IMG/VR virus record: IMGVR_UViG_2585428000_000009
Location: 1-64,000 of that record
Origin: a virus
Lineage: Duplodnaviria > Caudoviricetes
Reading direction: 5' to 3' (one strand)
Length of the DNA: 64,000 bases
Shown: positions 1 through 64,000 of the stretch, in pieces
Position numbering within the stretch: the stretch's first letter is position 1
Layout: each line of letters opens with the position of its first letter
Position numbers and translations under genes: made by a program
The notes under the pieces: generated by a model
The model's input: the letters and a program-made list of their open reading frames with translations, nothing else
The model's database searches: none
Told to the model about the DNA's origin: nothing

Positions 1-60
1 ATGCCCAACCCCGAAACGGGTAGCACAAAGCCCGGCCAGAGTTTCTATCCAAAGAATGCC

Positions 61-291
61 ATGGAAAAGAAGTACGAGCGCTGGATGAGTACTGATGAGG
101 TTTCCGAGCGGCTGAAGATTCCACCCAAGACGCTAGCGAACTGGGCTTCCTTGGGGAAGGGTCCACGTTTCGCGAGAATCGGCCGCTTTCGCCGGTACAG
201 GCTGAGCGACTTGATCGCTTGGGAAGAGGCTCTGCCGACCCGAGGCGGCAACCTGCAGGAACCGAATGGCGACTACCGCAAGGCCGCCTGA
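61..291 (+). CDS. Excisionase-like winged-HTH DNA-binding protein (alternative starts at 1 or 85)
   Basis: MSTDEVSERLKIPPKTLANWASLGKGPRFARIGRFRRYRLSDLIAW is a typical MerR/AlpA-type xis pattern; directly upstream of the integrase. Confidence 0.85.
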   Translation: MEKKYERWMSTDEVSERLKIPPKTLANWASLGKGPRFARIGRFRRYRLSDLIAWEEALPTRGGNLQEPNGDYRKAA

Positions 292-326
292 ATACGAGAC
301 CGCCAGCCCGCGGAAGGAGAATAGAC

Positions 327-1643
327 ATGGCCCAGGTCTCGTTGGAACCCGGAGCTTTGCCTCCGAAGGATAAACTCAATCCTGTCAAAGGCAAAGATGG
401 ATTATGGCGACTCACTCGGATTAGACATCGCTCCCATAGCGGCGAATACGTGAAGACCAGCGCTGTCGGACGAACTCGCCGAGAATGTCTGGACGAGTGG
501 GAGCAGGCGTTCAAGAGGAATGTTCATAAGGGTTCGAAGCGCAAGCGCACGAGCAAACGGCGACAGTTTAGCGCCACTGACAAAATGGGCGAAGTGTTCG
601 CCGAGCTCGATGCCCAGTACAAGGCCAGGGTGGATGCAGGCAAGATGTCCCAGGATACGTACAACAATTATCGATGCTATATCTATCCACCAGCGAAGAA
701 CGCGAAGCGTAGCAAAAATCCCGATTAGTTCAAACTCGATACAGAGATGGGCAGCCTCAGCATCGCCGAAGTCGCTGATGCCGCTTGGATCGCCGATTAC
801 TTGGACGAGGTCGCCGACAGTGCGCCCAGCGTTGCCTATCATCAGCACCGCCAGTTGTGCTCCGCTTTCAAGATCGCGGTACTGGGCAAAGGCATAGAGG
901 CCAGCGCCAACCCGATGCCCTATGTACCTCGACCGAGTATGGATGATGCGACGCCTCGACCGCTCAGTCCCGAAGAGCAACGAGGCGTGCTGGAGCGCAT
1001 CGATACATGGCTGAGGGATGGACGTGGCGAGGCCCGATATCTGCGAACGCTCTACCTGCTATTGCTGGGTACCGGCATGCGGCCCGGCGAAGGACTGGCG
1101 CTTCGTTGGTGCGACATTGCCGAAGAGCAGTTCGACGGGACTACTCGGTCAGTGCTGTACGTCGGAGCCACGATCAGGTGCAAGTCCGAAACCGGCCCGT
1201 ACCGGAACCCGCACCGCAAGAGCGGGAACGAATACAGAGTGATACTTCCCGATTGGCTGGCGGACGAACTGGCGAAGGAGAAGGCGCACGCCTCTCCCGC
1301 CTCGGAATATCTGCCTGTCCTACAGGGCCCGCGGAGTACGACTGGATCATGGGTCAGCGTGTCCAACGCTCGCATCTCCGTCTACGCAATGCGGAGGGGA
1401 AGTCAGTTCGCCACGTTCCGACTTTCGGACCTGCGCGACACAGTGGCCACTCACGTCGCCACGGTCACTGGGGATGACGAGCGGGCCAGCGCCCAGCTCG
1501 GACACCTGGACGGCAACAAGTCGATGGCGCAACGTCACTACATTCACCAGGGCATTCGACGCATGGTGGCGGTCGACAACGCGGACGTCCTGGAACTGCT
1601 GAACCCGTTCAAAATGGCACCAAAGTGGCACACCGGGGCCTAG
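327..1643 (+). pseudogene. Tyrosine integrase interrupted by an in-frame amber stop (726-728)
   Basis: ORF 327-728 (RBS GGAAGGAGA) and ORF 747-1643 share one frame, separated only by TAG plus 6 sense codons; catalytic motifs TGMRPGE, SDLR (HxxR variant), QLGH, RHY. Confidence 0.75.
747..1643 (+). CDS. Tyrosine recombinase core-binding plus catalytic portion (C-terminal ORF)
   Basis: LLLLGTGMRPGEGLALRWCDI, LR..VAT, QLGH, terminal Tyr in QRHYI. Confidence 0.75.
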   Translation: MGSLSIAEVADAAWIADYLDEVADSAPSVAYHQHRQLCSAFKIAVLGKGIEASANPMPYVPRPSMDDATPRPLSPEEQRGVLERIDTWLRDGRGEARYLRTLYLLLLGTGMRPGEGLALRWCDIAEEQFDGTTRSVLYVGATIRCKSETGPYRNPHRKSGNEYRVILPDWLADELAKEKAHASPASEYLPVLQGPRSTTGSWVSVSNARISVYAMRRGSQFATFRLSDLRDTVATHVATVTGDDERASAQLGHLDGNKSMAQRHYIHQGIRRMVAVDNADVLELLNPFKMAPKWHTGA

Positions 1644-1845
1644 TTCAGCAGCTCACAACCCGCTGACCAGCGGAAACGGTCAATCCTTCTTCATCATCTC
1701 GTAGATGTACCGGAACCGGCCTGAGCAGCGGCGATGCGAACAAGAATCCCGCTGAGCTGGAACTATACGTTCACTGCATATCCCCCGTTCTAACGCGTTT
1801 TCCCGCCACTTCCCCGAGATTCGAGTGTCATCGTGACACTCAACT
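1610..1845. other. Putative phage attachment site (attP-like)
   Basis: Tandem AAATGGCAC/AAGTGGCAC at the integrase 3' end, inverted GAGTGTCA-tcg-TGACACTC at 1823-1841, CTGACCAGCGG/CTGAGCAGCGG motifs flanking a gene-end-like core at 1680-1715. Confidence 0.5.
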
Positions 1846-1974
1846 TCTCACGCGAGAACCCGCAGGTTCCCGCCGTCACCACCCGATACCGCCTACAACC
1901 CGCAGACACAACACCCCTCCGAGGCACAACAGCAGCAAACACACAGCCACTCGCAGAGGCTACCCGGTTAGCGC

Positions 1975-1996
1975 TATAGTTCGAACCTATGTTCGA
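1975..1996 (+). promoter_or_regulatory. -10 hexamer TATAGT plus LexA (SOS) box TCGAAC-N4-GTTCGA
   Basis: TCGAACCTATGTTCGA at 1981-1996 is a perfect actinobacterial LexA consensus overlapping ATG 1989; TATAGT at 1975-1980. Confidence 0.85.
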
Positions 1997-2312
1997 CAAC
2001 GGCTCTACGGGCACACCCTCGATACGCCGCCATGTCGACCCGCCCCGCCCCGTCACCGTCGACATCAGCAAAGCCCTCCCCTCCGGCGGCACCCGCTTCG
2101 CCGCCAACAGCCTGCCCCTCCACGTCCGCGCCGAAGGACTCGACCTCTCCGGGCTACGCCCCGGACTGCTCTACGCCTGGGCACGCACCACCACCGGCGG
2201 CTGGCTCGGCTTCGTCCAAGTCACCATCACCACCGGCAACGGCCGCGACAAACTCACCCTGCGCCAATGGTTCCCCGAATCCGCGCTCAGCCCCCGCCAG
2301 GACACCCCATGA
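1989..2312 (+). CDS. Hypothetical protein, probably SOS-inducible and leaderless
   Basis: 107-aa ORF with GC3-biased codons; start codon inside the SOS box. Confidence 0.75.
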   Translation: MFDNGSTGTPSIRRHVDPPRPVTVDISKALPSGGTRFAANSLPLHVRAEGLDLSGLRPGLLYAWARTTTGGWLGFVQVTITTGNGRDKLTLRQWFPESALSPRQDTP

Positions 2313-2617
2313 CCGTCCACCGCGCCGACGCCATCCTCGGACTCGTCATCGACATCATCGACGACAGCCACGGCACCTTCACCGCCCGCGAGATCACCCG
2401 CGCGACCCGACCCCTGATCGACCCGCCCCCGACCCTCGACGAGGTCGCCACGGTACTCGACATGCTCGCCCACCCCGACATCGCCGGAATCAGCGCACGA
2501 GGCGACGGCACTTTCGAACACGTCCCCGGCGTCGACATCGTCGAACTGCTCTGGCAAACGCTCAACGACGACGAGGACAGCTACCGGTTCCTCGCTGAGG
2601 TAGACGACCGCTACTAG
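2309..2617 (+). CDS. Hypothetical acidic protein
   Basis: ATGA overlap with the upstream stop; coding-like codon bias. Confidence 0.7.
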   Translation: MTVHRADAILGLVIDIIDDSHGTFTAREITRATRPLIDPPPTLDEVATVLDMLAHPDIAGISARGDGTFEHVPGVDIVELLWQTLNDDEDSYRFLAEVDDRY

Positions 2618-2749
2618 CCGGTCGAGCACCGTGGCTCAACCCTATTGCGAGCAGCCGCATTGAAGCACGCGAGAAGGGGCCTACGGGTAGGCTGCCGTAC
2701 CCAAAGGGGCAGAGTTCTGCATGACTTCCATCGAAGGAAGCGAAACGCA

Positions 2750-3847
2750 ATGGACGGCGATCAGATCCGTTCCGCACGGAAAGCTCGCGGCTGGTCTCAA
2801 ACCGCACTCATGGGGGCACTGCGTACCCTCGCTGTGCGGAAAAACGTCACGCTCATGGGTCCCGATAGCCTGCGGGTCGCGTTGAGCCGGTGGGAGAACA
2901 ATCACACGACACCTGACTCCCCCTACCGCGAGTTGCTGTGCGAAGTCCTGGAGCTGACCACCGAGGACTCGCAACCGGTAGTCGAATTCGACCAGCCGAC
3001 TGACGGCTCGCTGTTCGCGCTTCTCGCTCACCACACCGACAGCCTGCGCCTGCTGGACCGCAAGCTGGGCGCCCCGGCGGTTCGTGCCCAAACCTCCAGC
3101 CACGTCGCCGCCCTTGAAGATCTGTGGCGTCGCAGCGTCGGCGCGGACCGGGCCGATGTCGCGCGAGCACAAGCCGACACTGCCGCCCTCGCGGGATGGC
3201 AGGACTTCGATTGCGGCGACACACACAACGCCGCGAAGCACTACGCACTCGCACGAACATCAGCGTCACGGTGCGGCGATGCGACACTCCTTGCCCACGC
3301 TATGGGCGAACAAGCCGCTATCCTCGCCGAAATCGGCAGGGCCGATACAGCATTCACCGAGGTGATCCGCGCGGAGAAGCTTCCGGCGCTGCCACCGCTG
3401 CTGCGATCCTGGCTCGCAGCCACACGTGCCCAGGTGGCTACTTACCTGCCCGATGGAGCCGCAATCGCCCACTCCGCACTGCACGCAGCCGAGACCGCCC
3501 TCGCCCACGTCCAATGCGGCGATGACGCCTCCCTGCCGTATCTTGCCCTCGATCCGGTTCACCTCGAACGATGGAAAGGACATATTCTCGTTCGCCTCCA
3601 AGATCCCGCCGCAGCACGGATCACAGAGCAGGCCATGCAGGCATTGCCCGGCGACTTCGTCCGCGCAGGATCAGCGCAACTGCTCGACCTCGCCGAAGCA
3701 GCAGCGACGAGGCGAGAACTCGACGAAGCAACAGCGCTGCTCGAGCAGGCCGATGCCCGGATCAGCGTCGTGAAGTCAGCCCGCCTCAAAAGGCGTCACA
3801 CACTCTTGTCCCGGCGAGTCGAACTCGCGACCGCGCGCCAACTGTAG
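2750..3847 (+). CDS. XRE-family HTH regulator with a long helical (TPR-like) C-terminal domain
   Basis: IRSARKARGWSQ...LSRWENNHTTPD HTH; LRLLDRKLGA and ALAGWQDFD.G...A..HY..A repeats typical of actinomycete XRE-TPR regulators. Confidence 0.85.
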   Translation: MDGDQIRSARKARGWSQTALMGALRTLAVRKNVTLMGPDSLRVALSRWENNHTTPDSPYRELLCEVLELTTEDSQPVVEFDQPTDGSLFALLAHHTDSLRLLDRKLGAPAVRAQTSSHVAALEDLWRRSVGADRADVARAQADTAALAGWQDFDCGDTHNAAKHYALARTSASRCGDATLLAHAMGEQAAILAEIGRADTAFTEVIRAEKLPALPPLLRSWLAATRAQVATYLPDGAAIAHSALHAAETALAHVQCGDDASLPYLALDPVHLERWKGHILVRLQDPAAARITEQAMQALPGDFVRAGSAQLLDLAEAAATRRELDEATALLEQADARISVVKSARLKRRHTLLSRRVELATARQL

Positions 3848-4372
3848 GGCAGCGAGCATTCCCACAGCCGTACCGGCACCCATCAACTCGCCTCGCGCTA
3901 GAAGGTCCACGGCCTCGTAGACGGGCACCCACACGAGCCGTCCGGCTTCCTCCGCGTCGGTCGGCGTGTTCACTTGGCGTGGGTGGTCGGCGATGAAGAC
4001 GTAGTGCTTGCTCTGAACAAGCCCCGGCATCGGCTCCAGCTCAGCCACGAGAATGAACGTCTCCGCTTCGAAACCGGTCTCCTCGAGCAGTTCCCGTCGT
4101 GCGCATGCCTCGGGGTCTTCCTCCGGGTCGACGATGCCGCCGGGAGACTCCCAACCGACCTGATCAATGATCCAGCGGTGACGCCGCACCAGCAGTACAC
4201 GCTCATGGTCGTCGATCAGCATCACGGTAGCGACGGTGTTGAGTTGCACTGAGTGGTGCGACCGCGTCATGCCGTCGGGGGCCGTGATGCTGTGGCGTTT
4301 GACGTGCAGCCACGGGCTGCCGTCGTAGACCGTCCGCTCGTCGTGAACGTGCGTACGCGGCGGTTCGAGCAT
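3776..4372 (-). CDS. Nudix hydrolase (ADP-ribose pyrophosphatase-like)
   Basis: Nudix box WESPGGIVDPEEDPEACARRELLEETGF. Confidence 0.92.
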   Translation of the reverse strand: MLEPPRTHVHDERTVYDGSPWLHVKRHSITAPDGMTRSHHSVQLNTVATVMLIDDHERVLLVRRHRWIIDQVGWESPGGIVDPEEDPEACARRELLEETGFEAETFILVAELEPMPGLVQSKHYVFIADHPRQVNTPTDAEEAGRLVWVPVYEAVDLLARGELMGAGTAVGMLAALQLARGREFDSPGQECVTPFEAG

Positions 4373-4447
4373 GCTTCTCACGGTACAGGCGATCTTGCTA
4401 CGGGTTGCTACGTTCCGCCCGGTGCCGCGGCCGTCGACGCTGACTGC

Positions 4448-4900
4448 ATGTCATGCGCACTCGACGACCCGGGATCGAGCCCGGATTGGTGCACCGCCTA
4501 TAGGCGCTGCGGTCTGCCCGCCACGGTGCGAGATGGGCTCGTCGAAGTGATCACCGACGACTGGACGTCTGTCCTGGTACTGCCGGATCGGCTAGCACGG
4601 AGAGTGTTCGAGACAACAGCCACCGGGCCGGTGCTGGTACGGCCCCGAAACGGGGTGCTGCCTCCGCGTTGGCGGTTCTTCACCTGGATTGACAAAGACC
4701 CTAGCTACGAAGTCGTATACCGGCTGATTCGCGTCGGCGGGTTCATCGCCGACCGTGGCACGCCGATTGTCCTGCCAACCAACTTGCGTTCGCGCATCTA
4801 CTGGGCACGTCTGCCCGAACATGACCTTCCCGCGCTGTCGGCGCTGATCGCGACCGCCTTGGACGCGGCGACACGCCCCTCCGGTGACACCGAGAGGTGA
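4448..4900 (+). CDS. Hypothetical protein (Nocardia-type, primase-polymerase-fragment-like)
   Basis: YRR.CGLPA...GPV.....RW.F....IVLP......W pattern recalled from proteins found next to DUF4254 genes. Confidence 0.6.
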   Translation: MSCALDDPGSSPDWCTAYRRCGLPATVRDGLVEVITDDWTSVLVLPDRLARRVFETTATGPVLVRPRNGVLPPRWRFFTWIDKDPSYEVVYRLIRVGGFIADRGTPIVLPTNLRSRIYWARLPEHDLPALSALIATALDAATRPSGDTER

Positions 4901-4906
4901 CCGGTC

Positions 4907-5368
4907 ATGCGATGCGAACCGCCTTCTCTGCCGACGCAGCATGAACTTCTGCTGGCCCTCTATGGGACGCCGGTCGACGACGAACCGTTGTGCTGGCACG
5001 CCCTTGAACTGAGGAAGCTCCATGCGCGACGACGGCGTGAATCAGATGGAGCCCGCGAATTCGACCACCAGCGCGCGGAACTCAGGGCATCAGTGGACCA
5101 GTGGGCAGCCACCCACCTGCCGCCACTGCCGCCCAGCGGTGCGGGCGAGTCGTTGGGCGTATTCATCGACCGCCTGTCCGAGGCCGCCGCCAATGCCTTC
5201 CATTTGCTGATGACCGAGGACCCCGGCAGCGACACCGTGCACGCCGCCTGGACGCGTCTCGCCGAACTCGAAAACGCCTACAGCGACCTCACCGACGACC
5301 TCGCCCGCGGCTGGCGCCGACTCCCCCACACCGAATGCGACACCACCGAAAGGAGCCTCACCGAATGA
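4907..5368 (+). CDS. DUF4254-like helical protein
   Basis: LPT..ELL, R.EL...VD.W, ESLG..IDRL, LAELE.AY.DL motifs. Confidence 0.7.
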   Translation: MRCEPPSLPTQHELLLALYGTPVDDEPLCWHALELRKLHARRRRESDGAREFDHQRAELRASVDQWAATHLPPLPPSGAGESLGVFIDRLSEAAANAFHLLMTEDPGSDTVHAAWTRLAELENAYSDLTDDLARGWRRLPHTECDTTERSLTE

Positions 5369-5607
5369 CCAACGAGGACAACACCTCCGAGATCTCGACA
5401 CCCACCCCGGCACTGCAAGCCCTGTTCCAGGCAGCCGTCGAACTCGCCGCCGCCGCAGGCACCCACCAGGTCGGCCCTGAACACCTGTTCCTCGTCTGGC
5501 ACAACAACCCCGGCGTCTTCCCGGCAGAACCACTGCGCGCCATGGGATTCGACCCCGTCGCCATCCTCGAACACCTCACCACAGCCGTCTCCGATATGAC
5601 GCCCTGA
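5365..5607 (+). CDS. Stand-alone Clp N-terminal repeat domain protein
   Basis: A.ELA...G...VGPEHLFL...L..MG.D Clp_N signature; RBS GAAAGGAG. Confidence 0.75.
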   Translation: MTNEDNTSEISTPTPALQALFQAAVELAAAAGTHQVGPEHLFLVWHNNPGVFPAEPLRAMGFDPVAILEHLTTAVSDMTP

Positions 5608-5647
5608 CCACTACGCCGAGCCACGCCTCCTCCAGAAAGGCAAAGAA

Positions 5648-6934
5648 ATGTCTCTTACCACCGACGAACAGTTCCTCACAGCGTGCTCCACCGAGAACAT
5701 CGACCCCCACGACGCCGAACAACGCATACGCACTGGAACGCTCGTCTTCCCCCGATGCTCAACCAGCCGCCACAGCAGCGCCTTCACACCCATCCTGATC
5801 GGGTCCGGCACCCGCGCGAAAGTCACCGCATTGATCGGGCTGGGACCCCGCGACACCGACCGGGACGCGATCACACAGACAACGAACGTCATCCTCGCTG
5901 CCCGTCCCGACGCGATCATGGACCTCACCACCAATCCGGCCGGGATCGCATTGCGCCGCGAGCTCAAAGACATCGTCAACGTCCCCCTGGCCGCATGCCT
6001 CACCTACGACCTGTTCACGAACCCCCGTAAAAGGCTGTCGCGCAATGAATTTCTCGACCGATTCGAGAACGGTCTCGCTGGCGGCCTACTCGACTTCGTC
6101 CTCATCCACATCGGCATGACACCTGCCCTCGCCGACCGCATGGCGCGCTCCGACCGTGTCATGCCGACCACGTCACGAGGCGGCGGCCTCATCGCCCGCT
6201 ACATGCGGCTCCACCACTGCGAAAACCCGCTGATCGAATACCTCGACGGCATCATCGACATCTGCCGCCGCACCGGCGTAACCCTCGACCTCGGAGACAT
6301 CTTCCGACCCGGCTGCGCCCACGACGCCGGCGACGATCTGAAATGGGCCGAAATCCAGCTGCAAGCCGAACTGCGCAAAGAACTCCTGCGCGGCGGCGTG
6401 CAGGTGCTGTGCGAGACCGGCGGACACATGCCCCTGCACCGCATCCCAGAACTCATCCCCGCCTACAAGGCAGCGTTGGGCGGTGCGCCTCTGTGGCTGG
6501 CCGGGCCGATGGTGATCGACAACGCCGTCACCCTCGACGACACCGTCAACACACTCGGCATCCTCACCGCCGGACAACACGGCGGCGACATGTTCGCCTC
6601 CATCACCCACAACGAGCACTACGCCATGCCCACCGCAGCCGATACCGCCACGGCCCTGCGGATGGCACGCGTCGCGATCACCGCCCTCGAGGTCGCCCGC
6701 GGAAACGACTCCGAGACCGCCCAGCAACACCGCATGAGCGTCGCCCGCCGCGCCAACGCCTGGACCGTCCAAGCCGACGAAGCCCTGTACCCCGACCTCG
6801 CCAACCAGGTGTTCATCCAACACGGCCTCAAAGAAGGAGCCCCCTGCACCATCTGCGGCCAATTCTGCCCCCACGTGATCACACCCAAGAAAGCCTCGAT
6901 CAACACGGAGACCGCCGATGCCCACGAACACTGA
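5648..6934 (+). CDS. Divergent ThiC/BzaABF-family radical SAM enzyme (phosphomethylpyrimidine synthase-like)
   Basis: D.IMDL, DF..IH.G, SRGG, ENPL, LGD..RPG, VQV..E..GH.P, GP...D, EH..MP and C-terminal CTICGQFC Fe-S motif. Confidence 0.88.
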   Translation: MSLTTDEQFLTACSTENIDPHDAEQRIRTGTLVFPRCSTSRHSSAFTPILIGSGTRAKVTALIGLGPRDTDRDAITQTTNVILAARPDAIMDLTTNPAGIALRRELKDIVNVPLAACLTYDLFTNPRKRLSRNEFLDRFENGLAGGLLDFVLIHIGMTPALADRMARSDRVMPTTSRGGGLIARYMRLHHCENPLIEYLDGIIDICRRTGVTLDLGDIFRPGCAHDAGDDLKWAEIQLQAELRKELLRGGVQVLCETGGHMPLHRIPELIPAYKAALGGAPLWLAGPMVIDNAVTLDDTVNTLGILTAGQHGGDMFASITHNEHYAMPTAADTATALRMARVAITALEVARGNDSETAQQHRMSVARRANAWTVQADEALYPDLANQVFIQHGLKEGAPCTICGQFCPHVITPKKASINTETADAHEH

Positions 6935-7949
6935 CGCCCTGGCCCGCCGCATCACCCGATGCCACCCACAAACCGCCGCCGTCGCCCAGATCGGACGTCG
7001 CGTCGCCGACGAACTGCTCAACCTTGGGGCGATGGTCCCCGCCGACGACTGGCTGATCATCGGCGGATCACTGGCGCGCGGAGAACCGACCTTCATCCCC
7101 CACGGCGGCGACCTGATCCTCGGCAGCGATATCGACTGCATGTACGTGCACTACGGCGACGAACCATCGATGCCTGTCGCCGACCTCGTCACCGTCGCCG
7201 AGAAGACATTCCCGCACGTCGACATGATGACCATGCCGCTCGCCGATTACCGCGCGCTGGGCACACTGCTCGGATTCGATGTGAAGAACATTGGGCTGTC
7301 CGTCACCGACCGCGGGCTTCCCCCACACGACAGCGTCCAGCTCGAGTTGCCCCGCGACGCCTACGAGAACCTGCTCTACTACACGCAAGCTTGGTTCTGG
7401 TCACGATGCACACAGCGCTGGCTCACCGGCCCTGATGCCGACTTCCACCGCACCGTCAGTCGGCTGTGCGTGAAAATCCTGCGCTCGACAGCCATGCTCG
7501 ACGGTGCGTACTGTCACCACGACCTGCACAAGATGCCGACGAACGTGGCCGAACGGATGCGCAGCGAACTCGCGTGGCGTGCCAACCCAACCCAGCCGCC
7601 CATGAACCCAGGCCGATTCTGGTCCTACCTCGCCGACGCCTTCGACCGATTCGACACCGCCTACGGCTGCGTCCACACCGACGCCATCACCGGCACCCGA
7701 TACTCACGCAGCCTCCACGGCCACATCATCGCTGGCCACCACCAACGCGTCCACCGACTCGCCCGACACCTCGCCTACACCTGGCTGGCCTCACCGGACC
7801 CTCACCAGTTGGCTAATGTCATGCGTCAAGTGTGGGACTCGGTCACCGGCTGGACCGGGACCATCCCGCACGAAGGGCCGGAAGACTACTTCGCAGCCCA
7901 CCAGCGTGAGATCCACGACCATCTACTCGAGATGAAAGTGCGCACATGA
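6918..7949 (+). CDS. Putative Pol-beta-superfamily nucleotidyltransferase
   Basis: LIIGGSLARGE...SDID...VD motif followed by a helical domain; overlaps both neighbours. Confidence 0.7.
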   Translation: MPTNTDALARRITRCHPQTAAVAQIGRRVADELLNLGAMVPADDWLIIGGSLARGEPTFIPHGGDLILGSDIDCMYVHYGDEPSMPVADLVTVAEKTFPHVDMMTMPLADYRALGTLLGFDVKNIGLSVTDRGLPPHDSVQLELPRDAYENLLYYTQAWFWSRCTQRWLTGPDADFHRTVSRLCVKILRSTAMLDGAYCHHDLHKMPTNVAERMRSELAWRANPTQPPMNPGRFWSYLADAFDRFDTAYGCVHTDAITGTRYSRSLHGHIIAGHHQRVHRLARHLAYTWLASPDPHQLANVMRQVWDSVTGWTGTIPHEGPEDYFAAHQREIHDHLLEMKVRT

Positions 7950-8932
7950 AACTGCTGGCCACCGGGGGCGCAGGCTACGTCGGCGCGACCGTGACACGAC
8001 TGCTGCTCGACGCCGGACACCAGGTCACCGTTATCGACGACCTGTCCCGCAACGACGCCACCCAAATCCCGGCAGGCGCCGAATTCAAGCAGTTGCGCGT
8101 CCACGACGTCGCACAGGTCCTCACCCCCGGAGCCGGATTCGACGCCGTCCTCCACTTCGCTGGGCTCATCGCCGCCGGCGAATCCATGGCACACCCAGAG
8201 TGGCACTGGGACAACAACACCCGCGCCTCTCTCGCACTGCTCGACGCCATGAGCGAGGCGGGCGTCGACAAACTCGTCTTCTCCTCCACCGCCGCCGTCT
8301 ATGGCGAGCCGACCGAACTGCCGCTCACCGAGACAGCGCCGACCAACCCGGTGAACACCTACGGCGACACCAAACTCGCCATCGACCGCGCCATCACCTC
8401 CTTCACCCGCGCTTCCAATCTCGGTGCGATCAGCCTGCGCTACTTCAACGTCGCCGGCGCCCACCACTGCTCCGACGGCACCTGGATCGGCGAACGCCAC
8501 TCCCCCGAAACCCACATCATTCCGCTCGCCTTGGCCGCGGCAGCCGATGGACGGAAGTTCCAACTGTTCGGCGACGACTACCCGACCGCCGACGGCACCT
8601 GCATCCGCGACTACATCCACATCACCGACCTCGCGCGCGCTCACCTGCTCGCACTCGACGCTGTCACGGCCAGTGAGCATCAAATCTTCAACTTGGGCAA
8701 CGGTGTCGGGTTCTCCAACCTTCAGGTCATCGACGCTATCCGTGAGGTCACCGGCCTCCCCCTCGACCTGGAGATCGCTCCCCGCAGGCCCGGAGACCCC
8801 GCCACACTCTTCGCGTCATCATCCCGCGCGCAGACCATGCTCGGCTGGCAGCCGGACAAGCCCGGTATCCGCGACATGGTCGCCGACGCGTGGGCGTTCC
8901 ACCAGCATTCCAGCGCGGCCATCACACACTGA
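7946..8932 (+). CDS. galE: UDP-glucose 4-epimerase (extended SDR)
   Basis: TGGAGYVG, HFAG, FSSTAAVYG, YGDTK, LRYFNVAG, GTCIRDYIH, RRPGDP. Confidence 0.93.
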   Translation: MKLLATGGAGYVGATVTRLLLDAGHQVTVIDDLSRNDATQIPAGAEFKQLRVHDVAQVLTPGAGFDAVLHFAGLIAAGESMAHPEWHWDNNTRASLALLDAMSEAGVDKLVFSSTAAVYGEPTELPLTETAPTNPVNTYGDTKLAIDRAITSFTRASNLGAISLRYFNVAGAHHCSDGTWIGERHSPETHIIPLALAAAADGRKFQLFGDDYPTADGTCIRDYIHITDLARAHLLALDAVTASEHQIFNLGNGVGFSNLQVIDAIREVTGLPLDLEIAPRRPGDPATLFASSSRAQTMLGWQPDKPGIRDMVADAWAFHQHSSAAITH

Positions 8933-9093
8933 CGTTCTGTGCCAACTTCCCGCTGTGACTAGCGGAAACCGACGTGCGGCCCTCCTCAACCGGTGGCATG
9001 GTCGGTTACGCTGCGCGAAAGCCAGCGACGTAACGGCAACCCGACACCCCGCCGATCGACTGGCACACCACCGATCGCGCCCAGGGGAACCGC

Positions 9094-9474
9094 ATGAACC
9101 ACCCGCCGCAGCCACCCGCGACCCCACGTAAACAGAGTTCGACACTCTGGATCGCCGGTCCAATCGCGGGCGTGGCGATATTGGCCGTCCTCGCCCTCGC
9201 CGGCTTCACCAAGTCGGATCTCGACATCTTGGGCGGGATCGTGTTTGCCCTGCTCGCGCCCATTGTCGTGATCGTCCTGCTGATGCGCGTATTGGTGCGG
9301 GGAGGCAACAAACCACCGCCGCCTGTTGTTATCGCCGCACCGGTAGCCACCGCGCCGCCGCCTGGCTGGTACCCAGACCATACCGGCGCTCTGCGCTGGT
9401 TCGACGGCCGTCAATGGACAGAGTTCACTCAACCCGCCGCCGGCGACTCTCCCCACCCGCCAGTGTCATCGTGA
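9094..9474 (+). CDS. DUF2510-domain membrane protein
   Basis: Two TM helices followed by PPGWYPD....LRWFDGRQWTE. Confidence 0.85.
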   Translation: MNHPPQPPATPRKQSSTLWIAGPIAGVAILAVLALAGFTKSDLDILGGIVFALLAPIVVIVLLMRVLVRGGNKPPPPVVIAAPVATAPPPGWYPDHTGALRWFDGRQWTEFTQPAAGDSPHPPVSS

Positions 9475-9485
9475 CCGTGGAACGA

Positions 9486-9528
9486 CGAAACCCGCCCCGA
9501 CCCAGGCTATGGGTCGGGGCGGGTTTCG
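9486..9528. terminator. Hairpin terminator, probably bidirectional, between the cargo and tail operons
   Basis: 19-bp perfect stem CGAAACCCGCCCCGACCCA-ggcta-TGGGTCGGGGCGGGTTTCG between convergent genes. Confidence 0.85.
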
Positions 9529-9540
9529 GTGTGGGCTCGG

Positions 9541-10440
9541 TCAGGTGATGCGGACATAGGAGCTGGCGCCGCCGTTGATACGACAGTAGTTCGCGACAGT
9601 CGCGGTCGCACGCAACGTCACCACGTCATTACCAGCGATATCCATGGTGTGGTTGACGGTGGCAGTGCCTGACCCGAACGCGGAGATGTTGGCGCCCGAT
9701 CCCGTGGCGACGAGCGCGCCGTTCACCCACAGTTGCAGAGTCACTGTGACGCTGATTGCCTGCGTGTTGGTGATCGAACACGAACAAGACAGAGATGCGC
9801 CAGATTTGGAGCCATTGGCCACCAGGCCGTTGCCCGACAGTGTCGAGCCCGGATAGCCGGTGGTATCCGCGGTCCACGACGGGACCTCGGTGTAGCTGCT
9901 CGGGATGTTGTAGTTGCTGTTCTTCGTCATCCCGGACGGCGAGAACACGGTGCCGGCCGCGGAGAGCGTTCCCGTGCCACTGAATTGTGCAGTAGCGGAT
10001 GGATTCGCTGCGGCGGCGAGCGTGCCAGAACCAGTGAATACCGCTGATGCGGTCACCAGGCTCAGCGCGGACAGCATCCCTTCCCCGCTGAATGCTGCGG
10101 TGGCAGTCGCGTACGCAGGGGCCGCGAGTGTGCCCTCGCCAGTGAAGAACGCATCGGTTTCGTTCGTAGGAACGATCAACTCACCTACGCCGGTGAACCC
10201 AGCGACCGCGGTGGGCGCGCCGAGTGCCGTGAGAGCAGCTTCCCCGCCGAATACCGCTGTCGCGACGGGCGCGCCGGCCGCCGACAGTGCGCCGTCGCTG
10301 CTGAACACAGCGACCGGCGGCGGCGTGTACAGCAGACTGGCAGGAAGAACCATCCGCGATCCTACCGGCAGCGACGAGAGCCGCGAGATAGGCTGCGGCA
10401 GGCTCGCTTTCGTACGGGAACGAGACGGAAGCGATGCCAT
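9541..10440 (-). CDS. Minor tail / tail fibre protein
   Basis: Repeated F.G.G.L.A motifs, beta-rich C-terminus; last gene of the virion operon. Confidence 0.75.
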   Translation of the reverse strand: MASLPSRSRTKASLPQPISRLSSLPVGSRMVLPASLLYTPPPVAVFSSDGALSAAGAPVATAVFGGEAALTALGAPTAVAGFTGVGELIVPTNETDAFFTGEGTLAAPAYATATAAFSGEGMLSALSLVTASAVFTGSGTLAAAANPSATAQFSGTGTLSAAGTVFSPSGMTKNSNYNIPSSYTEVPSWTADTTGYPGSTLSGNGLVANGSKSGASLSCSCSITNTQAISVTVTLQLWVNGALVATGSGANISAFGSGTATVNHTMDIAGNDVVTLRATATVANYCRINGGASSYVRIT

Positions 10441-10443
10441 AGG

Positions 10444-10797
10444 TCAGCTCAATGCGAAGCTGGGGGTCACCTTGATCGTGCCCGCGGAGTTGATTGTGAT
10501 GTTCGGCGCCAGAGCAGCTTTGTCGTAGAAGGTGCCGGTGCTGCTGGCCGACCACAAACCGACATGCGTGTAAGTGCCCGCTGGGGCAGTGAAGGTCAAC
10601 TCTGCCATCGTGAGCGCACCACCGGAGCCGGAGGTCCATGTGCCCTGCACGCGGGCATAGCCGCCGCCTGTCGCTTCGCCGGTGCCTGTGGTGCCGGGGT
10701 CGGATGTGTGCAGAGAAACCCAGACTTGGGCAGTGCCGGACAGATTCTTGTAGGCGTCCGCCAGCACTTGCCGGGTGGACGCGACAGCAATTGCCAT
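10444..10797 (-). CDS. Minor tail protein
   Basis: VSLHTSDPGTTG.GEATGGGYAR, a conserved actinophage tail motif. Confidence 0.8.
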   Translation of the reverse strand: MAIAVASTRQVLADAYKNLSGTAQVWVSLHTSDPGTTGTGEATGGGYARVQGTWTSGSGGALTMAELTFTAPAGTYTHVGLWSASSTGTFYDKAALAPNITINSAGTIKVTPSFALS

Positions 10798-10803
10798 AGG
10801 GCG

Positions 10804-11118
10804 TTACTCCTGACGGGCGATATTGCCCCGGTACCAGCACAAATCCATGCCGTCCGTGTAGCGGGCGTAGATGCGGTAGTTGGCTGGCGAGTTGATGGTG
10901 TCGCTCACCGCAGATGAGACATCCCAAGAAACGGTTGCGGACGAGACCGACGCCGACCATGTCGCAAGTTCAGTTTTGGTGGCGGCGTCGTAGATGATGA
11001 GATCGACAGCGGTGCCGACAGGAACCGTTTCGCCGGAGGGCATCTGAATGTCGTGAACGAAATCTTGTCCGGGTACGAGGACAAGCGTCGCCACGATCGG
11101 TTCGTGTCCAATTGTCAT
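10804..11118 (-). CDS. Minor tail protein (LtfC/DUF7264-like)
   Basis: IG.EP....L.L..GQDF...WYRG.I.R pattern and synteny. Confidence 0.7.
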   Translation of the reverse strand: MTIGHEPIVATLVLVPGQDFVHDIQMPSGETVPVGTAVDLIIYDAATKTELATWSASVSSATVSWDVSSAVSDTINSPANYRIYARYTDGMDLCWYRGNIARQE

Positions 11119-11142
11119 TGCGAAGCCCTAGATTCGTCGGAG

Positions 11143-11547
11143 TTATTGGACGGGGCCGCGCCATTCCGGGTCGTCCTTGTACAGAGCTGCACGCAGGTCG
11201 TCGAGGAAGCATGAGTACTGGCCGTCGCTGCGGTAGAGGCGGGTGTAGAGGTCTCCGTGGTATTCGGACAACTCCAGAAAGGCTTTGTGTGCTTCGAGGA
11301 GTTCGATGAACCAGCGGACACCGCCGGTGCCCTGCGCTTCGGTACCGGGCTTGCCGTCGAAATGGAACCCTTGTGGGTCATAGTCGGGGTCGTCGGCCAG
11401 GATCGCCTTGTACAATGCGGGCATGACCTTGTTGTGGACGTATTTGATGTCGTCCGGCAGGGAGTCGAAGCCGATGTGACGACGAATCCCGAAGCCGTCC
11501 AACGCCAGCGAGTAGTAGAACTCCTTGACGTGCTTCAGCCGGTCCAT
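11143..11547 (-). CDS. Hypothetical phage protein
   Basis: Translationally coupled to the upstream tail gene. Confidence 0.65.
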   Translation of the reverse strand: MDRLKHVKEFYYSLALDGFGIRRHIGFDSLPDDIKYVHNKVMPALYKAILADDPDYDPQGFHFDGKPGTEAQGTGGVRWFIELLEAHKAFLELSEYHGDLYTRLYRSDGQYSCFLDDLRAALYKDDPEWRGPVQ

Positions 11548-12413
11548 CACACCTCCCGCAAGTAGAAGAACGGCAGTTTCGTCGAGGCGTCGTAGCGCAG
11601 GTTCGATTCGGTGATCGTCGCGGGGATGACTCCGTTGTTGTATTGGCCCGCGTACGCGTACTGCTTGCGCGGGTAGGTGCCGCTGGAGTCCCGGTTGAGG
11701 TCGGTGATCCGGATGCACATCAATGACGCCGCAGTTTGGAATGTGTTGGTGTCCTGCAAGACGCCGACCGCGATCACTTCGTTCTGCACAGCGGTGAACG
11801 TCGTGCCGAAGTTGAAGATGTGTTCGGTGTTGGTGTTCGTGATGTTGTTCTTGATGTTGAACGTCGCCGAACTGGTGTTCAGCAGTGTCAAATCTCCTGT
11901 GGCAGGGTCCATTCGGAACACACCCAGGTAGGCGCCCAATACATCCAGGAACGTTTGGCTGTCGCCGGTGATGAATCCGGCGGCGTTGAACTCGATGTCC
12001 TTCGTGACGCGAATGAACCCGAGTTCCAGGTAGTCGCTGTTGTTACCGGAGGGCTGGTAATCAGGGATCGACCCGAAACGGTTGATCGAATGCGAGTGGG
12101 AGTTGTCGCCCGATCCACCGCTGCCTGTACCGGTCGCGACCAGACGCACCATTTCAGAGCGAGGGAACGTGGCCTGCTCTTTCTGATTCATGGTGTGCCA
12201 CATGGTGGAGTCGATCGGCACTTCCTCGACGGAGGGCTTCCCTTCCAGAGGAGTGTCGACGTTGGTCTCGTGGCTGTTGCGGGCGTTGTCGATTGCGATT
12301 CGCGCGTCACCAGTCATGGTGGTTTCGGCGTCTTCTTGCGTCATCGCCTGGAACGCGGCGAACTCACCTACGTTGAGCGCGCCATCAGGATTCGACTGAT
12401 TAGGGGCAGTCAC
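11547..12413 (-). CDS. Minor tail protein
   Basis: MTAPNQ..PDGA N-terminus common in actinophage minor tail proteins; position. Confidence 0.7.
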   Translation of the reverse strand: MTAPNQSNPDGALNVGEFAAFQAMTQEDAETTMTGDARIAIDNARNSHETNVDTPLEGKPSVEEVPIDSTMWHTMNQKEQATFPRSEMVRLVATGTGSGGSGDNSHSHSINRFGSIPDYQPSGNNSDYLELGFIRVTKDIEFNAAGFITGDSQTFLDVLGAYLGVFRMDPATGDLTLLNTSSATFNIKNNITNTNTEHIFNFGTTFTAVQNEVIAVGVLQDTNTFQTAASLMCIRITDLNRDSSGTYPRKQYAYAGQYNNGVIPATITESNLRYDASTKLPFFYLREV

Positions 12414-12439
12414 CCGTCACCCCCTGGCAGAGTGAAGTG

Positions 12440-12763
12440 TCAGATGTCGTTTGAGATTTCGGCCGGGATCGGTGGAGGCTCGGGCGAGGGCACATGCAAG
12501 CGGATGAAGGCCAAGAGATCTTGGACGTAGTCGACGAGGACGTCGATGCGACGCTGGTCCTTGTAGTGCTGCCGCACGTCGTCGACGTGCTGAGCCTCCA
12601 GCGTTTTCACACGCTCACGAAGATCCCTCAACTCCCCGAGCACCGGTTCGAGCACCGACTTGAAGTCTTCGCGCTGCGAATCCAGAGACCGAGACCGCGG
12701 CGCGAACCATCCGAGGATCACGCCGAGGATTCCCGCCGCCGCTCCGATCAGAGCGGTAACCAT
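12440..12763 (-). CDS. Lysis-cassette membrane protein (one TM plus coiled coil)
   Basis: N-terminal TM, heptad repeat, PPP.P tail; follows the holin. Confidence 0.7.
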   Translation of the reverse strand: MVTALIGAAAGILGVILGWFAPRSRSLDSQREDFKSVLEPVLGELRDLRERVKTLEAQHVDDVRQHYKDQRRIDVLVDYVQDLLAFIRLHVPSPEPPPIPAEISNDI

Positions 12764-12769
12764 GAGCGG

Positions 12770-13111
12770 CTATCCGATCGACGGGGTCTTGACCGCAGCC
12801 ACCCCCAAGCCGAGAGCGGTGGACACGACCGCGACGACCGCACCGGCCTGCGAATCGGTCACCGCACCAACACCGACCAGAGCCGGTGCCGCGACGGCCA
12901 GGATGCCGTACAGCCAGGTCCGCCACGTCGCGGTCGAATTCGCGCCCGCCACAGTGAAACCGAGCACGGCCGCCACCACGGGCGCCCACAGCGCGAGATC
13001 GTTGTCGGTGGCCAGACCGAAGGATACGGCGAGCACCTGAAGCGGAATGAGCAGCGCGTAGAGTCGCCCGCGTACATCGGCGGACAGGTCACGCAGGGTG
13101 TCGAAAGACAT
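12770..13111 (-). CDS. Holin
   Basis: About four TM segments with a duplicated R..LY unit, immediately after the endolysin. Confidence 0.8.
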   Translation of the reverse strand: MSFDTLRDLSADVRGRLYALLIPLQVLAVSFGLATDNDLALWAPVVAAVLGFTVAGANSTATWRTWLYGILAVAAPALVGVGAVTDSQAGAVVAVVSTALGLGVAAVKTPSIG

Positions 13112-13151
13112 GAGTTACCTCGATGGGTAGTCGAAATGGGGTCGCCGCGAG

Positions 13152-14891
13152 TTAGGCAGCGAGATCGGCGACGGGCGTATCCGCGCCGTCACCGGTGATC
13201 AGGCCGAGCGTCTGCTTCGGCGTCCAATAGATGCGGCCGTGCTCGAACTCCTGGTAGGAGCCGGTGTCGAAAGGCTGCTCGTCGGAGGTGGGCCACCCCC
13301 ACGGCCCGTTCTCGAAACCGCTGCGATTCCAGCGGTTACGGATCTCGCCACGCACCCACGCGCCCGGCCGTCCGTAGCGTCGGTAGATGGCGCCGTTCTC
13401 GAAGCCCTGCACGTCGCCGACAGGAGTGCCGTCAGCGCCCTTCAGCACGGTGTGGTCGCCGACCGGATAGCCGACCGGCCCTGCTTCCCAACCGAGTTCG
13501 GCCCACTTGCCGAATACATTGGCCGGAACAGCGTGTGCGCCGACGCGGGGATGCCAGTAGATGTAGCCGTGCTCGAATTCGGCGTAGCGGCCTTCGCCGT
13601 CGGGAGCGATCAGTTCTCCTTCGGTACGGCGGGCACCGATCCACGCTTTCGCCCGCTCGTACTCCTGGTCGATCATGTTCACCGGCGGGGCGGGAGCACC
13701 ACCGCGCGCGTACATGTCGACGTAGCGGCGTGCAACATCCCACGGGAAGTTGGGGCCGACGTCGGTGTGCGTGCCGATCCCCAGGGCACGGGTCACGTAC
13801 GCGTGGTCGGAGATGCCGTCACGTACCGAATACGGGGGCGCGATGACGTCGATGGCATGCCCGACTTCGCGGGCGTACTGCACCGACAGCCAGCACGCGA
13901 TCCTGATGTCGTGTTCGCGGTCAAGCCACTGTTCGCGCGACCACGATGCGCGACTGCCAGCGAAGCAGATGTTGTTGGTGTACGGATTCGCGTCCAAGAC
14001 CGACCAGGAGGCGCGATCGAGCGGAACCACGTGCACCACAGTGCTATTGCCGATCACCGAGTGATAGGAGACGCCGTTGTTCGTGTTCTTCAGGTAGTCG
14101 GCGAGCCCCCACACGCCGCTACCGTCGGCGTTGCCGCCTTCTTGGGTGTGCCACAGGGTGTTGCGGACTCGGGCGCCCCAGCGTTGAGAGCTGGAGTTGC
14201 CGAACGAGAAGTGCTCTTGAAAATCGGGACGGTCCACGCGGGGTTCCTCAGGGTTCGTTGTGGGCGCGGCCTGCCATTGACCGAAGTCCTCAGCCCACGT
14301 GGTGTTGACGTCGATGCCGATGCCATTGATCCAGTCCTCGTCGACACGCTCCTGGCGGATCTGGCAGCCAGTCACCCACTGGACGGGGAGGGACGCGTGC
14401 CAGCGGCCATTCGCGTCGTAGCGGGACCAACTGCGGGTCTGCCACCGCCACCGGATGCCGTCCTCACCGGCCCACCACATCGAACGCTGCCCGCCGTACA
14501 CGCCGACCCACTCACGACCGAGCACCGACGCAGCGCCATTGAGGTAGGGCAAAACCTTGCTGTTCCAGGTGGTGAGGTCGACGTCGGCGTCGACAGAGAA
14601 GTAGATCGGCCGATTGCGGGGTCCGCCGCACGCGATGTGCTGTGCGAGCGCCGCTTTCGCATCCGCGACACCGCCCTCGAAACCGGCCTGCCAATCCGCC
14701 TTCGTGCGCTGGTAATTCGACACCAGCGGCATCCCCAACTCCAGGTAGCGGGCGGCTTCCTCCGGGATCAGGATCTTGTTCGGCAGACCACGGTCAGGGC
14801 TATTGGCCAGATAGCGGATGGCACCTTGATAGCCAGCTGCGCGGACAGCGTCAGCGCCCGCACGGCCCGCGGCATGGTCGACCAGCCTCAT
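13152..14891 (-). CDS. Endolysin (Lysin A): DUF1906 glycoside hydrolase + amidase-2 + LGFP repeats
   Basis: GAIRYL/IYFSVDAD/GVYG (DUF1906); HTQEG, SYH, H...GTHTDVG (Zn amidase); FEHG.IYW/GYP repeats (LGFP). Confidence 0.9.
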   Translation of the reverse strand: MRLVDHAAGRAGADAVRAAGYQGAIRYLANSPDRGLPNKILIPEEAARYLELGMPLVSNYQRTKADWQAGFEGGVADAKAALAQHIACGGPRNRPIYFSVDADVDLTTWNSKVLPYLNGAASVLGREWVGVYGGQRSMWWAGEDGIRWRWQTRSWSRYDANGRWHASLPVQWVTGCQIRQERVDEDWINGIGIDVNTTWAEDFGQWQAAPTTNPEEPRVDRPDFQEHFSFGNSSSQRWGARVRNTLWHTQEGGNADGSGVWGLADYLKNTNNGVSYHSVIGNSTVVHVVPLDRASWSVLDANPYTNNICFAGSRASWSREQWLDREHDIRIACWLSVQYAREVGHAIDVIAPPYSVRDGISDHAYVTRALGIGTHTDVGPNFPWDVARRYVDMYARGGAPAPPVNMIDQEYERAKAWIGARRTEGELIAPDGEGRYAEFEHGYIYWHPRVGAHAVPANVFGKWAELGWEAGPVGYPVGDHTVLKGADGTPVGDVQGFENGAIYRRYGRPGAWVRGEIRNRWNRSGFENGPWGWPTSDEQPFDTGSYQEFEHGRIYWTPKQTLGLITGDGADTPVADLAA

Positions 14892-15565
14892 AGACCGACC
14901 TCCTTGTAGCGCTTCAAGATTCCCGCGCGAGCCTGACCCAGATGCCGTTCAATCGAGACGACGCGGTCCTGTTCGGTCGGGTCGGCGTCACGCAGGTAGG
15001 CCAACACCTCGGTGACCGTCTTACGGACCGGGTCGAACGGGAGCGGTTCGTTGCTGACCGTCGCACCGTCACGCGAAGGCCGCCCATACTGCCGTTCCGG
15101 CGGCGTGCCCTCGTAGCCTGAGACGATGTCCGCGTCTCGCACGGCCTCAGCCGCGTCGAAGCCGAGCGCCTGCGCGAGCTGCCGCTTCGCGTCCTGCGGC
15201 AGCGAACCGACGAACTCCTTGATATCGAAGTCGTTACGGTCCGGATCGTTGATGTCCACCCACACTCCGGGCGAGGTCAACCAATGCGGGTCGGTGTTCC
15301 GGGGCTTCTGATACTTGATCGTCTGCTCCGGTGGGATCACCGAATCCATCGGACGCGCACCGCAATCCCACTGACGGCGCGACACCATCCGCAGGTACTC
15401 GGTCGGGAACGGCAACGGTGCACCCTTCATGCCAGGAAGCCCGGCATACGTCCACAGGAATGCCTCTTCCGGGCAGTTGGGATTGCAGCGTTCCTTGGTG
15501 GGGAACTCGCCCTGCTTCAGCCACGGAGAGCTATCGATCTCGGGTGCTGTGATGTCCTGGTCCAT
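14888..15565 (-). CDS. DUF2744-like phage protein (minor tail associated)
   Basis: FPT...C.P..PEEAFLW...LPG..GA.L...SRR.WD.G. Confidence 0.75.
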   Translation of the reverse strand: MDQDITAPEIDSSPWLKQGEFPTKERCNPNCPEEAFLWTYAGLPGMKGAPLPFPTEYLRMVSRRQWDCGARPMDSVIPPEQTIKYQKPRNTDPHWLTSPGVWVDINDPDRNDFDIKEFVGSLPQDAKRQLAQALGFDAAEAVRDADIVSGYEGTPPERQYGRPSRDGATVSNEPLPFDPVRKTVTEVLAYLRDADPTEQDRVVSIERHLGQARAGILKRYKEVGL

Positions 15566-15572
15566 GCCTCAC

Positions 15573-17270
15573 CTAGCGTCCGAGCACGCCGATGTCTCGC
15601 ATGAGCGCGAACAGGTCGCTGATCATGCCGAGCGCACGCGCGCCGCGGTCCTTGTTCTTCTCTTTTTCGCCGATCGTGCAAGACCATTCGGCGAACGAGT
15701 CCCGGTCCCAGGCCAGCGTCAGTTCGCGCACGCGGTCGACATACACCCGTGTGTCGTAATAGTCGAACTGTGCGGCGAAGTCGCCGATCACTTGCGCGCC
15801 GATACGGTCACCGAGGAAGAAATGCCCCTTGCCGTTGTCGCCGATGAACCATGGCGCACCATCCCGGATCAACACTTCATGGGAGAACCAAGAGCGGGTC
15901 TCATGTGCGGCTTTGCGCAGGGAGAGAAGCGCTTCCAACGTGTAGGCGCGGTCACCGTCGCTGGCCCGATACTCGAATAGTCGAGACCAGCCAGAATTCG
16001 CGACACGCCCCGGACTCCGGAAGTGTTGCCAGGCCCCTATGGTGTCCCAGTACAAAGGCTGAAGCATCGCGTCAACCGCGCCACCAATGGGCGGGATGAT
16101 GATCGCCGCGGCGATCAGATCGCCGATTGTCTGGATGGTGGCAGAGATAATTTCATTGACGAACGGAAACGAGTGTCCGCCTGCGACCATTTGAATAGCG
16201 GTACCTGGCGTGAATACAAACTTCGACGACTCGATACCGGTCTCTTCGCCTTCGAGATACACCACGTATGGTGTGGTCTTCTCGGTCAGCTTCAGGCCAG
16301 GAACCTTGTAGGAGTCCGGGACTGCGGGGTCGATGACGTCTTCGACGACTTCGTCGATGAAATCCTCGGCGAGCTGCGCGAAGGTGCGTTTTAATCCGAG
16401 GAACGGGTCGCCGCCGTTGGAGGTGTCGGTGTAGTACCCGGATTTGTCGACGATGTCGATAACGAGGGTGCCGTTGCGGAGGGTTTCACCCGCGATCGGT
16501 TGCGGGTCTCCGGTGAGAAAACGTCGGCAGACGACCGAGAGTTGCGAGTCCTCGAGTATGTCCTTCGACATGTCGGTCCAGTACTTGAACCGGGACGACG
16601 GGATCGACCACAGGGTTCCCGCGTTCATATCCTCCAGGAACGTCGTCGGTTTCACCACAACCGACCAGTTCGACATGCCGACAGCGCCGTAATCAAGAGG
16701 ATCGTCCGGCAACTCCCACAGCGAATTCTGCTCCCGCATAACGTTCAGGAACAGCGCTGTCTTGAGCGTCCAAATACTTGGCCCGGCCAGGAAAAATACG
16801 CGCGGAAATTGTACGAAATCCGGAAGAAAAGGATTACACCAAACTAAGTAGTATTTGAGGAACTCGAAGTCGTGCATCCAGCGCACAACCAAGACCCGTG
16901 TGCCGTCTTCTCTTTTCTCGACGGTGTGGTCGTGGAGGATGCCGGACCAGCGTGCACCGTCTTTGTCGACGGTGATGAAGACGTTCCGCTTCTCCCCCGC
17001 ATCGATACGATCTTTGACCTGCCAGATCCACTTGGCTACCGGGTCCCACAGCGGGATCTCGGTGATGCCGGTGCCGGAGTCGTTGTCGATCCACGTGAAC
17101 TCCGCCATGTATTCGGAGTTGAGGATGTCTTGGAGTTCAAAGTCGCCGTTCCAGATCCGAACTAGCGGCGGCTCCAACCGAGCCCTAGATTCCGCTTCTT
17201 CGCGCGCTGTAGTCGCATCCCAGATTGCTCTGCATTGGTCAGACAGCGAGAGAGTAGTAATGTCCGCCAT
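15573..17270 (-). CDS. Minor tail / baseplate hub protein (Gp37-like)
   Basis: PPLVRIWNGD, NDSGTG, ITVDKDGARWSG, NPFLP..QFP, GHFFLGDRIG. Confidence 0.88.
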   Translation of the reverse strand: MADITTLSLSDQCRAIWDATTAREEAESRARLEPPLVRIWNGDFELQDILNSEYMAEFTWIDNDSGTGITEIPLWDPVAKWIWQVKDRIDAGEKRNVFITVDKDGARWSGILHDHTVEKREDGTRVLVVRWMHDFEFLKYYLVWCNPFLPDFVQFPRVFFLAGPSIWTLKTALFLNVMREQNSLWELPDDPLDYGAVGMSNWSVVVKPTTFLEDMNAGTLWSIPSSRFKYWTDMSKDILEDSQLSVVCRRFLTGDPQPIAGETLRNGTLVIDIVDKSGYYTDTSNGGDPFLGLKRTFAQLAEDFIDEVVEDVIDPAVPDSYKVPGLKLTEKTTPYVVYLEGEETGIESSKFVFTPGTAIQMVAGGHSFPFVNEIISATIQTIGDLIAAAIIIPPIGGAVDAMLQPLYWDTIGAWQHFRSPGRVANSGWSRLFEYRASDGDRAYTLEALLSLRKAAHETRSWFSHEVLIRDGAPWFIGDNGKGHFFLGDRIGAQVIGDFAAQFDYYDTRVYVDRVRELTLAWDRDSFAEWSCTIGEKEKNKDRGARALGMISDLFALMRDIGVLGR

Positions 17271-17340
17271 TTCTGTTTGACGGCCCCCTTAAGCTAAGTG
17301 ATAGAAGCCCGAAATCACCTCATCTACCAGGAGGTTCGCG

Positions 17341-17868
17341 ATGGTCGAGTCACACGAGCAGTGGCGTCCAATTGCAGGTTGCGAAGGTCTCTACTCGGTG
17401 TCAGATAGAGGACGAGTCAGGTCCGAACGCCGCATAGTGATGAGATCTAACGGTGTGCCACAACGAATCAATGAACGCATCCTCCGTCAGCAGACTGAAG
17501 AGAAGGGGCATAAGGCCGTCCACATCAGGGTTGACGGAGTGCGTGTGGTACTCAAGGTGCATCAGCTAGTACTCGAAGCCTTCGTCGGGCCGCGACCTCC
17601 AGGAATGGTCGCTTGCCACTACGACGATGACAAAGAGAACAATCAGGTCTCGAATCTCCGCTGGGCTACGTACTCAGACAACATGTCTGATCAAATCCGC
17701 AACGGGACTCACTATCAGCTGAACAAAACACACTGCCCATTGGGTCACCCGTACAATGACGCGAACACTCTCGTATACACGCGCCCCGGTGGTCGACCGG
17801 ACCGCAGGTGTAGGACGTGCCTGCGTGCACGAGCGAAGAAGTACAGGGCTTCGAAGAGAGCCGCATAA
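17341..17868 (+). CDS. NUMOD4-HNH homing endonuclease
   Basis: WRPIAG.EG.YSVSDRGRVRS (NUMOD4); VHQLVLEAFVG, CH.DDDK.NN..SNLRW; KTHCP.GH zinc motif. Confidence 0.9.
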   Translation: MVESHEQWRPIAGCEGLYSVSDRGRVRSERRIVMRSNGVPQRINERILRQQTEEKGHKAVHIRVDGVRVVLKVHQLVLEAFVGPRPPGMVACHYDDDKENNQVSNLRWATYSDNMSDQIRNGTHYQLNKTHCPLGHPYNDANTLVYTRPGGRPDRRCRTCLRARAKKYRASKRAA

Positions 17869-17871
17869 GAG

Positions 17872-18798
17872 CTACTGCAAACCCCAGGGGCGACTCCAAT
17901 GGCGTTGGCAGTACACCTCAACCCGCGCACCGCCCACAGGGGCCGATTCCACCTTCACCGGAAGGTCGGTTTCCGGTGTATAGGGAGGGACCTTGTGGTT
18001 GAAGTAGATGCCGTTCATGCGGCCGATGAGGTTGGTGTCGTAGAAGTCGCGGATGAGCAGCTTTTCGCGGTCGAGTTCGATCCGCGCGCCGCCTTCGACT
18101 TCCGTCAGGGTCGGTAGTGTGATCTTGCGGTTGGCCCACTCGCCGCCCGGTACCCGCTGGTACTTCTTCCCTGTCCATGAGAAGTCTGGGAGGGTCCACT
18201 TGCCCCGTGTGACAACCCATTTCAAAAACATGGGTTGGTCGGTGGGGTTGTAGACCGTGACGAACCCTTCAGAGGTACCCGTGGAGCCGGTCTCGAAGTA
18301 GTCGTAGGGAGTGGTCTCCCATGTGTCTTCGAACCACATCGGCTGATCGGCGGTGACCGCCATTGGAACAACCGACGTACGGGTGATGTGTGGGTCGTGT
18401 TTGGACTCGAAGTTGACCGAGTCCGATAGTGCGAGCCACAGCGACCTGGTTCCGGACCGTGGGGTCGTGATCGACATCTTCGTCAGCGTGGATGTCGGGT
18501 CCCACGGGTCCTTTTCGTAGTCCCATGCGGCTCGCCACTGCGAGTCGAGATCTTCCCAGTCCTCGGGGGTTTCGCCTTTGAGGTTGATGGCGAAGGTGAT
18601 GTCTCGCTGCTGATACTTCTTACCTTGGTAGGTGGCACCTTTTTGGAAGGCCGACGACTTGCGTTTCGTGGTGACCGGCGCGTCGTAGATGCCTTTGACC
18701 TCTGTGGCGAGGTAGATGCGTGGCGACGCGCCGGGTCCGTTGATCACGAGGTGTGAGTCGTCGACGCCGAAGATTTCCACCTTGGCGGACTCACGCAA
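17872..18798 (-). CDS. Distal tail (Dit-like) minor tail protein
   Basis: Follows the tape measure gene; NPTDQPM..KW, W.LPDFSW, WSRPWGL. Confidence 0.85.
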   Translation of the reverse strand: MRESAKVEIFGVDDSHLVINGPGASPRIYLATEVKGIYDAPVTTKRKSSAFQKGATYQGKKYQQRDITFAINLKGETPEDWEDLDSQWRAAWDYEKDPWDPTSTLTKMSITTPRSGTRSLWLALSDSVNFESKHDPHITRTSVVPMAVTADQPMWFEDTWETTPYDYFETGSTGTSEGFVTVYNPTDQPMFLKWVVTRGKWTLPDFSWTGKKYQRVPGGEWANRKITLPTLTEVEGGARIELDREKLLIRDFYDTNLIGRMNGIYFNHKVPPYTPETDLPVKVESAPVGGARVEVYCQRHWSRPWGLQ

Positions 18799-18800
18799 AG

Positions 18801-21800
18801 CTAGTTTCCTCTTGCTGTTTTCGTCAGCGACCGCAGATCAGCGATTTGCTGGAACTTGCGGTAGGCGTCCTGCTGGTCAGCCGGGTAAATGTTGACGATC
18901 ATCGTGTCGTTGTTGCTCGTCAGATTCCCGGCACCGTCGGAGGTGATGACATTCGACGCGCTCACGGGAGTGCCGGCCGTCTGGGCTTGGACGGTGGCCT
19001 GCTGCGCGGCTTGTGTAGCAGCCGCGGTAGCAGCTTTCGCTTTCGCCCAACTGTCAAGGTCCGAGGCGTAGTCGGTGACGACGCTGACGACGGGGATGTC
19101 GCGCGGGTCCGGGATACCGAGCGCTCCCAAATTGGAGTCGATCAGATCATTCAGTCCGGTTTCCCAGACGTTCTTGAACCGGTCCTGCGTTTTGCTCCAC
19201 AGGGATTCCGGGGTGTCGACGCCTGCGTCGTGCTGGGTCTGCTGCCCCACATTCGGCATGGTGAACGACGGATCGGCACCGGTGTCGGTTTGCTGGGGAA
19301 GCGGCTGCGCCTCCTGCGGCATGAACCCCAACTGTTGTGCCAGCTGGCGCAGCAGCCGCCACTGTGGGTTGGTGAGCACCGCCTCAGGCAGTCCCGAGAG
19401 ATTCCAGCCCGCTGTGCCGTGCGGCCAGATGCCGCCTTGGTCGTAGCCGTGGCCGCGACCGATCACGTCAAGGAGCCGATCGCCGTACTTCTGTTCGCCG
19501 TAACGCACCATGGCGTTGGTCATCGCCCACGGGTCACGCCTGCTGTCGGGTAGTGACGGGTCCCTGTATGCCTGCCAGGTGGAGGGGATCATCTGGCCGA
19601 GGCCGACACCGGCTGATTCGCCGGTGCCGTTGACGTCGACGATCTGCTGCGCGATGTTCGGATCGCCACCGGACTCGGTGTCGATTTGGCGGACCCAGGC
19701 GTCGATCTTCTCCGGGGTCGGCTCGTAGCCCTGATTCCGGTAGGCGTCGATCATCATCTGCCGCCACTGCTCCGCGCCAGCGGAGGGGTTGAAGCTGGCC
19801 GATCCGGAGCTGGCCCCGGCGGCGCCGCGCACCTTCCCGATGATCGCTTCGACGACCTTGCCGGCGAGCGCTCGCGGTACAGCACCGAACGCACCGAAGC
19901 CGTCGAACGTCGGGACCTTGTCGACAATCGCGCGCAGCGGGCGCGCGATCAGATCCGCCAGATAGCCGCGGCCACCGGAGACCAGACCGCCGATGCCAGA
20001 CCGGATACGGTCGAACAGGCCCTTCTTCTCCTCATCGGAGAGGTTGGCCATGACCTCGTTCGCGGCCCAGTGAACATGGTCATAGTGGCCGCCCAAGTCG
20101 CCTGCGTAGACGCCGCGCAGGGCCGCTTGGTTGGATGGGTCGATGAAGTTGCCGCCGACGTTGTACAGCAGCGGTCCTGGCCCCCAAATCAGCTGTGCTG
20201 ACTGCGGATACGCGGAGTAGATCCAGTCGGCGATTTGTTGCATCGGGCCGCCGATGTCGATCGCCTGTGCCTTGCCGTGGAACCCGGAATGTCCGGGACG
20301 GTAGGCAGAGTTGATGACCGCGTCGGAGAAGACGCCCTGGATGGTTTCGGCCATCCAGCGGTCGATCTCGCTGCCGAACTGCACTCCCCCGCCGATGGCG
20401 TAGTTCATGTCCAGGGACTGCTGGCCACCGCGCGCGAGCACTGCGCGCCGCATCTGCTGCATGGCTTGATGTCCGCCGGCGGCTTGTACTTCGGCGGCGG
20501 TCCAGACGTGTTCGCCGTTGGAGAGCCACGCGGGCACCTTGTCGGCTGTGGGTCCGCCGGGGCCGTGGATGGGTCCACCCATGGCGCGTTGGAGAGGTTT
20601 GGCGCCGGGGTCGGTTCGCTGCCCGACGCTCGTGCTGATCTTCGGGATGTCGGTCCACGGCTTGTTCAACCCGAGGAGGTCGTCGATCTTGCTCCAGACG
20701 CCACCGATACCCGAATTCAGCAGGTCGATCACGGTGTTGATCGGGCCAGCCAGTTTCGACCCGAGTTCGCCCCAGTTCGCGCCGATCCCGCCGACGATGC
20801 CCTTGAAGTAGTCGGGCATTTTGTCGAACTCGGTGCGGAGTTTGCCGAGCCCGCCTTCGCCGACGATCTCGCTGACAACTCCGCCGAAGGCGGTCGAGAG
20901 GCGAGAGAAACCTTCCCCGCCCGTGAGATAGTCGATGACCGTTCCCGCCGCGGTCTGGAAGGTGTTGAGGTGGTCTTCGCTGTCGTCGGTGGCCGACCCG
21001 ATCACTTTCGTCAAGCCGGGCACATGGCCGATCAGTCCTGAGATCGCGCCCGAGACGCCACCGTCGCTGTTGAGCTTGTCTTTCGCGGTCGCGGCGAACC
21101 CGGCGATGTCCGAGGCCAAGTCGCCGAACCACTTCGCGACCGCCGGAGCCTTCTCCGCAGCCTTGGCTTCCAGACTGTCCCACATGCCGGAAAAGGCATT
21201 GGCCACCTTGTCCGCGATCGGCTGCGGATTGCCGGTGACCAGTTGGCCGAAGTCCCACAGGTTTGAGACGACCCCGGCCTTGTCCTCAAGCCAGTTGACA
21301 GCGCGGATGATCTTGTCGAGTAGATCGCTGACTTCCTTCAGCGAGTCGCGCACTTCCTGGAAGAAGTCGTGGATAGCCTGCTGTCCCTCGGGGCTGGACA
21401 ACCAGTCTGCCCACCGCTGAAACGTCTCAGTGAGCCCCTGCAATTGGCCTTCGCCGACCTCATCGGAACCGGAGAAGATGGCACCGACCACGCCGCCCAG
21501 TGATTTGAGCAGATCGAAGAGCGCGCGGGCGGTATCGAGAGAATCCCGCAGGTAACCGCGAAACCCTTCCTGTCCGTCTGGGCTTTCGGCCCATTCACGG
21601 AATCGGCGGGCCATGTCGGCGAAGCCGTCCGACATCGACGGGAAGAAGTCGGAGCCGACTCCGGCCAACGACAGCAGTCCCTGGAAGATGTCAGTCAGGC
21701 CGCGGATGACGCCGTCGATCGACATCTCCACGTTGTGGAAGATGCGGGCGAGCTTCATCCGAGTCGCGTCGGTGTCGAGATCGGCTAGTGCGCCGCGCAA

Positions 21801-23942
21801 GCTCGTGTTGATCGCGACCGCGATCCGCGACAGCCCGTTCTCCAAGGTCGGCAGCGAGTTGGTCGTCAGCCTGGCGATGTCGTCGCCAAGTCCACGGAAG
21901 AACTGCTCTTGAACCGACTTCTTGAACTCGTCCCAGGCCGGTTTCAGCGCGAGGACCTTCTGCACGAAGTCCTGCGCTGCCGGGGACAGTTTGCCGAGCG
22001 CCGTCTCGAATTCGCCTGCGGCGCTGCCGTTATCGCTCAACGCTTCGGAGACGGCCTGCTGCGCTTCCACCAGGTTCGCTTGTGCTTCGGTCAGCGTCGC
22101 GTGAGCGTCGACCAGTGATTGTTGTGCGTCGGCTTCCGCTTCGGCTGCCGCGGTGACGCGTTCCTTGGCGGAGACGACCTCGTCGGACCCTTCGATGCCT
22201 TTGGCGTTGGCTTCGGCGGTGTCTTCGGCCAATTGGCGGGTGCGGGCGATCGTGTCTTCTTGGTCGACCAGGGCTTGTTTCAGGTTGTGTTGTGCGCGTG
22301 CGCGGTCGATGCCGTCGGCGTCGGGGTCGGCGAAGACCTCGTAGAGCGTTTTGTAGGCTTCGGCGACGCTGAGCGCCGCGCCTTCCTCGTCGAGCCGCGA
22401 CCGTCGCAGGCTGCGGTTCATTTCGTCGATCGACCGTGCGGCGGTCTTGCGGGCCTTGGTCAGGTCCTTCTGCGCATCCAGCGATGCTTTCTGCGCGTCA
22501 CGCACACCCCGCTCTGCGGTGACGATGCCGCGTTCAGCTTGCACTACCGACTTCGCCGCGGCGGCGGCCTGCTTCTGCGCGGAGGCGACCGCTTTGGCTT
22601 TCTGCTCCATCTGCTGCCCAGCGCTGTCGCTGGCCTTCGACGCTGCCGAGAACGCGTCGCCGATGCCTGAGACAGCGAACTTGACCGTCGCGAACACGGA
22701 CACGAGTCCGGCGACCGCGCCGGGCAGGAGCGCGACTACGCCCGCGGCTTGCACGAGTTGGCCGATCAGCGGGACCAGCGACACGGCGGCGAGCGCGACA
22801 AGTCCGATCAACGCCAGGTTGATGACGTTGCTGAGGCTGAAGAAGTTCGAGATCAGGTTGCGTACCGAGTCACCGAGCGCGGAACCGAACCCTTCGAGCC
22901 CGGCACGGAAAAGCCGCCGGAATCCGCCCTGGTTATCACGGGACTCGTCCCGTCGGCGGCGGGCGTTGTTGGCTTCGGTGTCGGCCCGGGACGCGCGTTC
23001 GACAGAGTCGGCGTAGTCGCGGTGCGCGCGCGTGAGGGCCTGCGTCGCGGCGGTGCGCTGCGCGACAGTGGAGTTGGCGCGCGCCATCACTTCGTCGAAC
23101 CGCAGTTGCGCGAGTTGACGCCGGTTGTCGGCGTCGTCGCGGCGGCGCCGTGACTGCTGGACGCGCTGCTCTGTCTGCGCCAGTTCGGCTTCCGCGCGCG
23201 CGAGGGAGTCGCGGTCGAGTTGGACTTGCAGGCGGATGCGGTAGTAGGGGCGGGTGAAGATGTTCCCGCGGCGACGGCTTCCGCTGCCCGTGAGTCCACC
23301 GAATCCGCGCCCGGCCCGGTCGAGATCTCCGTTGAGGCTGCCGACCAGTGACCGCAACGCCAGCAGTTGCGCCATTGCCGCGCCGGTGTCGACGTTGACG
23401 TTGAGGGTGAGCGGGATCGCGTGCTGTGCTGCCCGCCAGGCCGCGAGTTGTTCGGTCGCGGTGGTCAGGTCGACGTCGACGGGCAGCTTGGCTTTGGGCA
23501 GGTTCTTGGTGGCGGCCTTGACTGCGGCCCTGACCCCGGTGGTGCTGACTTTGATGCCGATGGTCGCGTCCACACCCGCCGCTGCGGTGTTGACCTTGTT
23601 GCGGAGGTCGCCGCGGAATCCGGCGGCGAGCTTCGCGCGGGCCTCGATATCCATCCGGATACCGGTGGACGCGGTATTGACCTGGTGGCGCAGGCTGGTG
23701 CGGAATCCCTGTGCCAGAACAGGAGTGGCGTCGACTTTGACCGAGATACCCTGCGCGGCACCGTTGACCATGGTGCGCAGGGTGTTGCGGAAGTTCTTGG
23801 CCAGCTTCGGCTGGACAGTGACATCCAGGTGTTCGCGGATCGGCCGCAGCAGCGCCTTGGTGTCGGCTTTGAACGCGGGATGCAGGCGCGGCCGGAGGGA
23901 GATCCGTGCGGAGCCCGCGTGGTAGGGCGGCCAGGAAGCCAT
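18801..23942 (-). CDS. Tape measure protein with C-terminal peptidase-like and lytic transglycosylase domains
   Basis: 1713 aa, Ala/Gly-rich helical; GG.I.GPGGPT.D.VPA.LS.GEHV; SAYRPG...H....A.D...HYDHVH; QIDTESGGDPN...GLGQMIP. Confidence 0.93.
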   Translation of the reverse strand: MASWPPYHAGSARISLRPRLHPAFKADTKALLRPIREHLDVTVQPKLAKNFRNTLRTMVNGAAQGISVKVDATPVLAQGFRTSLRHQVNTASTGIRMDIEARAKLAAGFRGDLRNKVNTAAAGVDATIGIKVSTTGVRAAVKAATKNLPKAKLPVDVDLTTATEQLAAWRAAQHAIPLTLNVNVDTGAAMAQLLALRSLVGSLNGDLDRAGRGFGGLTGSGSRRRGNIFTRPYYRIRLQVQLDRDSLARAEAELAQTEQRVQQSRRRRDDADNRRQLAQLRFDEVMARANSTVAQRTAATQALTRAHRDYADSVERASRADTEANNARRRRDESRDNQGGFRRLFRAGLEGFGSALGDSVRNLISNFFSLSNVINLALIGLVALAAVSLVPLIGQLVQAAGVVALLPGAVAGLVSVFATVKFAVSGIGDAFSAASKASDSAGQQMEQKAKAVASAQKQAAAAAKSVVQAERGIVTAERGVRDAQKASLDAQKDLTKARKTAARSIDEMNRSLRRSRLDEEGAALSVAEAYKTLYEVFADPDADGIDRARAQHNLKQALVDQEDTIARTRQLAEDTAEANAKGIEGSDEVVSAKERVTAAAEAEADAQQSLVDAHATLTEAQANLVEAQQAVSEALSDNGSAAGEFETALGKLSPAAQDFVQKVLALKPAWDEFKKSVQEQFFRGLGDDIARLTTNSLPTLENGLSRIAVAINTSLRGALADLDTDATRMKLARIFHNVEMSIDGVIRGLTDIFQGLLSLAGVGSDFFPSMSDGFADMARRFREWAESPDGQEGFRGYLRDSLDTARALFDLLKSLGGVVGAIFSGSDEVGEGQLQGLTETFQRWADWLSSPEGQQAIHDFFQEVRDSLKEVSDLLDKIIRAVNWLEDKAGVVSNLWDFGQLVTGNPQPIADKVANAFSGMWDSLEAKAAEKAPAVAKWFGDLASDIAGFAATAKDKLNSDGGVSGAISGLIGHVPGLTKVIGSATDDSEDHLNTFQTAAGTVIDYLTGGEGFSRLSTAFGGVVSEIVGEGGLGKLRTEFDKMPDYFKGIVGGIGANWGELGSKLAGPINTVIDLLNSGIGGVWSKIDDLLGLNKPWTDIPKISTSVGQRTDPGAKPLQRAMGGPIHGPGGPTADKVPAWLSNGEHVWTAAEVQAAGGHQAMQQMRRAVLARGGQQSLDMNYAIGGGVQFGSEIDRWMAETIQGVFSDAVINSAYRPGHSGFHGKAQAIDIGGPMQQIADWIYSAYPQSAQLIWGPGPLLYNVGGNFIDPSNQAALRGVYAGDLGGHYDHVHWAANEVMANLSDEEKKGLFDRIRSGIGGLVSGGRGYLADLIARPLRAIVDKVPTFDGFGAFGAVPRALAGKVVEAIIGKVRGAAGASSGSASFNPSAGAEQWRQMMIDAYRNQGYEPTPEKIDAWVRQIDTESGGDPNIAQQIVDVNGTGESAGVGLGQMIPSTWQAYRDPSLPDSRRDPWAMTNAMVRYGEQKYGDRLLDVIGRGHGYDQGGIWPHGTAGWNLSGLPEAVLTNPQWRLLRQLAQQLGFMPQEAQPLPQQTDTGADPSFTMPNVGQQTQHDAGVDTPESLWSKTQDRFKNVWETGLNDLIDSNLGALGIPDPRDIPVVSVVTDYASDLDSWAKAKAATAAATQAAQQATVQAQTAGTPVSASNVITSDGAGNLTSNNDTMIVNIYPADQQDAYRKFQQIADLRSLTKTARGN

Positions 23943-23964
23943 GCGGCACCGCCTTATTCAGATG

Positions 23965-24420
23965 TCATGGGGTGATGCCCAAGGTGCGGAGGGCTTCGAG
24001 GACGTTGCGGGTGTCTTGCTGGTCGCGGAAGCGCATCTCGGCTGTTTGTGGGCGCGGTTCGGGCGGGAACGGCGGCGGCAACTTACCGGAGAACGACGCC
24101 GGTATTACCCGCATGAGTTCTTTGAGCAGGTCTATCTGCCGCAACAGCAGCAGCACTTCCAGCGAGTAGCCTTCCGGCGAGAGCGGCGGATGCTCCTCCG
24201 GCAGTGGCTGTTTCGCGCGTTCACGGCCGAGGTGTTCGTCCATCGCCAGAGCGGCTTGATACTTGGAATGCGCCTTCAGCTGCCGCAGGAAGCGGTAGAG
24301 CTGCGCCCACGGGTGGCGACCCCTGAAGAAGTCGAGGAGGTCCCATCCGTGGGCGTAGGTCCACAGGTCGGATTCGATTTCGGCCCCGTACTGCTCGATG
24401 AGGAGTACGAGGGCTAAGCG
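23965..24420 (-). CDS. Tail assembly chaperone, -1 frameshift extension (gpGT-like)
   Basis: The -1 frame is open from the slippery site G GGG GGC (24420-24426): LIEQYGAEIESDLW...LLDFFRGRHPW... Confidence 0.8.
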   Translation of the reverse strand, partial: RLALVLLIEQYGAEIESDLWTYAHGWDLLDFFRGRHPWAQLYRFLRQLKAHSKYQAALAMDEHLGRERAKQPLPEEHPPLSPEGYSLEVLLLLRQIDLLKELMRVIPASFSGKLPPPFPPEPRPQTAEMRFRDQQDTRNVLEALRTLGITP

Positions 24421-24800
24421 CCCCCCGGCAGCGCGCCCACTTCCTCACCGGGATCGGCGTCGAAGTGATCGCTGATGTCGGCAATGAACGGCAACAGCAC
24501 TTCCGCGGGTTCGTCCTTGATGACCGCCCACACCCGATCGAAGGCGTCCCCGAGGACGGTGCGCACCAGGTCACGCATGCGGGTGGGGTCGACTTCGCCC
24601 TTGCGGTCGACCAGCTCCAGCAGCGCAGTCAGGCGCTCGATGGAATCGGGGGCGGTGATCTCCACGGGCGGCTCGCAGCCGTCGAACAGATACGGCGGCT
24701 TCGGTTTGTGCTGGGCGCGCGCCTCGTCCCGTAGGGTCGCCCAACGCGACTTCTTCGGCGCTTCGACCTCGATGGGTGCGGTCTTCTTGGCAGCAGCCAT
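24414..24800 (-). CDS. Tail assembly chaperone (gpG-like)
   Basis: Between the major tail and tape measure genes; ends at the slippery G-run. Confidence 0.85.
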   Translation of the reverse strand: MAAAKKTAPIEVEAPKKSRWATLRDEARAQHKPKPPYLFDGCEPPVEITAPDSIERLTALLELVDRKGEVDPTRMRDLVRTVLGDAFDRVWAVIKDEPAEVLLPFIADISDHFDADPGEEVGALPGGA

Positions 24801-24826
24801 GATGGTGTCCTCCTGGCGGACGGGGG

Positions 24827-25015
24827 TTACTTGCTGGTGGGCTTGCGGTCGACGGCGGCGGATCGGTCGGTCACCCGTGGGGCGGGCTTGGGTTCGGGTT
24901 TGCGTTCCGGGGCGAGCGTGTAGCCCTTGGTGCGCAGCTGCTCACGTTCGGTGGCGGAGCCGGCGACGTATTCGCGGCCGTCGGGGGCGACCATGCGGAC
25001 GGGAGTGAATGCCAT
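24827..25015 (-). CDS. Small hypothetical phage protein
   Basis: RBS AGGAGA; V.M..PDGRE....S..E...L...GY pattern. Confidence 0.6.
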   Translation of the reverse strand: MAFTPVRMVAPDGREYVAGSATEREQLRTKGYTLAPERKPEPKPAPRVTDRSAAVDRKPTSK

Positions 25016-25111
25016 GAGATGTCTCCTGACCTGGCAGACGGTGAGGGCGTGGGAGCCTGCCCCGCGCGCGGCCAGGAACACGCGCGGGGCGGCTGCTCGG
25101 GTACGCGCGGG

Positions 25112-26020
25112 TTACGCGTAGGTGAGGTTGACCGGAGCCGAGGCGCCGGTCGCGTTGGTGACGACCACCGGGTAGGAGCCCGCGGCCTTCGCCGGCGAGA
25201 TGAGCGCCAGCGTGGTGTCGGAGATGACGTTGAACGCCACCGAGGCGCCGTCGACGGTGACGCCGGTGGTGCCGGTGAAGTGCTGGCCCATGACCTCGAT
25301 GACCTCACCACCCGCCGCGGCGGCGGTGGCCGGATCGAAGGAGGTGATGGTGGGTGCCGACGCGGTGGCGGTGAAGCCCATGTCGGCGAGCAGGCCAGCG
25401 ACGCCGGGACCGCAGATGACGTTCTTCAGCGAGTAGCCGAGGTCTTCGTCGATCTTCGCGCTCCAGGTGACGTTGTAGGACAGGCTGCCGTCCTGCGACC
25501 AGGTTTGCTCGCCGACCTGGGTGACGGTGGCGCGCGGCAGAATACGCAGAATCCAGATCTGATCTGCGCCGGAGCCGTCGACCATGCCGAAAATCAGGCG
25601 GTGGTAGCGGGTTTCGGGAGCGGTCGGGTCGGCGTACTGGATTTCCGACGTGGTGGCGTCGGCGGTGATCGCCGACAGGTCGATACCCGAATACAGCTCG
25701 AGGGCACGACGCCGCGTCTCCAGCAGGGTCGTGGACACGGTCACCTTGCGGGAGATGATGTCAGTGCGCGGCGGCTCAAGAGCACCCCAGGCTTCCACGT
25801 CGCTCGATTCGATCTCGGGCGAGAAGGCGGGCGGTGCGTCCTTGGCGGTGAAGCCGAGGGAGTCGAAGCCGGTGAGGGCCTGGAATTCGGCGGACACACC
25901 GCTTGTGAAGGCTGCGGGGATGACCGCGCTCATGTCGCCGATCAAGACAAAGCCTTTGTTCGGGCGGCGAATGAGCGACGGCTTCCAGTCCGCGACCTGG
26001 TCGAAAGTGACAGCAGGCAT
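25112..26020 (-). CDS. Major tail protein with C-terminal IPT/TIG (Ig-like) domain
   Basis: LGF..KD, VEAWG..EP.RTDI; APTITSFDP...GG....V.G..FTG...VT IPT signature. Confidence 0.9.
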   Translation of the reverse strand: MPAVTFDQVADWKPSLIRRPNKGFVLIGDMSAVIPAAFTSGVSAEFQALTGFDSLGFTAKDAPPAFSPEIESSDVEAWGALEPPRTDIISRKVTVSTTLLETRRRALELYSGIDLSAITADATTSEIQYADPTAPETRYHRLIFGMVDGSGADQIWILRILPRATVTQVGEQTWSQDGSLSYNVTWSAKIDEDLGYSLKNVICGPGVAGLLADMGFTATASAPTITSFDPATAAAAGGEVIEVMGQHFTGTTGVTVDGASVAFNVISDTTLALISPAKAAGSYPVVVTNATGASAPVNLTYA

Positions 26021-26103
26021 GTGGTTTGGTCCTTATTTCAGACACACCCAGAAACCCGCGGCCAGCACATGGGCGGCGGGTGGTGTGCGAGAGGTGAAGA
26101 GGG

Positions 26104-26481
26104 TTAGGCGCGTGGTCGGCGGTAGGACAGCCGGACCGTGGCGGTGACACCGCGCGCGTCGCGTTGGACGGGCGGAATGTATTGCCCGCCGGTGCGTTCC
26201 TCGGCTGTGTCGATCAGGTATCCGCCTGGCGCGGTGTTGCCTGCGGCGCGGATACGTTCCTGCCCAGCGGTTTTCAGCAGCTTGGATTCGGCGCGGCTGG
26301 CGGCGACGTATTCGACGTCGATCACGGGATTGTCGGCGATGCCGTCTTCGGTGCCGCCGACACGGGTCACGTAGATGTAGGGCGGGTCGATCTCGTCGCT
26401 TTCGAACGTCACGACGGGGGCGATGTCGTCGAGTAGCGCGCGCATGACGTCGTCGAATTCGGGATACGGCGGCAGCGCCAT
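26104..26481 (-). CDS. Tail terminator
   Basis: P.I.V.RVGG.....D.P.IDV pattern; position. Confidence 0.8.
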   Translation of the reverse strand: MALPPYPEFDDVMRALLDDIAPVVTFESDEIDPPYIYVTRVGGTEDGIADNPVIDVEYVAASRAESKLLKTAGQERIRAAGNTAPGGYLIDTAEERTGGQYIPPVQRDARGVTATVRLSYRRPRA

Positions 26482-26777
26482 CAGTCGCTCACATCCTGGA
26501 TGAAGTCGTGCATGACATGCTCGGCTCGGTTCCATCTGGTGCCGTGTTCGCGGAAGCGTGCGTAGTGGCCGGAGGCGTAGACGATGCCTTCCTGGACGCC
26601 GTCCTCGCCGGGCATGACGTCAGCCTCCACGTGGGTGGCGTTGAAACCCGTTCGCCATTTGGAGCGCAGCGCCCACCGGTCGGAGCCTTGTTCGGCGAGT
26701 TCTTTTAGGAAGTCCCGCAGCTCAGGGCTTTCACGAAGCAGCTTGTCGAGGTCGTTGTCAGTTCCGTCGTATTCCAC
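26481..26777 (-). CDS. Neck / HK97 gp10-like protein
   Basis: RTG...YA...EHGT motif; position. Confidence 0.7.
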   Translation of the reverse strand: MEYDGTDNDLDKLLRESPELRDFLKELAEQGSDRWALRSKWRTGFNATHVEADVMPGEDGVQEGIVYASGHYARFREHGTRWNRAEHVMHDFIQDVSD

Positions 26778-27132
26778 TGCCGCCGTCCTTCGCGATACGG
26801 AAGCGGACCCCGCTGCTCCAGCCGGTGAAGCTGTTCGGGGTGTCGCGGACTTGGCCGTCGATGACGAACTCACGCCCATCCGACAGTCGAATCCGGTCGG
26901 AAGCAAGCACATCCGAGCCAGCCGGGGCGGTCACCTGAGCGACAAGCACCAGCAGTTCACCGCTGGTGTTGTCCTCGGAATCGGTCACCCACTTCAGGTC
27001 ACACGGACCGATCTGATGCGTAGCTTCCGCGCCGATCGGGTCGCCCTGCCAGTCCTTGGCGTTCGCGGTGCCGCGGCGCACGACGGTCAGCATCGTGCCG
27101 TACGGGTAGCTGGGCGGCTGGTAGTTCACCAT
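26758..27132 (-). CDS. Head-to-tail stopper (head closure)
   Basis: D..GDP, AP.GSDV.ASDRI, F.IDG, FTGW..G. Confidence 0.8.
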   Translation of the reverse strand: MVNYQPPSYPYGTMLTVVRRGTANAKDWQGDPIGAEATHQIGPCDLKWVTDSEDNTSGELLVLVAQVTAPAGSDVLASDRIRLSDGREFVIDGQVRDTPNSFTGWSSGVRFRIAKDGGSGIRRN

Positions 27133-27137
27133 CGTCG

Positions 27138-27560
27138 CTACCGCCGCCTCGTGCGTGGCCTTGTCGACGCCAAGCCCGCATTGCGCAGGATCAGTAGCGC
27201 CGCCGACGACAGGGTCTTGAGCGAGGCGTCGATTTCCTGCGCGCTGGGCGCGTCGGCGTAGGTGACCGATCCGCCGTCAGCGGTTTGGGTCTTGATCGCG
27301 ACGTCGCGTCCGACCGTGCCTGCGGCCGGGTCGATGCCGGCGAGGTGCCATTGCGCGGCCTGCGCGCAGGTGGCGTTCTTCAGGGCTTCGGCGATGTCCA
27401 GGTCTACTGGTAGTCCCGCCGGGTCGGTGTCGTAGAGGTCGCAGCGTGTCGCGGAGCGTACGAGCTGGGAGGCGAAGCGGATGAGCTGGATTGCCGCGGC
27501 CGTGGTGGGGAGGTCGGTGAGCCAGTCAGCCAGATCATCCGGGACGGCATAGACCAGCAC
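27138..27560 (-). CDS. Head-to-tail adaptor (connector)
   Basis: YA..DDL, AS.LVR.AT, ATCAQ, IL..AGL. Confidence 0.82.
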   Translation of the reverse strand: MLVYAVPDDLADWLTDLPTTAAAIQLIRFASQLVRSATRCDLYDTDPAGLPVDLDIAEALKNATCAQAAQWHLAGIDPAAGTVGRDVAIKTQTADGGSVTYADAPSAQEIDASLKTLSSAALLILRNAGLASTRPRTRRR

Positions 27561-27563
27561 GGC

Positions 27564-27791
27564 TTACTCCTTGGTACGTGTGCGCCGGACGGCCTTGGTC
27601 GCAGGCTTGGCGAGAGCTTCCGGCTCGGGTTCCGGCTCGGGTTCCGGCTCGGGTTCCGGCTCGGGTTCCGGTTCGGGTTGGGGCACTTCGGATTCGGGGA
27701 TCTCCGACCAGTACGCCCACTCCAAGAGGTCTGGGCGAGGCTTCTCGGAGGCGATCACCCAGTCCGAATGCAGGTACTTGTAATAGTGCAC
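27564..27791 (-). CDS. Small Pro-Glu-repeat phage protein
   Basis: GTG start with GGAG RBS; (PE)n tract. Confidence 0.6.
   Translation of the reverse strand: MHYYKYLHSDWVIASEKPRPDLLEWAYWSEIPESEVPQPEPEPEPEPEPEPEPEPEPEALAKPATKAVRRTRTKE
27620..27680. repeat. 12-bp tandem repeat (CGGCTCGGGTTC) encoding PEPE
   Basis: About five adjacent copies with no spacers. Confidence 0.85.
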
Positions 27792-27821
27792 GTGTCTCCG
27801 AAAGTGGTTGAAGCACAAACG

Positions 27822-27854
27822 GTATCCGGCAACCAAGAGGCGGCTGCCGGATAC
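27822..27854 (-). terminator. Hairpin downstream of the major capsid gene
   Basis: GTATCCGGCAGCC/GGTTGCCGGATAC stem followed by CGTTTGT on the minus strand. Confidence 0.6.
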
Positions 27855-27866
27855 GCAGGCCAGTGA

Positions 27867-28787
27867 CTACGGGGCCAGAGCGCCGCGCAGCAGCACGCCG
27901 CGATCAGCGTCGAGGGTCTTGGTGCCGTACAGGATGTCCAGAGACATCACCTCGGCCTTTTCCTGCATGTCGTACTGCTTGACCAGACGCAACGACAGGC
28001 CCTTGTACGACACGACGGTCGCCCAGGTGTTGTCGGTCGGCAGCGCCAACGTCGCCGACGCGAACGCGACAGCGGTCTTGTGGAACGCGAGACCGACCTC
28101 GGTGGTGGGCTGACCCGACGCCGGGCTGCCCGCAGGCTGCACGATGTTCTGGGTCATGAACGTTTCGAAGCCGAAGATGTCGCGGCCCAGCGAGCCCTTG
28201 CGCAGTGCCTCGGTCGAGCCGGACTTGTCGGCATGCTTCAGCATGTCCGTGTTCAGCCACGGCGCACGAGTGCTAGGACCGATGACCGCAGACCGCTCCG
28301 ACGCCGGAACGTTCTTGATGTTCAGCTGGCGGTCGGCCTCGATCAGCACCTCCGGCTTGTTCCACTCGTACCCGGTCTGCGTGCCCGCGACCTGAGTGAA
28401 GTCAGCCTTCGCCTGCGCGATAATCGACCGGTCGACGGCCTGAGCGATAGCTTCCGCTGCCGGGGTCAGGAACTGGCTGTCGAAGTCCTCCAGGTGCAGA
28501 GTCAGATCCTCTGCGGTGACCTGGAACGACACATCTTTGTGCGTGTCGAGGGTGACCGGGATACCGGTCTCGGTGGCGTTCTGGATGGTGATGCCGGGGT
28601 TCTGGCGATCGAAATCCTGCGCGGTGAACGTCGCGGGCTGCCGGATGGTGACGGTGGCGCCGACCTTCTGGCCGCGCCATTCCTGGCTGACGTCGGTGTA
28701 GACCAACGGCACCATGCACAGCTTTTCGTACAGGTTCGCCAGCGCCTGCTTGGCGATCACATCGGGAGTGAGAAGAGTGTTAGCCAT
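27867..28787 (-). CDS. Major capsid protein (P22 coat-like, HK97 fold)
   Basis: MAN..LTP..IA..AL, G.TVTIR.P, LNIKNVP..R..V, AFHK.A, DILYG.K.LD. Confidence 0.92.
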   Translation of the reverse strand: MANTLLTPDVIAKQALANLYEKLCMVPLVYTDVSQEWRGQKVGATVTIRQPATFTAQDFDRQNPGITIQNATETGIPVTLDTHKDVSFQVTAEDLTLHLEDFDSQFLTPAAEAIAQAVDRSIIAQAKADFTQVAGTQTGYEWNKPEVLIEADRQLNIKNVPASERSAVIGPSTRAPWLNTDMLKHADKSGSTEALRKGSLGRDIFGFETFMTQNIVQPAGSPASGQPTTEVGLAFHKTAVAFASATLALPTDNTWATVVSYKGLSLRLVKQYDMQEKAEVMSLDILYGTKTLDADRGVLLRGALAP

Positions 28788-28808
28788 GTGGGCGTGCTCC
28801 TATGAGCA

Positions 28809-29546
28809 TCAGATGCCGTCGCGTTCACGCTTTGCGCGCATCTCGCGACGAATGTCATCGATGGACTTGGCGGCGTTCGGCTTAGGGGCCGCGTTGCCGC
28901 CGGTGAGGTCACCGCCGCTACGAGGGGCAGACACCCGGTCTTGCGCCTTCTTGAGCTTTGGATTGAATTCGACTGCCGCAGAAACGATCTGCTCCACCTG
29001 GGAGGCGAAATCGTCGGCAGAAGGGTCGAGGTTCTTCAGCGCCCCGGTACCGGCGAGGTAGGGGACGAGGATGGTGGTGTCGCCGTCGCATTTGTCGGCG
29101 GCAGCGTTGAGCGCTTTCTCGATACGCAGCGAGCGCAGTTCCTGGGCGGCGGCGTCGCGTTCGGCTGCCAATTGGGCTTCGCGATCCTGCGCCTGCTTCA
29201 GCAGCTCAGCCGGGTCGGGCGGGGTGTCGTCCTTGATCAGCCCGAGTGCGCGACCGATCTGCTCGGACAGGTCCCGCTGGGCCTTCTCCGCTGCCTCTTT
29301 CGCGGCCTGTTCGGCGGCTTCTTTGCCTTTGACTCGGGCGGCGGCGGCTTCGTCGCGCAGTTTCTTGACATACTTTTCGTCGTATGTCTTCTCGACAGGC
29401 TTCTCGGGTTCCGGCTTGGGATCGGTGTCGCCTGCGGGGGTTTCGGTTTCGGTGGCCTGTACATCGCCACCGGGTTCCGGTGCCGGATCGGCGGGGGTGT
29501 CAACGGTGTCGTTGACGGTTTCCTGGACGTTGGCTTCCTCAGCCAT
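28809..29546 (-). CDS. Capsid scaffolding protein
   Basis: Acidic N-terminus, YVKKLRDEAAAARVK, coiled coil, RSGGD; upstream of the capsid gene. Confidence 0.88.
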   Translation of the reverse strand: MAEEANVQETVNDTVDTPADPAPEPGGDVQATETETPAGDTDPKPEPEKPVEKTYDEKYVKKLRDEAAAARVKGKEAAEQAAKEAAEKAQRDLSEQIGRALGLIKDDTPPDPAELLKQAQDREAQLAAERDAAAQELRSLRIEKALNAAADKCDGDTTILVPYLAGTGALKNLDPSADDFASQVEQIVSAAVEFNPKLKKAQDRVSAPRSGGDLTGGNAAPKPNAAKSIDDIRREMRAKRERDGI

Positions 29547-29686
29547 GAATGTGCCTCCTGGACACGGAGAAACACCCGTCGGCGACCTGGCCAGACAGGG
29601 TGTTGAAATGACGAAACCCCCAGGGCCACAGGCCAGAACTTGGGGGTTGGTGAATTCCGCTTGGCGCGGAAGTGTCAGGTGCTCAG

Positions 29687-29759
29687 ATCTCTCGCCAGGA
29701 CTCGAACCTGGACTCGAAGAACCAAACTCTTCGGTGCTGCCGGATTACACCACGAGAGA
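29687..29759 (-). tRNA. tRNA-Gln (TTG)
   Basis: Cloverleaf: TCTCTCG/CGAGAGA acceptor, GAAGA-GT TTG GT-TCTTC anticodon arm, CCAGG-TTCGAGT-CCTGG T arm; no encoded CCA. Confidence 0.85.
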
Positions 29760-29763
29760 GTGT

Positions 29764-30732
29764 CTACCTGTTGGTGGCGTACCGAATTCGGTGCAGCCGC
29801 CGCGCTTTTCGCTGCTGAGCATTCGCGGCGCGGCGCTGCTCACGTACCGGTTCGGGTACGCGAACCGCGTGCGGTGGGCTCGGGTCGTCCGGAGTCCACA
29901 CGCGGATGGTGTGGCGGCAACCACGATGGAACAAGCCGCGTTCACGAGCCTGCACCAGCGAGGCCATCACCGTCGCCGACACGAGACGACCCGTGCTCGA
30001 TTCCTCGATGACAGTGCCCGTGGTGCGGCCGGAGATGGACAGCACTTGGCCTTCGAACGGTCGGCACAGGGGGCAGGAACCGACGACGTCGGAGACGACG
30101 AACAGGTCGTGGCCAGCTGCGGCGAGCTGTGCGCAATAGCCGTCGATCTCAGCGCGGGTCACTGCGGACCGAACTACCATTTCCGCGTAGGAGACGAACT
30201 CGTAACGGCGGCCGTGCGCGTCGACCTGGCCGGTGAAGCCGCGGCGCGCGGTGCGAGCCAACACCTCACGCAGGAGTTGGTCCAGCGAGTCGTCGTCGGT
30301 GACACGGCGGTCGTGGGCAACCTGTTCGACTGTCTCCCGGTAGATCGCTTCCGCCGCTCTCGGGATGTGCCGGTGCACGACAGTCAATGCTTCGATGACC
30401 TGGTCGGCGAGGCGTTGTGCCGCGCTGTCGTCGATGAGGTCCGCATGGCCGGTGAGGTCGTCGCGGGCGGCGTCCGCCCCGCGCCGGAACGCTGCAAGGA
30501 CAATCCCCACCACGATCACGGCCGCCTGCGTGCTCAATCCGAGCATGATGCGCGCGATCCTGTTGCGGAATCCGGGCAGTCGCAGCAGGATTCGCGCCAG
30601 CCACGATGCCCCGGTCCAGCGTTCACCGAACAAGGTGCGGGCGATCAACCGCCACAGGGCGCGTTCGGCGGTGAGGTACAGGCGCGTGATCGCGCCGGTG
30701 TGGCCGTCGCCGTAGCTGGGTGTGAGCGGCAT
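29764..30732 (-). CDS. Phage minor capsid / head morphogenesis protein
   Basis: D..GRRY...SYAEM..R, CPLCRPFEG.VLS..G, GLFH..CRH. Confidence 0.85.
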   Translation of the reverse strand: MPLTPSYGDGHTGAITRLYLTAERALWRLIARTLFGERWTGASWLARILLRLPGFRNRIARIMLGLSTQAAVIVVGIVLAAFRRGADAARDDLTGHADLIDDSAAQRLADQVIEALTVVHRHIPRAAEAIYRETVEQVAHDRRVTDDDSLDQLLREVLARTARRGFTGQVDAHGRRYEFVSYAEMVVRSAVTRAEIDGYCAQLAAAGHDLFVVSDVVGSCPLCRPFEGQVLSISGRTTGTVIEESSTGRLVSATVMASLVQARERGLFHRGCRHTIRVWTPDDPSPPHAVRVPEPVREQRRAANAQQRKARRLHRIRYATNR

Positions 30733-32318
30733 CAGGCCGCCTCCTCCAACCCGCCTTCGACCGGTGCCTCACCGAAGTCGCCGGGTTCGTCCACCTCGAC
30801 ATCCTCGCGGGACATCTCGTCGAGAATCCGCGCGACTTCGTCATCGACCTCGGGATTGCTCCAGTTCGGGTGGTACATCCGCACCGCAGTCTCCACCGAC
30901 AGCGCATGCGCCGCGCGCAGGTTCGCGATCGCGGTCGACAGCGCGACCGGGTCTTGGTCGACACGGACGGGGAAGTCCATTTCCGGGTCGGCGGTCACCC
31001 CGTAATCGGGTCCGCCGAACACGACCCGGTCGAGGTCGAGCATGGTGCGAGCCAGCGGTTGCGCGGCGGCCTGCCAGTACAGGATCTTGCGGTTGCGGGT
31101 CTGGTTCGACTTGTCCTTGCGGGCCGATACCTCGGTCGCGGTCATCGTCACCGCATCCGAGTCGTCGAAATCCGCAGCGGAGTAACCGCAGGCACGCAAG
31201 ATCTGCTTGAGCAGCTTCTCGCAAGTTTTCGCGTGTTCTTCGACGCGGATCGCGAACTGCTGCGGCTGCACCAGACGCGCGCCGTGCTCGTCGGTCATGC
31301 CCATGCTGTCCGACGGCACAGGCGTGAAGATCGCCTGTTCCGGATCGAAGGACGCGCCCTTGCCGGGGCCTTGGTCCTCAAGCAGTTCTTGTGCGACGAA
31401 CAACCTAGCCTTCGCCAGATCGAGGTCACGCATCCACGACGACCACGCCTCATCGAGCGAGTCGAACAGCGGCTCGACACCTTCGAAGTCGCTGCGCCCC
31501 AACGCCGACAGCTTCGGAATGTTGCGCCACTTACGGGCTGGCCTGACGTTGGGAACGTAGGCGGCCGTCAGCCCGTCGACGCCGGTTTCGATGGAGGAGT
31601 TCTCGTCCACCAGTTCGGCAGCCCATTCGGTGGCTGCGAGGCTGTCCAACGGCATGCGCCGCCCGATCGTGCCCTCGTCGCCCAGGAACAGAGCGTGCTC
31701 GATGCTGCCAGCCTCGTGATGCTCGAGATGGCGCCACACGCCCTGCTTGTCTTCGGCGACGATCGTCCAGAACGTCACCGCCGACAGGCGCCCGTACCGC
31801 CATTCCGGGATCGCGCAGTCGGGGCTGACCGCGGACAACATCACCTTGTCGGTGGCTTCCTTGTCCCACCACAGCCGCAGGAACACCCCGCCCAGGGCGG
31901 CTTGGATTTCGGCGGCTTCCAAGAACGCGGCGACGCTGCCGGCGTCGTCGAGCAGTTCGTTCAACCTCTGCTGCGCGCCTTCCACGTCGCGGGCGTCGCC
32001 TTCGCTGAACAGCCAGCTCGGCGGCTGCCCGAACAGCAGGTCCGCTGATGTGGTCGCGATGTCGGCGGCGGCTGGGACGTGCAGGCGTTTGGTGTCCTGG
32101 AAGACCGGGCGCCCCCACCACAAGCGGGACAGCATCCCCACGATGCCGCCGCGCAGCTGTGAGGCGCGTGGTGTCGGGAGCTGGTAGTTGCTGCCGCTGT
32201 AGATGGATTGCAGAGCGATGGTGTCGCCGGACCACCAGGCGCTGTAGGTGGCGAAGTCGTCGTAGGCGGTGTCGTGGGGCTTGGGCGGCCATGCGCCTGC
32301 GTACTCGGGCATCGCCAC
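30732..32318 (-). CDS. Portal protein
   Basis: WW.GD..AL, RLHVP.A.DIA..SADLLF, YVPN.RP, GRSDF, QF.IRVEEH. Confidence 0.92.
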   Translation of the reverse strand: MAMPEYAGAWPPKPHDTAYDDFATYSAWWSGDTIALQSIYSGSNYQLPTPRASQLRGGIVGMLSRLWWGRPVFQDTKRLHVPAAADIATTSADLLFGQPPSWLFSEGDARDVEGAQQRLNELLDDAGSVAAFLEAAEIQAALGGVFLRLWWDKEATDKVMLSAVSPDCAIPEWRYGRLSAVTFWTIVAEDKQGVWRHLEHHEAGSIEHALFLGDEGTIGRRMPLDSLAATEWAAELVDENSSIETGVDGLTAAYVPNVRPARKWRNIPKLSALGRSDFEGVEPLFDSLDEAWSSWMRDLDLAKARLFVAQELLEDQGPGKGASFDPEQAIFTPVPSDSMGMTDEHGARLVQPQQFAIRVEEHAKTCEKLLKQILRACGYSAADFDDSDAVTMTATEVSARKDKSNQTRNRKILYWQAAAQPLARTMLDLDRVVFGGPDYGVTADPEMDFPVRVDQDPVALSTAIANLRAAHALSVETAVRMYHPNWSNPEVDDEVARILDEMSREDVEVDEPGDFGEAPVEGGLEEAA

Positions 32319-32395
32319 GGGCAGCCTCCGAGAGGGTGTCGAGCGCGCGAAGTCCGTTGCAGCGCTGTGAAGTTAGAAGAGTGAGGAGAGCGGGC

Positions 32396-33538
32396 CTATA
32401 CGAGGCTCATCGCTGAGATCTCGCCCGCGCGGGTGAGGTAGACCAGGCCGCCGCGTCTGGCTTCGGCGCCGGTGAGGTCGCGGTAATAGTTGCTGCCGCC
32501 GTCGAAGGTCGGTGAGCAGATACGGGTGCGGGTCTTCGCGGTTTCGACCGCCCACGAATGGAAGTGGCCGTGCGCGAGGATGTGCGCGCCCGCTGGATTC
32601 TGTTGATGGAACGCTTGATCCGACCACCACGTGAACGCGTGCGAGTGTTTAGCGGTGGCGCCGCCCTTCCACTGGTGGCCGTGGGCGATGGTGAAGACGG
32701 TGTCGCCGCGGGCGACGGTCATGAACCCTTGCTCGGGATCGGGCACTTCGACGCTGACATGCCCGAACGCGGCCTCGTTCATCTTCAACGCGTCGGCGAC
32801 GCTGATGGCGCACTCGGTGGCCCAGCCATCGCCAGGGTTCGTGTTCTGGAACCGTTGCGCCTGATCATGATTACCGTTCACGACCGACACCCACATCGTG
32901 TCGGTGAGCGGCGCGAACTGCTCGATGGTGTGCAGCATCAGGCGGCGCAGAATGCGGGTCTGGGTAGTGACTCCGTACTCGGTGCGCCACCAGTTGCGGC
33001 CGTCTTGGGAGACGTTGCCCTCGATGCAGTCACCCGGGAACAGGATGTGCACGCCCGCGACGCCGCGGATCTGAAGGACCCGATACTCACGGACTGCGCG
33101 GTCGACGGTGTCGAGGAACTTGTCGACGATGGTGTCGGTGCCGCCGTTGTCGGCCTTCGCGATCTGAAGGTCCGAGCATTGGAGGTTGAACACGTGCGGG
33201 CCAGACGACACGGCGGGCTGATGCGCCGCCCAGCCGTCGATGCGAGCGATCAGTTCGCCGAGGTTCGAGTCGGGTCGGCGGGGCGCGATCCGGAACCGGT
33301 ACGCCGCGAGCCAGCGTTCATCGTAAGTCTGCCACCGCGAGACGCGCGGATGCCCGACGATCTGCACCTCATCCGGGTCGTACCCGAACTGCCGCAACAG
33401 CTCGATGTAGGAGGCTGGTGGATCGTGCAGTGCGCCGGTTTGGATGAATCCGCCTGTGACAGCATCGTATTCGGTGCGGGGCCGGTACTCGGGTTCTTGC
33501 GCGGTCGGTTGTGCGGCGAGGTCATCGGCGAGGCTCAT
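32396..33538 (-). CDS. Calcineurin-like metallophosphoesterase / nuclease
   Basis: SDLQI, GDCIEG, GNHD, HGH, GHFH motifs. Confidence 0.85.
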   Translation of the reverse strand: MSLADDLAAQPTAQEPEYRPRTEYDAVTGGFIQTGALHDPPASYIELLRQFGYDPDEVQIVGHPRVSRWQTYDERWLAAYRFRIAPRRPDSNLGELIARIDGWAAHQPAVSSGPHVFNLQCSDLQIAKADNGGTDTIVDKFLDTVDRAVREYRVLQIRGVAGVHILFPGDCIEGNVSQDGRNWWRTEYGVTTQTRILRRLMLHTIEQFAPLTDTMWVSVVNGNHDQAQRFQNTNPGDGWATECAISVADALKMNEAAFGHVSVEVPDPEQGFMTVARGDTVFTIAHGHQWKGGATAKHSHAFTWWSDQAFHQQNPAGAHILAHGHFHSWAVETAKTRTRICSPTFDGGSNYYRDLTGAEARRGGLVYLTRAGEISAMSLV

Positions 33539-33792
33539 GCAGCCTCCGCCGCTTCTGTTGCCGCATAGCATGAGCATTCGCGGCGGCAGTGTTTGCGAAA
33601 TCGGGTTTCGCCCGCCTCGCAGCCGTGCCGAGAGGCGATGCGGTGCAAGTTAGCGACGTTCCGGCTCGCATTGGAGATCGCTTGCTCCACGAGGGTTCGA
33701 TTCTCCTGATCCAGAGCCGCCAGCCACTCGCCTGTCTTACAGAGACGAACGGGCTTGTGATTGGCTGCCGCGAGGTCGTCGGCGAGGGACAT
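33535..33792 (-). CDS. Small Cys/His (zinc-binding) protein
   Basis: C..G.W...L, F..HC...C.C; RBS AGGAGA; coupled to the phosphoesterase. Confidence 0.75.
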   Translation of the reverse strand: MSLADDLAAANHKPVRLCKTGEWLAALDQENRTLVEQAISNASRNVANLHRIASRHGCEAGETRFRKHCRRECSCYAATEAAEAA

Positions 33793-33862
33793 ACGATGTC
33801 TCCTAGATCATTGTGCCTAGTAACTATCGTATTGCTGCAAGTCAAACATGATCGTGGCGTCC

Positions 33863-35173
33863 CTACGCGGCGTCCACAAGATCAGCCTTCGAGCGGCCCG
33901 CCAGTTTAATGCGGCGCCGCCACTTCCGTTCGGTCGTGGTGATGCTGTAGCGGAGGCTGTCGCACGAGTGGTCGTTGAGCTTGATCGGCTGATCCTTGCC
34001 CTCTTCGGTGGCTTTGGTGTCCCACACGTAGCCGGGGATCTCTTTCAACAGAGCCGTGCACCGATCGGCGATCTTCAGTTTGTCGACGCTGAAAAGCGCT
34101 GACACCGTCCGGATTCCGTAGAGAACATCGTTCATGGCCGGGACCGTGCTGAGACCGTCTTGCTTCAGCTGGACGCGGTAGTCGGCGGCGGAAGGGTCCA
34201 CGGCCACAGGGCACGTGATGCGCGGTGGGTTGTCTGGGTCGTCGCTGGGGTGGTGAGGTCCAGTCAGCCACTCGCGCAGCCCCTCCGAGAGTTGCACGTT
34301 GGTGCGGCGCGCTTCCCGGTTCGACGGCTCGTACCGCCACTCGTCGACGGCATACAGCACGTTGTCGACACCGAGCCCGAGCATTGTCGCCGCGGTGGGG
34401 TTGGTGGTGCCGTGGTCGACGCCGACACCGATGTACCACTGCATTTCCGGCAGGTCCGCCCATGCGATGACGTGGCGGGACTGGTCGAAGCAGTCGTAGA
34501 CGGCGCCGTCGGCGGCGACCCACTGTCCGAGGATGTTCCGCAGATAGAACAGGCCCTGGTTCTCGGCCTTCAGCGACGCGACATAGTCCGGATGCAGTGA
34601 TGGGTTGTCGTCGAGGGTGAAGTCCCAGGCACCCAACCGCATGTCGGGCTCGCCCGCGCGGTCGATGAAGTTGACCTTCAGGTAGTGCTGCGGGTTGTCG
34701 GGGTTCGTCGTGGCCAGGCAGCGGGCGCCGGGGACGGACAGGCGCGCCAGGAGTTGGTTCCAGAAGTTCTCCGGCAGCAGTGTCGCTTCGTCGACCAGCG
34801 CGAGGCAGGCGGTGAGGCCGCGGAGTTTGCCTTCTGCGCGGACGTCGGAGGCGCCGATCAAATGGACGGTGCGGCCGAAGATGACGGCGATGTTGGAGCC
34901 GCGCGTGTGGTGCACTTCGCGTGCCCAGGGACCGAACACGGCCTCGTCCTGCATCGGTTCGAGGATGTTGCGTTCGATCGTTTGCAGGGTGCGCCCGCAG
35001 ATGAGGATGAGGCCGGTGTTGGGTGCTTCGACGACGGCGCCGTAGAACGCGAGAATGCTCGCGATCGTCTTGCCGGAACGCACGGCGCCGGACCAGATGC
35101 TGATGCGGTGCCGCTGAGATTCGACAATCGAGGCGATCTGCTTGCGCGACAGCGGAAGCGAGTCGACGTTCAC
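33863..35173 (-). CDS. Terminase large subunit (PBSX type)
   Basis: GAVRSGKT Walker A, LVDEAT Walker B, TTNPD.P.H, GVDHGTTNP, DPSAA, DHSCDSLRY. Confidence 0.95.
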   Translation of the reverse strand: MNVDSLPLSRKQIASIVESQRHRISIWSGAVRSGKTIASILAFYGAVVEAPNTGLILICGRTLQTIERNILEPMQDEAVFGPWAREVHHTRGSNIAVIFGRTVHLIGASDVRAEGKLRGLTACLALVDEATLLPENFWNQLLARLSVPGARCLATTNPDNPQHYLKVNFIDRAGEPDMRLGAWDFTLDDNPSLHPDYVASLKAENQGLFYLRNILGQWVAADGAVYDCFDQSRHVIAWADLPEMQWYIGVGVDHGTTNPTAATMLGLGVDNVLYAVDEWRYEPSNREARRTNVQLSEGLREWLTGPHHPSDDPDNPPRITCPVAVDPSAADYRVQLKQDGLSTVPAMNDVLYGIRTVSALFSVDKLKIADRCTALLKEIPGYVWDTKATEEGKDQPIKLNDHSCDSLRYSITTTERKWRRRIKLAGRSKADLVDAA

Positions 35174-35646
35174 GCGGCGTCGCGGTCCTCGCTCGCGGCG
35201 TCAGCCTCGTGCAGGGTTTCCAGCATCCTGAAGAACGTGCCGACCATGGACGTCGTCTCGGTGGACACGGTTCCCTTGGCGTCGGCGATGGCCTTGAGTT
35301 CAGCGGCTTTGTAGGTGCCGGTGAGTTTGGCTCGCTGGTCCATGATGGCCAGCGCTCGGTCAATCTTCCATTCCGCGCCTCGCTCGCCGGCGACGATGTC
35401 GGGCCAGATCGCGGCGAGCATGGCGTCGAGGCGTTGGAGTTCGAGTTCTAGGTACTCTTCGGCCTTTTCGCGGGTGACGTCGGCGAGTGCGTCTTGGATG
35501 TAGCTGGAGATGGTGGACTTGTGTAAGCCCATGATCTCTGCGATTTCGTACTGCTTCTTTCCGGCGAGGCGTAGTTCGAGGGCGCGTTTGCGGCGCTGCT
35601 GAACCTCGAGCGATTCTTCGACGGGCTTGGATTTCTTGCGTGCCAT
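35170..35646 (-). CDS. Terminase small subunit (HTH)
   Basis: ALELRLAG....EIA..MG, LEL.RLD.M, DR.L.IMD.RAKL.G; overlaps the large subunit start. Confidence 0.85.
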   Translation of the reverse strand: MARKKSKPVEESLEVQQRRKRALELRLAGKKQYEIAEIMGLHKSTISSYIQDALADVTREKAEEYLELELQRLDAMLAAIWPDIVAGERGAEWKIDRALAIMDQRAKLTGTYKAAELKAIADAKGTVSTETTSMVGTFFRMLETLHEADAASEDRDAA

Positions 35647-35688
35647 TGGGCGGAACCTCCGTACACGGCGGCTCCTGGCCGTCCGCGA

Positions 35689-35859
35689 TCAGGTGGTGAT
35701 GGGGTCGGCTGCCACCTGGGCGAGCCGATTGAGGGGCACGATGCGTGCCGGACCGGAGATGAGGGGCGTGATCAGGGCGCGACCGTGGCGTACACGCGTG
35801 ACGCGATACCGCGACGGCGTGCCGGTGACGGTCACGATGTCGCCGACCGTGATGGCCAT
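35689..35859 (-). CDS. Small hypothetical protein (SH3-like beta pattern)
   Basis: 56-aa ORF MAITVGDIVTVTG... with GGAGG RBS; below the ORF-track length cut-off. Confidence 0.55.
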   Translation of the reverse strand: MAITVGDIVTVTGTPSRYRVTRVRHGRALITPLISGPARIVPLNRLAQVAADPITT

Positions 35860-35883
35860 AACCAGACCTCCGGAGACGAGGGG

Positions 35884-36129
35884 CTACGTGCGGGCGAGAC
35901 GTGTGACGAGACGCGCGACCCAGGTGAACAGATCCACCTGGGGCGGAAGGTCGTTCATCAGGTGGCGCGCGGTGTACTCGATCGCCACCCGCGTCAGCAG
36001 CGGGTGCTGCTCCAGGGCGCGATCGACGCCCTCCGACAGCAGCTCCCCCGGCGGCGCGACCAGTTCCGCGACGACGACCGCGGCGCCGACGAACACCCAC
36101 AAATGCCACGCTTTGATGCGGGATCTCAT
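35884..36129 (-). CDS. Small membrane protein
   Basis: AW..., ELLSE.VDR....HP, HL.N.LP pattern. Confidence 0.7.
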   Translation of the reverse strand: MRSRIKAWHLWVFVGAAVVVAELVAPPGELLSEGVDRALEQHPLLTRVAIEYTARHLMNDLPPQVDLFTWVARLVTRLART

Positions 36130-36138
36130 GGCGGCTCG

Positions 36139-36303
36139 CTAGTCGGCTTCGTCGTCGCCGTCGACGACCATGACGTGCTCGACCATGCCTGTGTTGGTCA
36201 TGGCCGACCAGATCGCGGCAGCGACATCGGACGGCGACACCTGCACGGGTTCGGGGGTTTCGATCGCGAGTTCGAACAACCACAGTTTCAACCGGAATTT
36301 CAT
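36139..36303 (-). CDS. Small hypothetical protein
   Basis: RBS AGGAG, MKFRLKLWLFEL. Confidence 0.55.
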   Translation of the reverse strand: MKFRLKLWLFELAIETPEPVQVSPSDVAAAIWSAMTNTGMVEHVMVVDGDDEAD

Positions 36304-36506
36304 GATGGCTCCTGTGGTCGTTCGGTGTGCTCGCGGCCGTCGAGGCTGTGGTGGATGATCAGCCAGCCGCGTGGATGCAGTTCGGTCCGCGGCCCGCACA
36401 CGCAGTCAGCGCCGGTGAAGGTATGCGCGACAGCATCATCGAGCGGATGGATGTGGTACTCGCTCGGTCTGGTCAGGCTGTATCCGGCTGACCACTTGCC
36501 TGCCAT
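36300..36506 (-). CDS. Small His/Cys-rich hypothetical protein
   Basis: H..P.DD...H....C.CGP....HHSLDGRE. Confidence 0.65.
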   Translation of the reverse strand: MAGKWSAGYSLTRPSEYHIHPLDDAVAHTFTGADCVCGPRTELHPRGWLIIHHSLDGREHTERPQEPS

Positions 36507-36742
36507 GCTGCGACCGCCTCCGTGATCCGGTCCGGCGAATACCCCGCCCAATGCTCGCCACCTGCGACGACCACGGGGGCTTGGAGGTAGCCGAGGGACT
36601 TGATGTAGTCGAGCGCTTCCGCGTCCTCGGTAACGTCGACCTTGCGGTAGTCGGCTCCGAGGGAGTTCAGCTTCTTGATAGTCGCTTTGCACGGCTGACA
36701 GCCCGGACGCGAGTAGACGGTGATCTCTGGTGTCGAGGTCAA
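36473..36742 (-). CDS. NrdH-like glutaredoxin
   Basis: ITVYSRPGCQPC.AT...L...G..Y..VD, LGY.QAPVV, HW.GY.PD; TTG start overlapping the upstream stop. Confidence 0.88.
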   Translation of the reverse strand: MTSTPEITVYSRPGCQPCKATIKKLNSLGADYRKVDVTEDAEALDYIKSLGYLQAPVVVAGGEHWAGYSPDRITEAVAAWQASGQPDTA

Positions 36743-37719
36743 GGCAGGCGAATCCCCAAGTCGGGCAGCGACGGAAGCTCGATGACGGGCATCGGCGGCG
36801 GCACGAAGTCGGCGATCTCCGGAGGCAAGGCGTGCTCCACAAAATCGGGCACGAACTCCTTCACCGGAGTCGGCGTATAGGTCGGGCTCGGCGCCCACGC
36901 CGCGGCCATGTCGTCGAAGTCCGCCAGCGACGGCAGCGGGCCGGGCGTCCATTCCGGCAACGGCAGAGTCTGTTCGACCGGTGGCAGCCCGGTCGGGGTG
37001 TGCTCGGGCAGGTTCGGGTTCGGTGACGGCATGTCCACGAGATGCTGGCCCGGCTCTAGGCCGTCGGCTTCGCCGGGCGCGTACCCGTGCCAGCCGGTCA
37101 GGTAGCCCTGCACAGCGAGCCCGAAGTGGACGGGGTCCACCCACGGTGCGGGCGCATCGCAGACGACGTCGTATTCGTGGCACACCGAGACCGTGTTCGG
37201 CCCGAGTTCGCGTTCGCCGGGCGAGGAGATACCGGGCACGATGCCGGGCAGCGCGTCGTAGATACCGCCCTCTGCGCGCGGGTCGCCGTAGAGGATGGTG
37301 TGGTCGGCTTGGTCCTGGATGTTGCCGGCCACTTCGGCACCGAGGGAGTGCCCGAGCACGGTCACTTCCCCGTTGGGGCATTCGGCACGGTAGGCGTCGA
37401 TCTTCGCAGTCGCCGCGGCTTGACCGTCACGGACGGACTCGTCCTTGGTGTACGGGCCGGTTGGCCAGATCGAGGACGGATAGTCGAGCGATTCGGTGCG
37501 GTAGCCGTCGCCGTAGGCGGCGAGGTGATCACCGAGCATGGTGGGCTGGCCTGCTTGTTCGGCTGCTCGCTGGCCGGTGCCGCCGATGCCGAGAACGTAT
37601 GGGCGGCAATCAGGTTCCGCTGACGCGAGCGGGGTAGCGGCGGGGAAGCCGAGCGGCCCGAGATAGACGACACCGAGCGCGGACACAGTGAGGGCGCCTG
37701 CGCGGAGACGACGGGACAT
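36739..37719 (-). CDS. Secreted cutinase/PE-PPE-like serine hydrolase with a Pro-rich tail
   Basis: Signal-peptide-like N-terminus, GHSLG nucleophile elbow, YGDP, C...D.VCD, H.Y. Confidence 0.85.
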   Translation of the reverse strand: MSRRLRAGALTVSALGVVYLGPLGFPAATPLASAEPDCRPYVLGIGGTGQRAAEQAGQPTMLGDHLAAYGDGYRTESLDYPSSIWPTGPYTKDESVRDGQAAATAKIDAYRAECPNGEVTVLGHSLGAEVAGNIQDQADHTILYGDPRAEGGIYDALPGIVPGISSPGERELGPNTVSVCHEYDVVCDAPAPWVDPVHFGLAVQGYLTGWHGYAPGEADGLEPGQHLVDMPSPNPNLPEHTPTGLPPVEQTLPLPEWTPGPLPSLADFDDMAAAWAPSPTYTPTPVKEFVPDFVEHALPPEIADFVPPPMPVIELPSLPDLGIRLP

Positions 37720-38016
37720 GAGGGGCCTCCTGGCAGGCCGGAACAAAGGGGGGGAACTCCTGGAGCCCGCCGCGCGCCCGGGGGTAGCGAGGCCGGGGCG
37801 CGGCGGGCTATGGTCGCGGCGCACACAACAGGGCTGCTGCGCGACCGGACGCCACCTAGATGCCCTGCAACTCGCGTGAGATCGAGTGCGAGCGGCCCCG
37901 AGCCGAATGGGGCACGAGGGTGGTGGCGAAATTTCGCGGTAGGCGTTCTCTGGGCAGCACCGCCACTACCACTGCGTTACCTCGAATACCGAGGTCGCAC
38001 TACGCAATACGCGCAG

Positions 38017-38550
38017 CTAAGACTTGATCTCCAGCCAGACCAGATCCATCCGCTTGTCCTCAGCCTCTTTGACGATCTCGTACGCGTTGAGACCGTAGGT
38101 CGCGCGATGGGGACCGTTATCCTCGGTGAGCACGAACCTGCCCGGATCTGGGGTGTTCATAATGTGCTTTGCCAAGTGGTCGGCAAGGGGAATGCTCACG
38201 AATGGCGGTTCGCCGCTACGGAGCGTGACCACCAGCGTGTTATCCGTCAGGTCCCAGACCGACCAGCGCTTCGTCGGCGCATCGGGGCTTTCAGATGTCT
38301 GTTCGTGGCGGATGCTGACCGAGCGCGCGAACACTGTCAGGGTGACAAGAACCGGTTCGTGAGAGCCGATCTCGATCTCGTGAATCTTCGGCGGATGATC
38401 CTTCGGCATGAGAACGGGCTTGCCGTTGATACGAACTTCTCGCGGAATCAGAATTCCGTTGCCGCCATCGAGACTGCCGCCGTCGAGACTATCGCTTTCC
38501 CGGTGTTCGATGATCTCGATGTCCGCACAGTCGGGCAGGTCTCTGGGCAC
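38017..38550 (-). CDS. Hypothetical phage protein
   Basis: RBS AGGAGA; I.IP.EVRING..V. Confidence 0.65.
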   Translation of the reverse strand: MPRDLPDCADIEIIEHRESDSLDGGSLDGGNGILIPREVRINGKPVLMPKDHPPKIHEIEIGSHEPVLVTLTVFARSVSIRHEQTSESPDAPTKRWSVWDLTDNTLVVTLRSGEPPFVSIPLADHLAKHIMNTPDPGRFVLTEDNGPHRATYGLNAYEIVKEAEDKRMDLVWLEIKS

Positions 38551-38571
38551 GTCGTTCTCCTGGCTTCGGGT

Positions 38572-38793
38572 TCAAGATTTCCGCGTTCCACCACCAGGCC
38601 AGCGGTGAAAGACGGCCCGGTAGTACCGGGCTGCGAGCCCGGATGCTTCGCGTAGCGACATGTGTTGCAGCAGAAGCGTTTGCAAGGTCCGGAATGGGTG
38701 TTCGGAATTGGCCCAGCGTGCCAAACCTTCGCCGCGGGTCCAGTACTCGTTGAGCTGGCGGCTCGCGCCGGTCTTGCCGTCAGGGTCAGCCAT
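38572..38793 (-). CDS. Small conserved-looking actinophage protein
   Basis: L..YWTRGEG.A.W, F..L...L, GL.A.Y......WPG. Confidence 0.7.
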   Translation of the reverse strand: MADPDGKTGASRQLNEYWTRGEGLARWANSEHPFRTLQTLLLQHMSLREASGLAARYYRAVFHRWPGGGTRKS

Positions 38794-38839
38794 ACGCACC
38801 GCCGTTTACATCTGAAAAAGAAGACCGCAGGTCAGGGCG

Positions 38840-39013
38840 TCACTCCTTGAGCAGCGCGGGATGCGTCACAAAGAACAGCGCTGCGGCGGCGTCCTCGTAG
38901 ACAGGCCACAGCACCGCGTCCACCGCATCGGCGAACGACGGCATGCCGAGACACGCGCTGAGGCGATCAGCGACGGCACGAACCTCAGCCGACAGGGATT
39001 CCGGACGGATCAC
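38840..39013 (-). CDS. Small hypothetical protein
   Basis: 57-aa GTG ORF with GAGGAG RBS, read manually. Confidence 0.5.
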   Translation of the reverse strand: MIRPESLSAEVRAVADRLSACLGMPSFADAVDAVLWPVYEDAAAALFFVTHPALLKE

Positions 39014-39030
39014 GGGGTGCTCCTCGTTGG

Positions 39031-39222
39031 CTAAGTCAGCACAGTCGGTTCGCCGATCACGCCGCCGTCGATGTCGCGGCTACCCCAGAACAGTTCCGGG
39101 GAACCGTCAGCGTTGACGAACAGAATCCAGGAGGTGCCGTCGTTGCGGACGCCCTCGACCAGACCTGACCAGTCCTTCGTGATGGACGGGTGCTCGTAGC
39201 GTTCGATGTTGATGTTGCGCAT
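39031..39222 (-). CDS. Small hypothetical protein
   Basis: RBS AGGAG, MRNINIERY...W.G.VEG....WILFV..DG.P. Confidence 0.65.
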   Translation of the reverse strand: MRNINIERYEHPSITKDWSGLVEGVRNDGTSWILFVNADGSPELFWGSRDIDGGVIGEPTVLT

Positions 39223-39298
39223 GGATGCTCCTGAAAAGTGTTGCCGGAACATCCATCCGGACGAGTTAAGCCTGAAGCCACAGACGACGGGCGGGTTG

Positions 39299-39373
39299 TT
39301 CGGGTGGCGAGACTCGAACTCGCAACTTCCCGCTCCCAAAGCGGGTGCTCTGACCAAATTGAACTACACCCAA
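39299..39373 (-). tRNA. tRNA-Pro (TGG)
   Basis: CCCGC-TT TGG GA-GCGGG anticodon arm, GCGAG-TTCGAGT-CTCGC T arm. Confidence 0.9.
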
Positions 39374-39561
39374 AGACCCGCCGATTTGAGGAAGTCGAAG
39401 CTCTAGCCTTGGCGGGGTTGCTCCACGGAATAGATGTGCGCACATTTCCGCTTCGCTCCGTGTACGGGGTGGCGGTCCGGTCTATTCACTCCACTGGGTA
39501 CCTCCGGGCGTGCCCGGCTTCCTAACCCTGCGACCGCTCTTACCTAGCGCAAGACCCATCG

Positions 39562-39634
39562 TTGCGGTGCCGCGATTCGAACGCGGGACTCCGGCATATG
39601 AAACCGGCAGGGTACCGAACTCCCCCACACCGCA
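39562..39634 (-). tRNA. tRNA-Met (CAT), partly initiator-like
   Basis: TGCGGTG/CACCGCA acceptor, CCGGT-TT CAT AT-GCCGG, CCGCG-TTCGAAT-CGCGG. Confidence 0.85.
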
Positions 39635-39699
39635 ATGCGCACGGCGGGGAGTGCATGCCCCTGTTGCCCCGACGACTCCCTGTCGCCGGACCGCGCTCG

Positions 39700-39771
39700 C
39701 ACAGGCGGAGAGAATCGAACTCCCGACACGCGGCTTTGGAGACCGCTGCTCTACCACTGAGCTACGCCCAT
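39700..39771 (-). tRNA. tRNA-Trp (CCA)
   Basis: GCTC-AGTGGTA-GAGC D arm, GCGGT-CT CCA AA-GCCGC, G73 discriminator. Confidence 0.9.
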
Positions 39772-39798
39772 TCGGTTCCGCCACGAGGCGAAACACCG

Positions 39799-39885
39799 CG
39801 GAAGACAGAGGACTCGAACCCCAGACACTTTCATGCCCGAACGCGCTAGCAACGCGGCTCGACCTCCATGGCCGATTTGTCTTCC
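39799..39885 (-). tRNA. tRNA-Ser (GCT)
   Basis: GGAAGAC/GTCTTCC acceptor, loop TT GCT AG, long variable arm, TTCGAGT T loop. Confidence 0.8.
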
Positions 39886-39930
39886 AGTGAAGAACGGCCC
39901 TGGACTCGATGAGCGGAACCGTTCATAGCG

Positions 39931-40016
39931 CGGAAAGTTGAGGAGTCGAACCCCCGGGACGCGATGCCCGCCTCCGGCTTTCGAAACCGGCTGGCCTCCA
40001 CAGACCGGAACTTTCC
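39931..40016 (-). tRNA. tRNA-Ser (CGA)
   Basis: GGAAAGT/ACTTTCC acceptor, CCGGT-TT CGA AA-GCCGG, long variable arm. Confidence 0.8.
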
Positions 40017-40244
40017 ATCACCGCCGCCGTTCAGCGTGCGGTACAACTAGATTCGCAGGAGCGCAGTAGCGCTGCAACTGATTTTCCGACGTGCAGATAC
40101 GCGAAACCCGGTACGCCGACCGTCCGGACGGCTACCGGGTTCACTTCCGCAGCCTAGAGGCCGCTACCAGACATCAGATCGGAGACTGGTTTTGGATACA
40201 CGTGTAACGACGATCCTGATCTTACAGGTAGGGCCTATGCGGAA

Positions 40245-40946
40245 TCAGGCGGCGATTGTATCGTTTTGATAACGACGCATTGACTTCTCGGCGCTCGTAC
40301 GCATCCGCTCGATATGCGCCACCAGCTCTGGCGTTATATGGAACCACTCCCCCGAGTGCCGATCCATGCCGAACTGCATGTGCCGCTTCAACTCAACGCT
40401 ACGAGCACCCGGCTCAACGGCGGCGATCTCGTCATACGGAATATGACGTACCCGATTCCGCAGGTTGCCTGTCCAGCCGATCTTTACGTACGGCCCGAAC
40501 CGCACGTAGTAGACGACTGGTCCGGCAGCAGACAGTCCTTCGAATATCGCAGTCCACTTCGCCTGGTGCTCGACCTCGTTACGCGCGTAGAAGCACCCGG
40601 GATGCTGGCATCGCACACGCTCGCCCTGTCGATCAGTCCAGAGGCAGTCGTCATTTCGGCAGCTGGGGCATCGCCAGAAGAGTTTGCGGCTCCCCGCTGG
40701 AAGCGCATCGCGTACCGCATCTTCGAGCGCGTAAGCGTTCATGTGCAGGGTTTCCGCAGCGAGCCCGAAGTCGCGCACCGCAGTCCGCCAGTGGTCAGCG
40801 CAGAGCCGAACGTCGGAAAGAATGGCATCGGACGCAGGCGAATCGCAATCAGATTGACCGCAGGAGGTTGCGAGCGCGCGTGTTGCAGTGTCGTTGGAGA
40901 AGTGGGTTGTCGAGTAGTAGAGCGGCGAGAACTTGGGCCGATCCAA
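40245..40946 (-). CDS. GIY-YIG/T5orf172-like domain protein with N-terminal zinc motifs
   Basis: VVYYVRFG..VKIG.T.NL..R, E...E...H..F...R..GEWF. Confidence 0.8.
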   Translation of the reverse strand: MDRPKFSPLYYSTTHFSNDTATRALATSCGQSDCDSPASDAILSDVRLCADHWRTAVRDFGLAAETLHMNAYALEDAVRDALPAGSRKLFWRCPSCRNDDCLWTDRQGERVRCQHPGCFYARNEVEHQAKWTAIFEGLSAAGPVVYYVRFGPYVKIGWTGNLRNRVRHIPYDEIAAVEPGARSVELKRHMQFGMDRHSGEWFHITPELVAHIERMRTSAEKSMRRYQNDTIAA

Positions 40947-40988
40947 ACCAGGGTCTCCTTGTATCGAGTGGTTACGGATTGCGTTGGG

Positions 40989-41258
40989 TCATTCCGGTGT
41001 CTCCAGGGCGAATCCGCCGTACACCGAGCCTTCTTGGCCCGGTTCGTTGCTGCGGGTGCATGCGTGGTCGTGGTACGTGGCGCGTGGGCAGCGTTTGTTG
41101 CCGCAGTCCGGGCAGACGATGAACGGAACGCACCACAGTTCGCGCGCGTCCGGGTCGATGTCTTCGACGGTCTTCCGCCATTCGTGATGGCAGAAGTGGC
41201 AGCCGCACAGATCTATCGGGAAGCGGGAGAACACGACGAACGCGAGCTTGGCCTTCAT
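40989..41258 (-). CDS. Small zinc-finger protein
   Basis: C.C..C...CPDCGNKRCP.A..H...C..SN..GQ.GS.Y. Confidence 0.75.
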   Translation of the reverse strand: MKAKLAFVVFSRFPIDLCGCHFCHHEWRKTVEDIDPDARELWCVPFIVCPDCGNKRCPRATYHDHACTRSNEPGQEGSVYGGFALETPE

Positions 41259-42085
41259 GCCGCATCTCCCAGTTCGAACGCTTCTTGCGCGCCGACCGGT
41301 ATCGGGATCGGCTCCGGCATGGCGGCAGCGGCGGTGAAGTCCGCGGTGACGATCTCGACGCGTGGGGAGACGCCATGCCATTCGCCGTCGTAGTAGGAGG
41401 TGTCGATACCGCAGTTCGCGTCCAGGACAATGCCTGTCGCCTTGCTGAACTTCTGGTATTCGCGGTCGCCGCCGTGGCCGTCATAGCAGGGCTGGCCGCT
41501 GTATCGGAACGGTGCTGAGGTCTGCGGGATGATGAAAACCCCGTAGCGGGCCACCTGGGCGGCGACGGCGATGGCGTGGTATTCGAACTTGCGGCCCGTG
41601 TATCCGCCGGGCGCGTCCTTGCTGCGTTTGATGGCACCGAAGGGCGGGTTTCCGATAGCGACGTCGAACCGCCCGAGTCCCATGCCCGGCACGTCGAGGA
41701 TGTCGCCACACACCCACTGCGCTTCGGGCATGATCTTCTTCCCGATTCGCACATAGTCGGGGTTGCGTTCCACGCACACGAACTCGCGCAATGGGTCGCC
41801 ATCCCATCTGTGCCCGAACAGGTTTCGGCACCCGAACGACAGGCGACCGATACCGGCCCCGAGGTCGATGATTCTGCGGACACCGTCTGGGACTTCGATG
41901 GAGAAGTCTCGCGCTAGCCCGAGCGGGGTGAAGAACGCGCCGTGGGTGGAGTTGCTGGCGGTGGATGCTTCCTGAAAGTGCTCCAGCACATGGAGCTTCT
42001 CGTCTTCGGTGAGGTTTCGTTCGAGGTCGACGAGCGCGAGCGCTTCAGCGTGCAGCTTCTCTTCGGCCTTCGTGAGTTTCGCCAT
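41255..42085 (-). CDS. Orphan amino (N6-adenine-type) DNA methyltransferase
   Basis: GAFFTP..LA, IIDLGAGIG (motif I), FD..IGNPPFG (motif IV). Confidence 0.88.
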   Translation of the reverse strand: MAKLTKAEEKLHAEALALVDLERNLTEDEKLHVLEHFQEASTASNSTHGAFFTPLGLARDFSIEVPDGVRRIIDLGAGIGRLSFGCRNLFGHRWDGDPLREFVCVERNPDYVRIGKKIMPEAQWVCGDILDVPGMGLGRFDVAIGNPPFGAIKRSKDAPGGYTGRKFEYHAIAVAAQVARYGVFIIPQTSAPFRYSGQPCYDGHGGDREYQKFSKATGIVLDANCGIDTSYYDGEWHGVSPRVEIVTADFTAAAAMPEPIPIPVGAQEAFELGDAA

Positions 42086-42843
42086 CAGGCCGCCGTCGCT
42101 TCCGTGATGCGCCTGTACTCCGCGTCTGAGAGCCGCTGCATATCAGGATGACCGACACCCCCAAGACGTACGCCGACACGGTTGCATGCCAGGCATTGAC
42201 GCCGACCGGCACGCATCCCGGATGCCACGAGATTCGGCGCAGCGAGCAGGTGCCCACGGGGACAACACTCAATCGAGGGTTTCCCACTCATGATCTTCTC
42301 GTAGTACCAATCGGCAGTCGCCTTCAGATCCCAATGGGCATTCTTCGGGATTCGCAATCTGGCGCGCGCCCTGCTGCATGCTAGACAGGATCGATGATTG
42401 AAGGCGCTAGCGTGGTACTCGCGAAGATTCGGAGCTGCCAGAATGTGACCGAGTGGACAATGCGTTCGGTTCACGAATATGTTCGTGCCGTGCACCAGTT
42501 TGTCGCGTTCGTTCTCGGACTTGCTCCCCCAGACAAGGTTTGATACACGATTGTCGACCCGAACACCGTTGAGGTGTCGCATTTCCTGCCCCTCGCCGGG
42601 CACGCCGAAGAATGCTAACCCTACCAGCTTATGGACCGTAAACACCTTCGCCTGTCCGAATTTACTAAGACTGACGTAAGCATAGCCGCAGCGATTTGTT
42701 CTCTGCTTCACAATGATCGTACGCGAACGTCCGACGCGACCGAGACCACGATTGACGGGCCGGGCCAAGGATTTTATCCTGCCTTGATCAGAGACTTCAT
42801 AGAAACCTTCGTATCCAGGTATTGCGCGCCAATTCTCGGTCAT
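42085..42843 (-). CDS. NUMOD4-HNH endonuclease with two C-terminal zinc modules
   Basis: WRAIPGYEGFYEVSDQGRIKS; RHLNG...DN..SNL.WG; two CP.GH...C.AC units. Confidence 0.9.
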   Translation of the reverse strand: MTENWRAIPGYEGFYEVSDQGRIKSLARPVNRGLGRVGRSRTIIVKQRTNRCGYAYVSLSKFGQAKVFTVHKLVGLAFFGVPGEGQEMRHLNGVRVDNRVSNLVWGSKSENERDKLVHGTNIFVNRTHCPLGHILAAPNLREYHASAFNHRSCLACSRARARLRIPKNAHWDLKATADWYYEKIMSGKPSIECCPRGHLLAAPNLVASGMRAGRRQCLACNRVGVRLGGVGHPDMQRLSDAEYRRITEATAA

Positions 42844-43457
42844 GCTGCCGCCTTCCAGCCATAGCTGGCGAGCACGCCCGCGATGTCAGGGGGCTGCCAC
42901 CCTTCAGGCTTCACTATTTTGTTCGTCACGGGATGCCGTACAACATTGCCGTCAACCGCTTTTTGCATGTTTGAGAAATGCACCGCAGCCCACACGGAGG
43001 CCATCGGTAGGTGCAGCAGCGCCCCCAGTGCCGCGGTGGCGCTGATCAGTAGGTCGATGTACGCGGTCGTCAGCCGGAGATCCCGCCCTTCGGCAGCCGC
43101 CGTGAGCCGGTTGCGGTAGAGGTCGAGGCGGTGCGGCCACGAGTGCGGTGCTTCGCGGCGGTAGGTGTCCCAGGTCGGCGGCCAGTTCACGTCCCGCAGT
43201 ACGGGTGTGTCCGCCTCCAACTGGTGTGCGACACCGATTCGCAGCGCGAGTCCTGCCGTGACGTACAGGGTGTCGGCGATGCCGTCGGCGGCGCCGGTCA
43301 TGTCGCGGGCTTCGAGCGCTTCCCGGAGTTCGTCGACTTCTTCGCTGATGAGCCGCAATGCCAGCGTCAGGTCTTCGCTGCTGGGCCAGCCGGGGTGGTC
43401 GCGTAGCGCGACGCCGCAGGCACGGTTGAACGTGGCGACGTCCCGGTAGACGCTCAT
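42840..43457 (-). CDS. MazG-like nucleotide pyrophosphohydrolase
   Basis: LISEEVDELREA......ADGIAD.LYV, VH.SNM.K, K..KPEGW.PPD. Confidence 0.85.
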   Translation of the reverse strand: MSVYRDVATFNRACGVALRDHPGWPSSEDLTLALRLISEEVDELREALEARDMTGAADGIADTLYVTAGLALRIGVAHQLEADTPVLRDVNWPPTWDTYRREAPHSWPHRLDLYRNRLTAAAEGRDLRLTTAYIDLLISATAALGALLHLPMASVWAAVHFSNMQKAVDGNVVRHPVTNKIVKPEGWQPPDIAGVLASYGWKAAA

Positions 43458-43726
43458 GCTGCGATTCCTTCGTCCGCGCGCGCATGCATGTACGCCTTCG
43501 CGCGCGTCACCTTGTCGTGCAGGTCTTCGAGCAGCAGGTAGGTGGAGAGCCAATCCCGGGCGTCGTAGGCGACCTGCACTTGCTGCCCGAGCGCGTCGAT
43601 CTCGTGTATGACGACCGCGACATCGGTGTCAGTGGGATGCCGCCAGAGCCGATGCTCTTCCACCTGGTCGGCGGTGACCGGGCCGTCGAAAGACAGGAGT
43701 TGCCCGCATTCAGTGCATGTCGCCAC
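43454..43726 (-). CDS. Small hypothetical protein (CxxC)
   Basis: GTG start after GGAGG RBS, coupled to the downstream gene. Confidence 0.6.
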   Translation of the reverse strand: MATCTECGQLLSFDGPVTADQVEEHRLWRHPTDTDVAVVIHEIDALGQQVQVAYDARDWLSTYLLLEDLHDKVTRAKAYMHARADEGIAA

Positions 43727-43737
43727 GGTGAAGCCTC

Positions 43738-44493
43738 CTACAGGTCGGCGAGATTGAGGATGGCGGTGTTGTCGCTGACCGGCGCGGAGTCGTCGGCGAG
43801 GATGTCGACGACGGTCCGGTAGTGGCCGCCGTTCAGGTCGGCGGTGAGACGGCAGTGGTAGTGGCCGGCGAACAGCCGCCGCGGCATGACTTGGTCGACG
43901 ACGCGGCGCAGCAGTTGCCGGTGTTGTTCGGCGGTGGCGATCTCTTGCTGCGAGAAACCGAACGGGTTGCCTTCGATGCAGGGGATGCGAACACCTGCGG
44001 GTACGTCGTGGCAGATCATCACGTCGGCGCGTCCGTCGTCGGTGGCTTTCTGAGCTTGGGCGATGCTGATCGTTTCGCCGCACCACCATTCGCGGCCGGG
44101 CGTGCGCCAGGGGCGGTCTACGGAGTGGGCGCCTCCGAGCGCCAGGAACCGCACACCGTTCCAGGTCCACCGGTAGGTGCGGGGGAGATAGAAGATGTTG
44201 GGGCGCAGCGGTATCGCCGTGCAGCCGTGTTCGGCGACCTTCTTGCCGAGGTAGGCGTGGTCGTCGTGGTTGCCGTCTACGAAGCCGAGCACGAGCCCGG
44301 TTCGCTGTAGGGCGTTCTGCACGCGCGCCATGAACTTCGGGTCGAACCGGTAGGCGAAGTCTCCGACGTGCAGGATCGCTTGCGCGCCATGTGCTGCCGC
44401 GTGCTCGATGCCGCCGATAGCGGCGGCGCTCCATCCGTGCCAGTCCCCCGCAATAGCGACGTGGGCCGGGTTGAGGGCTTCCCAGGTAGTCAC
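43738..44493 (-). CDS. Metallophosphoesterase
   Basis: GDWHG, HVGDF, DGNHD, GGA.SVD, CHD.P, GHYH. Confidence 0.9.
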   Translation of the reverse strand: MTTWEALNPAHVAIAGDWHGWSAAAIGGIEHAAAHGAQAILHVGDFAYRFDPKFMARVQNALQRTGLVLGFVDGNHDDHAYLGKKVAEHGCTAIPLRPNIFYLPRTYRWTWNGVRFLALGGAHSVDRPWRTPGREWWCGETISIAQAQKATDDGRADVMICHDVPAGVRIPCIEGNPFGFSQQEIATAEQHRQLLRRVVDQVMPRRLFAGHYHCRLTADLNGGHYRTVVDILADDSAPVSDNTAILNLADL

Positions 44494-44852
44494 GGCCGAT
44501 CGTCCTGTTCATCGTTGTCGCCGCCTAGAAGCAGGTGCACGATGCGGCGGACGTCGTCGGGTTCCCATACGAGGTAGCGGGTGTCGGGGTCGTAGTAGCC
44601 TTCGCGGTCCACGTTCAGGTCGACTGGGTAGGACACACCGGTTGTGTCCATGGCTCGTTCGCGCTCGAGCATTTCGTCCGAGCTTCGCGCGTCGGGGGTG
44701 TTGATGCTGCGGTAGTAGAAGTCGTCGATGTAGCCGCAGTCACCGACCAGGATGTCGAATCCGTCCGGCCAGCGGGAGCCTTCGCCGCCATACAGGACGA
44801 AGGGCGTTCCTTTGGGCATCTTCTTCAGTTCGCTCTTGCTGACTATCTTCAT
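44490..44852 (-). CDS. Hypothetical phage protein
   Basis: RBS AGGAGG; MKIV....L..MP.GT.F. Confidence 0.7.
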   Translation of the reverse strand: MKIVSKSELKKMPKGTPFVLYGGEGSRWPDGFDILVGDCGYIDDFYYRSINTPDARSSDEMLERERAMDTTGVSYPVDLNVDREGYYDPDTRYLVWEPDDVRRIVHLLLGGDNDEQDDRP

Positions 44853-44882
44853 CCGCGCCTCCTGGCGTTCGGTCTCGGGCGT

Positions 44883-45587
44883 TCACGCCGCCTCATGCTG
44901 GGCGTCGGTGATGGGTGGTGCGCCGATCAGTCGCCCGAGTAGCGCGAACTGTTCTGGCCCCCAGCTGGTTTCACACGCCGCGCACCACGCCGCGGTCTGG
45001 GTGGCTTGCAGTACGTACCGGCGCACCATCTCCCCCGCTCCCCCATCCACGAGCATGGTCGTTTCTCCGCAGGCGGGGCAGGCGGCGCGTAGTTCGTAGG
45101 TGTGGGTGATCTCGGTGGGCAGGAGCGCGCGGGCGCGGTCCACCCACGCTTCGAGTTCACGGGTCATACGCCGGAGTTCGGCGACGTCGTGCGGGCGCCA
45201 CGGGTGGTCGGCGAGCGCGTAGAGGCGGCGGACGGTGACGGGTTTGCCGGCTGGTTCGGTGGGGGTGTCGGGCCACCAGACGCTGACGCGGGTGTCGATG
45301 CGGACGATGAGGGAGAGCGCTTCGGTCCAGCCGGGTGTCGAGGAGGCGGGTGCGGAGCGGGCGTAGGTGTCGCCTTGGTCTTCGCCGTGCCGGGCGTCGA
45401 GGAGTTCGGTGTAGAGGCTGTCGCGGATGATGGCTTCGGGGCCGTCGTCGCGGTCGATGGTGTCGGGGCGCAGGCCGACGAGGCCGTGCACGGCATCGGT
45501 GAATGCTGTGTGGGCGCCGCGGACCAGCTCAACAACTTCACTCACGCTGCGCGGCCTCCCGGCTGTCACGGCGAGCCGCGAACTCAT
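44883..45587 (-). CDS. Zinc-ribbon protein (possible late regulator)
   Basis: SLY..L..A, CPACG....C.AC...W. Confidence 0.7.
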   Translation of the reverse strand: MSSRLAVTAGRPRSVSEVVELVRGAHTAFTDAVHGLVGLRPDTIDRDDGPEAIIRDSLYTELLDARHGEDQGDTYARSAPASSTPGWTEALSLIVRIDTRVSVWWPDTPTEPAGKPVTVRRLYALADHPWRPHDVAELRRMTRELEAWVDRARALLPTEITHTYELRAACPACGETTMLVDGGAGEMVRRYVLQATQTAAWCAACETSWGPEQFALLGRLIGAPPITDAQHEAA

Positions 45588-46161
45588 TCTTGATCCACTG
45601 CGGCATACGCGCACCGACTGGGAGGTCGGCCATTGCCCGGTTCAGATCGGTCGGCGTCTTTCGCCATGCGCGACGGCCGCCGCAGATGCGGCATGTGCCG
45701 TAGTCGCCGTGGTCCAGGTCGGGTGTGTCGCAGTAGCAGAGGATGTGGGAGTGCCAGACCGTGAGGCAATCGCGGTGATAGAGACCAGACTCGCCACGCC
45801 ACCACGGCCCCCGCTCACGATCCCATTGGCTGGATACATTGACTGGGTCGGCGTTGCGGCTGTTGCCGCCGCACCATTCGCAGCGGGTGAGCAAGTAGCG
45901 CCGCAGGTCTTGCAGCGGTGGTACCTGAATCCACCAGTGGTGCGGGTGTCGCGCCCACGTCGAGGGCTTGCATACGGTGCCGGAATCGTGGCCGCCTGGT
46001 TCTCGATGCCAGATGGTCACAATCGACGGGAAGTACAGTTCCCACGATCCGAGGTACCAGTAGCACCGCCAGCCGATCTGGCGGGTGTGTGGACGTTTCG
46101 TGCGGGTGATGTGGGGCCATGGCCGCCGGATGTCGGCGACGACGACGTCCGGATCATGCAT
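45538..46161 (-). CDS. Cys/His/Trp-rich hypothetical protein
   Basis: MHDP..V...I.RPWP, IWH.EP.G.DSG.VC, several CxxC. Confidence 0.7.
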   Translation of the reverse strand: MHDPDVVVADIRRPWPHITRTKRPHTRQIGWRCYWYLGSWELYFPSIVTIWHREPGGHDSGTVCKPSTWARHPHHWWIQVPPLQDLRRYLLTRCEWCGGNSRNADPVNVSSQWDRERGPWWRGESGLYHRDCLTVWHSHILCYCDTPDLDHGDYGTCRICGGRRAWRKTPTDLNRAMADLPVGARMPQWIKNEFAARRDSREAAQRE

Positions 46162-46329
46162 TTCTGGTGTCTCCGTTGTGCTCGTGTTCTTCTCGGACGC
46201 AGCGCATTTGGCGGTCGAAGACGCATTCGTCGGGGCGCAGAACGGCAGGAAACCATTCGCCGCGTATGCCGCCTGCGTCGTAGGGCTTCGGTTTGGTGCG
46301 GTGTTCGCGGTTGCGCCGCTTCCAGAGGG

Positions 46330-46533
46330 TCACTCGCGCTCCTGGTCGCCGAACAGGTCGACCGGTCTGACGGGTCGGTTGTGGTGGATGAGGGCGTGCG
46401 CGCGGGCGAGGTCCACCAGTTCAGCGGGGGTGAGTGGCCGGGCTTCGCTGACGTGGTCGGTGATCTCGCCCCACAGCAGGCAGGCGTGGGAGACGCAATA
46501 GAACTTCGGGGGCACAGACGCTCGTTTAGGCAT
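46330..46533 (-). CDS. Hypothetical protein
   Basis: Short ORF in the same orientation; weak support. Confidence 0.4.
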   Translation of the reverse strand: MPKRASVPPKFYCVSHACLLWGEITDHVSEARPLTPAELVDLARAHALIHHNRPVRPVDLFGDQERE

Positions 46534-46814
46534 CGTTGATGTCTCCGGCCGAGTGCGCTGTCCGAGCCATCGCAGCAAGCGCCCCCACATAGGCCGCCAC
46601 CATCGCGAGAACGGTGGCAGCACTAATCGCAGTCCGGTTCATCAGGCTCGTCCTCCTCGAGAAATTCCCACGCGAGGTCTGTGTCTGAAGGCTCCGTATT
46701 CCGGGGATCGTCGGGCATTTGCTGACTCCTTGCCGCGTTTGATCTCAGAGTATCGACGGAGTCAAACACGGTTTCAGAGCACAAGAATTCATGGATAGCC
46801 GGATAGTCGCGGTA

Positions 46815-47288
46815 CTACACGGATATGTCGTCGGGGCCGCTTCGTCGCAATGCCCGCTTCACGACCGCGACTTTCTCATCCCAGCCGTCGGGCTTGGCGA
46901 AGAAGTCCGGGTCGATCGCATACGTGATCTCGTCACTGCTCATCGCGACCACGACCGCACGGTTCCTTGCCTGCTCGTACAAGCACAGGTCTTCGATCAG
47001 CTTCAACCGTCGTTCCGCGTCGAGGGCGCGCGTCTGCCAGTGCCTGCGTGAATCCCACAGGCACCGAATCAGCTTCGCCTGTTTCACGCGGGCGTTGCGG
47101 TTGGCGTCGCGGCGTGTCTTGATCGCACCGAGTTCGGTTTCGCTGTCGAGCGCACGGTTCTGCCACCAGCGCCTCGATATCCATACGACGCGCACCACTT
47201 TGTTCGCGCGGATACGGGCGTGCTTCTCACCGAACAACACGGCGTTGTACAGGCGCGCCTGATACGGGGTGATGTCATCCTTGGTCAT
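46815..47288 (-). CDS. Hypothetical basic protein with an internal repeat
   Basis: SRR.WQ.RALD.E occurs twice; coupled to the upstream gene. Confidence 0.6.
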   Translation of the reverse strand: MTKDDITPYQARLYNAVLFGEKHARIRANKVVRVVWISRRWWQNRALDSETELGAIKTRRDANRNARVKQAKLIRCLWDSRRHWQTRALDAERRLKLIEDLCLYEQARNRAVVVAMSSDEITYAIDPDFFAKPDGWDEKVAVVKRALRRSGPDDISV

Positions 47289-47644
47289 TGGTCCTCGAGA
47301 CGGGTTTTGATGTGCGCCAACTGGTCTTGCCATGTCGGCGCGGGGGCTGAGGCATCTGCTGGGGGTGCCACCGAGGGACGTCTGTTCTCGCGCCGCTTCC
47401 GGGCCGCGGCCCGTTCAGCCTTACTGCGCCCCTTCCCCGGTTTCGGGCGCAACGGCCCGGAGATGCGGGCAAGGTCAGATTCGGCGTTGAACAACGGAAA
47501 ACTGGGCGACGACGGCACCGTCAACACCTGCCCGGTCGGCGGCCATCTGAGCCGGTGATGGCAGGACCCGGACCGGCCGAGATATTCCCACCCGACCGCC
47601 TGGGCGCGGGCGATGAGTTCCCGTGCTTCCTTCTGGCTGGTCAT
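47285..47644 (-). CDS. HicA-like (dsRBD-fold) protein
   Basis: RELI..A...GW....SGS.H.RL..P.G..LTVPSSPS. Confidence 0.55.
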   Translation of the reverse strand: MTSQKEARELIARAQAVGWEYLGRSGSCHHRLRWPPTGQVLTVPSSPSFPLFNAESDLARISGPLRPKPGKGRSKAERAAARKRRENRRPSVAPPADASAPAPTWQDQLAHIKTRLEDQ

Positions 47645-47838
47645 GCCGGCTCCCCGAAAGGGATCTCGTCGACGCCGCGGTTGTGCTGGATAGCCCATTC
47701 GGCGAGGCACGGCATTGAGCAGAAGTGGTGTTCGTCGTCCCAGCCGGGGAAGCGGAGGATCAGCCAGCCGGCGGTGTCGGTTTTCGTGCGTGTCCAGGTG
47801 CCGCAGTCGTCGCGGTCGCAGTGCATCGCGAGGCTCAT
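47641..47838 (-). CDS. Small zinc-binding protein
   Basis: CD...C....HFCS..CL..W. Confidence 0.7.
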   Translation of the reverse strand: MSLAMHCDRDDCGTWTRTKTDTAGWLILRFPGWDDEHHFCSMPCLAEWAIQHNRGVDEIPFGEPA

Positions 47839-48101
47839 GCGGCGTCCTCGATTCCGTTGATCCTGTCGACGCCCCAGTCGATGAAGTTGTCGAGGTCGAA
47901 CTGTGCGAATCGCGCGATGGTCACGGTCAGCACAGCCAGGGACGCCAGTGTTTCGACGGGTGCTGCGTTTTCGGCGATCACGCGGGCACCGCGTTCGTCA
48001 CCGTCCAGGGCCGCGCGGAGCAGGGCGTACGAGTCCCGCACGGCGTCCTGTTCGACGTCGTTCAGTTCACCGCGCGCGCGATCGAATTCGGGGCTGCTCA
48101 T
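47835..48101 (-). CDS. Hypothetical protein
   Basis: ATGA-coupled ORF. Confidence 0.6.
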   Translation of the reverse strand: MSSPEFDRARGELNDVEQDAVRDSYALLRAALDGDERGARVIAENAAPVETLASLAVLTVTIARFAQFDLDNFIDWGVDRINGIEDAA

Positions 48102-48319
48102 GCGGCGGCTCCCATGTGGTCGATGACTTTCCATGGGCTGTCGGCGTCGGCGCGCGCTTCGGTGGTGACGTGGTAGCCGGCTTTGTAGAGCGCGTACCGT
48201 TGTTCTTCCCAGTCGCTGCCGCGGGTGCGGATCGTGTACGCCTCATCGGTGGCGGGGTCGCGGTAGGTGATGCGCCATTCGGCGAGGCTGCTGCGTGGAA
48301 TGTCGTCAGGCGACGGCAT
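48098..48319 (-). CDS. Hypothetical protein
   Basis: Coupled ORF in the operon. Confidence 0.55.
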   Translation of the reverse strand: MPSPDDIPRSSLAEWRITYRDPATDEAYTIRTRGSDWEEQRYALYKAGYHVTTEARADADSPWKVIDHMGAAA

Positions 48320-48890
48320 CGGCGAAGCCTTCGGGGAGGGCGAGCCTGTCCAGGGCGGAAATGCGAAGCGCGGGATGCGGATCATCGATGGGTGCTCCGA
48401 GAAGTCGGCAGCCGATGCGGGTGAGTCCTACGGCGTCGGCGATGTTGTTGTCGTTGATGGGGAGGTTCGGGAATTGGCGGACGGTGGCGGCGAGGACAGC
48501 GTCTTTGTGCGCGTTTCCGGAGCCGGTCACGTACTTTTTGAGGGTGTTGGGTGGGACGGGGACGATCCAGTAGCCCGCGCTGGTGAGGGCGTCGTAGGTG
48601 AGCCACCAGAGTCCGTGCCGGTCCATGGCGGAACCGGTGGTGGACGCGTAGGCGGGTGCTTCGGTGACGATGAGTGGGTAGTCGTCTTCGGGGATGAGGC
48701 TGGTGATTTGTGCGACGAGGTGGTTGAGGCGTTTCCAGCGGTCGTCCCAGGTGTCGGTTTTCGAGCCCTTGGATTCGACGAGTTCGGTCCATACACGCGG
48801 GTCGCCGGGGCGGGTGCTGGCGAATCCTGTTGCGGTGAGGGAGATGTCGAGGCCGACGACGGACCCGAACTGGGTGTTGCTGACGGTCAC
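48306..48890 (-). CDS. RuvC-like Holliday junction resolvase
   Basis: VVGLDISLTATG, V.E.PAY, P..LKKYVTG.GNA.K, DNN.ADA. Confidence 0.88.
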   Translation of the reverse strand: MTVSNTQFGSVVGLDISLTATGFASTRPGDPRVWTELVESKGSKTDTWDDRWKRLNHLVAQITSLIPEDDYPLIVTEAPAYASTTGSAMDRHGLWWLTYDALTSAGYWIVPVPPNTLKKYVTGSGNAHKDAVLAATVRQFPNLPINDNNIADAVGLTRIGCRLLGAPIDDPHPALRISALDRLALPEGFADAVA

Positions 48891-49159
48891 AGCGGCATCA
48901 CCGTGGCCCAGGCGTCGAACGACCGGAACGGTTGGCTGCAATACCCGCAACGGAACATGCCGCAGATTTCGAGCCGGTCAGCGACAGCGATCCGTGCCTT
49001 GGTGACGCATCCCGGGCAGACGAAGACTTCGTGGCAGCCGCCGTGTACCCGCAGCAGGAACGCTGCGGGCGCGTCGCCGACGTGACGGCAGGACCCGCAT
49101 TCCGGTTCGTGGTCGAGGTGTTCGATGCTCGACATGTCGGGGGCGAGGGCGGTGGTCAT
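48887..49159 (-). CDS. Small zinc-finger protein
   Basis: IEHLD.E..C, CPGC, CGYC. Confidence 0.65.
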   Translation of the reverse strand: MTTALAPDMSSIEHLDHEPECGSCRHVGDAPAAFLLRVHGGCHEVFVCPGCVTKARIAVADRLEICGMFRCGYCSQPFRSFDAWATVMPL

Positions 49160-49479
49160 GCGGCCCGCCTTTCACGGTAGGGATGTTTCGTGGTGTGCCA
49201 GTGCTGACCCGAAGGGCAGCGATAAGCGCGGATCGGCCGCGGCCCTGGGGAGGGTGTGCGCCAGAAGTTCCGGATCGCGTTCTCGGCTTCGAATCGTGTG
49301 CCGTACTTCGTTTTCGACGGGGTGGGGCAGGGGTGTGCGCGGTCGATGGTGTGCTTGTAGACGAGCGCTACAGCTGTGCCGCGTTCGTGGTGGCTGGTGT
49401 GCCATCCGCACAGGCAGTAAGCGGTGACACTGTTCCCGCTGGTGTGGCGGACACCGGCGAGACGGTGCAGGTCAGTCAT
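49156..49479 (-). CDS. Small zinc-binding protein
   Basis: C.CGW, CP.P.K..Y, P.RAY.CP.G.HWH.T. Confidence 0.7.
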   Translation of the reverse strand: MTDLHRLAGVRHTSGNSVTAYCLCGWHTSHHERGTAVALVYKHTIDRAHPCPTPSKTKYGTRFEAENAIRNFWRTPSPGPRPIRAYRCPSGQHWHTTKHPYRERRAA

Positions 49480-49846
49480 CGCCGTTTACCTCCTCGGGCA
49501 GGCGCGTCCACGCGGGGATCGGAAGGATAGGCCGCGACACGAGGTGTGCGTCGGCGCCACGCGACCGCATCGCGTCGACCACATGAGCGGCGTCAGCTTC
49601 GCTGTTTGCCGCCCACGTCTGCCGTTCACCGTCGGTACCGATGAAGCTGTAGCCGTATGCCGTGTCGGTGATGTCGCTGCGCGGAACCATCAGGAGTTCG
49701 GAGGCGATTACGTCGGCCACATGTTCGGCATGCTGGTGGCTGTTCATGAACTCCAGGTCTGGGCATGCACGGCATCCGATGCAGCTGCGGCCGGTCTTCT
49801 GGTGCTGATACAGCAGGCGTGTCAACGCTTCTCGCGCGCTATTCAC
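49472..49846 (-). CDS. Hypothetical protein
   Basis: C..C..C, H..HVADV. Confidence 0.65.
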   Translation of the reverse strand: MNSAREALTRLLYQHQKTGRSCIGCRACPDLEFMNSHQHAEHVADVIASELLMVPRSDITDTAYGYSFIGTDGERQTWAANSEADAAHVVDAMRSRGADAHLVSRPILPIPAWTRLPEEVNGDD

Positions 49847-50318
49847 CGCGCACCTCCTTGTCGACGGCGTCCATAGCTTCCGCGACCTCCCACAGGGTCA
49901 TTCGCGGCCTATAGGACGGCGTCTGGATCTCCACTGGAATCCCGGCCGCCCGGGCACGGTCTACGCAGTCCCAGGTGCCACGCGACCGCTCCCGCGAGCC
50001 TTCGAGCGGGAAGGCCAGAACGAGATCCGCTCCGAGCGCAACCATCTCAGCGTTACGGCGCGGCCCGGCGGCCTTGCCGAACAGCCGCCACTCAGCGGGG
50101 TACCGCTCCTCGAGGAACGTGACGCCGGACCCGCCGTCAGGCAGCCGAAACCACGAAGCCGCATGGGCGTCGGCTCCGGTGGGGCAGGCGCCGTGAACGA
50201 CGGTGAACGTGTCGCCCGCATCGCAGTGTTCAGCTATCGCCATGGCGAGGGCTTCCCACACGTCGTCCTCACACGGGTAGGAGCGTGACCCGGTGACGAT
50301 CACACGGAAGTCGCTCAT
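49839..50318 (-). CDS. SLOG-superfamily (DUF2493/YspA-like) protein
   Basis: VIVTGSR, VVHGACPTGAD, AAGPRRN..MV..GAD.VLAF, SRGT..C...A..AGIPV. Confidence 0.85.
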   Translation of the reverse strand: MSDFRVIVTGSRSYPCEDDVWEALAMAIAEHCDAGDTFTVVHGACPTGADAHAASWFRLPDGGSGVTFLEERYPAEWRLFGKAAGPRRNAEMVALGADLVLAFPLEGSRERSRGTWDCVDRARAAGIPVEIQTPSYRPRMTLWEVAEAMDAVDKEVRGE

Positions 50319-50647
50319 CCGTCGCCCTCCTCGATGAACTCCCACTCCACGTAGTCGCCGGTGAAGTGGGTCTTGATCGGCCCCGACATTCCGGGGGTGA
50401 TGTCGCCCTCGGACAGGTACTCGGGCATCGGTTCGACACCACCGTCGTCGGCGTTGTCGAACCACGACACCAGCCAGCACTCGTCATGCGAAACGAACGG
50501 ATGCTCATGCTCGCCGCGAACCCAGGACTCGCACCGACAGTCCGGGTATTGGTGGCACTCCGCGGTGCGGTCTCCGGCGCATCGGAACTCGATGCGGGGC
50601 CGGTCCTCGGTGCCGGTGATGGTCGCGGTGTGCAGATGCTCGGTCAT
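50315..50647 (-). CDS. Hypothetical Cys/His protein
   Basis: Coupled ORF. Confidence 0.65.
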   Translation of the reverse strand: MTEHLHTATITGTEDRPRIEFRCAGDRTAECHQYPDCRCESWVRGEHEHPFVSHDECWLVSWFDNADDGGVEPMPEYLSEGDITPGMSGPIKTHFTGDYVEWEFIEEGDG

Positions 50648-51057
50648 CGGGCGTCGCCCTCCTTCGGCTCCCGCAGAACCGTCGCGGGCAGCGGAATGTT
50701 GCTGGAGTCGAAGTCATCGCGCTCCGAACCCGTCCTCCACCACCCCGCGTGCGGCAGATTCCCGTGCACCTCTTCGTCGACGTTGTCGGTGTCGCGTTCG
50801 TAGACATCTCCGAACCGGTCCGCGATGACGGCGGGAGTGACCGGGTATCCGTGTTCACGGGCAGCGGCGAGGGCCGCAGACGATTGCAGGGCGTCCAGAG
50901 CGCGTACTGTCTCGATCACCCGGACGGGAGGACGCACGCCCGCAGCGAGAAGCGCGTCCGCGCAGCAGTCGTACTCGTCACCGGGATAGCCGACATTGGG
51001 CAGCGGCGAGCGATGGTCACGCATGATCTGCGCCAGGGTGTCGCGGTCACTGGCCAT
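50644..51057 (-). CDS. Hypothetical protein (paralogue of 51047-51382)
   Basis: DALLAAGVRPPVRVI...LDAL...D..GD. Confidence 0.7.
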   Translation of the reverse strand: MASDRDTLAQIMRDHRSPLPNVGYPGDEYDCCADALLAAGVRPPVRVIETVRALDALQSSAALAAAREHGYPVTPAVIADRFGDVYERDTDNVDEEVHGNLPHAGWWRTGSERDDFDSSNIPLPATVLREPKEGDAR

Positions 51058-51382
51058 CGGTGGCCTCCTTGCTGGTCGGAGGGATATGCACGACAGTCAG
51101 CCGCTTGCAGAGTTCAACCAATCCCTGGCTGTCGCGCTTCGTGTCCGCTCCCGCGAGCCACCAGTACGTGAAGTAGCGTTGCCAGGCGTCCCCGTCGGCG
51201 TCGATCACTACGGATTCGATAGGCAGCGCATCGAGTTCGGCAGGGTCGCTGATCACCCGGACGGGAGGACGCACGCCCGCGGCGAGCAGTGCGTCCACGG
51301 CGGTCTCGTGTTCGTGGTCTCGATAGTTGATGTGCTCGCTCAGCAGGGCGTTGAGCTGGGCGCGGAAGTCGTTGTCAGCCAC
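51047..51382 (-). CDS. Hypothetical protein (paralogue of 50644-51057)
   Basis: DALLAAGVRPPVRVI...ELDALP..SVV.D.DGD.W. Confidence 0.7.
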   Translation of the reverse strand: MADNDFRAQLNALLSEHINYRDHEHETAVDALLAAGVRPPVRVISDPAELDALPIESVVIDADGDAWQRYFTYWWLAGADTKRDSQGLVELCKRLTVVHIPPTSKEATDGQ

Positions 51383-51914
51383 GGTTGCCCGCCTCTCGGT
51401 TCCGGTTGCGGGGGTCGTTGATCGGGCACTGCTCTCGGTCTGCCAGGACAGCCCGCAGGCGCGGCCCCACATCAGCGCCGTCCTCGATGCCCAACAGGCA
51501 CGCGATCTCCTGGGCGTCACGCTCGAGCAGCGCGTATGCCTCGTCCCACTGCTGGCACGTTCCTCGCAGGTCGTCGATGTAGCGGCGATCCTGAGCCAGA
51601 GTCAGTTCCGCGTTCGCCTTCCAGGTGCGTAGTTGCTCCAGCTCGTCGAGCAGTTGCCCGTACGTGTTGCGCATGTGCGCGATCAGCTCGGCGTCAGCCC
51701 ACGTATGGCCCATCTGGTCGCACCGCGTGACGTCCTTGCCGTCAGCCGGAATGTCTTCGCACGCCACCATGTTCGATGTCCACGACACGGTGGGACTGTC
51801 GTGGCAGCACAGGCACCGGCAGCCCTTTTCGAGATGGCTGTGCGGGTCTATGTCCCACGGCCCTGGCGTTGCGGCGGCGAGCAGCTTCCGCCCTTCGGTG
51901 ATGAGGTCAGGCAC
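51375..51914 (-). CDS. Ead/Ea22-like protein
   Basis: AATPGPW...ADAELIA..RN....LLDELE.LR plus coiled coil. Confidence 0.75.
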   Translation of the reverse strand: MPDLITEGRKLLAAATPGPWDIDPHSHLEKGCRCLCCHDSPTVSWTSNMVACEDIPADGKDVTRCDQMGHTWADAELIAHMRNTYGQLLDELEQLRTWKANAELTLAQDRRYIDDLRGTCQQWDEAYALLERDAQEIACLLGIEDGADVGPRLRAVLADREQCPINDPRNRNREAGNRG

Positions 51915-52323
51915 CGCCGGTCACCGCCTCGTCCAGGGCGTGCTGCAAGTCGGCCACCGCGCGCTTCCAGCCGCACGAAATCGGGTCGCCGTCGGGGTGG
52001 ACGTCGCAGCGTGGGTGCGCGGCGAGGGCCGTCCGGATGGCCGCAACGGTGGCCTCCAGTTCGGCGATGCGGGCGCGAGCATCGTCGCGAGCCTGGCTGG
52101 CGCTATCGCGTTCGTCAGACAGCCGCCCGTAATCCTCGGCCCACAGGCGGTTGAGATCCCGCGCGGTCTGACGGAGATTCGCGAGTTCGGTGCGGGCGTC
52201 GGCGAGCTGTTCCTCAGTGTGGTCGAGTGTGCTGGTCAGCCGAGTGACGTTCTCCCGCAACTCGTTACGCTCGCGCATGAGTTCGTCGTAGGTCGGCACG
52301 CCGATGAGGTCGCGGTCAGGCAT
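51907..52323 (-). CDS. Coiled-coil hypothetical protein
   Basis: Heptad repeats, ARARIAELEA. Confidence 0.7.
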   Translation of the reverse strand: MPDRDLIGVPTYDELMRERNELRENVTRLTSTLDHTEEQLADARTELANLRQTARDLNRLWAEDYGRLSDERDSASQARDDARARIAELEATVAAIRTALAAHPRCDVHPDGDPISCGWKRAVADLQHALDEAVTGGA

Positions 52324-52618
52324 GGTCGCCTCCGTCGGGGATGGGTGCGCTGGGTGTCCAGTTCTTCAGCGCCACTTCGAGTTGTTGGATCTTGTCGAGC
52401 TGGAATCCCGACCAATGCATGTCGCCCACCACGACCACGGGCAGCGACCGGTAGCCGAGATCGCGCACGCGCGCCGCAGCGTTCGCGTCAACCGAGACAT
52501 CGACCTTCACGAACGGAATACCGCGCGCGGTGAGCGCTTTCGCCGTCGCCACGCACTGGCCACAGCCGGGCTTGCTGTAGAGGACGATCGTCGGGGCGTC
52601 CGGGTGAATCTCGGTCAT
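52316..52618 (-). CDS. NrdH-like glutaredoxin (second copy)
   Basis: LYSKPGCGQC.AT, LGY.SLPVV, HWSGF..D. Confidence 0.88.
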   Translation of the reverse strand: MTEIHPDAPTIVLYSKPGCGQCVATAKALTARGIPFVKVDVSVDANAAARVRDLGYRSLPVVVVGDMHWSGFQLDKIQQLEVALKNWTPSAPIPDGGDHA

Positions 52619-53001
52619 CGCGGGATCTCCTCCAACGCGAGCGCTTCCACGAACCGCGGCGGCGGATTCGTGATACCGAGGTCGGCGAACACGCGCGCAG
52701 CATCCCGGAGCGCGCCGCGATACACGTCGTGCTGGCGGGCGTACCGCTGCTGCTTGGCAGCGATCGCGGCATTGTTCATTCGAGTCTCTTGCCGCAATCC
52801 GTCCCACCGGATCAGCAGGTCAGGCAGATAGCGAGCCGCCCACTCCATCACTTCGAACAGCGAATCAGACACCCAATTCGCTTCCAGCGCAGCGAGTTTC
52901 GCTCGTCCTTGCGCGATCAGCTCGTCATCGGTCAGCGGCGGCATCAACGGTCCGCCGTCGCCGAACTCGCCGTGTTCATCGTTGGATGCGAATATCGACA
53001 T
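52615..53001 (-). CDS. Hypothetical protein
   Basis: RBS AAAGGA; coupled to the redoxin gene. Confidence 0.65.
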   Translation of the reverse strand: MSIFASNDEHGEFGDGGPLMPPLTDDELIAQGRAKLAALEANWVSDSLFEVMEWAARYLPDLLIRWDGLRQETRMNNAAIAAKQQRYARQHDVYRGALRDAARVFADLGITNPPPRFVEALALEEIPR

Positions 53002-53013
53002 TGCGTTGTCCTT

Positions 53014-53322
53014 TCACACCGCTAACGGCAAGAAGTCGGGGCGGTCTTCGTCGTCGCGGTCAGCGAACGGTTTGCCACCCCAGATGCCGGACACCCGGAA
53101 CGGGCTCACTGCGGCGAGGGCGTCGTGGAGTTCGCGGCACTGTGCACGCAGCGGGCACGAGTAGCAGATACCGGTGGCTTTGAAGTGCCGGGCCTTCTGC
53201 TGGGCTTGTGTTTCGCAGTCGATGCGCCAGTCCCACATGGACGCGCGATGCGCGCGCATCCATTCTTGGTGTTGGGGTTCGCGGCATTTGGCGTCTGCCC
53301 ACGGGTCGTCGCGCCGCTTCAC
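53014..53322 (-). CDS. WhiB-family Fe-S transcription factor
   Basis: W..A.C....A..IC.SCP....C....GIWGG. Confidence 0.85.
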   Translation of the reverse strand: MKRRDDPWADAKCREPQHQEWMRAHRASMWDWRIDCETQAQQKARHFKATGICYSCPLRAQCRELHDALAAVSPFRVSGIWGGKPFADRDDEDRPDFLPLAV

Positions 53323-53543
53323 GACGTCACCGTGTCGTCGTCGCTGTTGGTGACGAGGCGCAGGTGACGCGCCTTCTCCCCCAGTTCGCCCCACACGTGG
53401 ACGGCGTCGCCGATGAGGGTGCGCAGCTGGTCGCGGGTGATGAGTGCGTGGGTGACGCCGTGGCCGGGGAGGTCTATGACGAGCAGCGCTTCGTCATTGT
53501 GGCGTTGGATTCCGATGCTGGTGCCGGAGCGGCTGCGGATCAC
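53319..53543 (-). CDS. Hypothetical protein
   Basis: Coupled ORF. Confidence 0.55.
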   Translation of the reverse strand: MIRSRSGTSIGIQRHNDEALLVIDLPGHGVTHALITRDQLRTLIGDAVHVWGELGEKARHLRLVTNSDDDTVTS

Positions 53544-53622
53544 TGGTGGCTCGCTTTCGTGCAGGGGGGTGATGCTGTGGCCCGTGGTGGCGCTGCCCTT
53601 GAAGCGCCGGAACGGGCGGCGG

Positions 53623-53949
53623 TTAGGCGGCTTTCACGTAGGTGCGGCGCTTGTACGGCTTCCGCTTCCGTTTCCGCTTGCTGCTCTTGGCTTTTTCGCC
53701 GTCGATGACGCGTGCGACGAAGTTGTCCAACGCGCGTTCTTCCTGCCGCTTCTTCCGGTCGATCTCACGCAGGGCACGTTCATGCTGAATGCGGTCGTCG
53801 ACGGTCCGCTTGGCGGTGATGGCGTTGAGTGCCTTCACGTAGTCGGTGACGGCGGTATCGAGTTGGTTCTTCGGTGCCGTCCACAGGTGGTCGCTGAAGA
53901 CCTCTATGGACCGGTACATGACGGATTCGTATCCGCCGTAGCTGCTCAT
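53623..53949 (-). CDS. Hypothetical basic protein
   Basis: ATGA-coupled; K/R-rich tail. Confidence 0.6.
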   Translation of the reverse strand: MSSYGGYESVMYRSIEVFSDHLWTAPKNQLDTAVTDYVKALNAITAKRTVDDRIQHERALREIDRKKRQEERALDNFVARVIDGEKAKSSKRKRKRKPYKRRTYVKAA

Positions 53950-54317
53950 GCCGCGACCGCCTCGTCGACGCGCTGGGCGAGCTGGTCGAGGGTCTTGGTC
54001 TGGTGGGTGACGATGATGTCTTCCAGCCAGTGCACGGCGTCGGTGTCCGTGGCGGCGAACAGCCCTTTGGCTTCTTCGTCCCACAAGCCGAGCAGGCGGG
54101 CGGCGACGGTTTCGATGTCTTCGACCGTGCCCGTGGCGGTGTTGAGGACTTCGATGCCGTCACGCAGACTGCCGGGCTCGCGGCGGAAGACGTACCCGCC
54201 TGCGAGCCGGACTGCCCAGCCTGCGATGCAGTTGCACCACGTGGACTGGTCGTGGGTGTCGGGGTGCCGCGTGATCTGGTCGAGGACACGGGCCATGAGG
54301 GGGATGTTGTGTTCCAT
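53946..54317 (-). CDS. Hypothetical phage protein
   Basis: VL..I..HP..HDQ..W...CIAGWA..L.G, A..LLGL...EA..LF. Confidence 0.75.
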   Translation of the reverse strand: MEHNIPLMARVLDQITRHPDTHDQSTWCNCIAGWAVRLAGGYVFRREPGSLRDGIEVLNTATGTVEDIETVAARLLGLWDEEAKGLFAATDTDAVHWLEDIIVTHQTKTLDQLAQRVDEAVAA

Positions 54318-54363
54318 TGGGGGTCACCAGGTTTCGGTGTTGAAGGGTCGTCTCAATAGGGCG

Positions 54364-54876
54364 TCAAGCCCAAGTCGCACAGAGGTGCCAGTCAGGCCCG
54401 GTCTCTGGGATGGGGATTTCTAGCAGCTCGCAGAAGCGGGCGAGCTGATCGGCCCAATCGGGAGAGACATCGAGGGGCTTCAGCGGTTGGGCACCTGAAT
54501 CACAGCTCTGCACGGATGCTTTGATCCGCACCGACCGGGCGTCGTATTCGTAGCCGTACAGGTCGATCTCCACGCCGATGCTCTTGACCAGCTCGCGCAG
54601 CTGATCACGGTTCGCCGACCATGCCCGGTACTCCGGTGTCGCACGAAGCTCCTGACGCAATCGGTCGGGTTCGGCGGCTGGTATGCGCCAGTCGTCCAAT
54701 GCCGCAGGCGCCAGCTCCTTGGGAAAGGGCACGTCGACCCACCCAAGGCGGCCCGCAAGTACCTCCTCCCAGTTCTCGCCGTCCTGCCACCACAGCGGCA
54801 TCTGGTTGTCGTCGATGTCCTCGCCGTATCCGAGGTCGAATCCCCAGAACACGTCAGCGCTCAGGCTCATCCCCAT
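54364..54876 (-). CDS. Hypothetical phage protein
   Basis: MG.S.SA..FWG.DLG; RBS GAGGA. Confidence 0.7.
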   Translation of the reverse strand: MGMSLSADVFWGFDLGYGEDIDDNQMPLWWQDGENWEEVLAGRLGWVDVPFPKELAPAALDDWRIPAAEPDRLRQELRATPEYRAWSANRDQLRELVKSIGVEIDLYGYEYDARSVRIKASVQSCDSGAQPLKPLDVSPDWADQLARFCELLEIPIPETGPDWHLCATWA

Positions 54877-55012
54877 GAGCGGTCCTCTCGTTCGAATGTT
54901 GTTGTGCGGGTATTGCATTGGTAGGGGCGGGCGGTCCGGGCCGATGTCATCTCGGACCGCCTGCCCCTCCTTCGCGGCTGCCGTCAGCGCGTGTGCGTGT
55001 GGGTCGCTGCGG

Positions 55013-55219
55013 TCAGTCGGGAAGGTCTGGTGTGGTTCGGTCGACGGTCGCGGTGATGTCGAGTAGGTCGCGTTCGACCTGCTTGCTGTCGTGCGCGCGG
55101 GCGTATTCCTCGACGAGCCGCCGCAACTGCTGGTATTTCTGCCAGGTCTCGCGGTGCAGCTGCTCAAGCCGTTCGTGAGGGCTCATGTCGGCCCAGGGCT
55201 CCAGCGGATCAGGCGGCAT
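55013..55219 (-). CDS. Small hypothetical protein
   Basis: Coupled ORF. Confidence 0.55.
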   Translation of the reverse strand: MPPDPLEPWADMSPHERLEQLHRETWQKYQQLRRLVEEYARAHDSKQVERDLLDITATVDRTTPDLPD

Positions 55220-55421
55220 CGCGCACCTCCACCCAGCCGTGTTCGTTGCGCCAGTAGCGGTCGACTTCGCTGGTGGTGTAGATGGCGGGGTTGTCGGGGT
55301 AGTCGTCGACGACGCAGTCTTCGGCGAACCGGATGAACGTCGCGTCGGATGCGTTTCCGCCTTGCCGGAATCGGGTACCGTCAGGCACTTGGCTGGCGTA
55401 GTCCCAGCACCTCGCGGTCAC
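55209..55421 (-). CDS. Small protein with a single W....VP.G...G.VEV module
   Basis: Resembles the repeats in 55418-56317. Confidence 0.6.
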   Translation of the reverse strand: MTARCWDYASQVPDGTRFRQGGNASDATFIRFAEDCVVDDYPDNPAIYTTSEVDRYWRNEHGWVEVRDAA

Positions 55422-56317
55422 GACAGCACCTCAACGAAGCCGTCGGGCCAGTCGGAGTCGACGACGGCCGCTGAGTAAAGGTCGCCGCGAGTTCCGCTCG
55501 GCCAGATGACCCGGAACTCGTCGCCTTCACGGAGGAACGACACCACTCCGGCCGCCACCTGTGGGCGGATGCGCACACCCTGGGGGACGTCGGCCGCCGA
55601 CTGCCAAGTGCGTGGTCGAAGCGGACCCGACAGCACTTCCACGAAGCCCTCCGGCCAAGCCTTAGTGACTGAATCCGGGCCGGTGAGACCGTCGTACCGT
55701 TCGCCGTACCACTGCTTCAAAGCACCGATGTCGTAGACCTGCCATCGGAAAGAACTCGGTGTCCTGGTCGTGAAGACGACGTCATCGGGAATCTGCGACA
55801 CAGTCTTCCACGTGCGCGGCACAGTAACGCCAGCGATCTCGGCTTCCATGATCGGTTCGTCGCCGACGATTCGCCGAAGCTCCGTTATCAGCGTCGGGAT
55901 ACTGATCGGGCCACCTGGGTCGTGCTGCTCGACTTCCTCGAGCAGGCCGATGATGCTACGCACGCGCGCGGCGAGAGGCGACGTGTCCGGTGTTGTGTCT
56001 TCGACGATGGGCGCGTCCACGATGCCGTCGTCGGCGAGGTCCCAGAGTTCGGTCGTGGTGATGGTCTGTACACGTACGCGGACGATCCGCGCGTTCTCCT
56101 CGAAGTAGGTCCGCAGCCCTAACGGGGAGATGTCGGCGGCCAGGCGCTGAATGAGGAGGCGCGCGGAGTCCGGGTTCTCCCACAGGTACGCGTGACTTCC
56201 ATCTGAGAGCTTCCCGGGTACACCGCCATCGCTGTCCCATCCGTTCAAGTCGGCGGCGAGTTCGCCATTCGGGAGACGGATCGCGTAATGCTCTGTCACA
56301 GAGCGTGTCTCGGACAT
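55418..56317 (-). CDS. Hypothetical protein with two C-terminal ~60-aa repeats
   Basis: PRTW...WP.GFVEVLS occurs twice. Confidence 0.7.
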   Translation of the reverse strand: MSETRSVTEHYAIRLPNGELAADLNGWDSDGGVPGKLSDGSHAYLWENPDSARLLIQRLAADISPLGLRTYFEENARIVRVRVQTITTTELWDLADDGIVDAPIVEDTTPDTSPLAARVRSIIGLLEEVEQHDPGGPISIPTLITELRRIVGDEPIMEAEIAGVTVPRTWKTVSQIPDDVVFTTRTPSSFRWQVYDIGALKQWYGERYDGLTGPDSVTKAWPEGFVEVLSGPLRPRTWQSAADVPQGVRIRPQVAAGVVSFLREGDEFRVIWPSGTRGDLYSAAVVDSDWPDGFVEVLS

Positions 56318-56320
56318 CGG

Positions 56321-56503
56321 TTAGTCCTCGCTGTCGCAGTTGTGGCCGTATACGACGGCGCGGGCGGCGGATTCACCGAACGGTCCGGTGCCCCACAGGT
56401 CGTAGGCCATGCCGGTGGTGAAGCCGCACGGTTCGTGTGTGAGGTGGTGAATTTCGAACCAGCCGGGGGCGCGTTCGGCGGTCCAGTCGGAGGGGAGTCT
56501 CAT
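56321..56503 (-). CDS. Small zinc-binding protein
   Basis: H.PCG....H.C. Confidence 0.6.
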   Translation of the reverse strand: MRLPSDWTAERAPGWFEIHHLTHEPCGFTTGMAYDLWGTGPFGESAARAVVYGHNCDSED

Positions 56504-56877
56504 CGATGGGTTCCTTCGTTGAGGCAGGACTGCATGTAGGCGGTGAGGCCCTGGAAGCAGGTGGGGTCGTTGCGGCGCAGCCACTCGATGATGTGGAGGG
56601 TGAGGGTGCGCATAGAGTCGCGGTCGTGGTCGGCTTCCCATTCGATGAGGCGGGCGACGACTTCGCGGACGCCGGTCGCGGGGAGGTCGACGCGGAGTTT
56701 CGCGGCGCGGCCCCTCGCGTTGGTCGCTACCCGGACTTGGCAGATGTCTCGGACGCGTCGACCGAAGCGGCGTTCGATGATGGGGTCGCCGATTTCGATG
56801 CTGTAGCCGTGCGGGTCGACGACGGGCGCGGCACCGTAGTAGACGACCTGGTCGACACCGTCCTCGCGAGTGATCAT
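56500..56877 (-). CDS. Hypothetical protein
   Basis: Coupled ORF. Confidence 0.6.
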   Translation of the reverse strand: MITREDGVDQVVYYGAAPVVDPHGYSIEIGDPIIERRFGRRVRDICQVRVATNARGRAAKLRVDLPATGVREVVARLIEWEADHDRDSMRTLTLHIIEWLRRNDPTCFQGLTAYMQSCLNEGTHR

Positions 56878-57332
56878 GCCGCACCTCGCTGAACATCCTT
56901 TTCGCGCGCCTCAGCGCTGCGCAGCATGCATTGCGCGTGTTCCCAGCGCTTCCGCAAGGCGACGTACCTGGCGAGTCGGCCGTCTTCTCTGGCCTGAATA
57001 CGCGCTGTCCGCTTACGCCCGAGGGCTACGCCGCCCGCTGCCGCACGGTCCGAGATGAGGGGTTCCGTCAGCGGCGCCATCAAGCTCTCGAGACGCTGGA
57101 TCTCGTTCCGCCAGTACGAGGCTGGCCGGTAATAGCGGGCTTTCCGTTCCCGTTCCGGTTTCGGCGCCTGCTCGGGCAGCTCGACCATGTCCTCGTCGCC
57201 GTCGCGAATGAACCATTCGAGGAGTGGCGGGAACCTGAGATTGGGTTTGGTCTGCGCGGCCGTCCATTCGTCGGCGCGCTGCTTCAGGACGAGCATGTAT
57301 TCGTCGAGGGTCATGCGCTCGGTGCCGCTCAT
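56874..57332 (-). CDS. Hypothetical protein
   Basis: Coupled ORF. Confidence 0.6.
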   Translation of the reverse strand: MSGTERMTLDEYMLVLKQRADEWTAAQTKPNLRFPPLLEWFIRDGDEDMVELPEQAPKPERERKARYYRPASYWRNEIQRLESLMAPLTEPLISDRAAAGGVALGRKRTARIQAREDGRLARYVALRKRWEHAQCMLRSAEAREKDVQRGAA

Positions 57333-57661
57333 GCCGCCGCCTTCGATGCGGGGGCGGCGTAGATGCTCCACCAGTAGTTGATGGTGACGGTGGTGTCGTG
57401 GTCGGTGGACCGGTCGGCGCGGTCGAGGATCGCGCGGACGCCTTCGCAGGCGCAGTCGCCGCACAGGCTGGTGTCGGTAGCTATCCAGCCCTCCCCCGGC
57501 TCGTTCACCGTGTATTCGATGTAGACGGCGGCGGGTTGGTCGCATTCGTCGCAGTGGCTGCCGCGGAACTGGTGGGCATCGCGGTCGATGGCGCCGGTGA
57601 AGTTCGGCGCCCATTCGGGGATGTTGAGGAGGCTGCGCACGGTGAGGGTTTCGGTGCTCAT
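57329..57661 (-). CDS. Hypothetical zinc-binding protein
   Basis: CDEC..PA, LC.DC. Confidence 0.65.
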   Translation of the reverse strand: MSTETLTVRSLLNIPEWAPNFTGAIDRDAHQFRGSHCDECDQPAAVYIEYTVNEPGEGWIATDTSLCGDCACEGVRAILDRADRSTDHDTTVTINYWWSIYAAPASKAAA

Positions 57662-57804
57662 GCGGCGGCCTCCAGGTCGAAATCGTTGCTGGTGTATATG
57701 AATTCGCACACGGCGGTGGTGCATTCTTCGTGCCCGCAGAGGGTCTGGTCGGCGTCGATGGCGTCGCAGCGCGCCTCGTAGAGGGCGTCGTATCCGGGGT
57801 TCAT
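57658..57804 (-). CDS. Small hypothetical protein (first gene of the leftward operon)
   Basis: CGHEEC....C; follows the divergent promoter. Confidence 0.5.
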   Translation of the reverse strand: MNPGYDALYEARCDAIDADQTLCGHEECTTAVCEFIYTSNDFDLEAAA

Positions 57805-57853
57805 GGGTGTCGCTTTCGGGTTGAACCGGTGCCAGCCGGTTTGTGATGACTCG

Positions 57854-58016
57854 AATCTATCTTGTTGATTCCCATCAACACAAGAGGGGCACGATCCAGC
57901 GTGACCCAATCGTTACACCATCACTGAACCGCCGACCGCCTGCCAATCAAGGGCATCGAACAGGCAGATTCACTACAGTCAGCACTATTGATTCGCATCA
58001 ACATTAGATGTAGTGT
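57854..58016. promoter_or_regulatory. Divergent promoters with two palindromic operators (TGTTGAT-N4-ATCAACA)
   Basis: TGTTGATTCCCATCAACA at 57863-57880 and TATTGATTCGCATCAACA at 57986-58003; rightward TTGATT-17-TAGTGT, leftward TTGTGT-18-TAGATT. Confidence 0.7.
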
Positions 58017-58055
58017 CGAACGCATCACCCCAACCCAGGCAAGGAGGAGACCCGG

Positions 58056-58352
58056 ATGTTCAACACGATCCAGCACACGGTCCCCCGCGACTTCCGGATG
58101 GACGCCGTCCGCGTCATCGAGACCTACGCCACGAACCGCGGGTGGGCCACGGTCGAAGCCTGGGACACGCCCGACGGGCGCCTGTTCTACGCCCTCGACG
58201 AGACCGACAACCTGCTCGCGCCCGCCACGCAGCGGAAGGTGAGCGCCATCCTCGCTGTCCGCCGGTACGTCGACGCTGGTGAGGAACCAGTGGGTGTCGG
58301 CTGGCACGGTCGCGTCTGCGATCGCGACATCGACGACCTTCCCGAGGACTGA
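58056..58352 (+). CDS. Hypothetical protein
   Basis: Strong RBS AAGGAGG. Confidence 0.7.
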   Translation: MFNTIQHTVPRDFRMDAVRVIETYATNRGWATVEAWDTPDGRLFYALDETDNLLAPATQRKVSAILAVRRYVDAGEEPVGVGWHGRVCDRDIDDLPED

Positions 58353-58395
58353 CCAGCCGTCCCACCAGACCTACACCGACACGGAGAGATTCACG

Positions 58396-58809
58396 ATGAA
58401 CGCCACTAACACGGGCCTGCTCGAATGGATCACGGCCGCGAAAGCGGAGCGACGCGCCTACCGGGCATGGCAGCGCGCTTTACCCCTCGCGCCGATCCGC
58501 CGTGGACCCGACCAGTACGCGCAGCCATGGGTTGGCGTTGTTGACCGCCTCCGCGCCGAACACGCCGCCGCTCGCGACGCGCTCCACGCTGCTGCCCGCG
58601 CTGCTCGCAACGTCACTCTCGACCCTGTCGACGAGTACGGCTGGCAGCGTATCCGCGTCGAAGGCATCGAATGCGGCGCGGCTTTGCGGGTTACGCCTAG
58701 CGGCTACGTCGTGCTCTCGAGCCGGAACGAAAAGTCCGTGCATCGGAATGTTGAGAGTGCGCTCGGTTCGTGGAACTTCGTCGGGATGCTCCTGGACTTC
58801 AACGCCTAG
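58396..58809 (+). CDS. Hypothetical protein
   Basis: RBS GGAGAG. Confidence 0.65.
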   Translation: MNATNTGLLEWITAAKAERRAYRAWQRALPLAPIRRGPDQYAQPWVGVVDRLRAEHAAARDALHAAARAARNVTLDPVDEYGWQRIRVEGIECGAALRVTPSGYVVLSSRNEKSVHRNVESALGSWNFVGMLLDFNA

Positions 58810-58978
58810 CCGTTTGCGTCGCGCCCGGACTCCCGGGCGCGGTGTTGACCGCTAGATCGTGGGCCGGTTCAGGGCACAACGGCGTGCCCAGCAGGACAAC
58901 GGCGTCCAGCGCCGAACCGGCCCACCCCAAACCCGATTCACCCCTCCGCAACCCTCCGATGTCCGGAAGGATCACCGC

Positions 58979-59308
58979 ATGCCCCGCACTATCGACCACA
59001 TCGTCGCGACACACCAGCTCGCCGCTGATCGCCGCCGACAGGGCCGCCCGATCTGGGACGAGACCATCGACGTGTCGGACGTCTTCCACAACGAGGACAT
59101 GTCGTTCGAGGAGATCCGTGACGTGGTCGTCGCCAAGATCAAGGCGTCACGTTGGTACCGCAAGGCCGATCCTCACGACTTCAACGGGGTCCGCGAGATC
59201 ACCGACGACCATCTCGCGCACGCCGACGACGTCGATGAGTTCGACGGCTGGTGGGACGAGCTGTACGACCTCGCCGATTACGCCCGCGTCTGGATCAAGA
59301 CCGTATAG
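58979..59308 (+). CDS. Hypothetical acidic protein
   Basis: FD.WW.ELYDLAD..RVWIKT; RBS GAAGGA. Confidence 0.72.
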   Translation: MPRTIDHIVATHQLAADRRRQGRPIWDETIDVSDVFHNEDMSFEEIRDVVVAKIKASRWYRKADPHDFNGVREITDDHLAHADDVDEFDGWWDELYDLADYARVWIKTV

Positions 59309-59316
59309 GACCTGGA

Positions 59317-59751
59317 ATGACCGAACCCACTGGCCTGGAATGGCTGGCCGAAGGCGCGACGGCCGCTTACATCTATGGCGGTGTCCACAATCAGCGGGTC
59401 AGTGACGCCGTCGTTCAGAAGATCGGCAAACGCGACGTCGTCGTGGTCGTCAACGGCCGGACCGAGAAGTTCAACATCAATCGCACGTGGCGCCGGGGCG
59501 AATGGACACAACTGCGCCGAAGCGGCAACTCGACCTGGGATGCCGGTGTCGAACTTGCTGCCGCCGACGATCCCGCGGTTGCCGAGCTGCGTACACGCCA
59601 GACCCGAGACGACGCGGCTTCCGACGTCGTTGCCGCGGCCGACCGGTTCCGAAGCAGCCGCGACGTCGAGAACGCGAAGAAGCTGCGTGCCGCCATTGAT
59701 GCATTCCTGGACCTGCACGACCGCGATGACGATGCCGGATCAGTCACCTGA
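59317..59751 (+). CDS. Hypothetical protein
   Basis: Coding-like ORF; V.KIGKR.VV. Confidence 0.65.
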   Translation: MTEPTGLEWLAEGATAAYIYGGVHNQRVSDAVVQKIGKRDVVVVVNGRTEKFNINRTWRRGEWTQLRRSGNSTWDAGVELAAADDPAVAELRTRQTRDDAASDVVAAADRFRSSRDVENAKKLRAAIDAFLDLHDRDDDAGSVT

Positions 59752-60247
59752 CCGCCCGGAGCTGGTTGCGTGGCGTCGCCGTCACGCATTGCGGAAGTCG
59801 AATGCCGCGCAGCCGATCCCGTCCGGGAAGCAGTACCAGAGGAACCAAAACACGAGCAGGAACGAGAACAACGCGATGGACGCTGACACCCTCGCACGGC
59901 TGATTGACCCGGACGCATGGCGGGCGCGGGAAGAGGACCAGCACACGATGGGCGCGCAATGGCAGCTTTACGAGCGGCGCTGCGAGTCCGCGAAGGCCGC
60001 CGAACGCATCCTCGACAGCGGGTACGCGGTCGTGAAGCTGCCGGACATGGTTGTCGACCAATCCGACACCCCGACCTGGCCGGTGCCGGACATCAGCCGT
60101 TGGACGGAGGTATTCATCCGGCACTCGGACCGCCGCATCGCGATGGACGCGATGGCTACCCCGCTCGACCGGCCTGAGCATGCACTCGCCGTCGGCGCAG
60201 CATTGATCGCCGCGGCACAATACGTGCTGGCGGTCCGCGATGCATGA
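59732..60247 (+). CDS. Hypothetical protein (alternative start 59876)
   Basis: LRKSNAAQP leader, LARLIDPDAW, GYAVVKLP. Confidence 0.6.
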   Translation: MPDQSPDRPELVAWRRRHALRKSNAAQPIPSGKQYQRNQNTSRNENNAMDADTLARLIDPDAWRAREEDQHTMGAQWQLYERRCESAKAAERILDSGYAVVKLPDMVVDQSDTPTWPVPDISRWTEVFIRHSDRRIAMDAMATPLDRPEHALAVGAALIAAAQYVLAVRDA

Positions 60248-60503
60248 CCCGGATGTGATGGGCGAGTTCGTAGCCGCGCGAGAGCAGTTGGCGCACGCTG
60301 CCCTCTGCTACGTGCAGGCGCAGATCGATCCGCGTGAGCACGCGCATTCGGCCGCGCAGGTGGAATACACCGAGGAACTGATGTGCCTCGCGGCGCGGCG
60401 GCTGACGCAAGCCGTAGAAGCGTTGCCGGAAGACAAGCAACCGATCGGATGGGTTGCGGTCCGCGACGAAACTGAAGCACCAGCAAGAGCAGGAGAAGCG
60501 TGA
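60240..60503 (+). CDS. Hypothetical protein
   Basis: Coupled ORF; L...KQPIGW. Confidence 0.65.
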   Translation: MHDPDVMGEFVAAREQLAHAALCYVQAQIDPREHAHSAAQVEYTEELMCLAARRLTQAVEALPEDKQPIGWVAVRDETEAPARAGEA

Positions 60504-60721
60504 TGGCTGAACTGCGAGTGGTCGAGTCGCGGCACAGCACGTGGACCTATCACCTCAGCGACAGCGGCGACCTGGTCGCATTGTGTGGAGCGTTGACGAT
60601 GAGCAGTCCGGCAACGCTCGAACATTGGGGCACAACCACTCTCGGCGAACGATACTGCTGGGCGTGTGAAGTGCTGGCGAGCAAAAACTTGGAGCAGGAA
60701 CGAGAGAAGCGAGATGAGTAG
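60500..60721 (+). CDS. Small zinc-binding protein
   Basis: YHL....ALCG....WG....YC..C. Confidence 0.68.
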   Translation: MMAELRVVESRHSTWTYHLSDSGDLVALCGALTMSSPATLEHWGTTTLGERYCWACEVLASKNLEQEREKRDE

Positions 60722-60956
60722 ATACCTGCCGTTGACGATGGTCGTCACGCCCACCACGACAGCGGAATGGGTGCTGGCTTTGCAGCGCGCACCAGTCGGC
60801 ACAGTCGTGTCCGATCGCGACGGCGACATCTGGACGAAGCGGCACGGCTACACCGAAGACGGTCTGACTTGGATACGCACGAATGGCGGCTGGTCCCGTC
60901 CAGAGGAGATGGTCCGGTATGTGCCGTTCTTCGAGATGGAGCGGCGCGATGCCTGA
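60714..60956 (+). CDS. Small hypothetical protein
   Basis: P.GTVV.D.DGD.W.K motif. Confidence 0.65.
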   Translation: MSRYLPLTMVVTPTTTAEWVLALQRAPVGTVVSDRDGDIWTKRHGYTEDGLTWIRTNGGWSRPEEMVRYVPFFEMERRDA

Positions 60957-61170
60957 GCAGTGGCATTACGTCATCACGCTCACCTGGCGCACGGGCGTCA
61001 GAGGTGTGGAAACCTTCACGGTCGATGGCCTCCTCGAACAGGCAGGTGATTCACGAATGGAGGCGTTCCAGGCCATCCTGCGCTACGCCCGCGAGTTGAA
61101 GGGCATTCCGGAGTCCAGTGACTCCTATGTCGGGTTCTTCTCACTCGAACCGAACCGGCTGCCCTCGTGA
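60949..61170 (+). CDS. Small hypothetical protein
   Basis: W.Y.ITL...FFSLEPN.L. Confidence 0.65.
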   Translation: MPEQWHYVITLTWRTGVRGVETFTVDGLLEQAGDSRMEAFQAILRYARELKGIPESSDSYVGFFSLEPNRLPS

Positions 61171-61187
61171 ACACTGCCGGACGTGGC

Positions 61188-61220
61188 GAAGCCCCAGCCT
61201 GAAGGGGTCGCTGGGGCTTC
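61188..61220 (+). terminator. Hairpin after the rightward small-gene operon
   Basis: GAAGCCCCAGC/GCTGGGGCTTC 11-bp stem. Confidence 0.6.
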
Positions 61221-61431
61221 TCGGTCAAGTATGCGCCGCAGGGTTGCTGATGTCACCGGGCAACGCGAAGCCCTGACGTACAGGGGATTCCACGCCAGGG
61301 CTTCACGCCCTGTATGTCGGCTACGTCCGTCGTTCGTTACGTCGGTGTGCCGACACTCGAAAATCAACTGCGCGCTGCCCGACCGTGTGCCGTAGTCTGT
61401 CCTGTTCTGCTCACCTGACGACAGGAAAGCG

Positions 61432-62919
61432 ATGCTCTACTACCGAGAGCTGATGACCGACGACCCCAAACGCTGTGCCGCGCACCAGAACGGCGAGTTC
61501 ACCGGCGGCTACCTGTACGGCCCCAGCCCCCGCAGCCGATTGCTGCGAGTATTACTCGACCTCGACAGCCTGAAGGATCTGCGCGGCACGCCACAGTGGA
61601 AGCAGTTCGAGCAGCTATGCGGATATGACCTCGTAGTCGTTTGGAAGATCTCACTGTCCAGAATGGAGCCCCCGCCTCCCCATCCGGAAGCTGGAACGCT
61701 CTACCTATACGACACCACGGAGGCCAAAGGACCGTTCGGACTCTATGGCGCCCAATACAGCTGGCACCTAGGGGATCGCGGTGGGGTCGTGAGCCCCAGC
61801 ACCCGCGAGGAGCAGGCTTTCGTTCACCACATTGACAGTGGGGGCGAGATCGGAACGGGAATTTCTGCGCCCGATGTCCAGCGAGCTGTGCTGCTCTCGG
61901 AAACTGCTCGCGCAGTGGGCGCCGACATTGTGGTGTCGGCGTTGCCGACCGTCGGCAGAACAGACGTCGCAGCGAACTACGCTGCGAATTTCTTCACACC
62001 GGCAGACATCCCGCCGATTGTCTGCCACTACCTCCGAACACAGCATGTATACCCGCTTCCCGGAAGTCGCGCGACAACGAGTCGGCAAAACTTCTATGAG
62101 ATGGCTCTTGGAGCCACCGCTTCCGGCGTGTTCGACTGGCATGAGAAGTGCAGAAGAGACTTTTGTCAGGCGCCATCGAGAGCGGATGGTTCCATCCACC
62201 TCGATTCGAGCACCGAAATGATAATACGCTTGGTCCGGGCGCTGAAGACTTGGGATGAACTACTCTTCCTGGTCGGCGGCCCGCCGAGCAACGAGTCGTC
62301 CGACGACACCGCAGATGCCCTCGACCACATACTCCTGATGCTCTGCGGCGCCGTCGATGTACTCGCTCGGTCGCTGCACAAAGCCCTTGATCTCGCAGGC
62401 AAGCCGAGCAGTGCCAAGCTCCATATTCGAGAATGGTATGACAACAAGTTCCGACCACACTTTGAGGCCCACAACGAAATTCATCGCCTCGACGCACTAC
62501 AAGAATCAGTGCAAGTTGTCTTCGATCTTCGCAACACTATTCACAATCTTGCCCTCAAAGCGGTTGGTGGGTTCATTGTCCCGAACCCCTTCGTAGGAGC
62601 AGAGAAGGGACGACGAACGTTACTCATTCCTCCCGATTCTGGAGAGAAATTGCGCAATCTTGATACAGCCAGTCAGCGGAGGTGGGGTCTGCTAACAAGC
62701 GGCCAACTCACATCCGCCGACCTCGCGCAGTTGACCGCAATGTCGATCAGCAGCGTATGCGCGTTTCTCGGCCAGATCTGCCGTATTCTTGCCTCAACTG
62801 ACGTCCAGGACAAAGACACCGTCTTGGAAGGCACAGCGTCCTGGCCCAACCCGGTGGTGAACCAGAGAAGCATTGAGATCATCGGCAGCTGGGTAGCACT
62901 ACCCGACCCGCTGGCGTAA
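61432..62919 (+). CDS. Hypothetical protein, possibly PIN-like plus HEPN-like (candidate defence RNase)
   Basis: Lower GC; VLLD.D.L and A....ADIVVS (PIN-like); helical C-terminus with GAVDVLAR..H and DLRNTIH. Confidence 0.6.
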   Translation: MLYYRELMTDDPKRCAAHQNGEFTGGYLYGPSPRSRLLRVLLDLDSLKDLRGTPQWKQFEQLCGYDLVVVWKISLSRMEPPPPHPEAGTLYLYDTTEAKGPFGLYGAQYSWHLGDRGGVVSPSTREEQAFVHHIDSGGEIGTGISAPDVQRAVLLSETARAVGADIVVSALPTVGRTDVAANYAANFFTPADIPPIVCHYLRTQHVYPLPGSRATTSRQNFYEMALGATASGVFDWHEKCRRDFCQAPSRADGSIHLDSSTEMIIRLVRALKTWDELLFLVGGPPSNESSDDTADALDHILLMLCGAVDVLARSLHKALDLAGKPSSAKLHIREWYDNKFRPHFEAHNEIHRLDALQESVQVVFDLRNTIHNLALKAVGGFIVPNPFVGAEKGRRTLLIPPDSGEKLRNLDTASQRRWGLLTSGQLTSADLAQLTAMSISSVCAFLGQICRILASTDVQDKDTVLEGTASWPNPVVNQRSIEIIGSWVALPDPLA

Positions 62920-63060
62920 CCAATCGAGCCCCGTACCGGTGTGAGTCGGCGCGGGGCTCGTTCGGGGGTAGTCGGACCGTGCTGATCGCATCAGCGTGGT
63001 TGACGCTCGAACCTTACAAGATGGTGCTGTCGGGGCGCTGACTGCTCTTCCCATCCACGA

Positions 63061-63103
63061 TGTAAACCCTAGGGTTGACATGCGGCTGATTCGGGCGCAC
63101 ACT
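63061..63103 (+). promoter_or_regulatory. 20-bp near-perfect palindrome overlapping a TTGACA -35
   Basis: TGTAAACCCTAGGGTTGACA; TTGACA-17-CACACT upstream of 63139. Confidence 0.55.
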
Positions 63104-63138
63104 GAAACCACCAGCCCAACAAGCGAAAGCAGACTCCG

Positions 63139-63321
63139 ATGCTCACCAACCTCGACGCCCGCGACGCCATCATCACCGCCATCGAAGCCGGGGACGCCTC
63201 CCGCGACGACTTCAACATCGACGCCATCGTCGACGACATCTACGCCGCCACCGGCGACTACAACACCGAGGACGTCGAGCCGGCCGAATTCTGGACCATC
63301 GTCGAGCGCCACGCCCTGTGA
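63139..63321 (+). CDS. Small acidic hypothetical protein
   Basis: DFNIDAIVD....FW.IVERH. Confidence 0.75.
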   Translation: MLTNLDARDAIITAIEAGDASRDDFNIDAIVDDIYAATGDYNTEDVEPAEFWTIVERHAL

Positions 63322-64000
63322 CCACCTGCGCGGCAACCGACAAGGGCTGCGGCACGACATCAGGATGGCGGCGCGGCGGACGGTGCGCTGCTTGCCGGGC
63401 CGCCCACACCGCCCAAACAAACCACTGGCGCGGCGTCGGAGAGCTGTCCAGCGATGACCGCCTGGTGGTGCTGACCGCGCTCCGCGAAGGTAACTCAGTC
63501 GATGAAGCCGCTGAACTGATCGGCCGTACCGCTGCCGGACTGCACAGTCGCGCCCGCTCCGACTCCGAACTGCGCCTGGCACTCGCCGGAGCCGACGTCC
63601 ACCACCAGCACACCGCCCGCATGGGTGACTACCTCGCCGCGCTTACCCGCCACCAGGGCGACACCGTCCGTGCCGGGGCAGAGATCGGCGCCACCGACAT
63701 GCTCGATCGGTGGCGCAGCGACCCAGCATTCGCCACCGCCGAAAAGGCTGTGATGACCCTCGCGACTTCTGCGTCGACTCGACGAGTTCGCCTGGACCAG
63801 GTAGCCGACAGGATCAAGGCCATGTGGGAAGCGGGCTACACCACCGCACAGATCGCCGACGACATCGGGGCGCCCATCGGCACCGTCAGCACGTGGGTAC
63901 GGCGGCTGGCCCTGCCGAAACGGCATCCCGGTACCCGCGGCTCCCAACTAGAGGAGTTGGAGCCGCTCATCCGTCAGGCGTGGTCGGCCGGGCTGACCCA
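63318..64000 (+). CDS. Zinc-finger plus multi-HTH DNA-binding protein (3' end outside the window)
   Basis: Frame open from GTG 63318 to the window end: CG...GW..GGRCAAC, G.S..EAA..IG, W.AG.T..QIA..IG...GTV..WVRRL.LP. Confidence 0.75.
   Translation, partial: MTTCAATDKGCGTTSGWRRGGRCAACRAAHTAQTNHWRGVGELSSDDRLVVLTALREGNSVDEAAELIGRTAAGLHSRARSDSELRLALAGADVHHQHTARMGDYLAALTRHQGDTVRAGAEIGATDMLDRWRSDPAFATAEKAVMTLATSASTRRVRLDQVADRIKAMWEAGYTTAQIADDIGAPIGTVSTWVRRLALPKRHPGTRGSQLEELEPLIRQAWSAGLT

Follow-up and report, generated by a model that had tools for sequence, protein, structure and literature searches.

A candidate mobile biosynthetic operon with a ThiC-like enzyme, an unnamed nucleotidyltransferase and a GalE paralogue, found beside phage genes and in Nocardia

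What might three overlapping genes for a ThiC-family enzyme, a nucleotidyltransferase (NTase) and a UDP-glucose 4-epimerase make, and why do they lie beside phage genes? The question is raised by a 64,000-nt stretch of DNA (the window; positions 1 to 64,000 of the 89-kb virus record IMGVR_UViG_2585428000_000009), in which a first-pass annotation had proposed a phage-borne signalling or defence system. Here, we report a computational analysis of this locus. At about even odds (probability, roughly 0.5), positions 5.3 to 9.0 kb are a self-contained mobile Nocardia biosynthetic operon with a pathway regulator, producing a nucleotidylated metabolite derived from an AIR-like precursor. The features concerned are as follows.

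747 to 1643, + strand: tyrosine-integrase-like gene (298 aa)
1973 to 8969, unstranded: island, present on a single contig in another run of that species label
2645 to 3847, + strand: NsdA-family XRE-HTH/TPR-like regulator (400 aa)
3776 to 4381, − strand: Nudix hydrolase (201 aa), convergent to the regulator gene, whose 3′ end it overlaps
4253 to 4900, + strand: ORF without a family, coding status uncertain (215 aa)
4907 to 5368, + strand: DUF4254 protein (153 aa), predicted four-helix bundle
5304 to 9024, unstranded: 3.7-kb module (Clp_N gene plus trio) common to the window and locus L002
5365 to 5607, + strand: small Clp_N-domain protein (~80 aa), start perhaps at 5335
5648 to 6934, + strand: ThiC-family radical-SAM enzyme of a distinct clade (428 aa), CX2CX3C cluster motif
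6918 to 7949, + strand: nucleotidyltransferase-fold protein of an unnamed small family, c1 (343 aa)
7946 to 8932, + strand: UDP-glucose 4-epimerase GalE paralogue (328 aa)
9486 to 9528, unstranded: perfect 19-bp inverted repeat (5-nt loop) separating the cassette from the first − strand phage gene, probably terminating transcription in both directions

The gene content described by the first-pass annotation was borne out. The three overlapping genes at 5648 to 8932 are real, all on the + strand and of the ThiC, NTase and GalE types, with overlaps of 17 nt (ThiC-like/NTase) and 4 nt (NTase/GalE). Both genes named ahead of them scored above the Pfam cut-offs (DUF4254, PF14063, 28.9 bits versus 27; Clp_N, PF02861, 24.3 bits versus 20.7), the Nudix neighbour matched PF00293 (69.7 bits), and the HTH regulator with a helical domain was NsdA-family and TPR-like (NF053720, 105 bits; cut-off, 75). 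On the stated absence of other thiamine, cobamide or Leloir genes, the 89-kb record had no match to ThiD, ThiE, GalT or CobT (PF02277); no TPP riboswitch or any other Rfam family was found in positions 1 to 12000.

Co-occurrence was assessed by HMM searches of six-frame ORFs in the window and 33 loci fetched from genomes (n = 34). All 34 have the ThiC-like gene; the NTase accompanies it in 32, GalE in 30, a regulator of the NsdA family in 25 and an upstream DUF4254 gene in 23. Because the window's own regulator was in the clusters behind the NsdA HMM, the window stands among those 25 by construction, and the count for fetched loci is 24/33. By tblastn over the 33 loci, the NTase was found in 31, GalE in 29 and DUF4254 in 16; Nudix and Clp_N genes, with the window counted, were each present in only 2/34. 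In 3/3 metagenome loci that have a full-length NTase, the ThiC-like gene lay directly upstream of it. Across the genus Nocardia, 51/267 genomes matched the NTase profile; by hand count of the rows listed, 37 of these were full length (3 with a stop or split), 9 were fragments and 5 were distant N-terminal matches. Values of dN/dS between the window and L002 were 0.15, 0.17 and 0.12 for the trio's three genes. The trio as a putative conserved functional unit that co-occurs elsewhere, for which a gene-neighbourhood check had been proposed, is supported by these comparisons.

The ThiC-like protein, annotated as phosphomethylpyrimidine synthase in the source records, matched PF01964 (ThiC_Rad_SAM; 278 bits) at full length (residues 7 to 411 against profile positions 13 to 417 of 420). 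It missed the ThiC equivalog cut-offs (NF009895, 277.6 versus 410; TIGR00190, 231.1 versus 460; NF006763, 159.5 versus 650) and that for BzaB (TIGR04386, 217.6 versus 700), and was 26 to 31% identical to ThiC matches in phage-collection records. The ThiC paralogues BzaA/BzaB/BzaF form the 5-hydroxybenzimidazole (HBI) synthase. Cluster cysteines C400-x2-C403-x3-C407 were invariant in 22/22 aligned clade members, and the HMMER alignment to 4s25 had a one-residue gap at this motif; the C-terminal [4Fe-4S] motif of ThiC is given as CX2CX4C in a passage of PMC4389238. Active-site residues were mapped by hand from the 4s25 alignment and the AtThiC residues named in that part of the source. By this mapping, the phosphate ligands (Y286, H322, S342, R343, G344 and R386), imidazole ligand D383, residue E422, metal ligands (H426 and H490) and SAM ligands (E489 and L259) are retained, and N228, Y449 and M572 are replaced by Leu (L62), Trp (W283) and Ile, respectively.

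The protein thus shares with ThiC and BzaA/BzaB/BzaF the full-length Pfam domain, three C-terminal cluster cysteines and, by the hand mapping, apparently the ligands for phosphate, imidazole N3, the second metal and SAM; its substrate, too, is probably a 5′-phosphorylated imidazole ribotide, converted by 5′-dA radical chemistry. It differs from them in lying below every equivalog cut-off, in its CX2CX3C motif, in having an NTase partner almost always, in lacking thiamine or cobamide neighbours or a riboswitch, and in its setting in mobile islands or NRPS-PKS clusters; compared with ThiC, the ribose-contact Asn (N228) and the stacking Tyr (Y449) are changed. With its imidazole-binding Asp and an aromatic residue at the stacking position both kept, the enzyme is more likely to act on a heterocycle than on a plain sugar. 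A canonical ThiC (~630 bits) was found in addition to the cassette copy (212 to 290 bits) in 5/5 Nocardia genomes, and by its scores the cassette enzyme is not the housekeeping ThiC. In one genome (G002), the cassette copy was split in two pieces.

The NTase had no named family in Pfam, PHROG, NCBIfam or PADLOC. Its motif GGSLARGEP...SDIDC is of the GS...DxD type; in an alignment of 20 sequences, G50 and S70 were invariant and G49, S51, D71 and D73 at least 90% conserved, and the DxD was missing from one Streptomyces paralogue. The AlphaFold2 (AF2) model (pLDDT, 92.7) gave VIA-align Z scores, middling at 7 to 10 by the tool's own caveat, of 9.8 for ANT(3″)(9) (202 residues aligned), 9.3 for DrrA, 8.5 for AAD(9), 8.2 to 8.3 for two GlnE domains, 8.1 for MNT and 7.4 for LinB. 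The ten best Foldseek rows were HalB and ANT(4′) chains (best E value only 7e-3), with LinB, MNT and CD-NTases lower down. The motif and the predicted fold uphold the first-pass assignment to Pol-beta-type NTases, and the second trio gene is, on its model, a nucleotidyltransferase of ANT/GlnE-like fold in an unnamed family. That family is small (29 representatives at E < 1e-30 among 1.84 billion), and ten profile-search matches (eight weak, two at E values of 1e-28 to 1e-33) also had no Pfam match. Like the ANT aminoglycoside/lincosamide nucleotidyltransferases and the AMPylases GlnE, DrrA and MNT, the protein has GS...DxD and a predicted Pol-beta fold combined with a helical, HEPN-like domain; it differs from them in an extra C-terminal helical region (residues ~250 to 343), in lacking a sequence family, in the tiny size of its own and in always adjoining a ThiC-like gene. 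Because the fold matches include protein AMPylases (DrrA, GlnE and MNT), its target could be a protein.

The third gene is by score a bona fide UDP-hexose 4-epimerase (TIGR01179, 342.9 bits; cut-off, 262.3). A second, housekeeping GalE was present elsewhere in 5/5 Nocardia genomes; with this and the canonical ThiC in the same five, we count the trio as extra to the housekeeping genes.

The first-pass annotation had placed the cassette on a phage, between the tail operon and an att site. It does lie between the integrase-like gene and the fibre, lysin and tail genes of a predicted prophage, which run on the − strand from 9541. The integrase-like gene scored just below the PF00589 cut-off (26.4 versus 27.1 bits; 27.7 with its in-frame neighbours), was 26 to 34% identical to Gordonia phage integrases and was the record's only integrase match; PF07508, PF00239 and PF00665 had no match in the 89-kb record. 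Neither a phage-borne nature nor the att site was upheld: a search for att repeats found none, and the island occurs elsewhere without these phage genes. In run X1, of the same species label, one 12,142-nt contig covers 1973 to 2574 and 2683 to 8969 (215 differing letters over 6287), with loose ends at 1973 and 8969 and flanks unlike those of the window; the island likewise lacked the phage part in runs X2 and X6, also of that label. The module at 5304 to 9024 recurs at 90% DNA identity in Nocardia sp. CC227C (L002), with sharp ends at both coordinates and ordinary chromosomal genes as flanks. A TrwC relaxase lay within 10 kb of the cassette in 9/34 loci, and an integrase adjoins it in L023. 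Neither the ThiC-like clade nor the NTase was found in any other viral contig or phage record searched, which tells against a phage-specific role. Prophage morons and lysogenic-conversion cassettes likewise sit between integrase and lysis/tail genes, opposite to the late genes, with a strong hairpin end, but this cassette differs in that it turns up apart from this phage under the same species label, in plain chromosome and near relaxases, and in no other viral record searched. The best reading is of a horizontally mobile operon carried as cargo by mobile elements of Nocardia.

Loci outside Nocardia bear on the product. In Streptomyces (L019), the ThiC-like/NTase pair lies among C-PCP, KS-AT-ACP, C-A-PCP, alpha/beta hydrolase, SGL, SDR and methyltransferase genes; in Kribbella (L032), it is in an NRPS-PKS cluster that additionally has MFS exporters, and an Acidimicrobiales MAG (L026) has clusters c16, c17, c61 and c62 in common with both. 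GalE is absent from these NRPS-PKS versions. A Bacillota MAG (L031) has a row of an epimerase, a ThiC-like gene (38% identical) and a 396-aa NTase-like gene (hhalign probability, 81.7%; E value, 1e-5), surrounded by WecG/TagA and GT2 glycosyltransferases, a NusG-like gene and two ABC exporters. The NRPS-PKS clusters with exporters, together with this glycan locus, point to specialised metabolism.

We propose a pathway whose chemical steps are all taken from family resemblance. The ThiC-like enzyme would rearrange a phosphorylated AIR-like imidazole ribotide into a heterocycle; the NTase would place an NMP on a hydroxyl group, either of this heterocycle or of an intermediate, to activate or mask it; and the dedicated GalE paralogue, its family clear from its score, would supply or epimerise a UDP-hexose. 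The operon is usually headed by the DUF4254 gene. What it makes is most likely a small molecule of specialised metabolism, and not the thiamine pyrimidine or any known defence signal. Genes for a transporter, a glycosyltransferase, a carrier protein and tailoring enzymes are all missing from the Nocardia operon, which makes the putative pathway unusually minimal and leaves GalE without a visible acceptor step.

Alternatively, the trio might make an unusual sugar or other substituent, activated with a nucleotide, for host glycosyltransferases to attach to a surface polymer, modifying an envelope glycan or glycolipid and so changing phage receptors or surface properties (lysogenic or island conversion). 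We consider this unlikely, although it is the better of the alternatives. The epimerase score, the glycosyltransferases and ABC exporters around the Bacillota row, a GT2 gene just downstream in L002 and a site adjoining tail and lysis genes, as fits a conversion gene, would all agree with it, as would a link of DUF4254 to the heptosyltransferase RfaF in Flavobacteria (one table row in PMC9425974). The Bacillota support is, however, a single locus; the conserved Nocardia unit lacks a glycosyltransferase, flippase and polymerase, the NRPS-PKS versions do without GalE, and the retained Asp and aromatic residue (as mapped on the AtThiC residues above) point away from a plain sugar as substrate.

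For the biosynthetic operon, control would probably come from the adjacent NsdA-family HTH-TPR regulator; the pairing of such a regulator with the trio, an element of the first-pass reading, recurred in 25/34 loci, mostly as a divergent gene ~2.1 to 2.4 kb upstream. NsdA and NsdB have roles in Streptomyces development. As in NsdA/NsdB-type HTH-TPR regulation of actinomycete biosynthetic clusters, members of NF053720 adjoin the operon (the common divergent type scored 245.5 bits, a second type 78.2 and the window's 105). The window's copy differs from the common type in sharing the operon's strand and lying 3 kb upstream of it, with other genes between; BLASTP between the two was not significant, and it is thus not the orthologue of the usual regulator. 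It matched HTH_3 weakly (19.4 bits; cut-off, 23) and phrog_10886, a transcriptional regulator family (E value, 9e-12), and was 60% identical to a homologue adjoining a decayed trio in locus L034. The same locus holds the only Nudix gene found outside the window by tblastn over the 33 loci (61% identity). It is possible that the regulator senses the operon product.

A step further is the proposal that the trio makes a nucleotide-derived signal, which the HTH-TPR protein senses and the Nudix hydrolase degrades, for lysis-lysogeny control, neighbour sensing or anti-phage defence. This appears somewhat less probable still than glycan modification. The recurrent regulator (the window's own counted in the 25/34), its pairing with a Nudix gene again in L034, the weak likeness of the modelled NTase fold to HalB and CD-NTases, and a patchy distribution with many decayed copies, as in defence islands, are consistent with it. 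Against it, the association is more simply explained by a regulator specific to the adjoining biosynthetic pathway, the Nudix gene at 2/34 does not behave as a part of the system, the pair also lies inside NRPS-PKS clusters that carry exporters, and the genes recur in no other viral record searched. Nor did the defence claim gain ground from PADLOC-DB 2.0 (library of 2023), which had no match for the trio, DUF4254, Clp_N or the regulator (six of the eight window proteins scanned were without one) and only a generic one for the Nudix protein (PDC-S07; E value, 6.5e-10); the locus also has no effector gene.

An auxiliary thiamine gene boosting HMP-P supply for host or phage, as the full-length Pfam match, the sources' annotation and the mostly retained AIR, SAM and metal ligands might suggest, is very improbable given the missed equivalog cut-offs, the 26 to 31% identity to phage-collection ThiC matches, the altered cluster motif and changed N228 and Y449 (relative to the ThiC features cited above), the lack of a TPP riboswitch (1 to 12000) and of ThiD and ThiE (89-kb record), the housekeeping ThiC in 5/5 carrier genomes and the nearly constant linkage to the NTase.

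Of the genes just upstream of the trio, the ORF at 4253 to 4900 (GC3, 0.71) had no Pfam, PHROG, NCBIfam or PADLOC match and no tblastn match in the 33 loci. The DUF4254 model (AF2; pLDDT, 86.7) had no PDB match, and in the Atlas the protein fell with DUF4254 clusters (0.96). The Clp_N gene was common only to the window and L002 (82% identity; tblastn, 33 loci), with a dN/dS of 0.51.

The ThiC-like, nucleotidyltransferase (NTase), and GalE genes at 5648-8932 (+ strand) form a genuine, conserved set of enzymes that is still uncharacterised, and they do not amount to a new kind of phage system. We read the trio as a mobile specialised-metabolite operon (probability, about 0.5), of interest mainly for radical-SAM enzymology and for the natural products of Nocardia, a genus rich in unexplored ones. 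The left end of the 89-kb record IMGVR_UViG_2585428000_000009 (classed as a provirus by IMG/VR), whose first 64 kb are the window (G+C content, ~65%), was mapped from an ORF listing and family scans (Pfam, PHROGs, NCBIfam, and PADLOC).

Genes of the window (coordinates, strand, identity)
747-1643, +, tyrosine-integrase-like gene (family scan)
2645-3847, +, NsdA-family HTH/TPR-like regulator (NF053720, 105 bits; cut-off, 75)
3776-4381, -, Nudix hydrolase (69.7 bits)
4253-4900, +, ORF without a family
4907-5368, +, DUF4254 protein
about 5365-5607, +, small Clp_N protein
5648-6934, +, ThiC-family protein (PF01964, 278 bits)
6918-7949, +, NTase, 343 aa (no Pfam, PHROGs, NCBIfam, or PADLOC match)
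7946-8932, +, GalE (TIGR01179, 342.9 bits; cut-off, 262.3)
10444-10797, -, Gp80-like fibre protein
13152-14738, -, lysin (Rv2525c-like glycoside-hydrolase-like domain, amidase_2, and three LGFP repeats)
14888-15565, -, Phage_gene29-family protein
18801-23942, -, 1713-aa ORF, taken as the tape measure by size alone
33863-35173, -, terminase (54% identity to terminases of 34-39 kb Streptomyces phages)

The map confirmed the gene list of the first-pass annotation and its statement that further thiamine, cobamide, or Leloir genes are lacking (ThiD, ThiE, GalT, and CobT were absent from the 89-kb record). The ThiC-like and NTase genes overlap by 17 nt and the NTase and GalE genes by 4 nt. Phage genes run on the - strand from 9541 on, and a perfect 19-bp hairpin (9486-9528) lies between the converging cassette and phage-gene blocks. 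A promoter scan returned 0 sites, a terminator scan 3 weak sites (all on the - strand, below the shuffled count), and an Rfam scan of window positions 1-12000 two chance-level rows only, with no TPP riboswitch. Five tRNA genes (Pro, Met, Trp, Ser, and Ser) cluster at 39298-40016 on the - strand, and by our own gene calls a lone tRNA-Gln (29686-29759) sits between ORFs of the phage structural block.

When one genome per species was scanned, 33 loci were returned, 29 from Nocardia (one a metagenome-assembled genome [MAG]) and one each from Streptomyces, Kribbella, an Acidimicrobiales MAG, and a Bacillota MAG. Neighbours were counted by tblastn over these 33 and by HMM on six-frame ORFs over 34, the window included. 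The ThiC-like gene was found in 33/33 and 34/34, respectively, the NTase in 31/33 and 32/34, GalE in 29/33 and 30/34, DUF4254 in 16/33 and 23/34, and Clp_N in 1/33 and 2/34; the NsdA-family regulator (25/34), an APH-family kinase (9/34), a TrwC relaxase (9/34), and a methyltransferase (6/34) were counted by HMM, and the Nudix gene by tblastn (1/33). Counts for upstream genes are lower bounds, because three loci (L006, L020, and L022) are cut short upstream. The window's place in the NsdA count is by construction, because the HMM was built from clusters that include its regulator; among the 33 fetched loci, 24 have such a regulator. Independently, NF053720 scored 245.5 bits for the common divergent type of regulator, 78.2 for a second type, and 105 for that of the window, which gave no significant BLASTP match to the common divergent type. 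The usual Nocardia order is APH kinase (-), NsdA-family regulator (-), and then DUF4254, ThiC-like, NTase, and GalE (+). The trio thus recurs elsewhere, as the neighbourhood search proposed in the first-pass annotation was meant to find. A metagenome scan yielded only 6 short loci, and the ThiC-like gene lay directly upstream in 3/3 contigs with a full-length NTase.

The NTase profile matched in 51 of 267 Nocardia genomes; by our own count of the listed rows, 37 matches spanned the full length (two of these interrupted by a stop codon, and one split), 9 were fragments, and 5 were distant N-terminal matches only. By these numbers, roughly one in seven Nocardia species carries the operon, and many of the copies have decayed. 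In a comparison of the window with the locus of Nocardia sp. CC227C (L002), the three enzymes are under purifying selection (dN/dS, 0.15, 0.17, and 0.12).

Beyond Nocardia, PCP-C, C-A-PCP, and KS-AT-ACP genes precede the ThiC-like gene in the Streptomyces locus (L019), and an SGL-family gene, an alpha/beta hydrolase, three NTase paralogues, an SDR, and a methyltransferase follow it. The Kribbella locus (L032) adds two MFS exporters, a class II aldolase, an SsfX3-like GDSL enzyme, a biotin/lipoyl carrier, and a stand-alone adenylation enzyme, and the Acidimicrobiales MAG (L026) has four of these gene clusters in common with the two. In the Bacillota MAG (L031), an SDR epimerase, a ThiC-like gene (38% identity), and a gene for a 396-aa protein lie side by side; the N terminus of the latter aligned with the NTase profile (hhalign, 81.7%; E, 1e-5) and carries the motif GSLARxEP...SDID. 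Across two phyla, then, the ThiC-like/NTase pair is the constant core, with GalE a frequent third member. The settings of the pair are those of specialised-metabolite or glycoconjugate synthesis. Around the Bacillota genes lie WecG/TagA and GT2 glycosyltransferases, a NusG-like gene, and two ABC exporters, surroundings consistent with a role of the trio in envelope-glycan modification, a reading that we hold to be unlikely. In the Streptomyces NRPS-PKS cluster (L019, 13067-17007), the NTase paralogue at 13067-14101 lacks DxD and may be a non-catalytic partner. The Kribbella frame that holds the ThiC-like domain (L032, 8567-11293; domain at residues 486-885) is open for 908 aa and would reflect either an N-terminal extension without a Pfam family or a miscalled start.

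The trio, the HTH-TPR regulator, and the Nudix hydrolase had been proposed to form a nucleotide-derived signalling or defence system. The frequent presence of an NsdA-family gene beside the operon is in keeping with such a system, the PADLOC defence models did not match the trio, and we hold the proposal to be quite unlikely. Its Nudix component is not supported: like Clp_N, the Nudix gene occurs in just one locus besides the window (for Nudix, L034 of Nocardia sp. CNY236), and both lie outside the conserved unit. The Nudix gene of the window might be an immunity gene of the AICE/pSAM2 "Pif" type. The trio of L034 (3900-8200) is decayed, with ThiC-like, NTase, and GalE matches in pieces, and is directly followed by a regulator and Nudix pair with 60-61% identity to those of the window, the sole other locus with this pair.

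DUF4254 diverges much faster than the three enzymes (25-39% versus 49-79% identity among Nocardia loci). It is modelled with confidence as a four-helix bundle, for which the structural matches were uninformative (Foldseek matches meaningless; best E, 0.44). The family is multi-copy in Nocardia: of 151 genomes sampled across the taxonomic family of this genus, 10 had DUF4254, with 3-8 copies each. A role as the usual partner of NsdA-family regulators was rejected, with NsdA and NTase matches at 1/30 each of the other DUF4254 loci from Nocardia-family genomes (L042-L071); apart from that one NsdA match, these copies were not beside NsdA or ThiC-like genes. Their neighbours were GntR/UTRA (9/30), ParA-like ATPases (7/30), a small protein of ~100 aa (7/30), XRE-DUF5753 (3/30), and "GT4-conflict" glycosyltransferases (3/30), a recurrent set that looks like a mobile-element or conflict-system backbone. 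Two papers, in one table row each, place an Amycolatopsis DUF4254 gene near XRE/DUF397, ImmA/IrrE, and FtsK genes (PMC13609835) and link DUF4254 to RfaF in Flavobacteria (PMC9425974). DUF4254 itself looks like an accessory or regulatory element gene.

The ThiC-like protein has 96% identity to a protein of Nocardia otitidiscaviarum; most of the other 50 proteins listed, almost all from Nocardia and all named ThiC in the source, had 51-71% identity. An assignment as ThiC proper was rejected: every curated ThiC cut-off was missed (NF009895, 277.6 bits versus 410; TIGR00190, 231.1 versus 460; NF006763, 159.5 versus 650), and identity to ThiC matches in the phage collection was only 26-31%. The BzaB equivalog was missed likewise (217.6 bits; cut-off, 700). 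All 5 carrier genomes examined hold a canonical ThiC (~630 bits) besides the cassette copy (212-290 bits; split in one Nocardia genome, G002) and likewise a second GalE, so that the operon is independent of its housekeeping paralogues, and plain thiamine supply, despite the family name, is very unlikely.

The clade profile was aligned to Arabidopsis ThiC (4s25), and residues were mapped by hand with the ligand list excerpted from PMC4389238. By this mapping the clade keeps the phosphate ligands Y286, H322, S342-G344, and R386, the imidazole-N3 ligand D383, E422, the second-metal ligands H426 and H490, and the SAM contacts E489 and L259, and it changes the ribose-hydroxyl ligand N228 to Leu, the stacking Tyr449 to Trp, and Met572 to Ile. 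The cluster motif is shortened to CX2CX3C, invariant in 22/22 aligned members (two of them at 31-38% identity). With ligands largely kept and some pocket residues changed, the enzyme therefore looks catalytically competent, and its substrate is probably still a phosphorylated imidazole ribotide, held in an altered pocket. Compared with ThiC and Bza, this is a third, well-conserved clade with an altered cluster motif and altered substrate contacts. The ThiC reaction is among the most complex radical rearrangements known, and to our knowledge only two outcomes, HMP-P and 5-hydroxybenzimidazole, have been described for the family. A search of the open literature (main texts) found nothing on the clade or the gene combination.

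The middle gene was rightly called a Pol-beta-type NTase: the G-S...D-x-D signature ("GGSLARGEP ... SD(I/V)D") is common to 20 homologues, and the fold agrees. Its AlphaFold model (pLDDT, 92.7; pTM, 0.90) retrieved HalB and ANT(4') chains in the ten top Foldseek rows, with a best E of only 7e-3, and LinB, MNT, and CD-NTases among lower rows. VIA-align against 48,161 chains gave Z values that are middling by the tool's own caveat: ANT(3'')(9), 9.8 (202 residues aligned; rmsd, 3.7); DrrA, 9.3; AAD(9), 8.5; two GlnE domains, 8.3 and 8.2; MNT, 8.1; LinB, 7.4; and HalB, 7.2. Residues 142-250 matched HEPN-like "substrate-binding" bundles. The architectures nearest to the model are those of enzymes that transfer AMP to a hydroxyl group, either on a small molecule or on a protein. 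The family has very few members: of 1.84 billion representatives, a profile search retrieved 81 proteins with an E of 1e-3 or below and 29 with an E of 1e-30 or below. Ten of the NTase-profile matches, eight of them weak and two with an E between 1e-28 and 1e-33, had no Pfam family.

In the specialised-metabolite operon that we favour, the ThiC-like enzyme would rearrange an AIR-like ribotide, the NTase would nucleotidylate its product or an intermediate, GalE would handle a UDP-hexose, and the NsdA-family protein would control the operon. A more ambitious scheme strikes us as improbable when taken whole: the pair would be a third ThiC-family branch turning an AIR-like ribotide by radical-SAM chemistry into a new nucleotidylated heterocycle, a new conjugate class. 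In Nocardia, the neighbouring NsdA-family HTH-TPR regulators would bind this molecule, and mobile elements, here a prophage, would introduce it into new hosts as a transferable signal or antimetabolite. The third clade, its near-constant partner from an unnamed adenylyltransferase-like family, and the recurrence of both in mobile islands, NRPS-PKS clusters, and a glycan locus offer a concrete lead to new radical-SAM chemistry and a Nocardia metabolite.

The cassette is the cargo of a mosaic, mobile island, inside or abutting a prophage. In favour of its description as phage-borne, it lies between the sole integrase match of the 89-kb record, where serine recombinases and rve transposases were not found, and the lysis/tail end of the phage, and the integrase has 26-34% identity to integrases mid-genome in Gordonia phages. 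Against a phage-specific role, no other IMG/VR contig (scans with the ThiC-like protein, its alignment, and the NTase alignment) or phage record (NTase, tblastn; window 2000-10000, megablast) carries the ThiC-like clade or the NTase. A supposed att site found no counterpart: when the first 3 kb were searched against the remainder of the record for att-like direct repeats, no match exceeded 21 nt, the longest being on the inverted strand. With L002 the window has only 5304-9024 in common (90% DNA identity); the flanks there encode RsbU-like, luciferase-like, GT2, LysR, L,D-transpeptidase, and FolD proteins. TrwC relaxases lie near the cassette in 9/34 loci, and an integrase adjoins it in one (L023). 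Provirus callers may extend boundaries to nearby integrases, and this is a case in which an integrase-bounded "provirus" call can take in an island with a history independent of the phage. The record may be a composite of a ~50-60 kb prophage and other material. Beyond the window (64000-89029), it holds a second long series of - strand genes.

Four public sequencing runs of the same species label were compared with window positions 1-20000, and none covered 10-20 kb at a likeness of at least 88%; these runs likewise speak against a phage-specific role. A 12,142-nt contig of run X1 holds 1973-2574 and 2683-8969 (215 differences in 6287) and departs from the window at both ends. Run X7 lacks most of the trio, with parts of the ThiC-like and GalE genes only, and run X6 contains 1-2668 and about 5300-10005 and lacks 2669-4669. 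Depth in X6 is about twice as high over 1-1334 as over 1335-2668, and 191 reads diverge from the window at 1703; in that strain, the integrase region apparently stands in two contexts.
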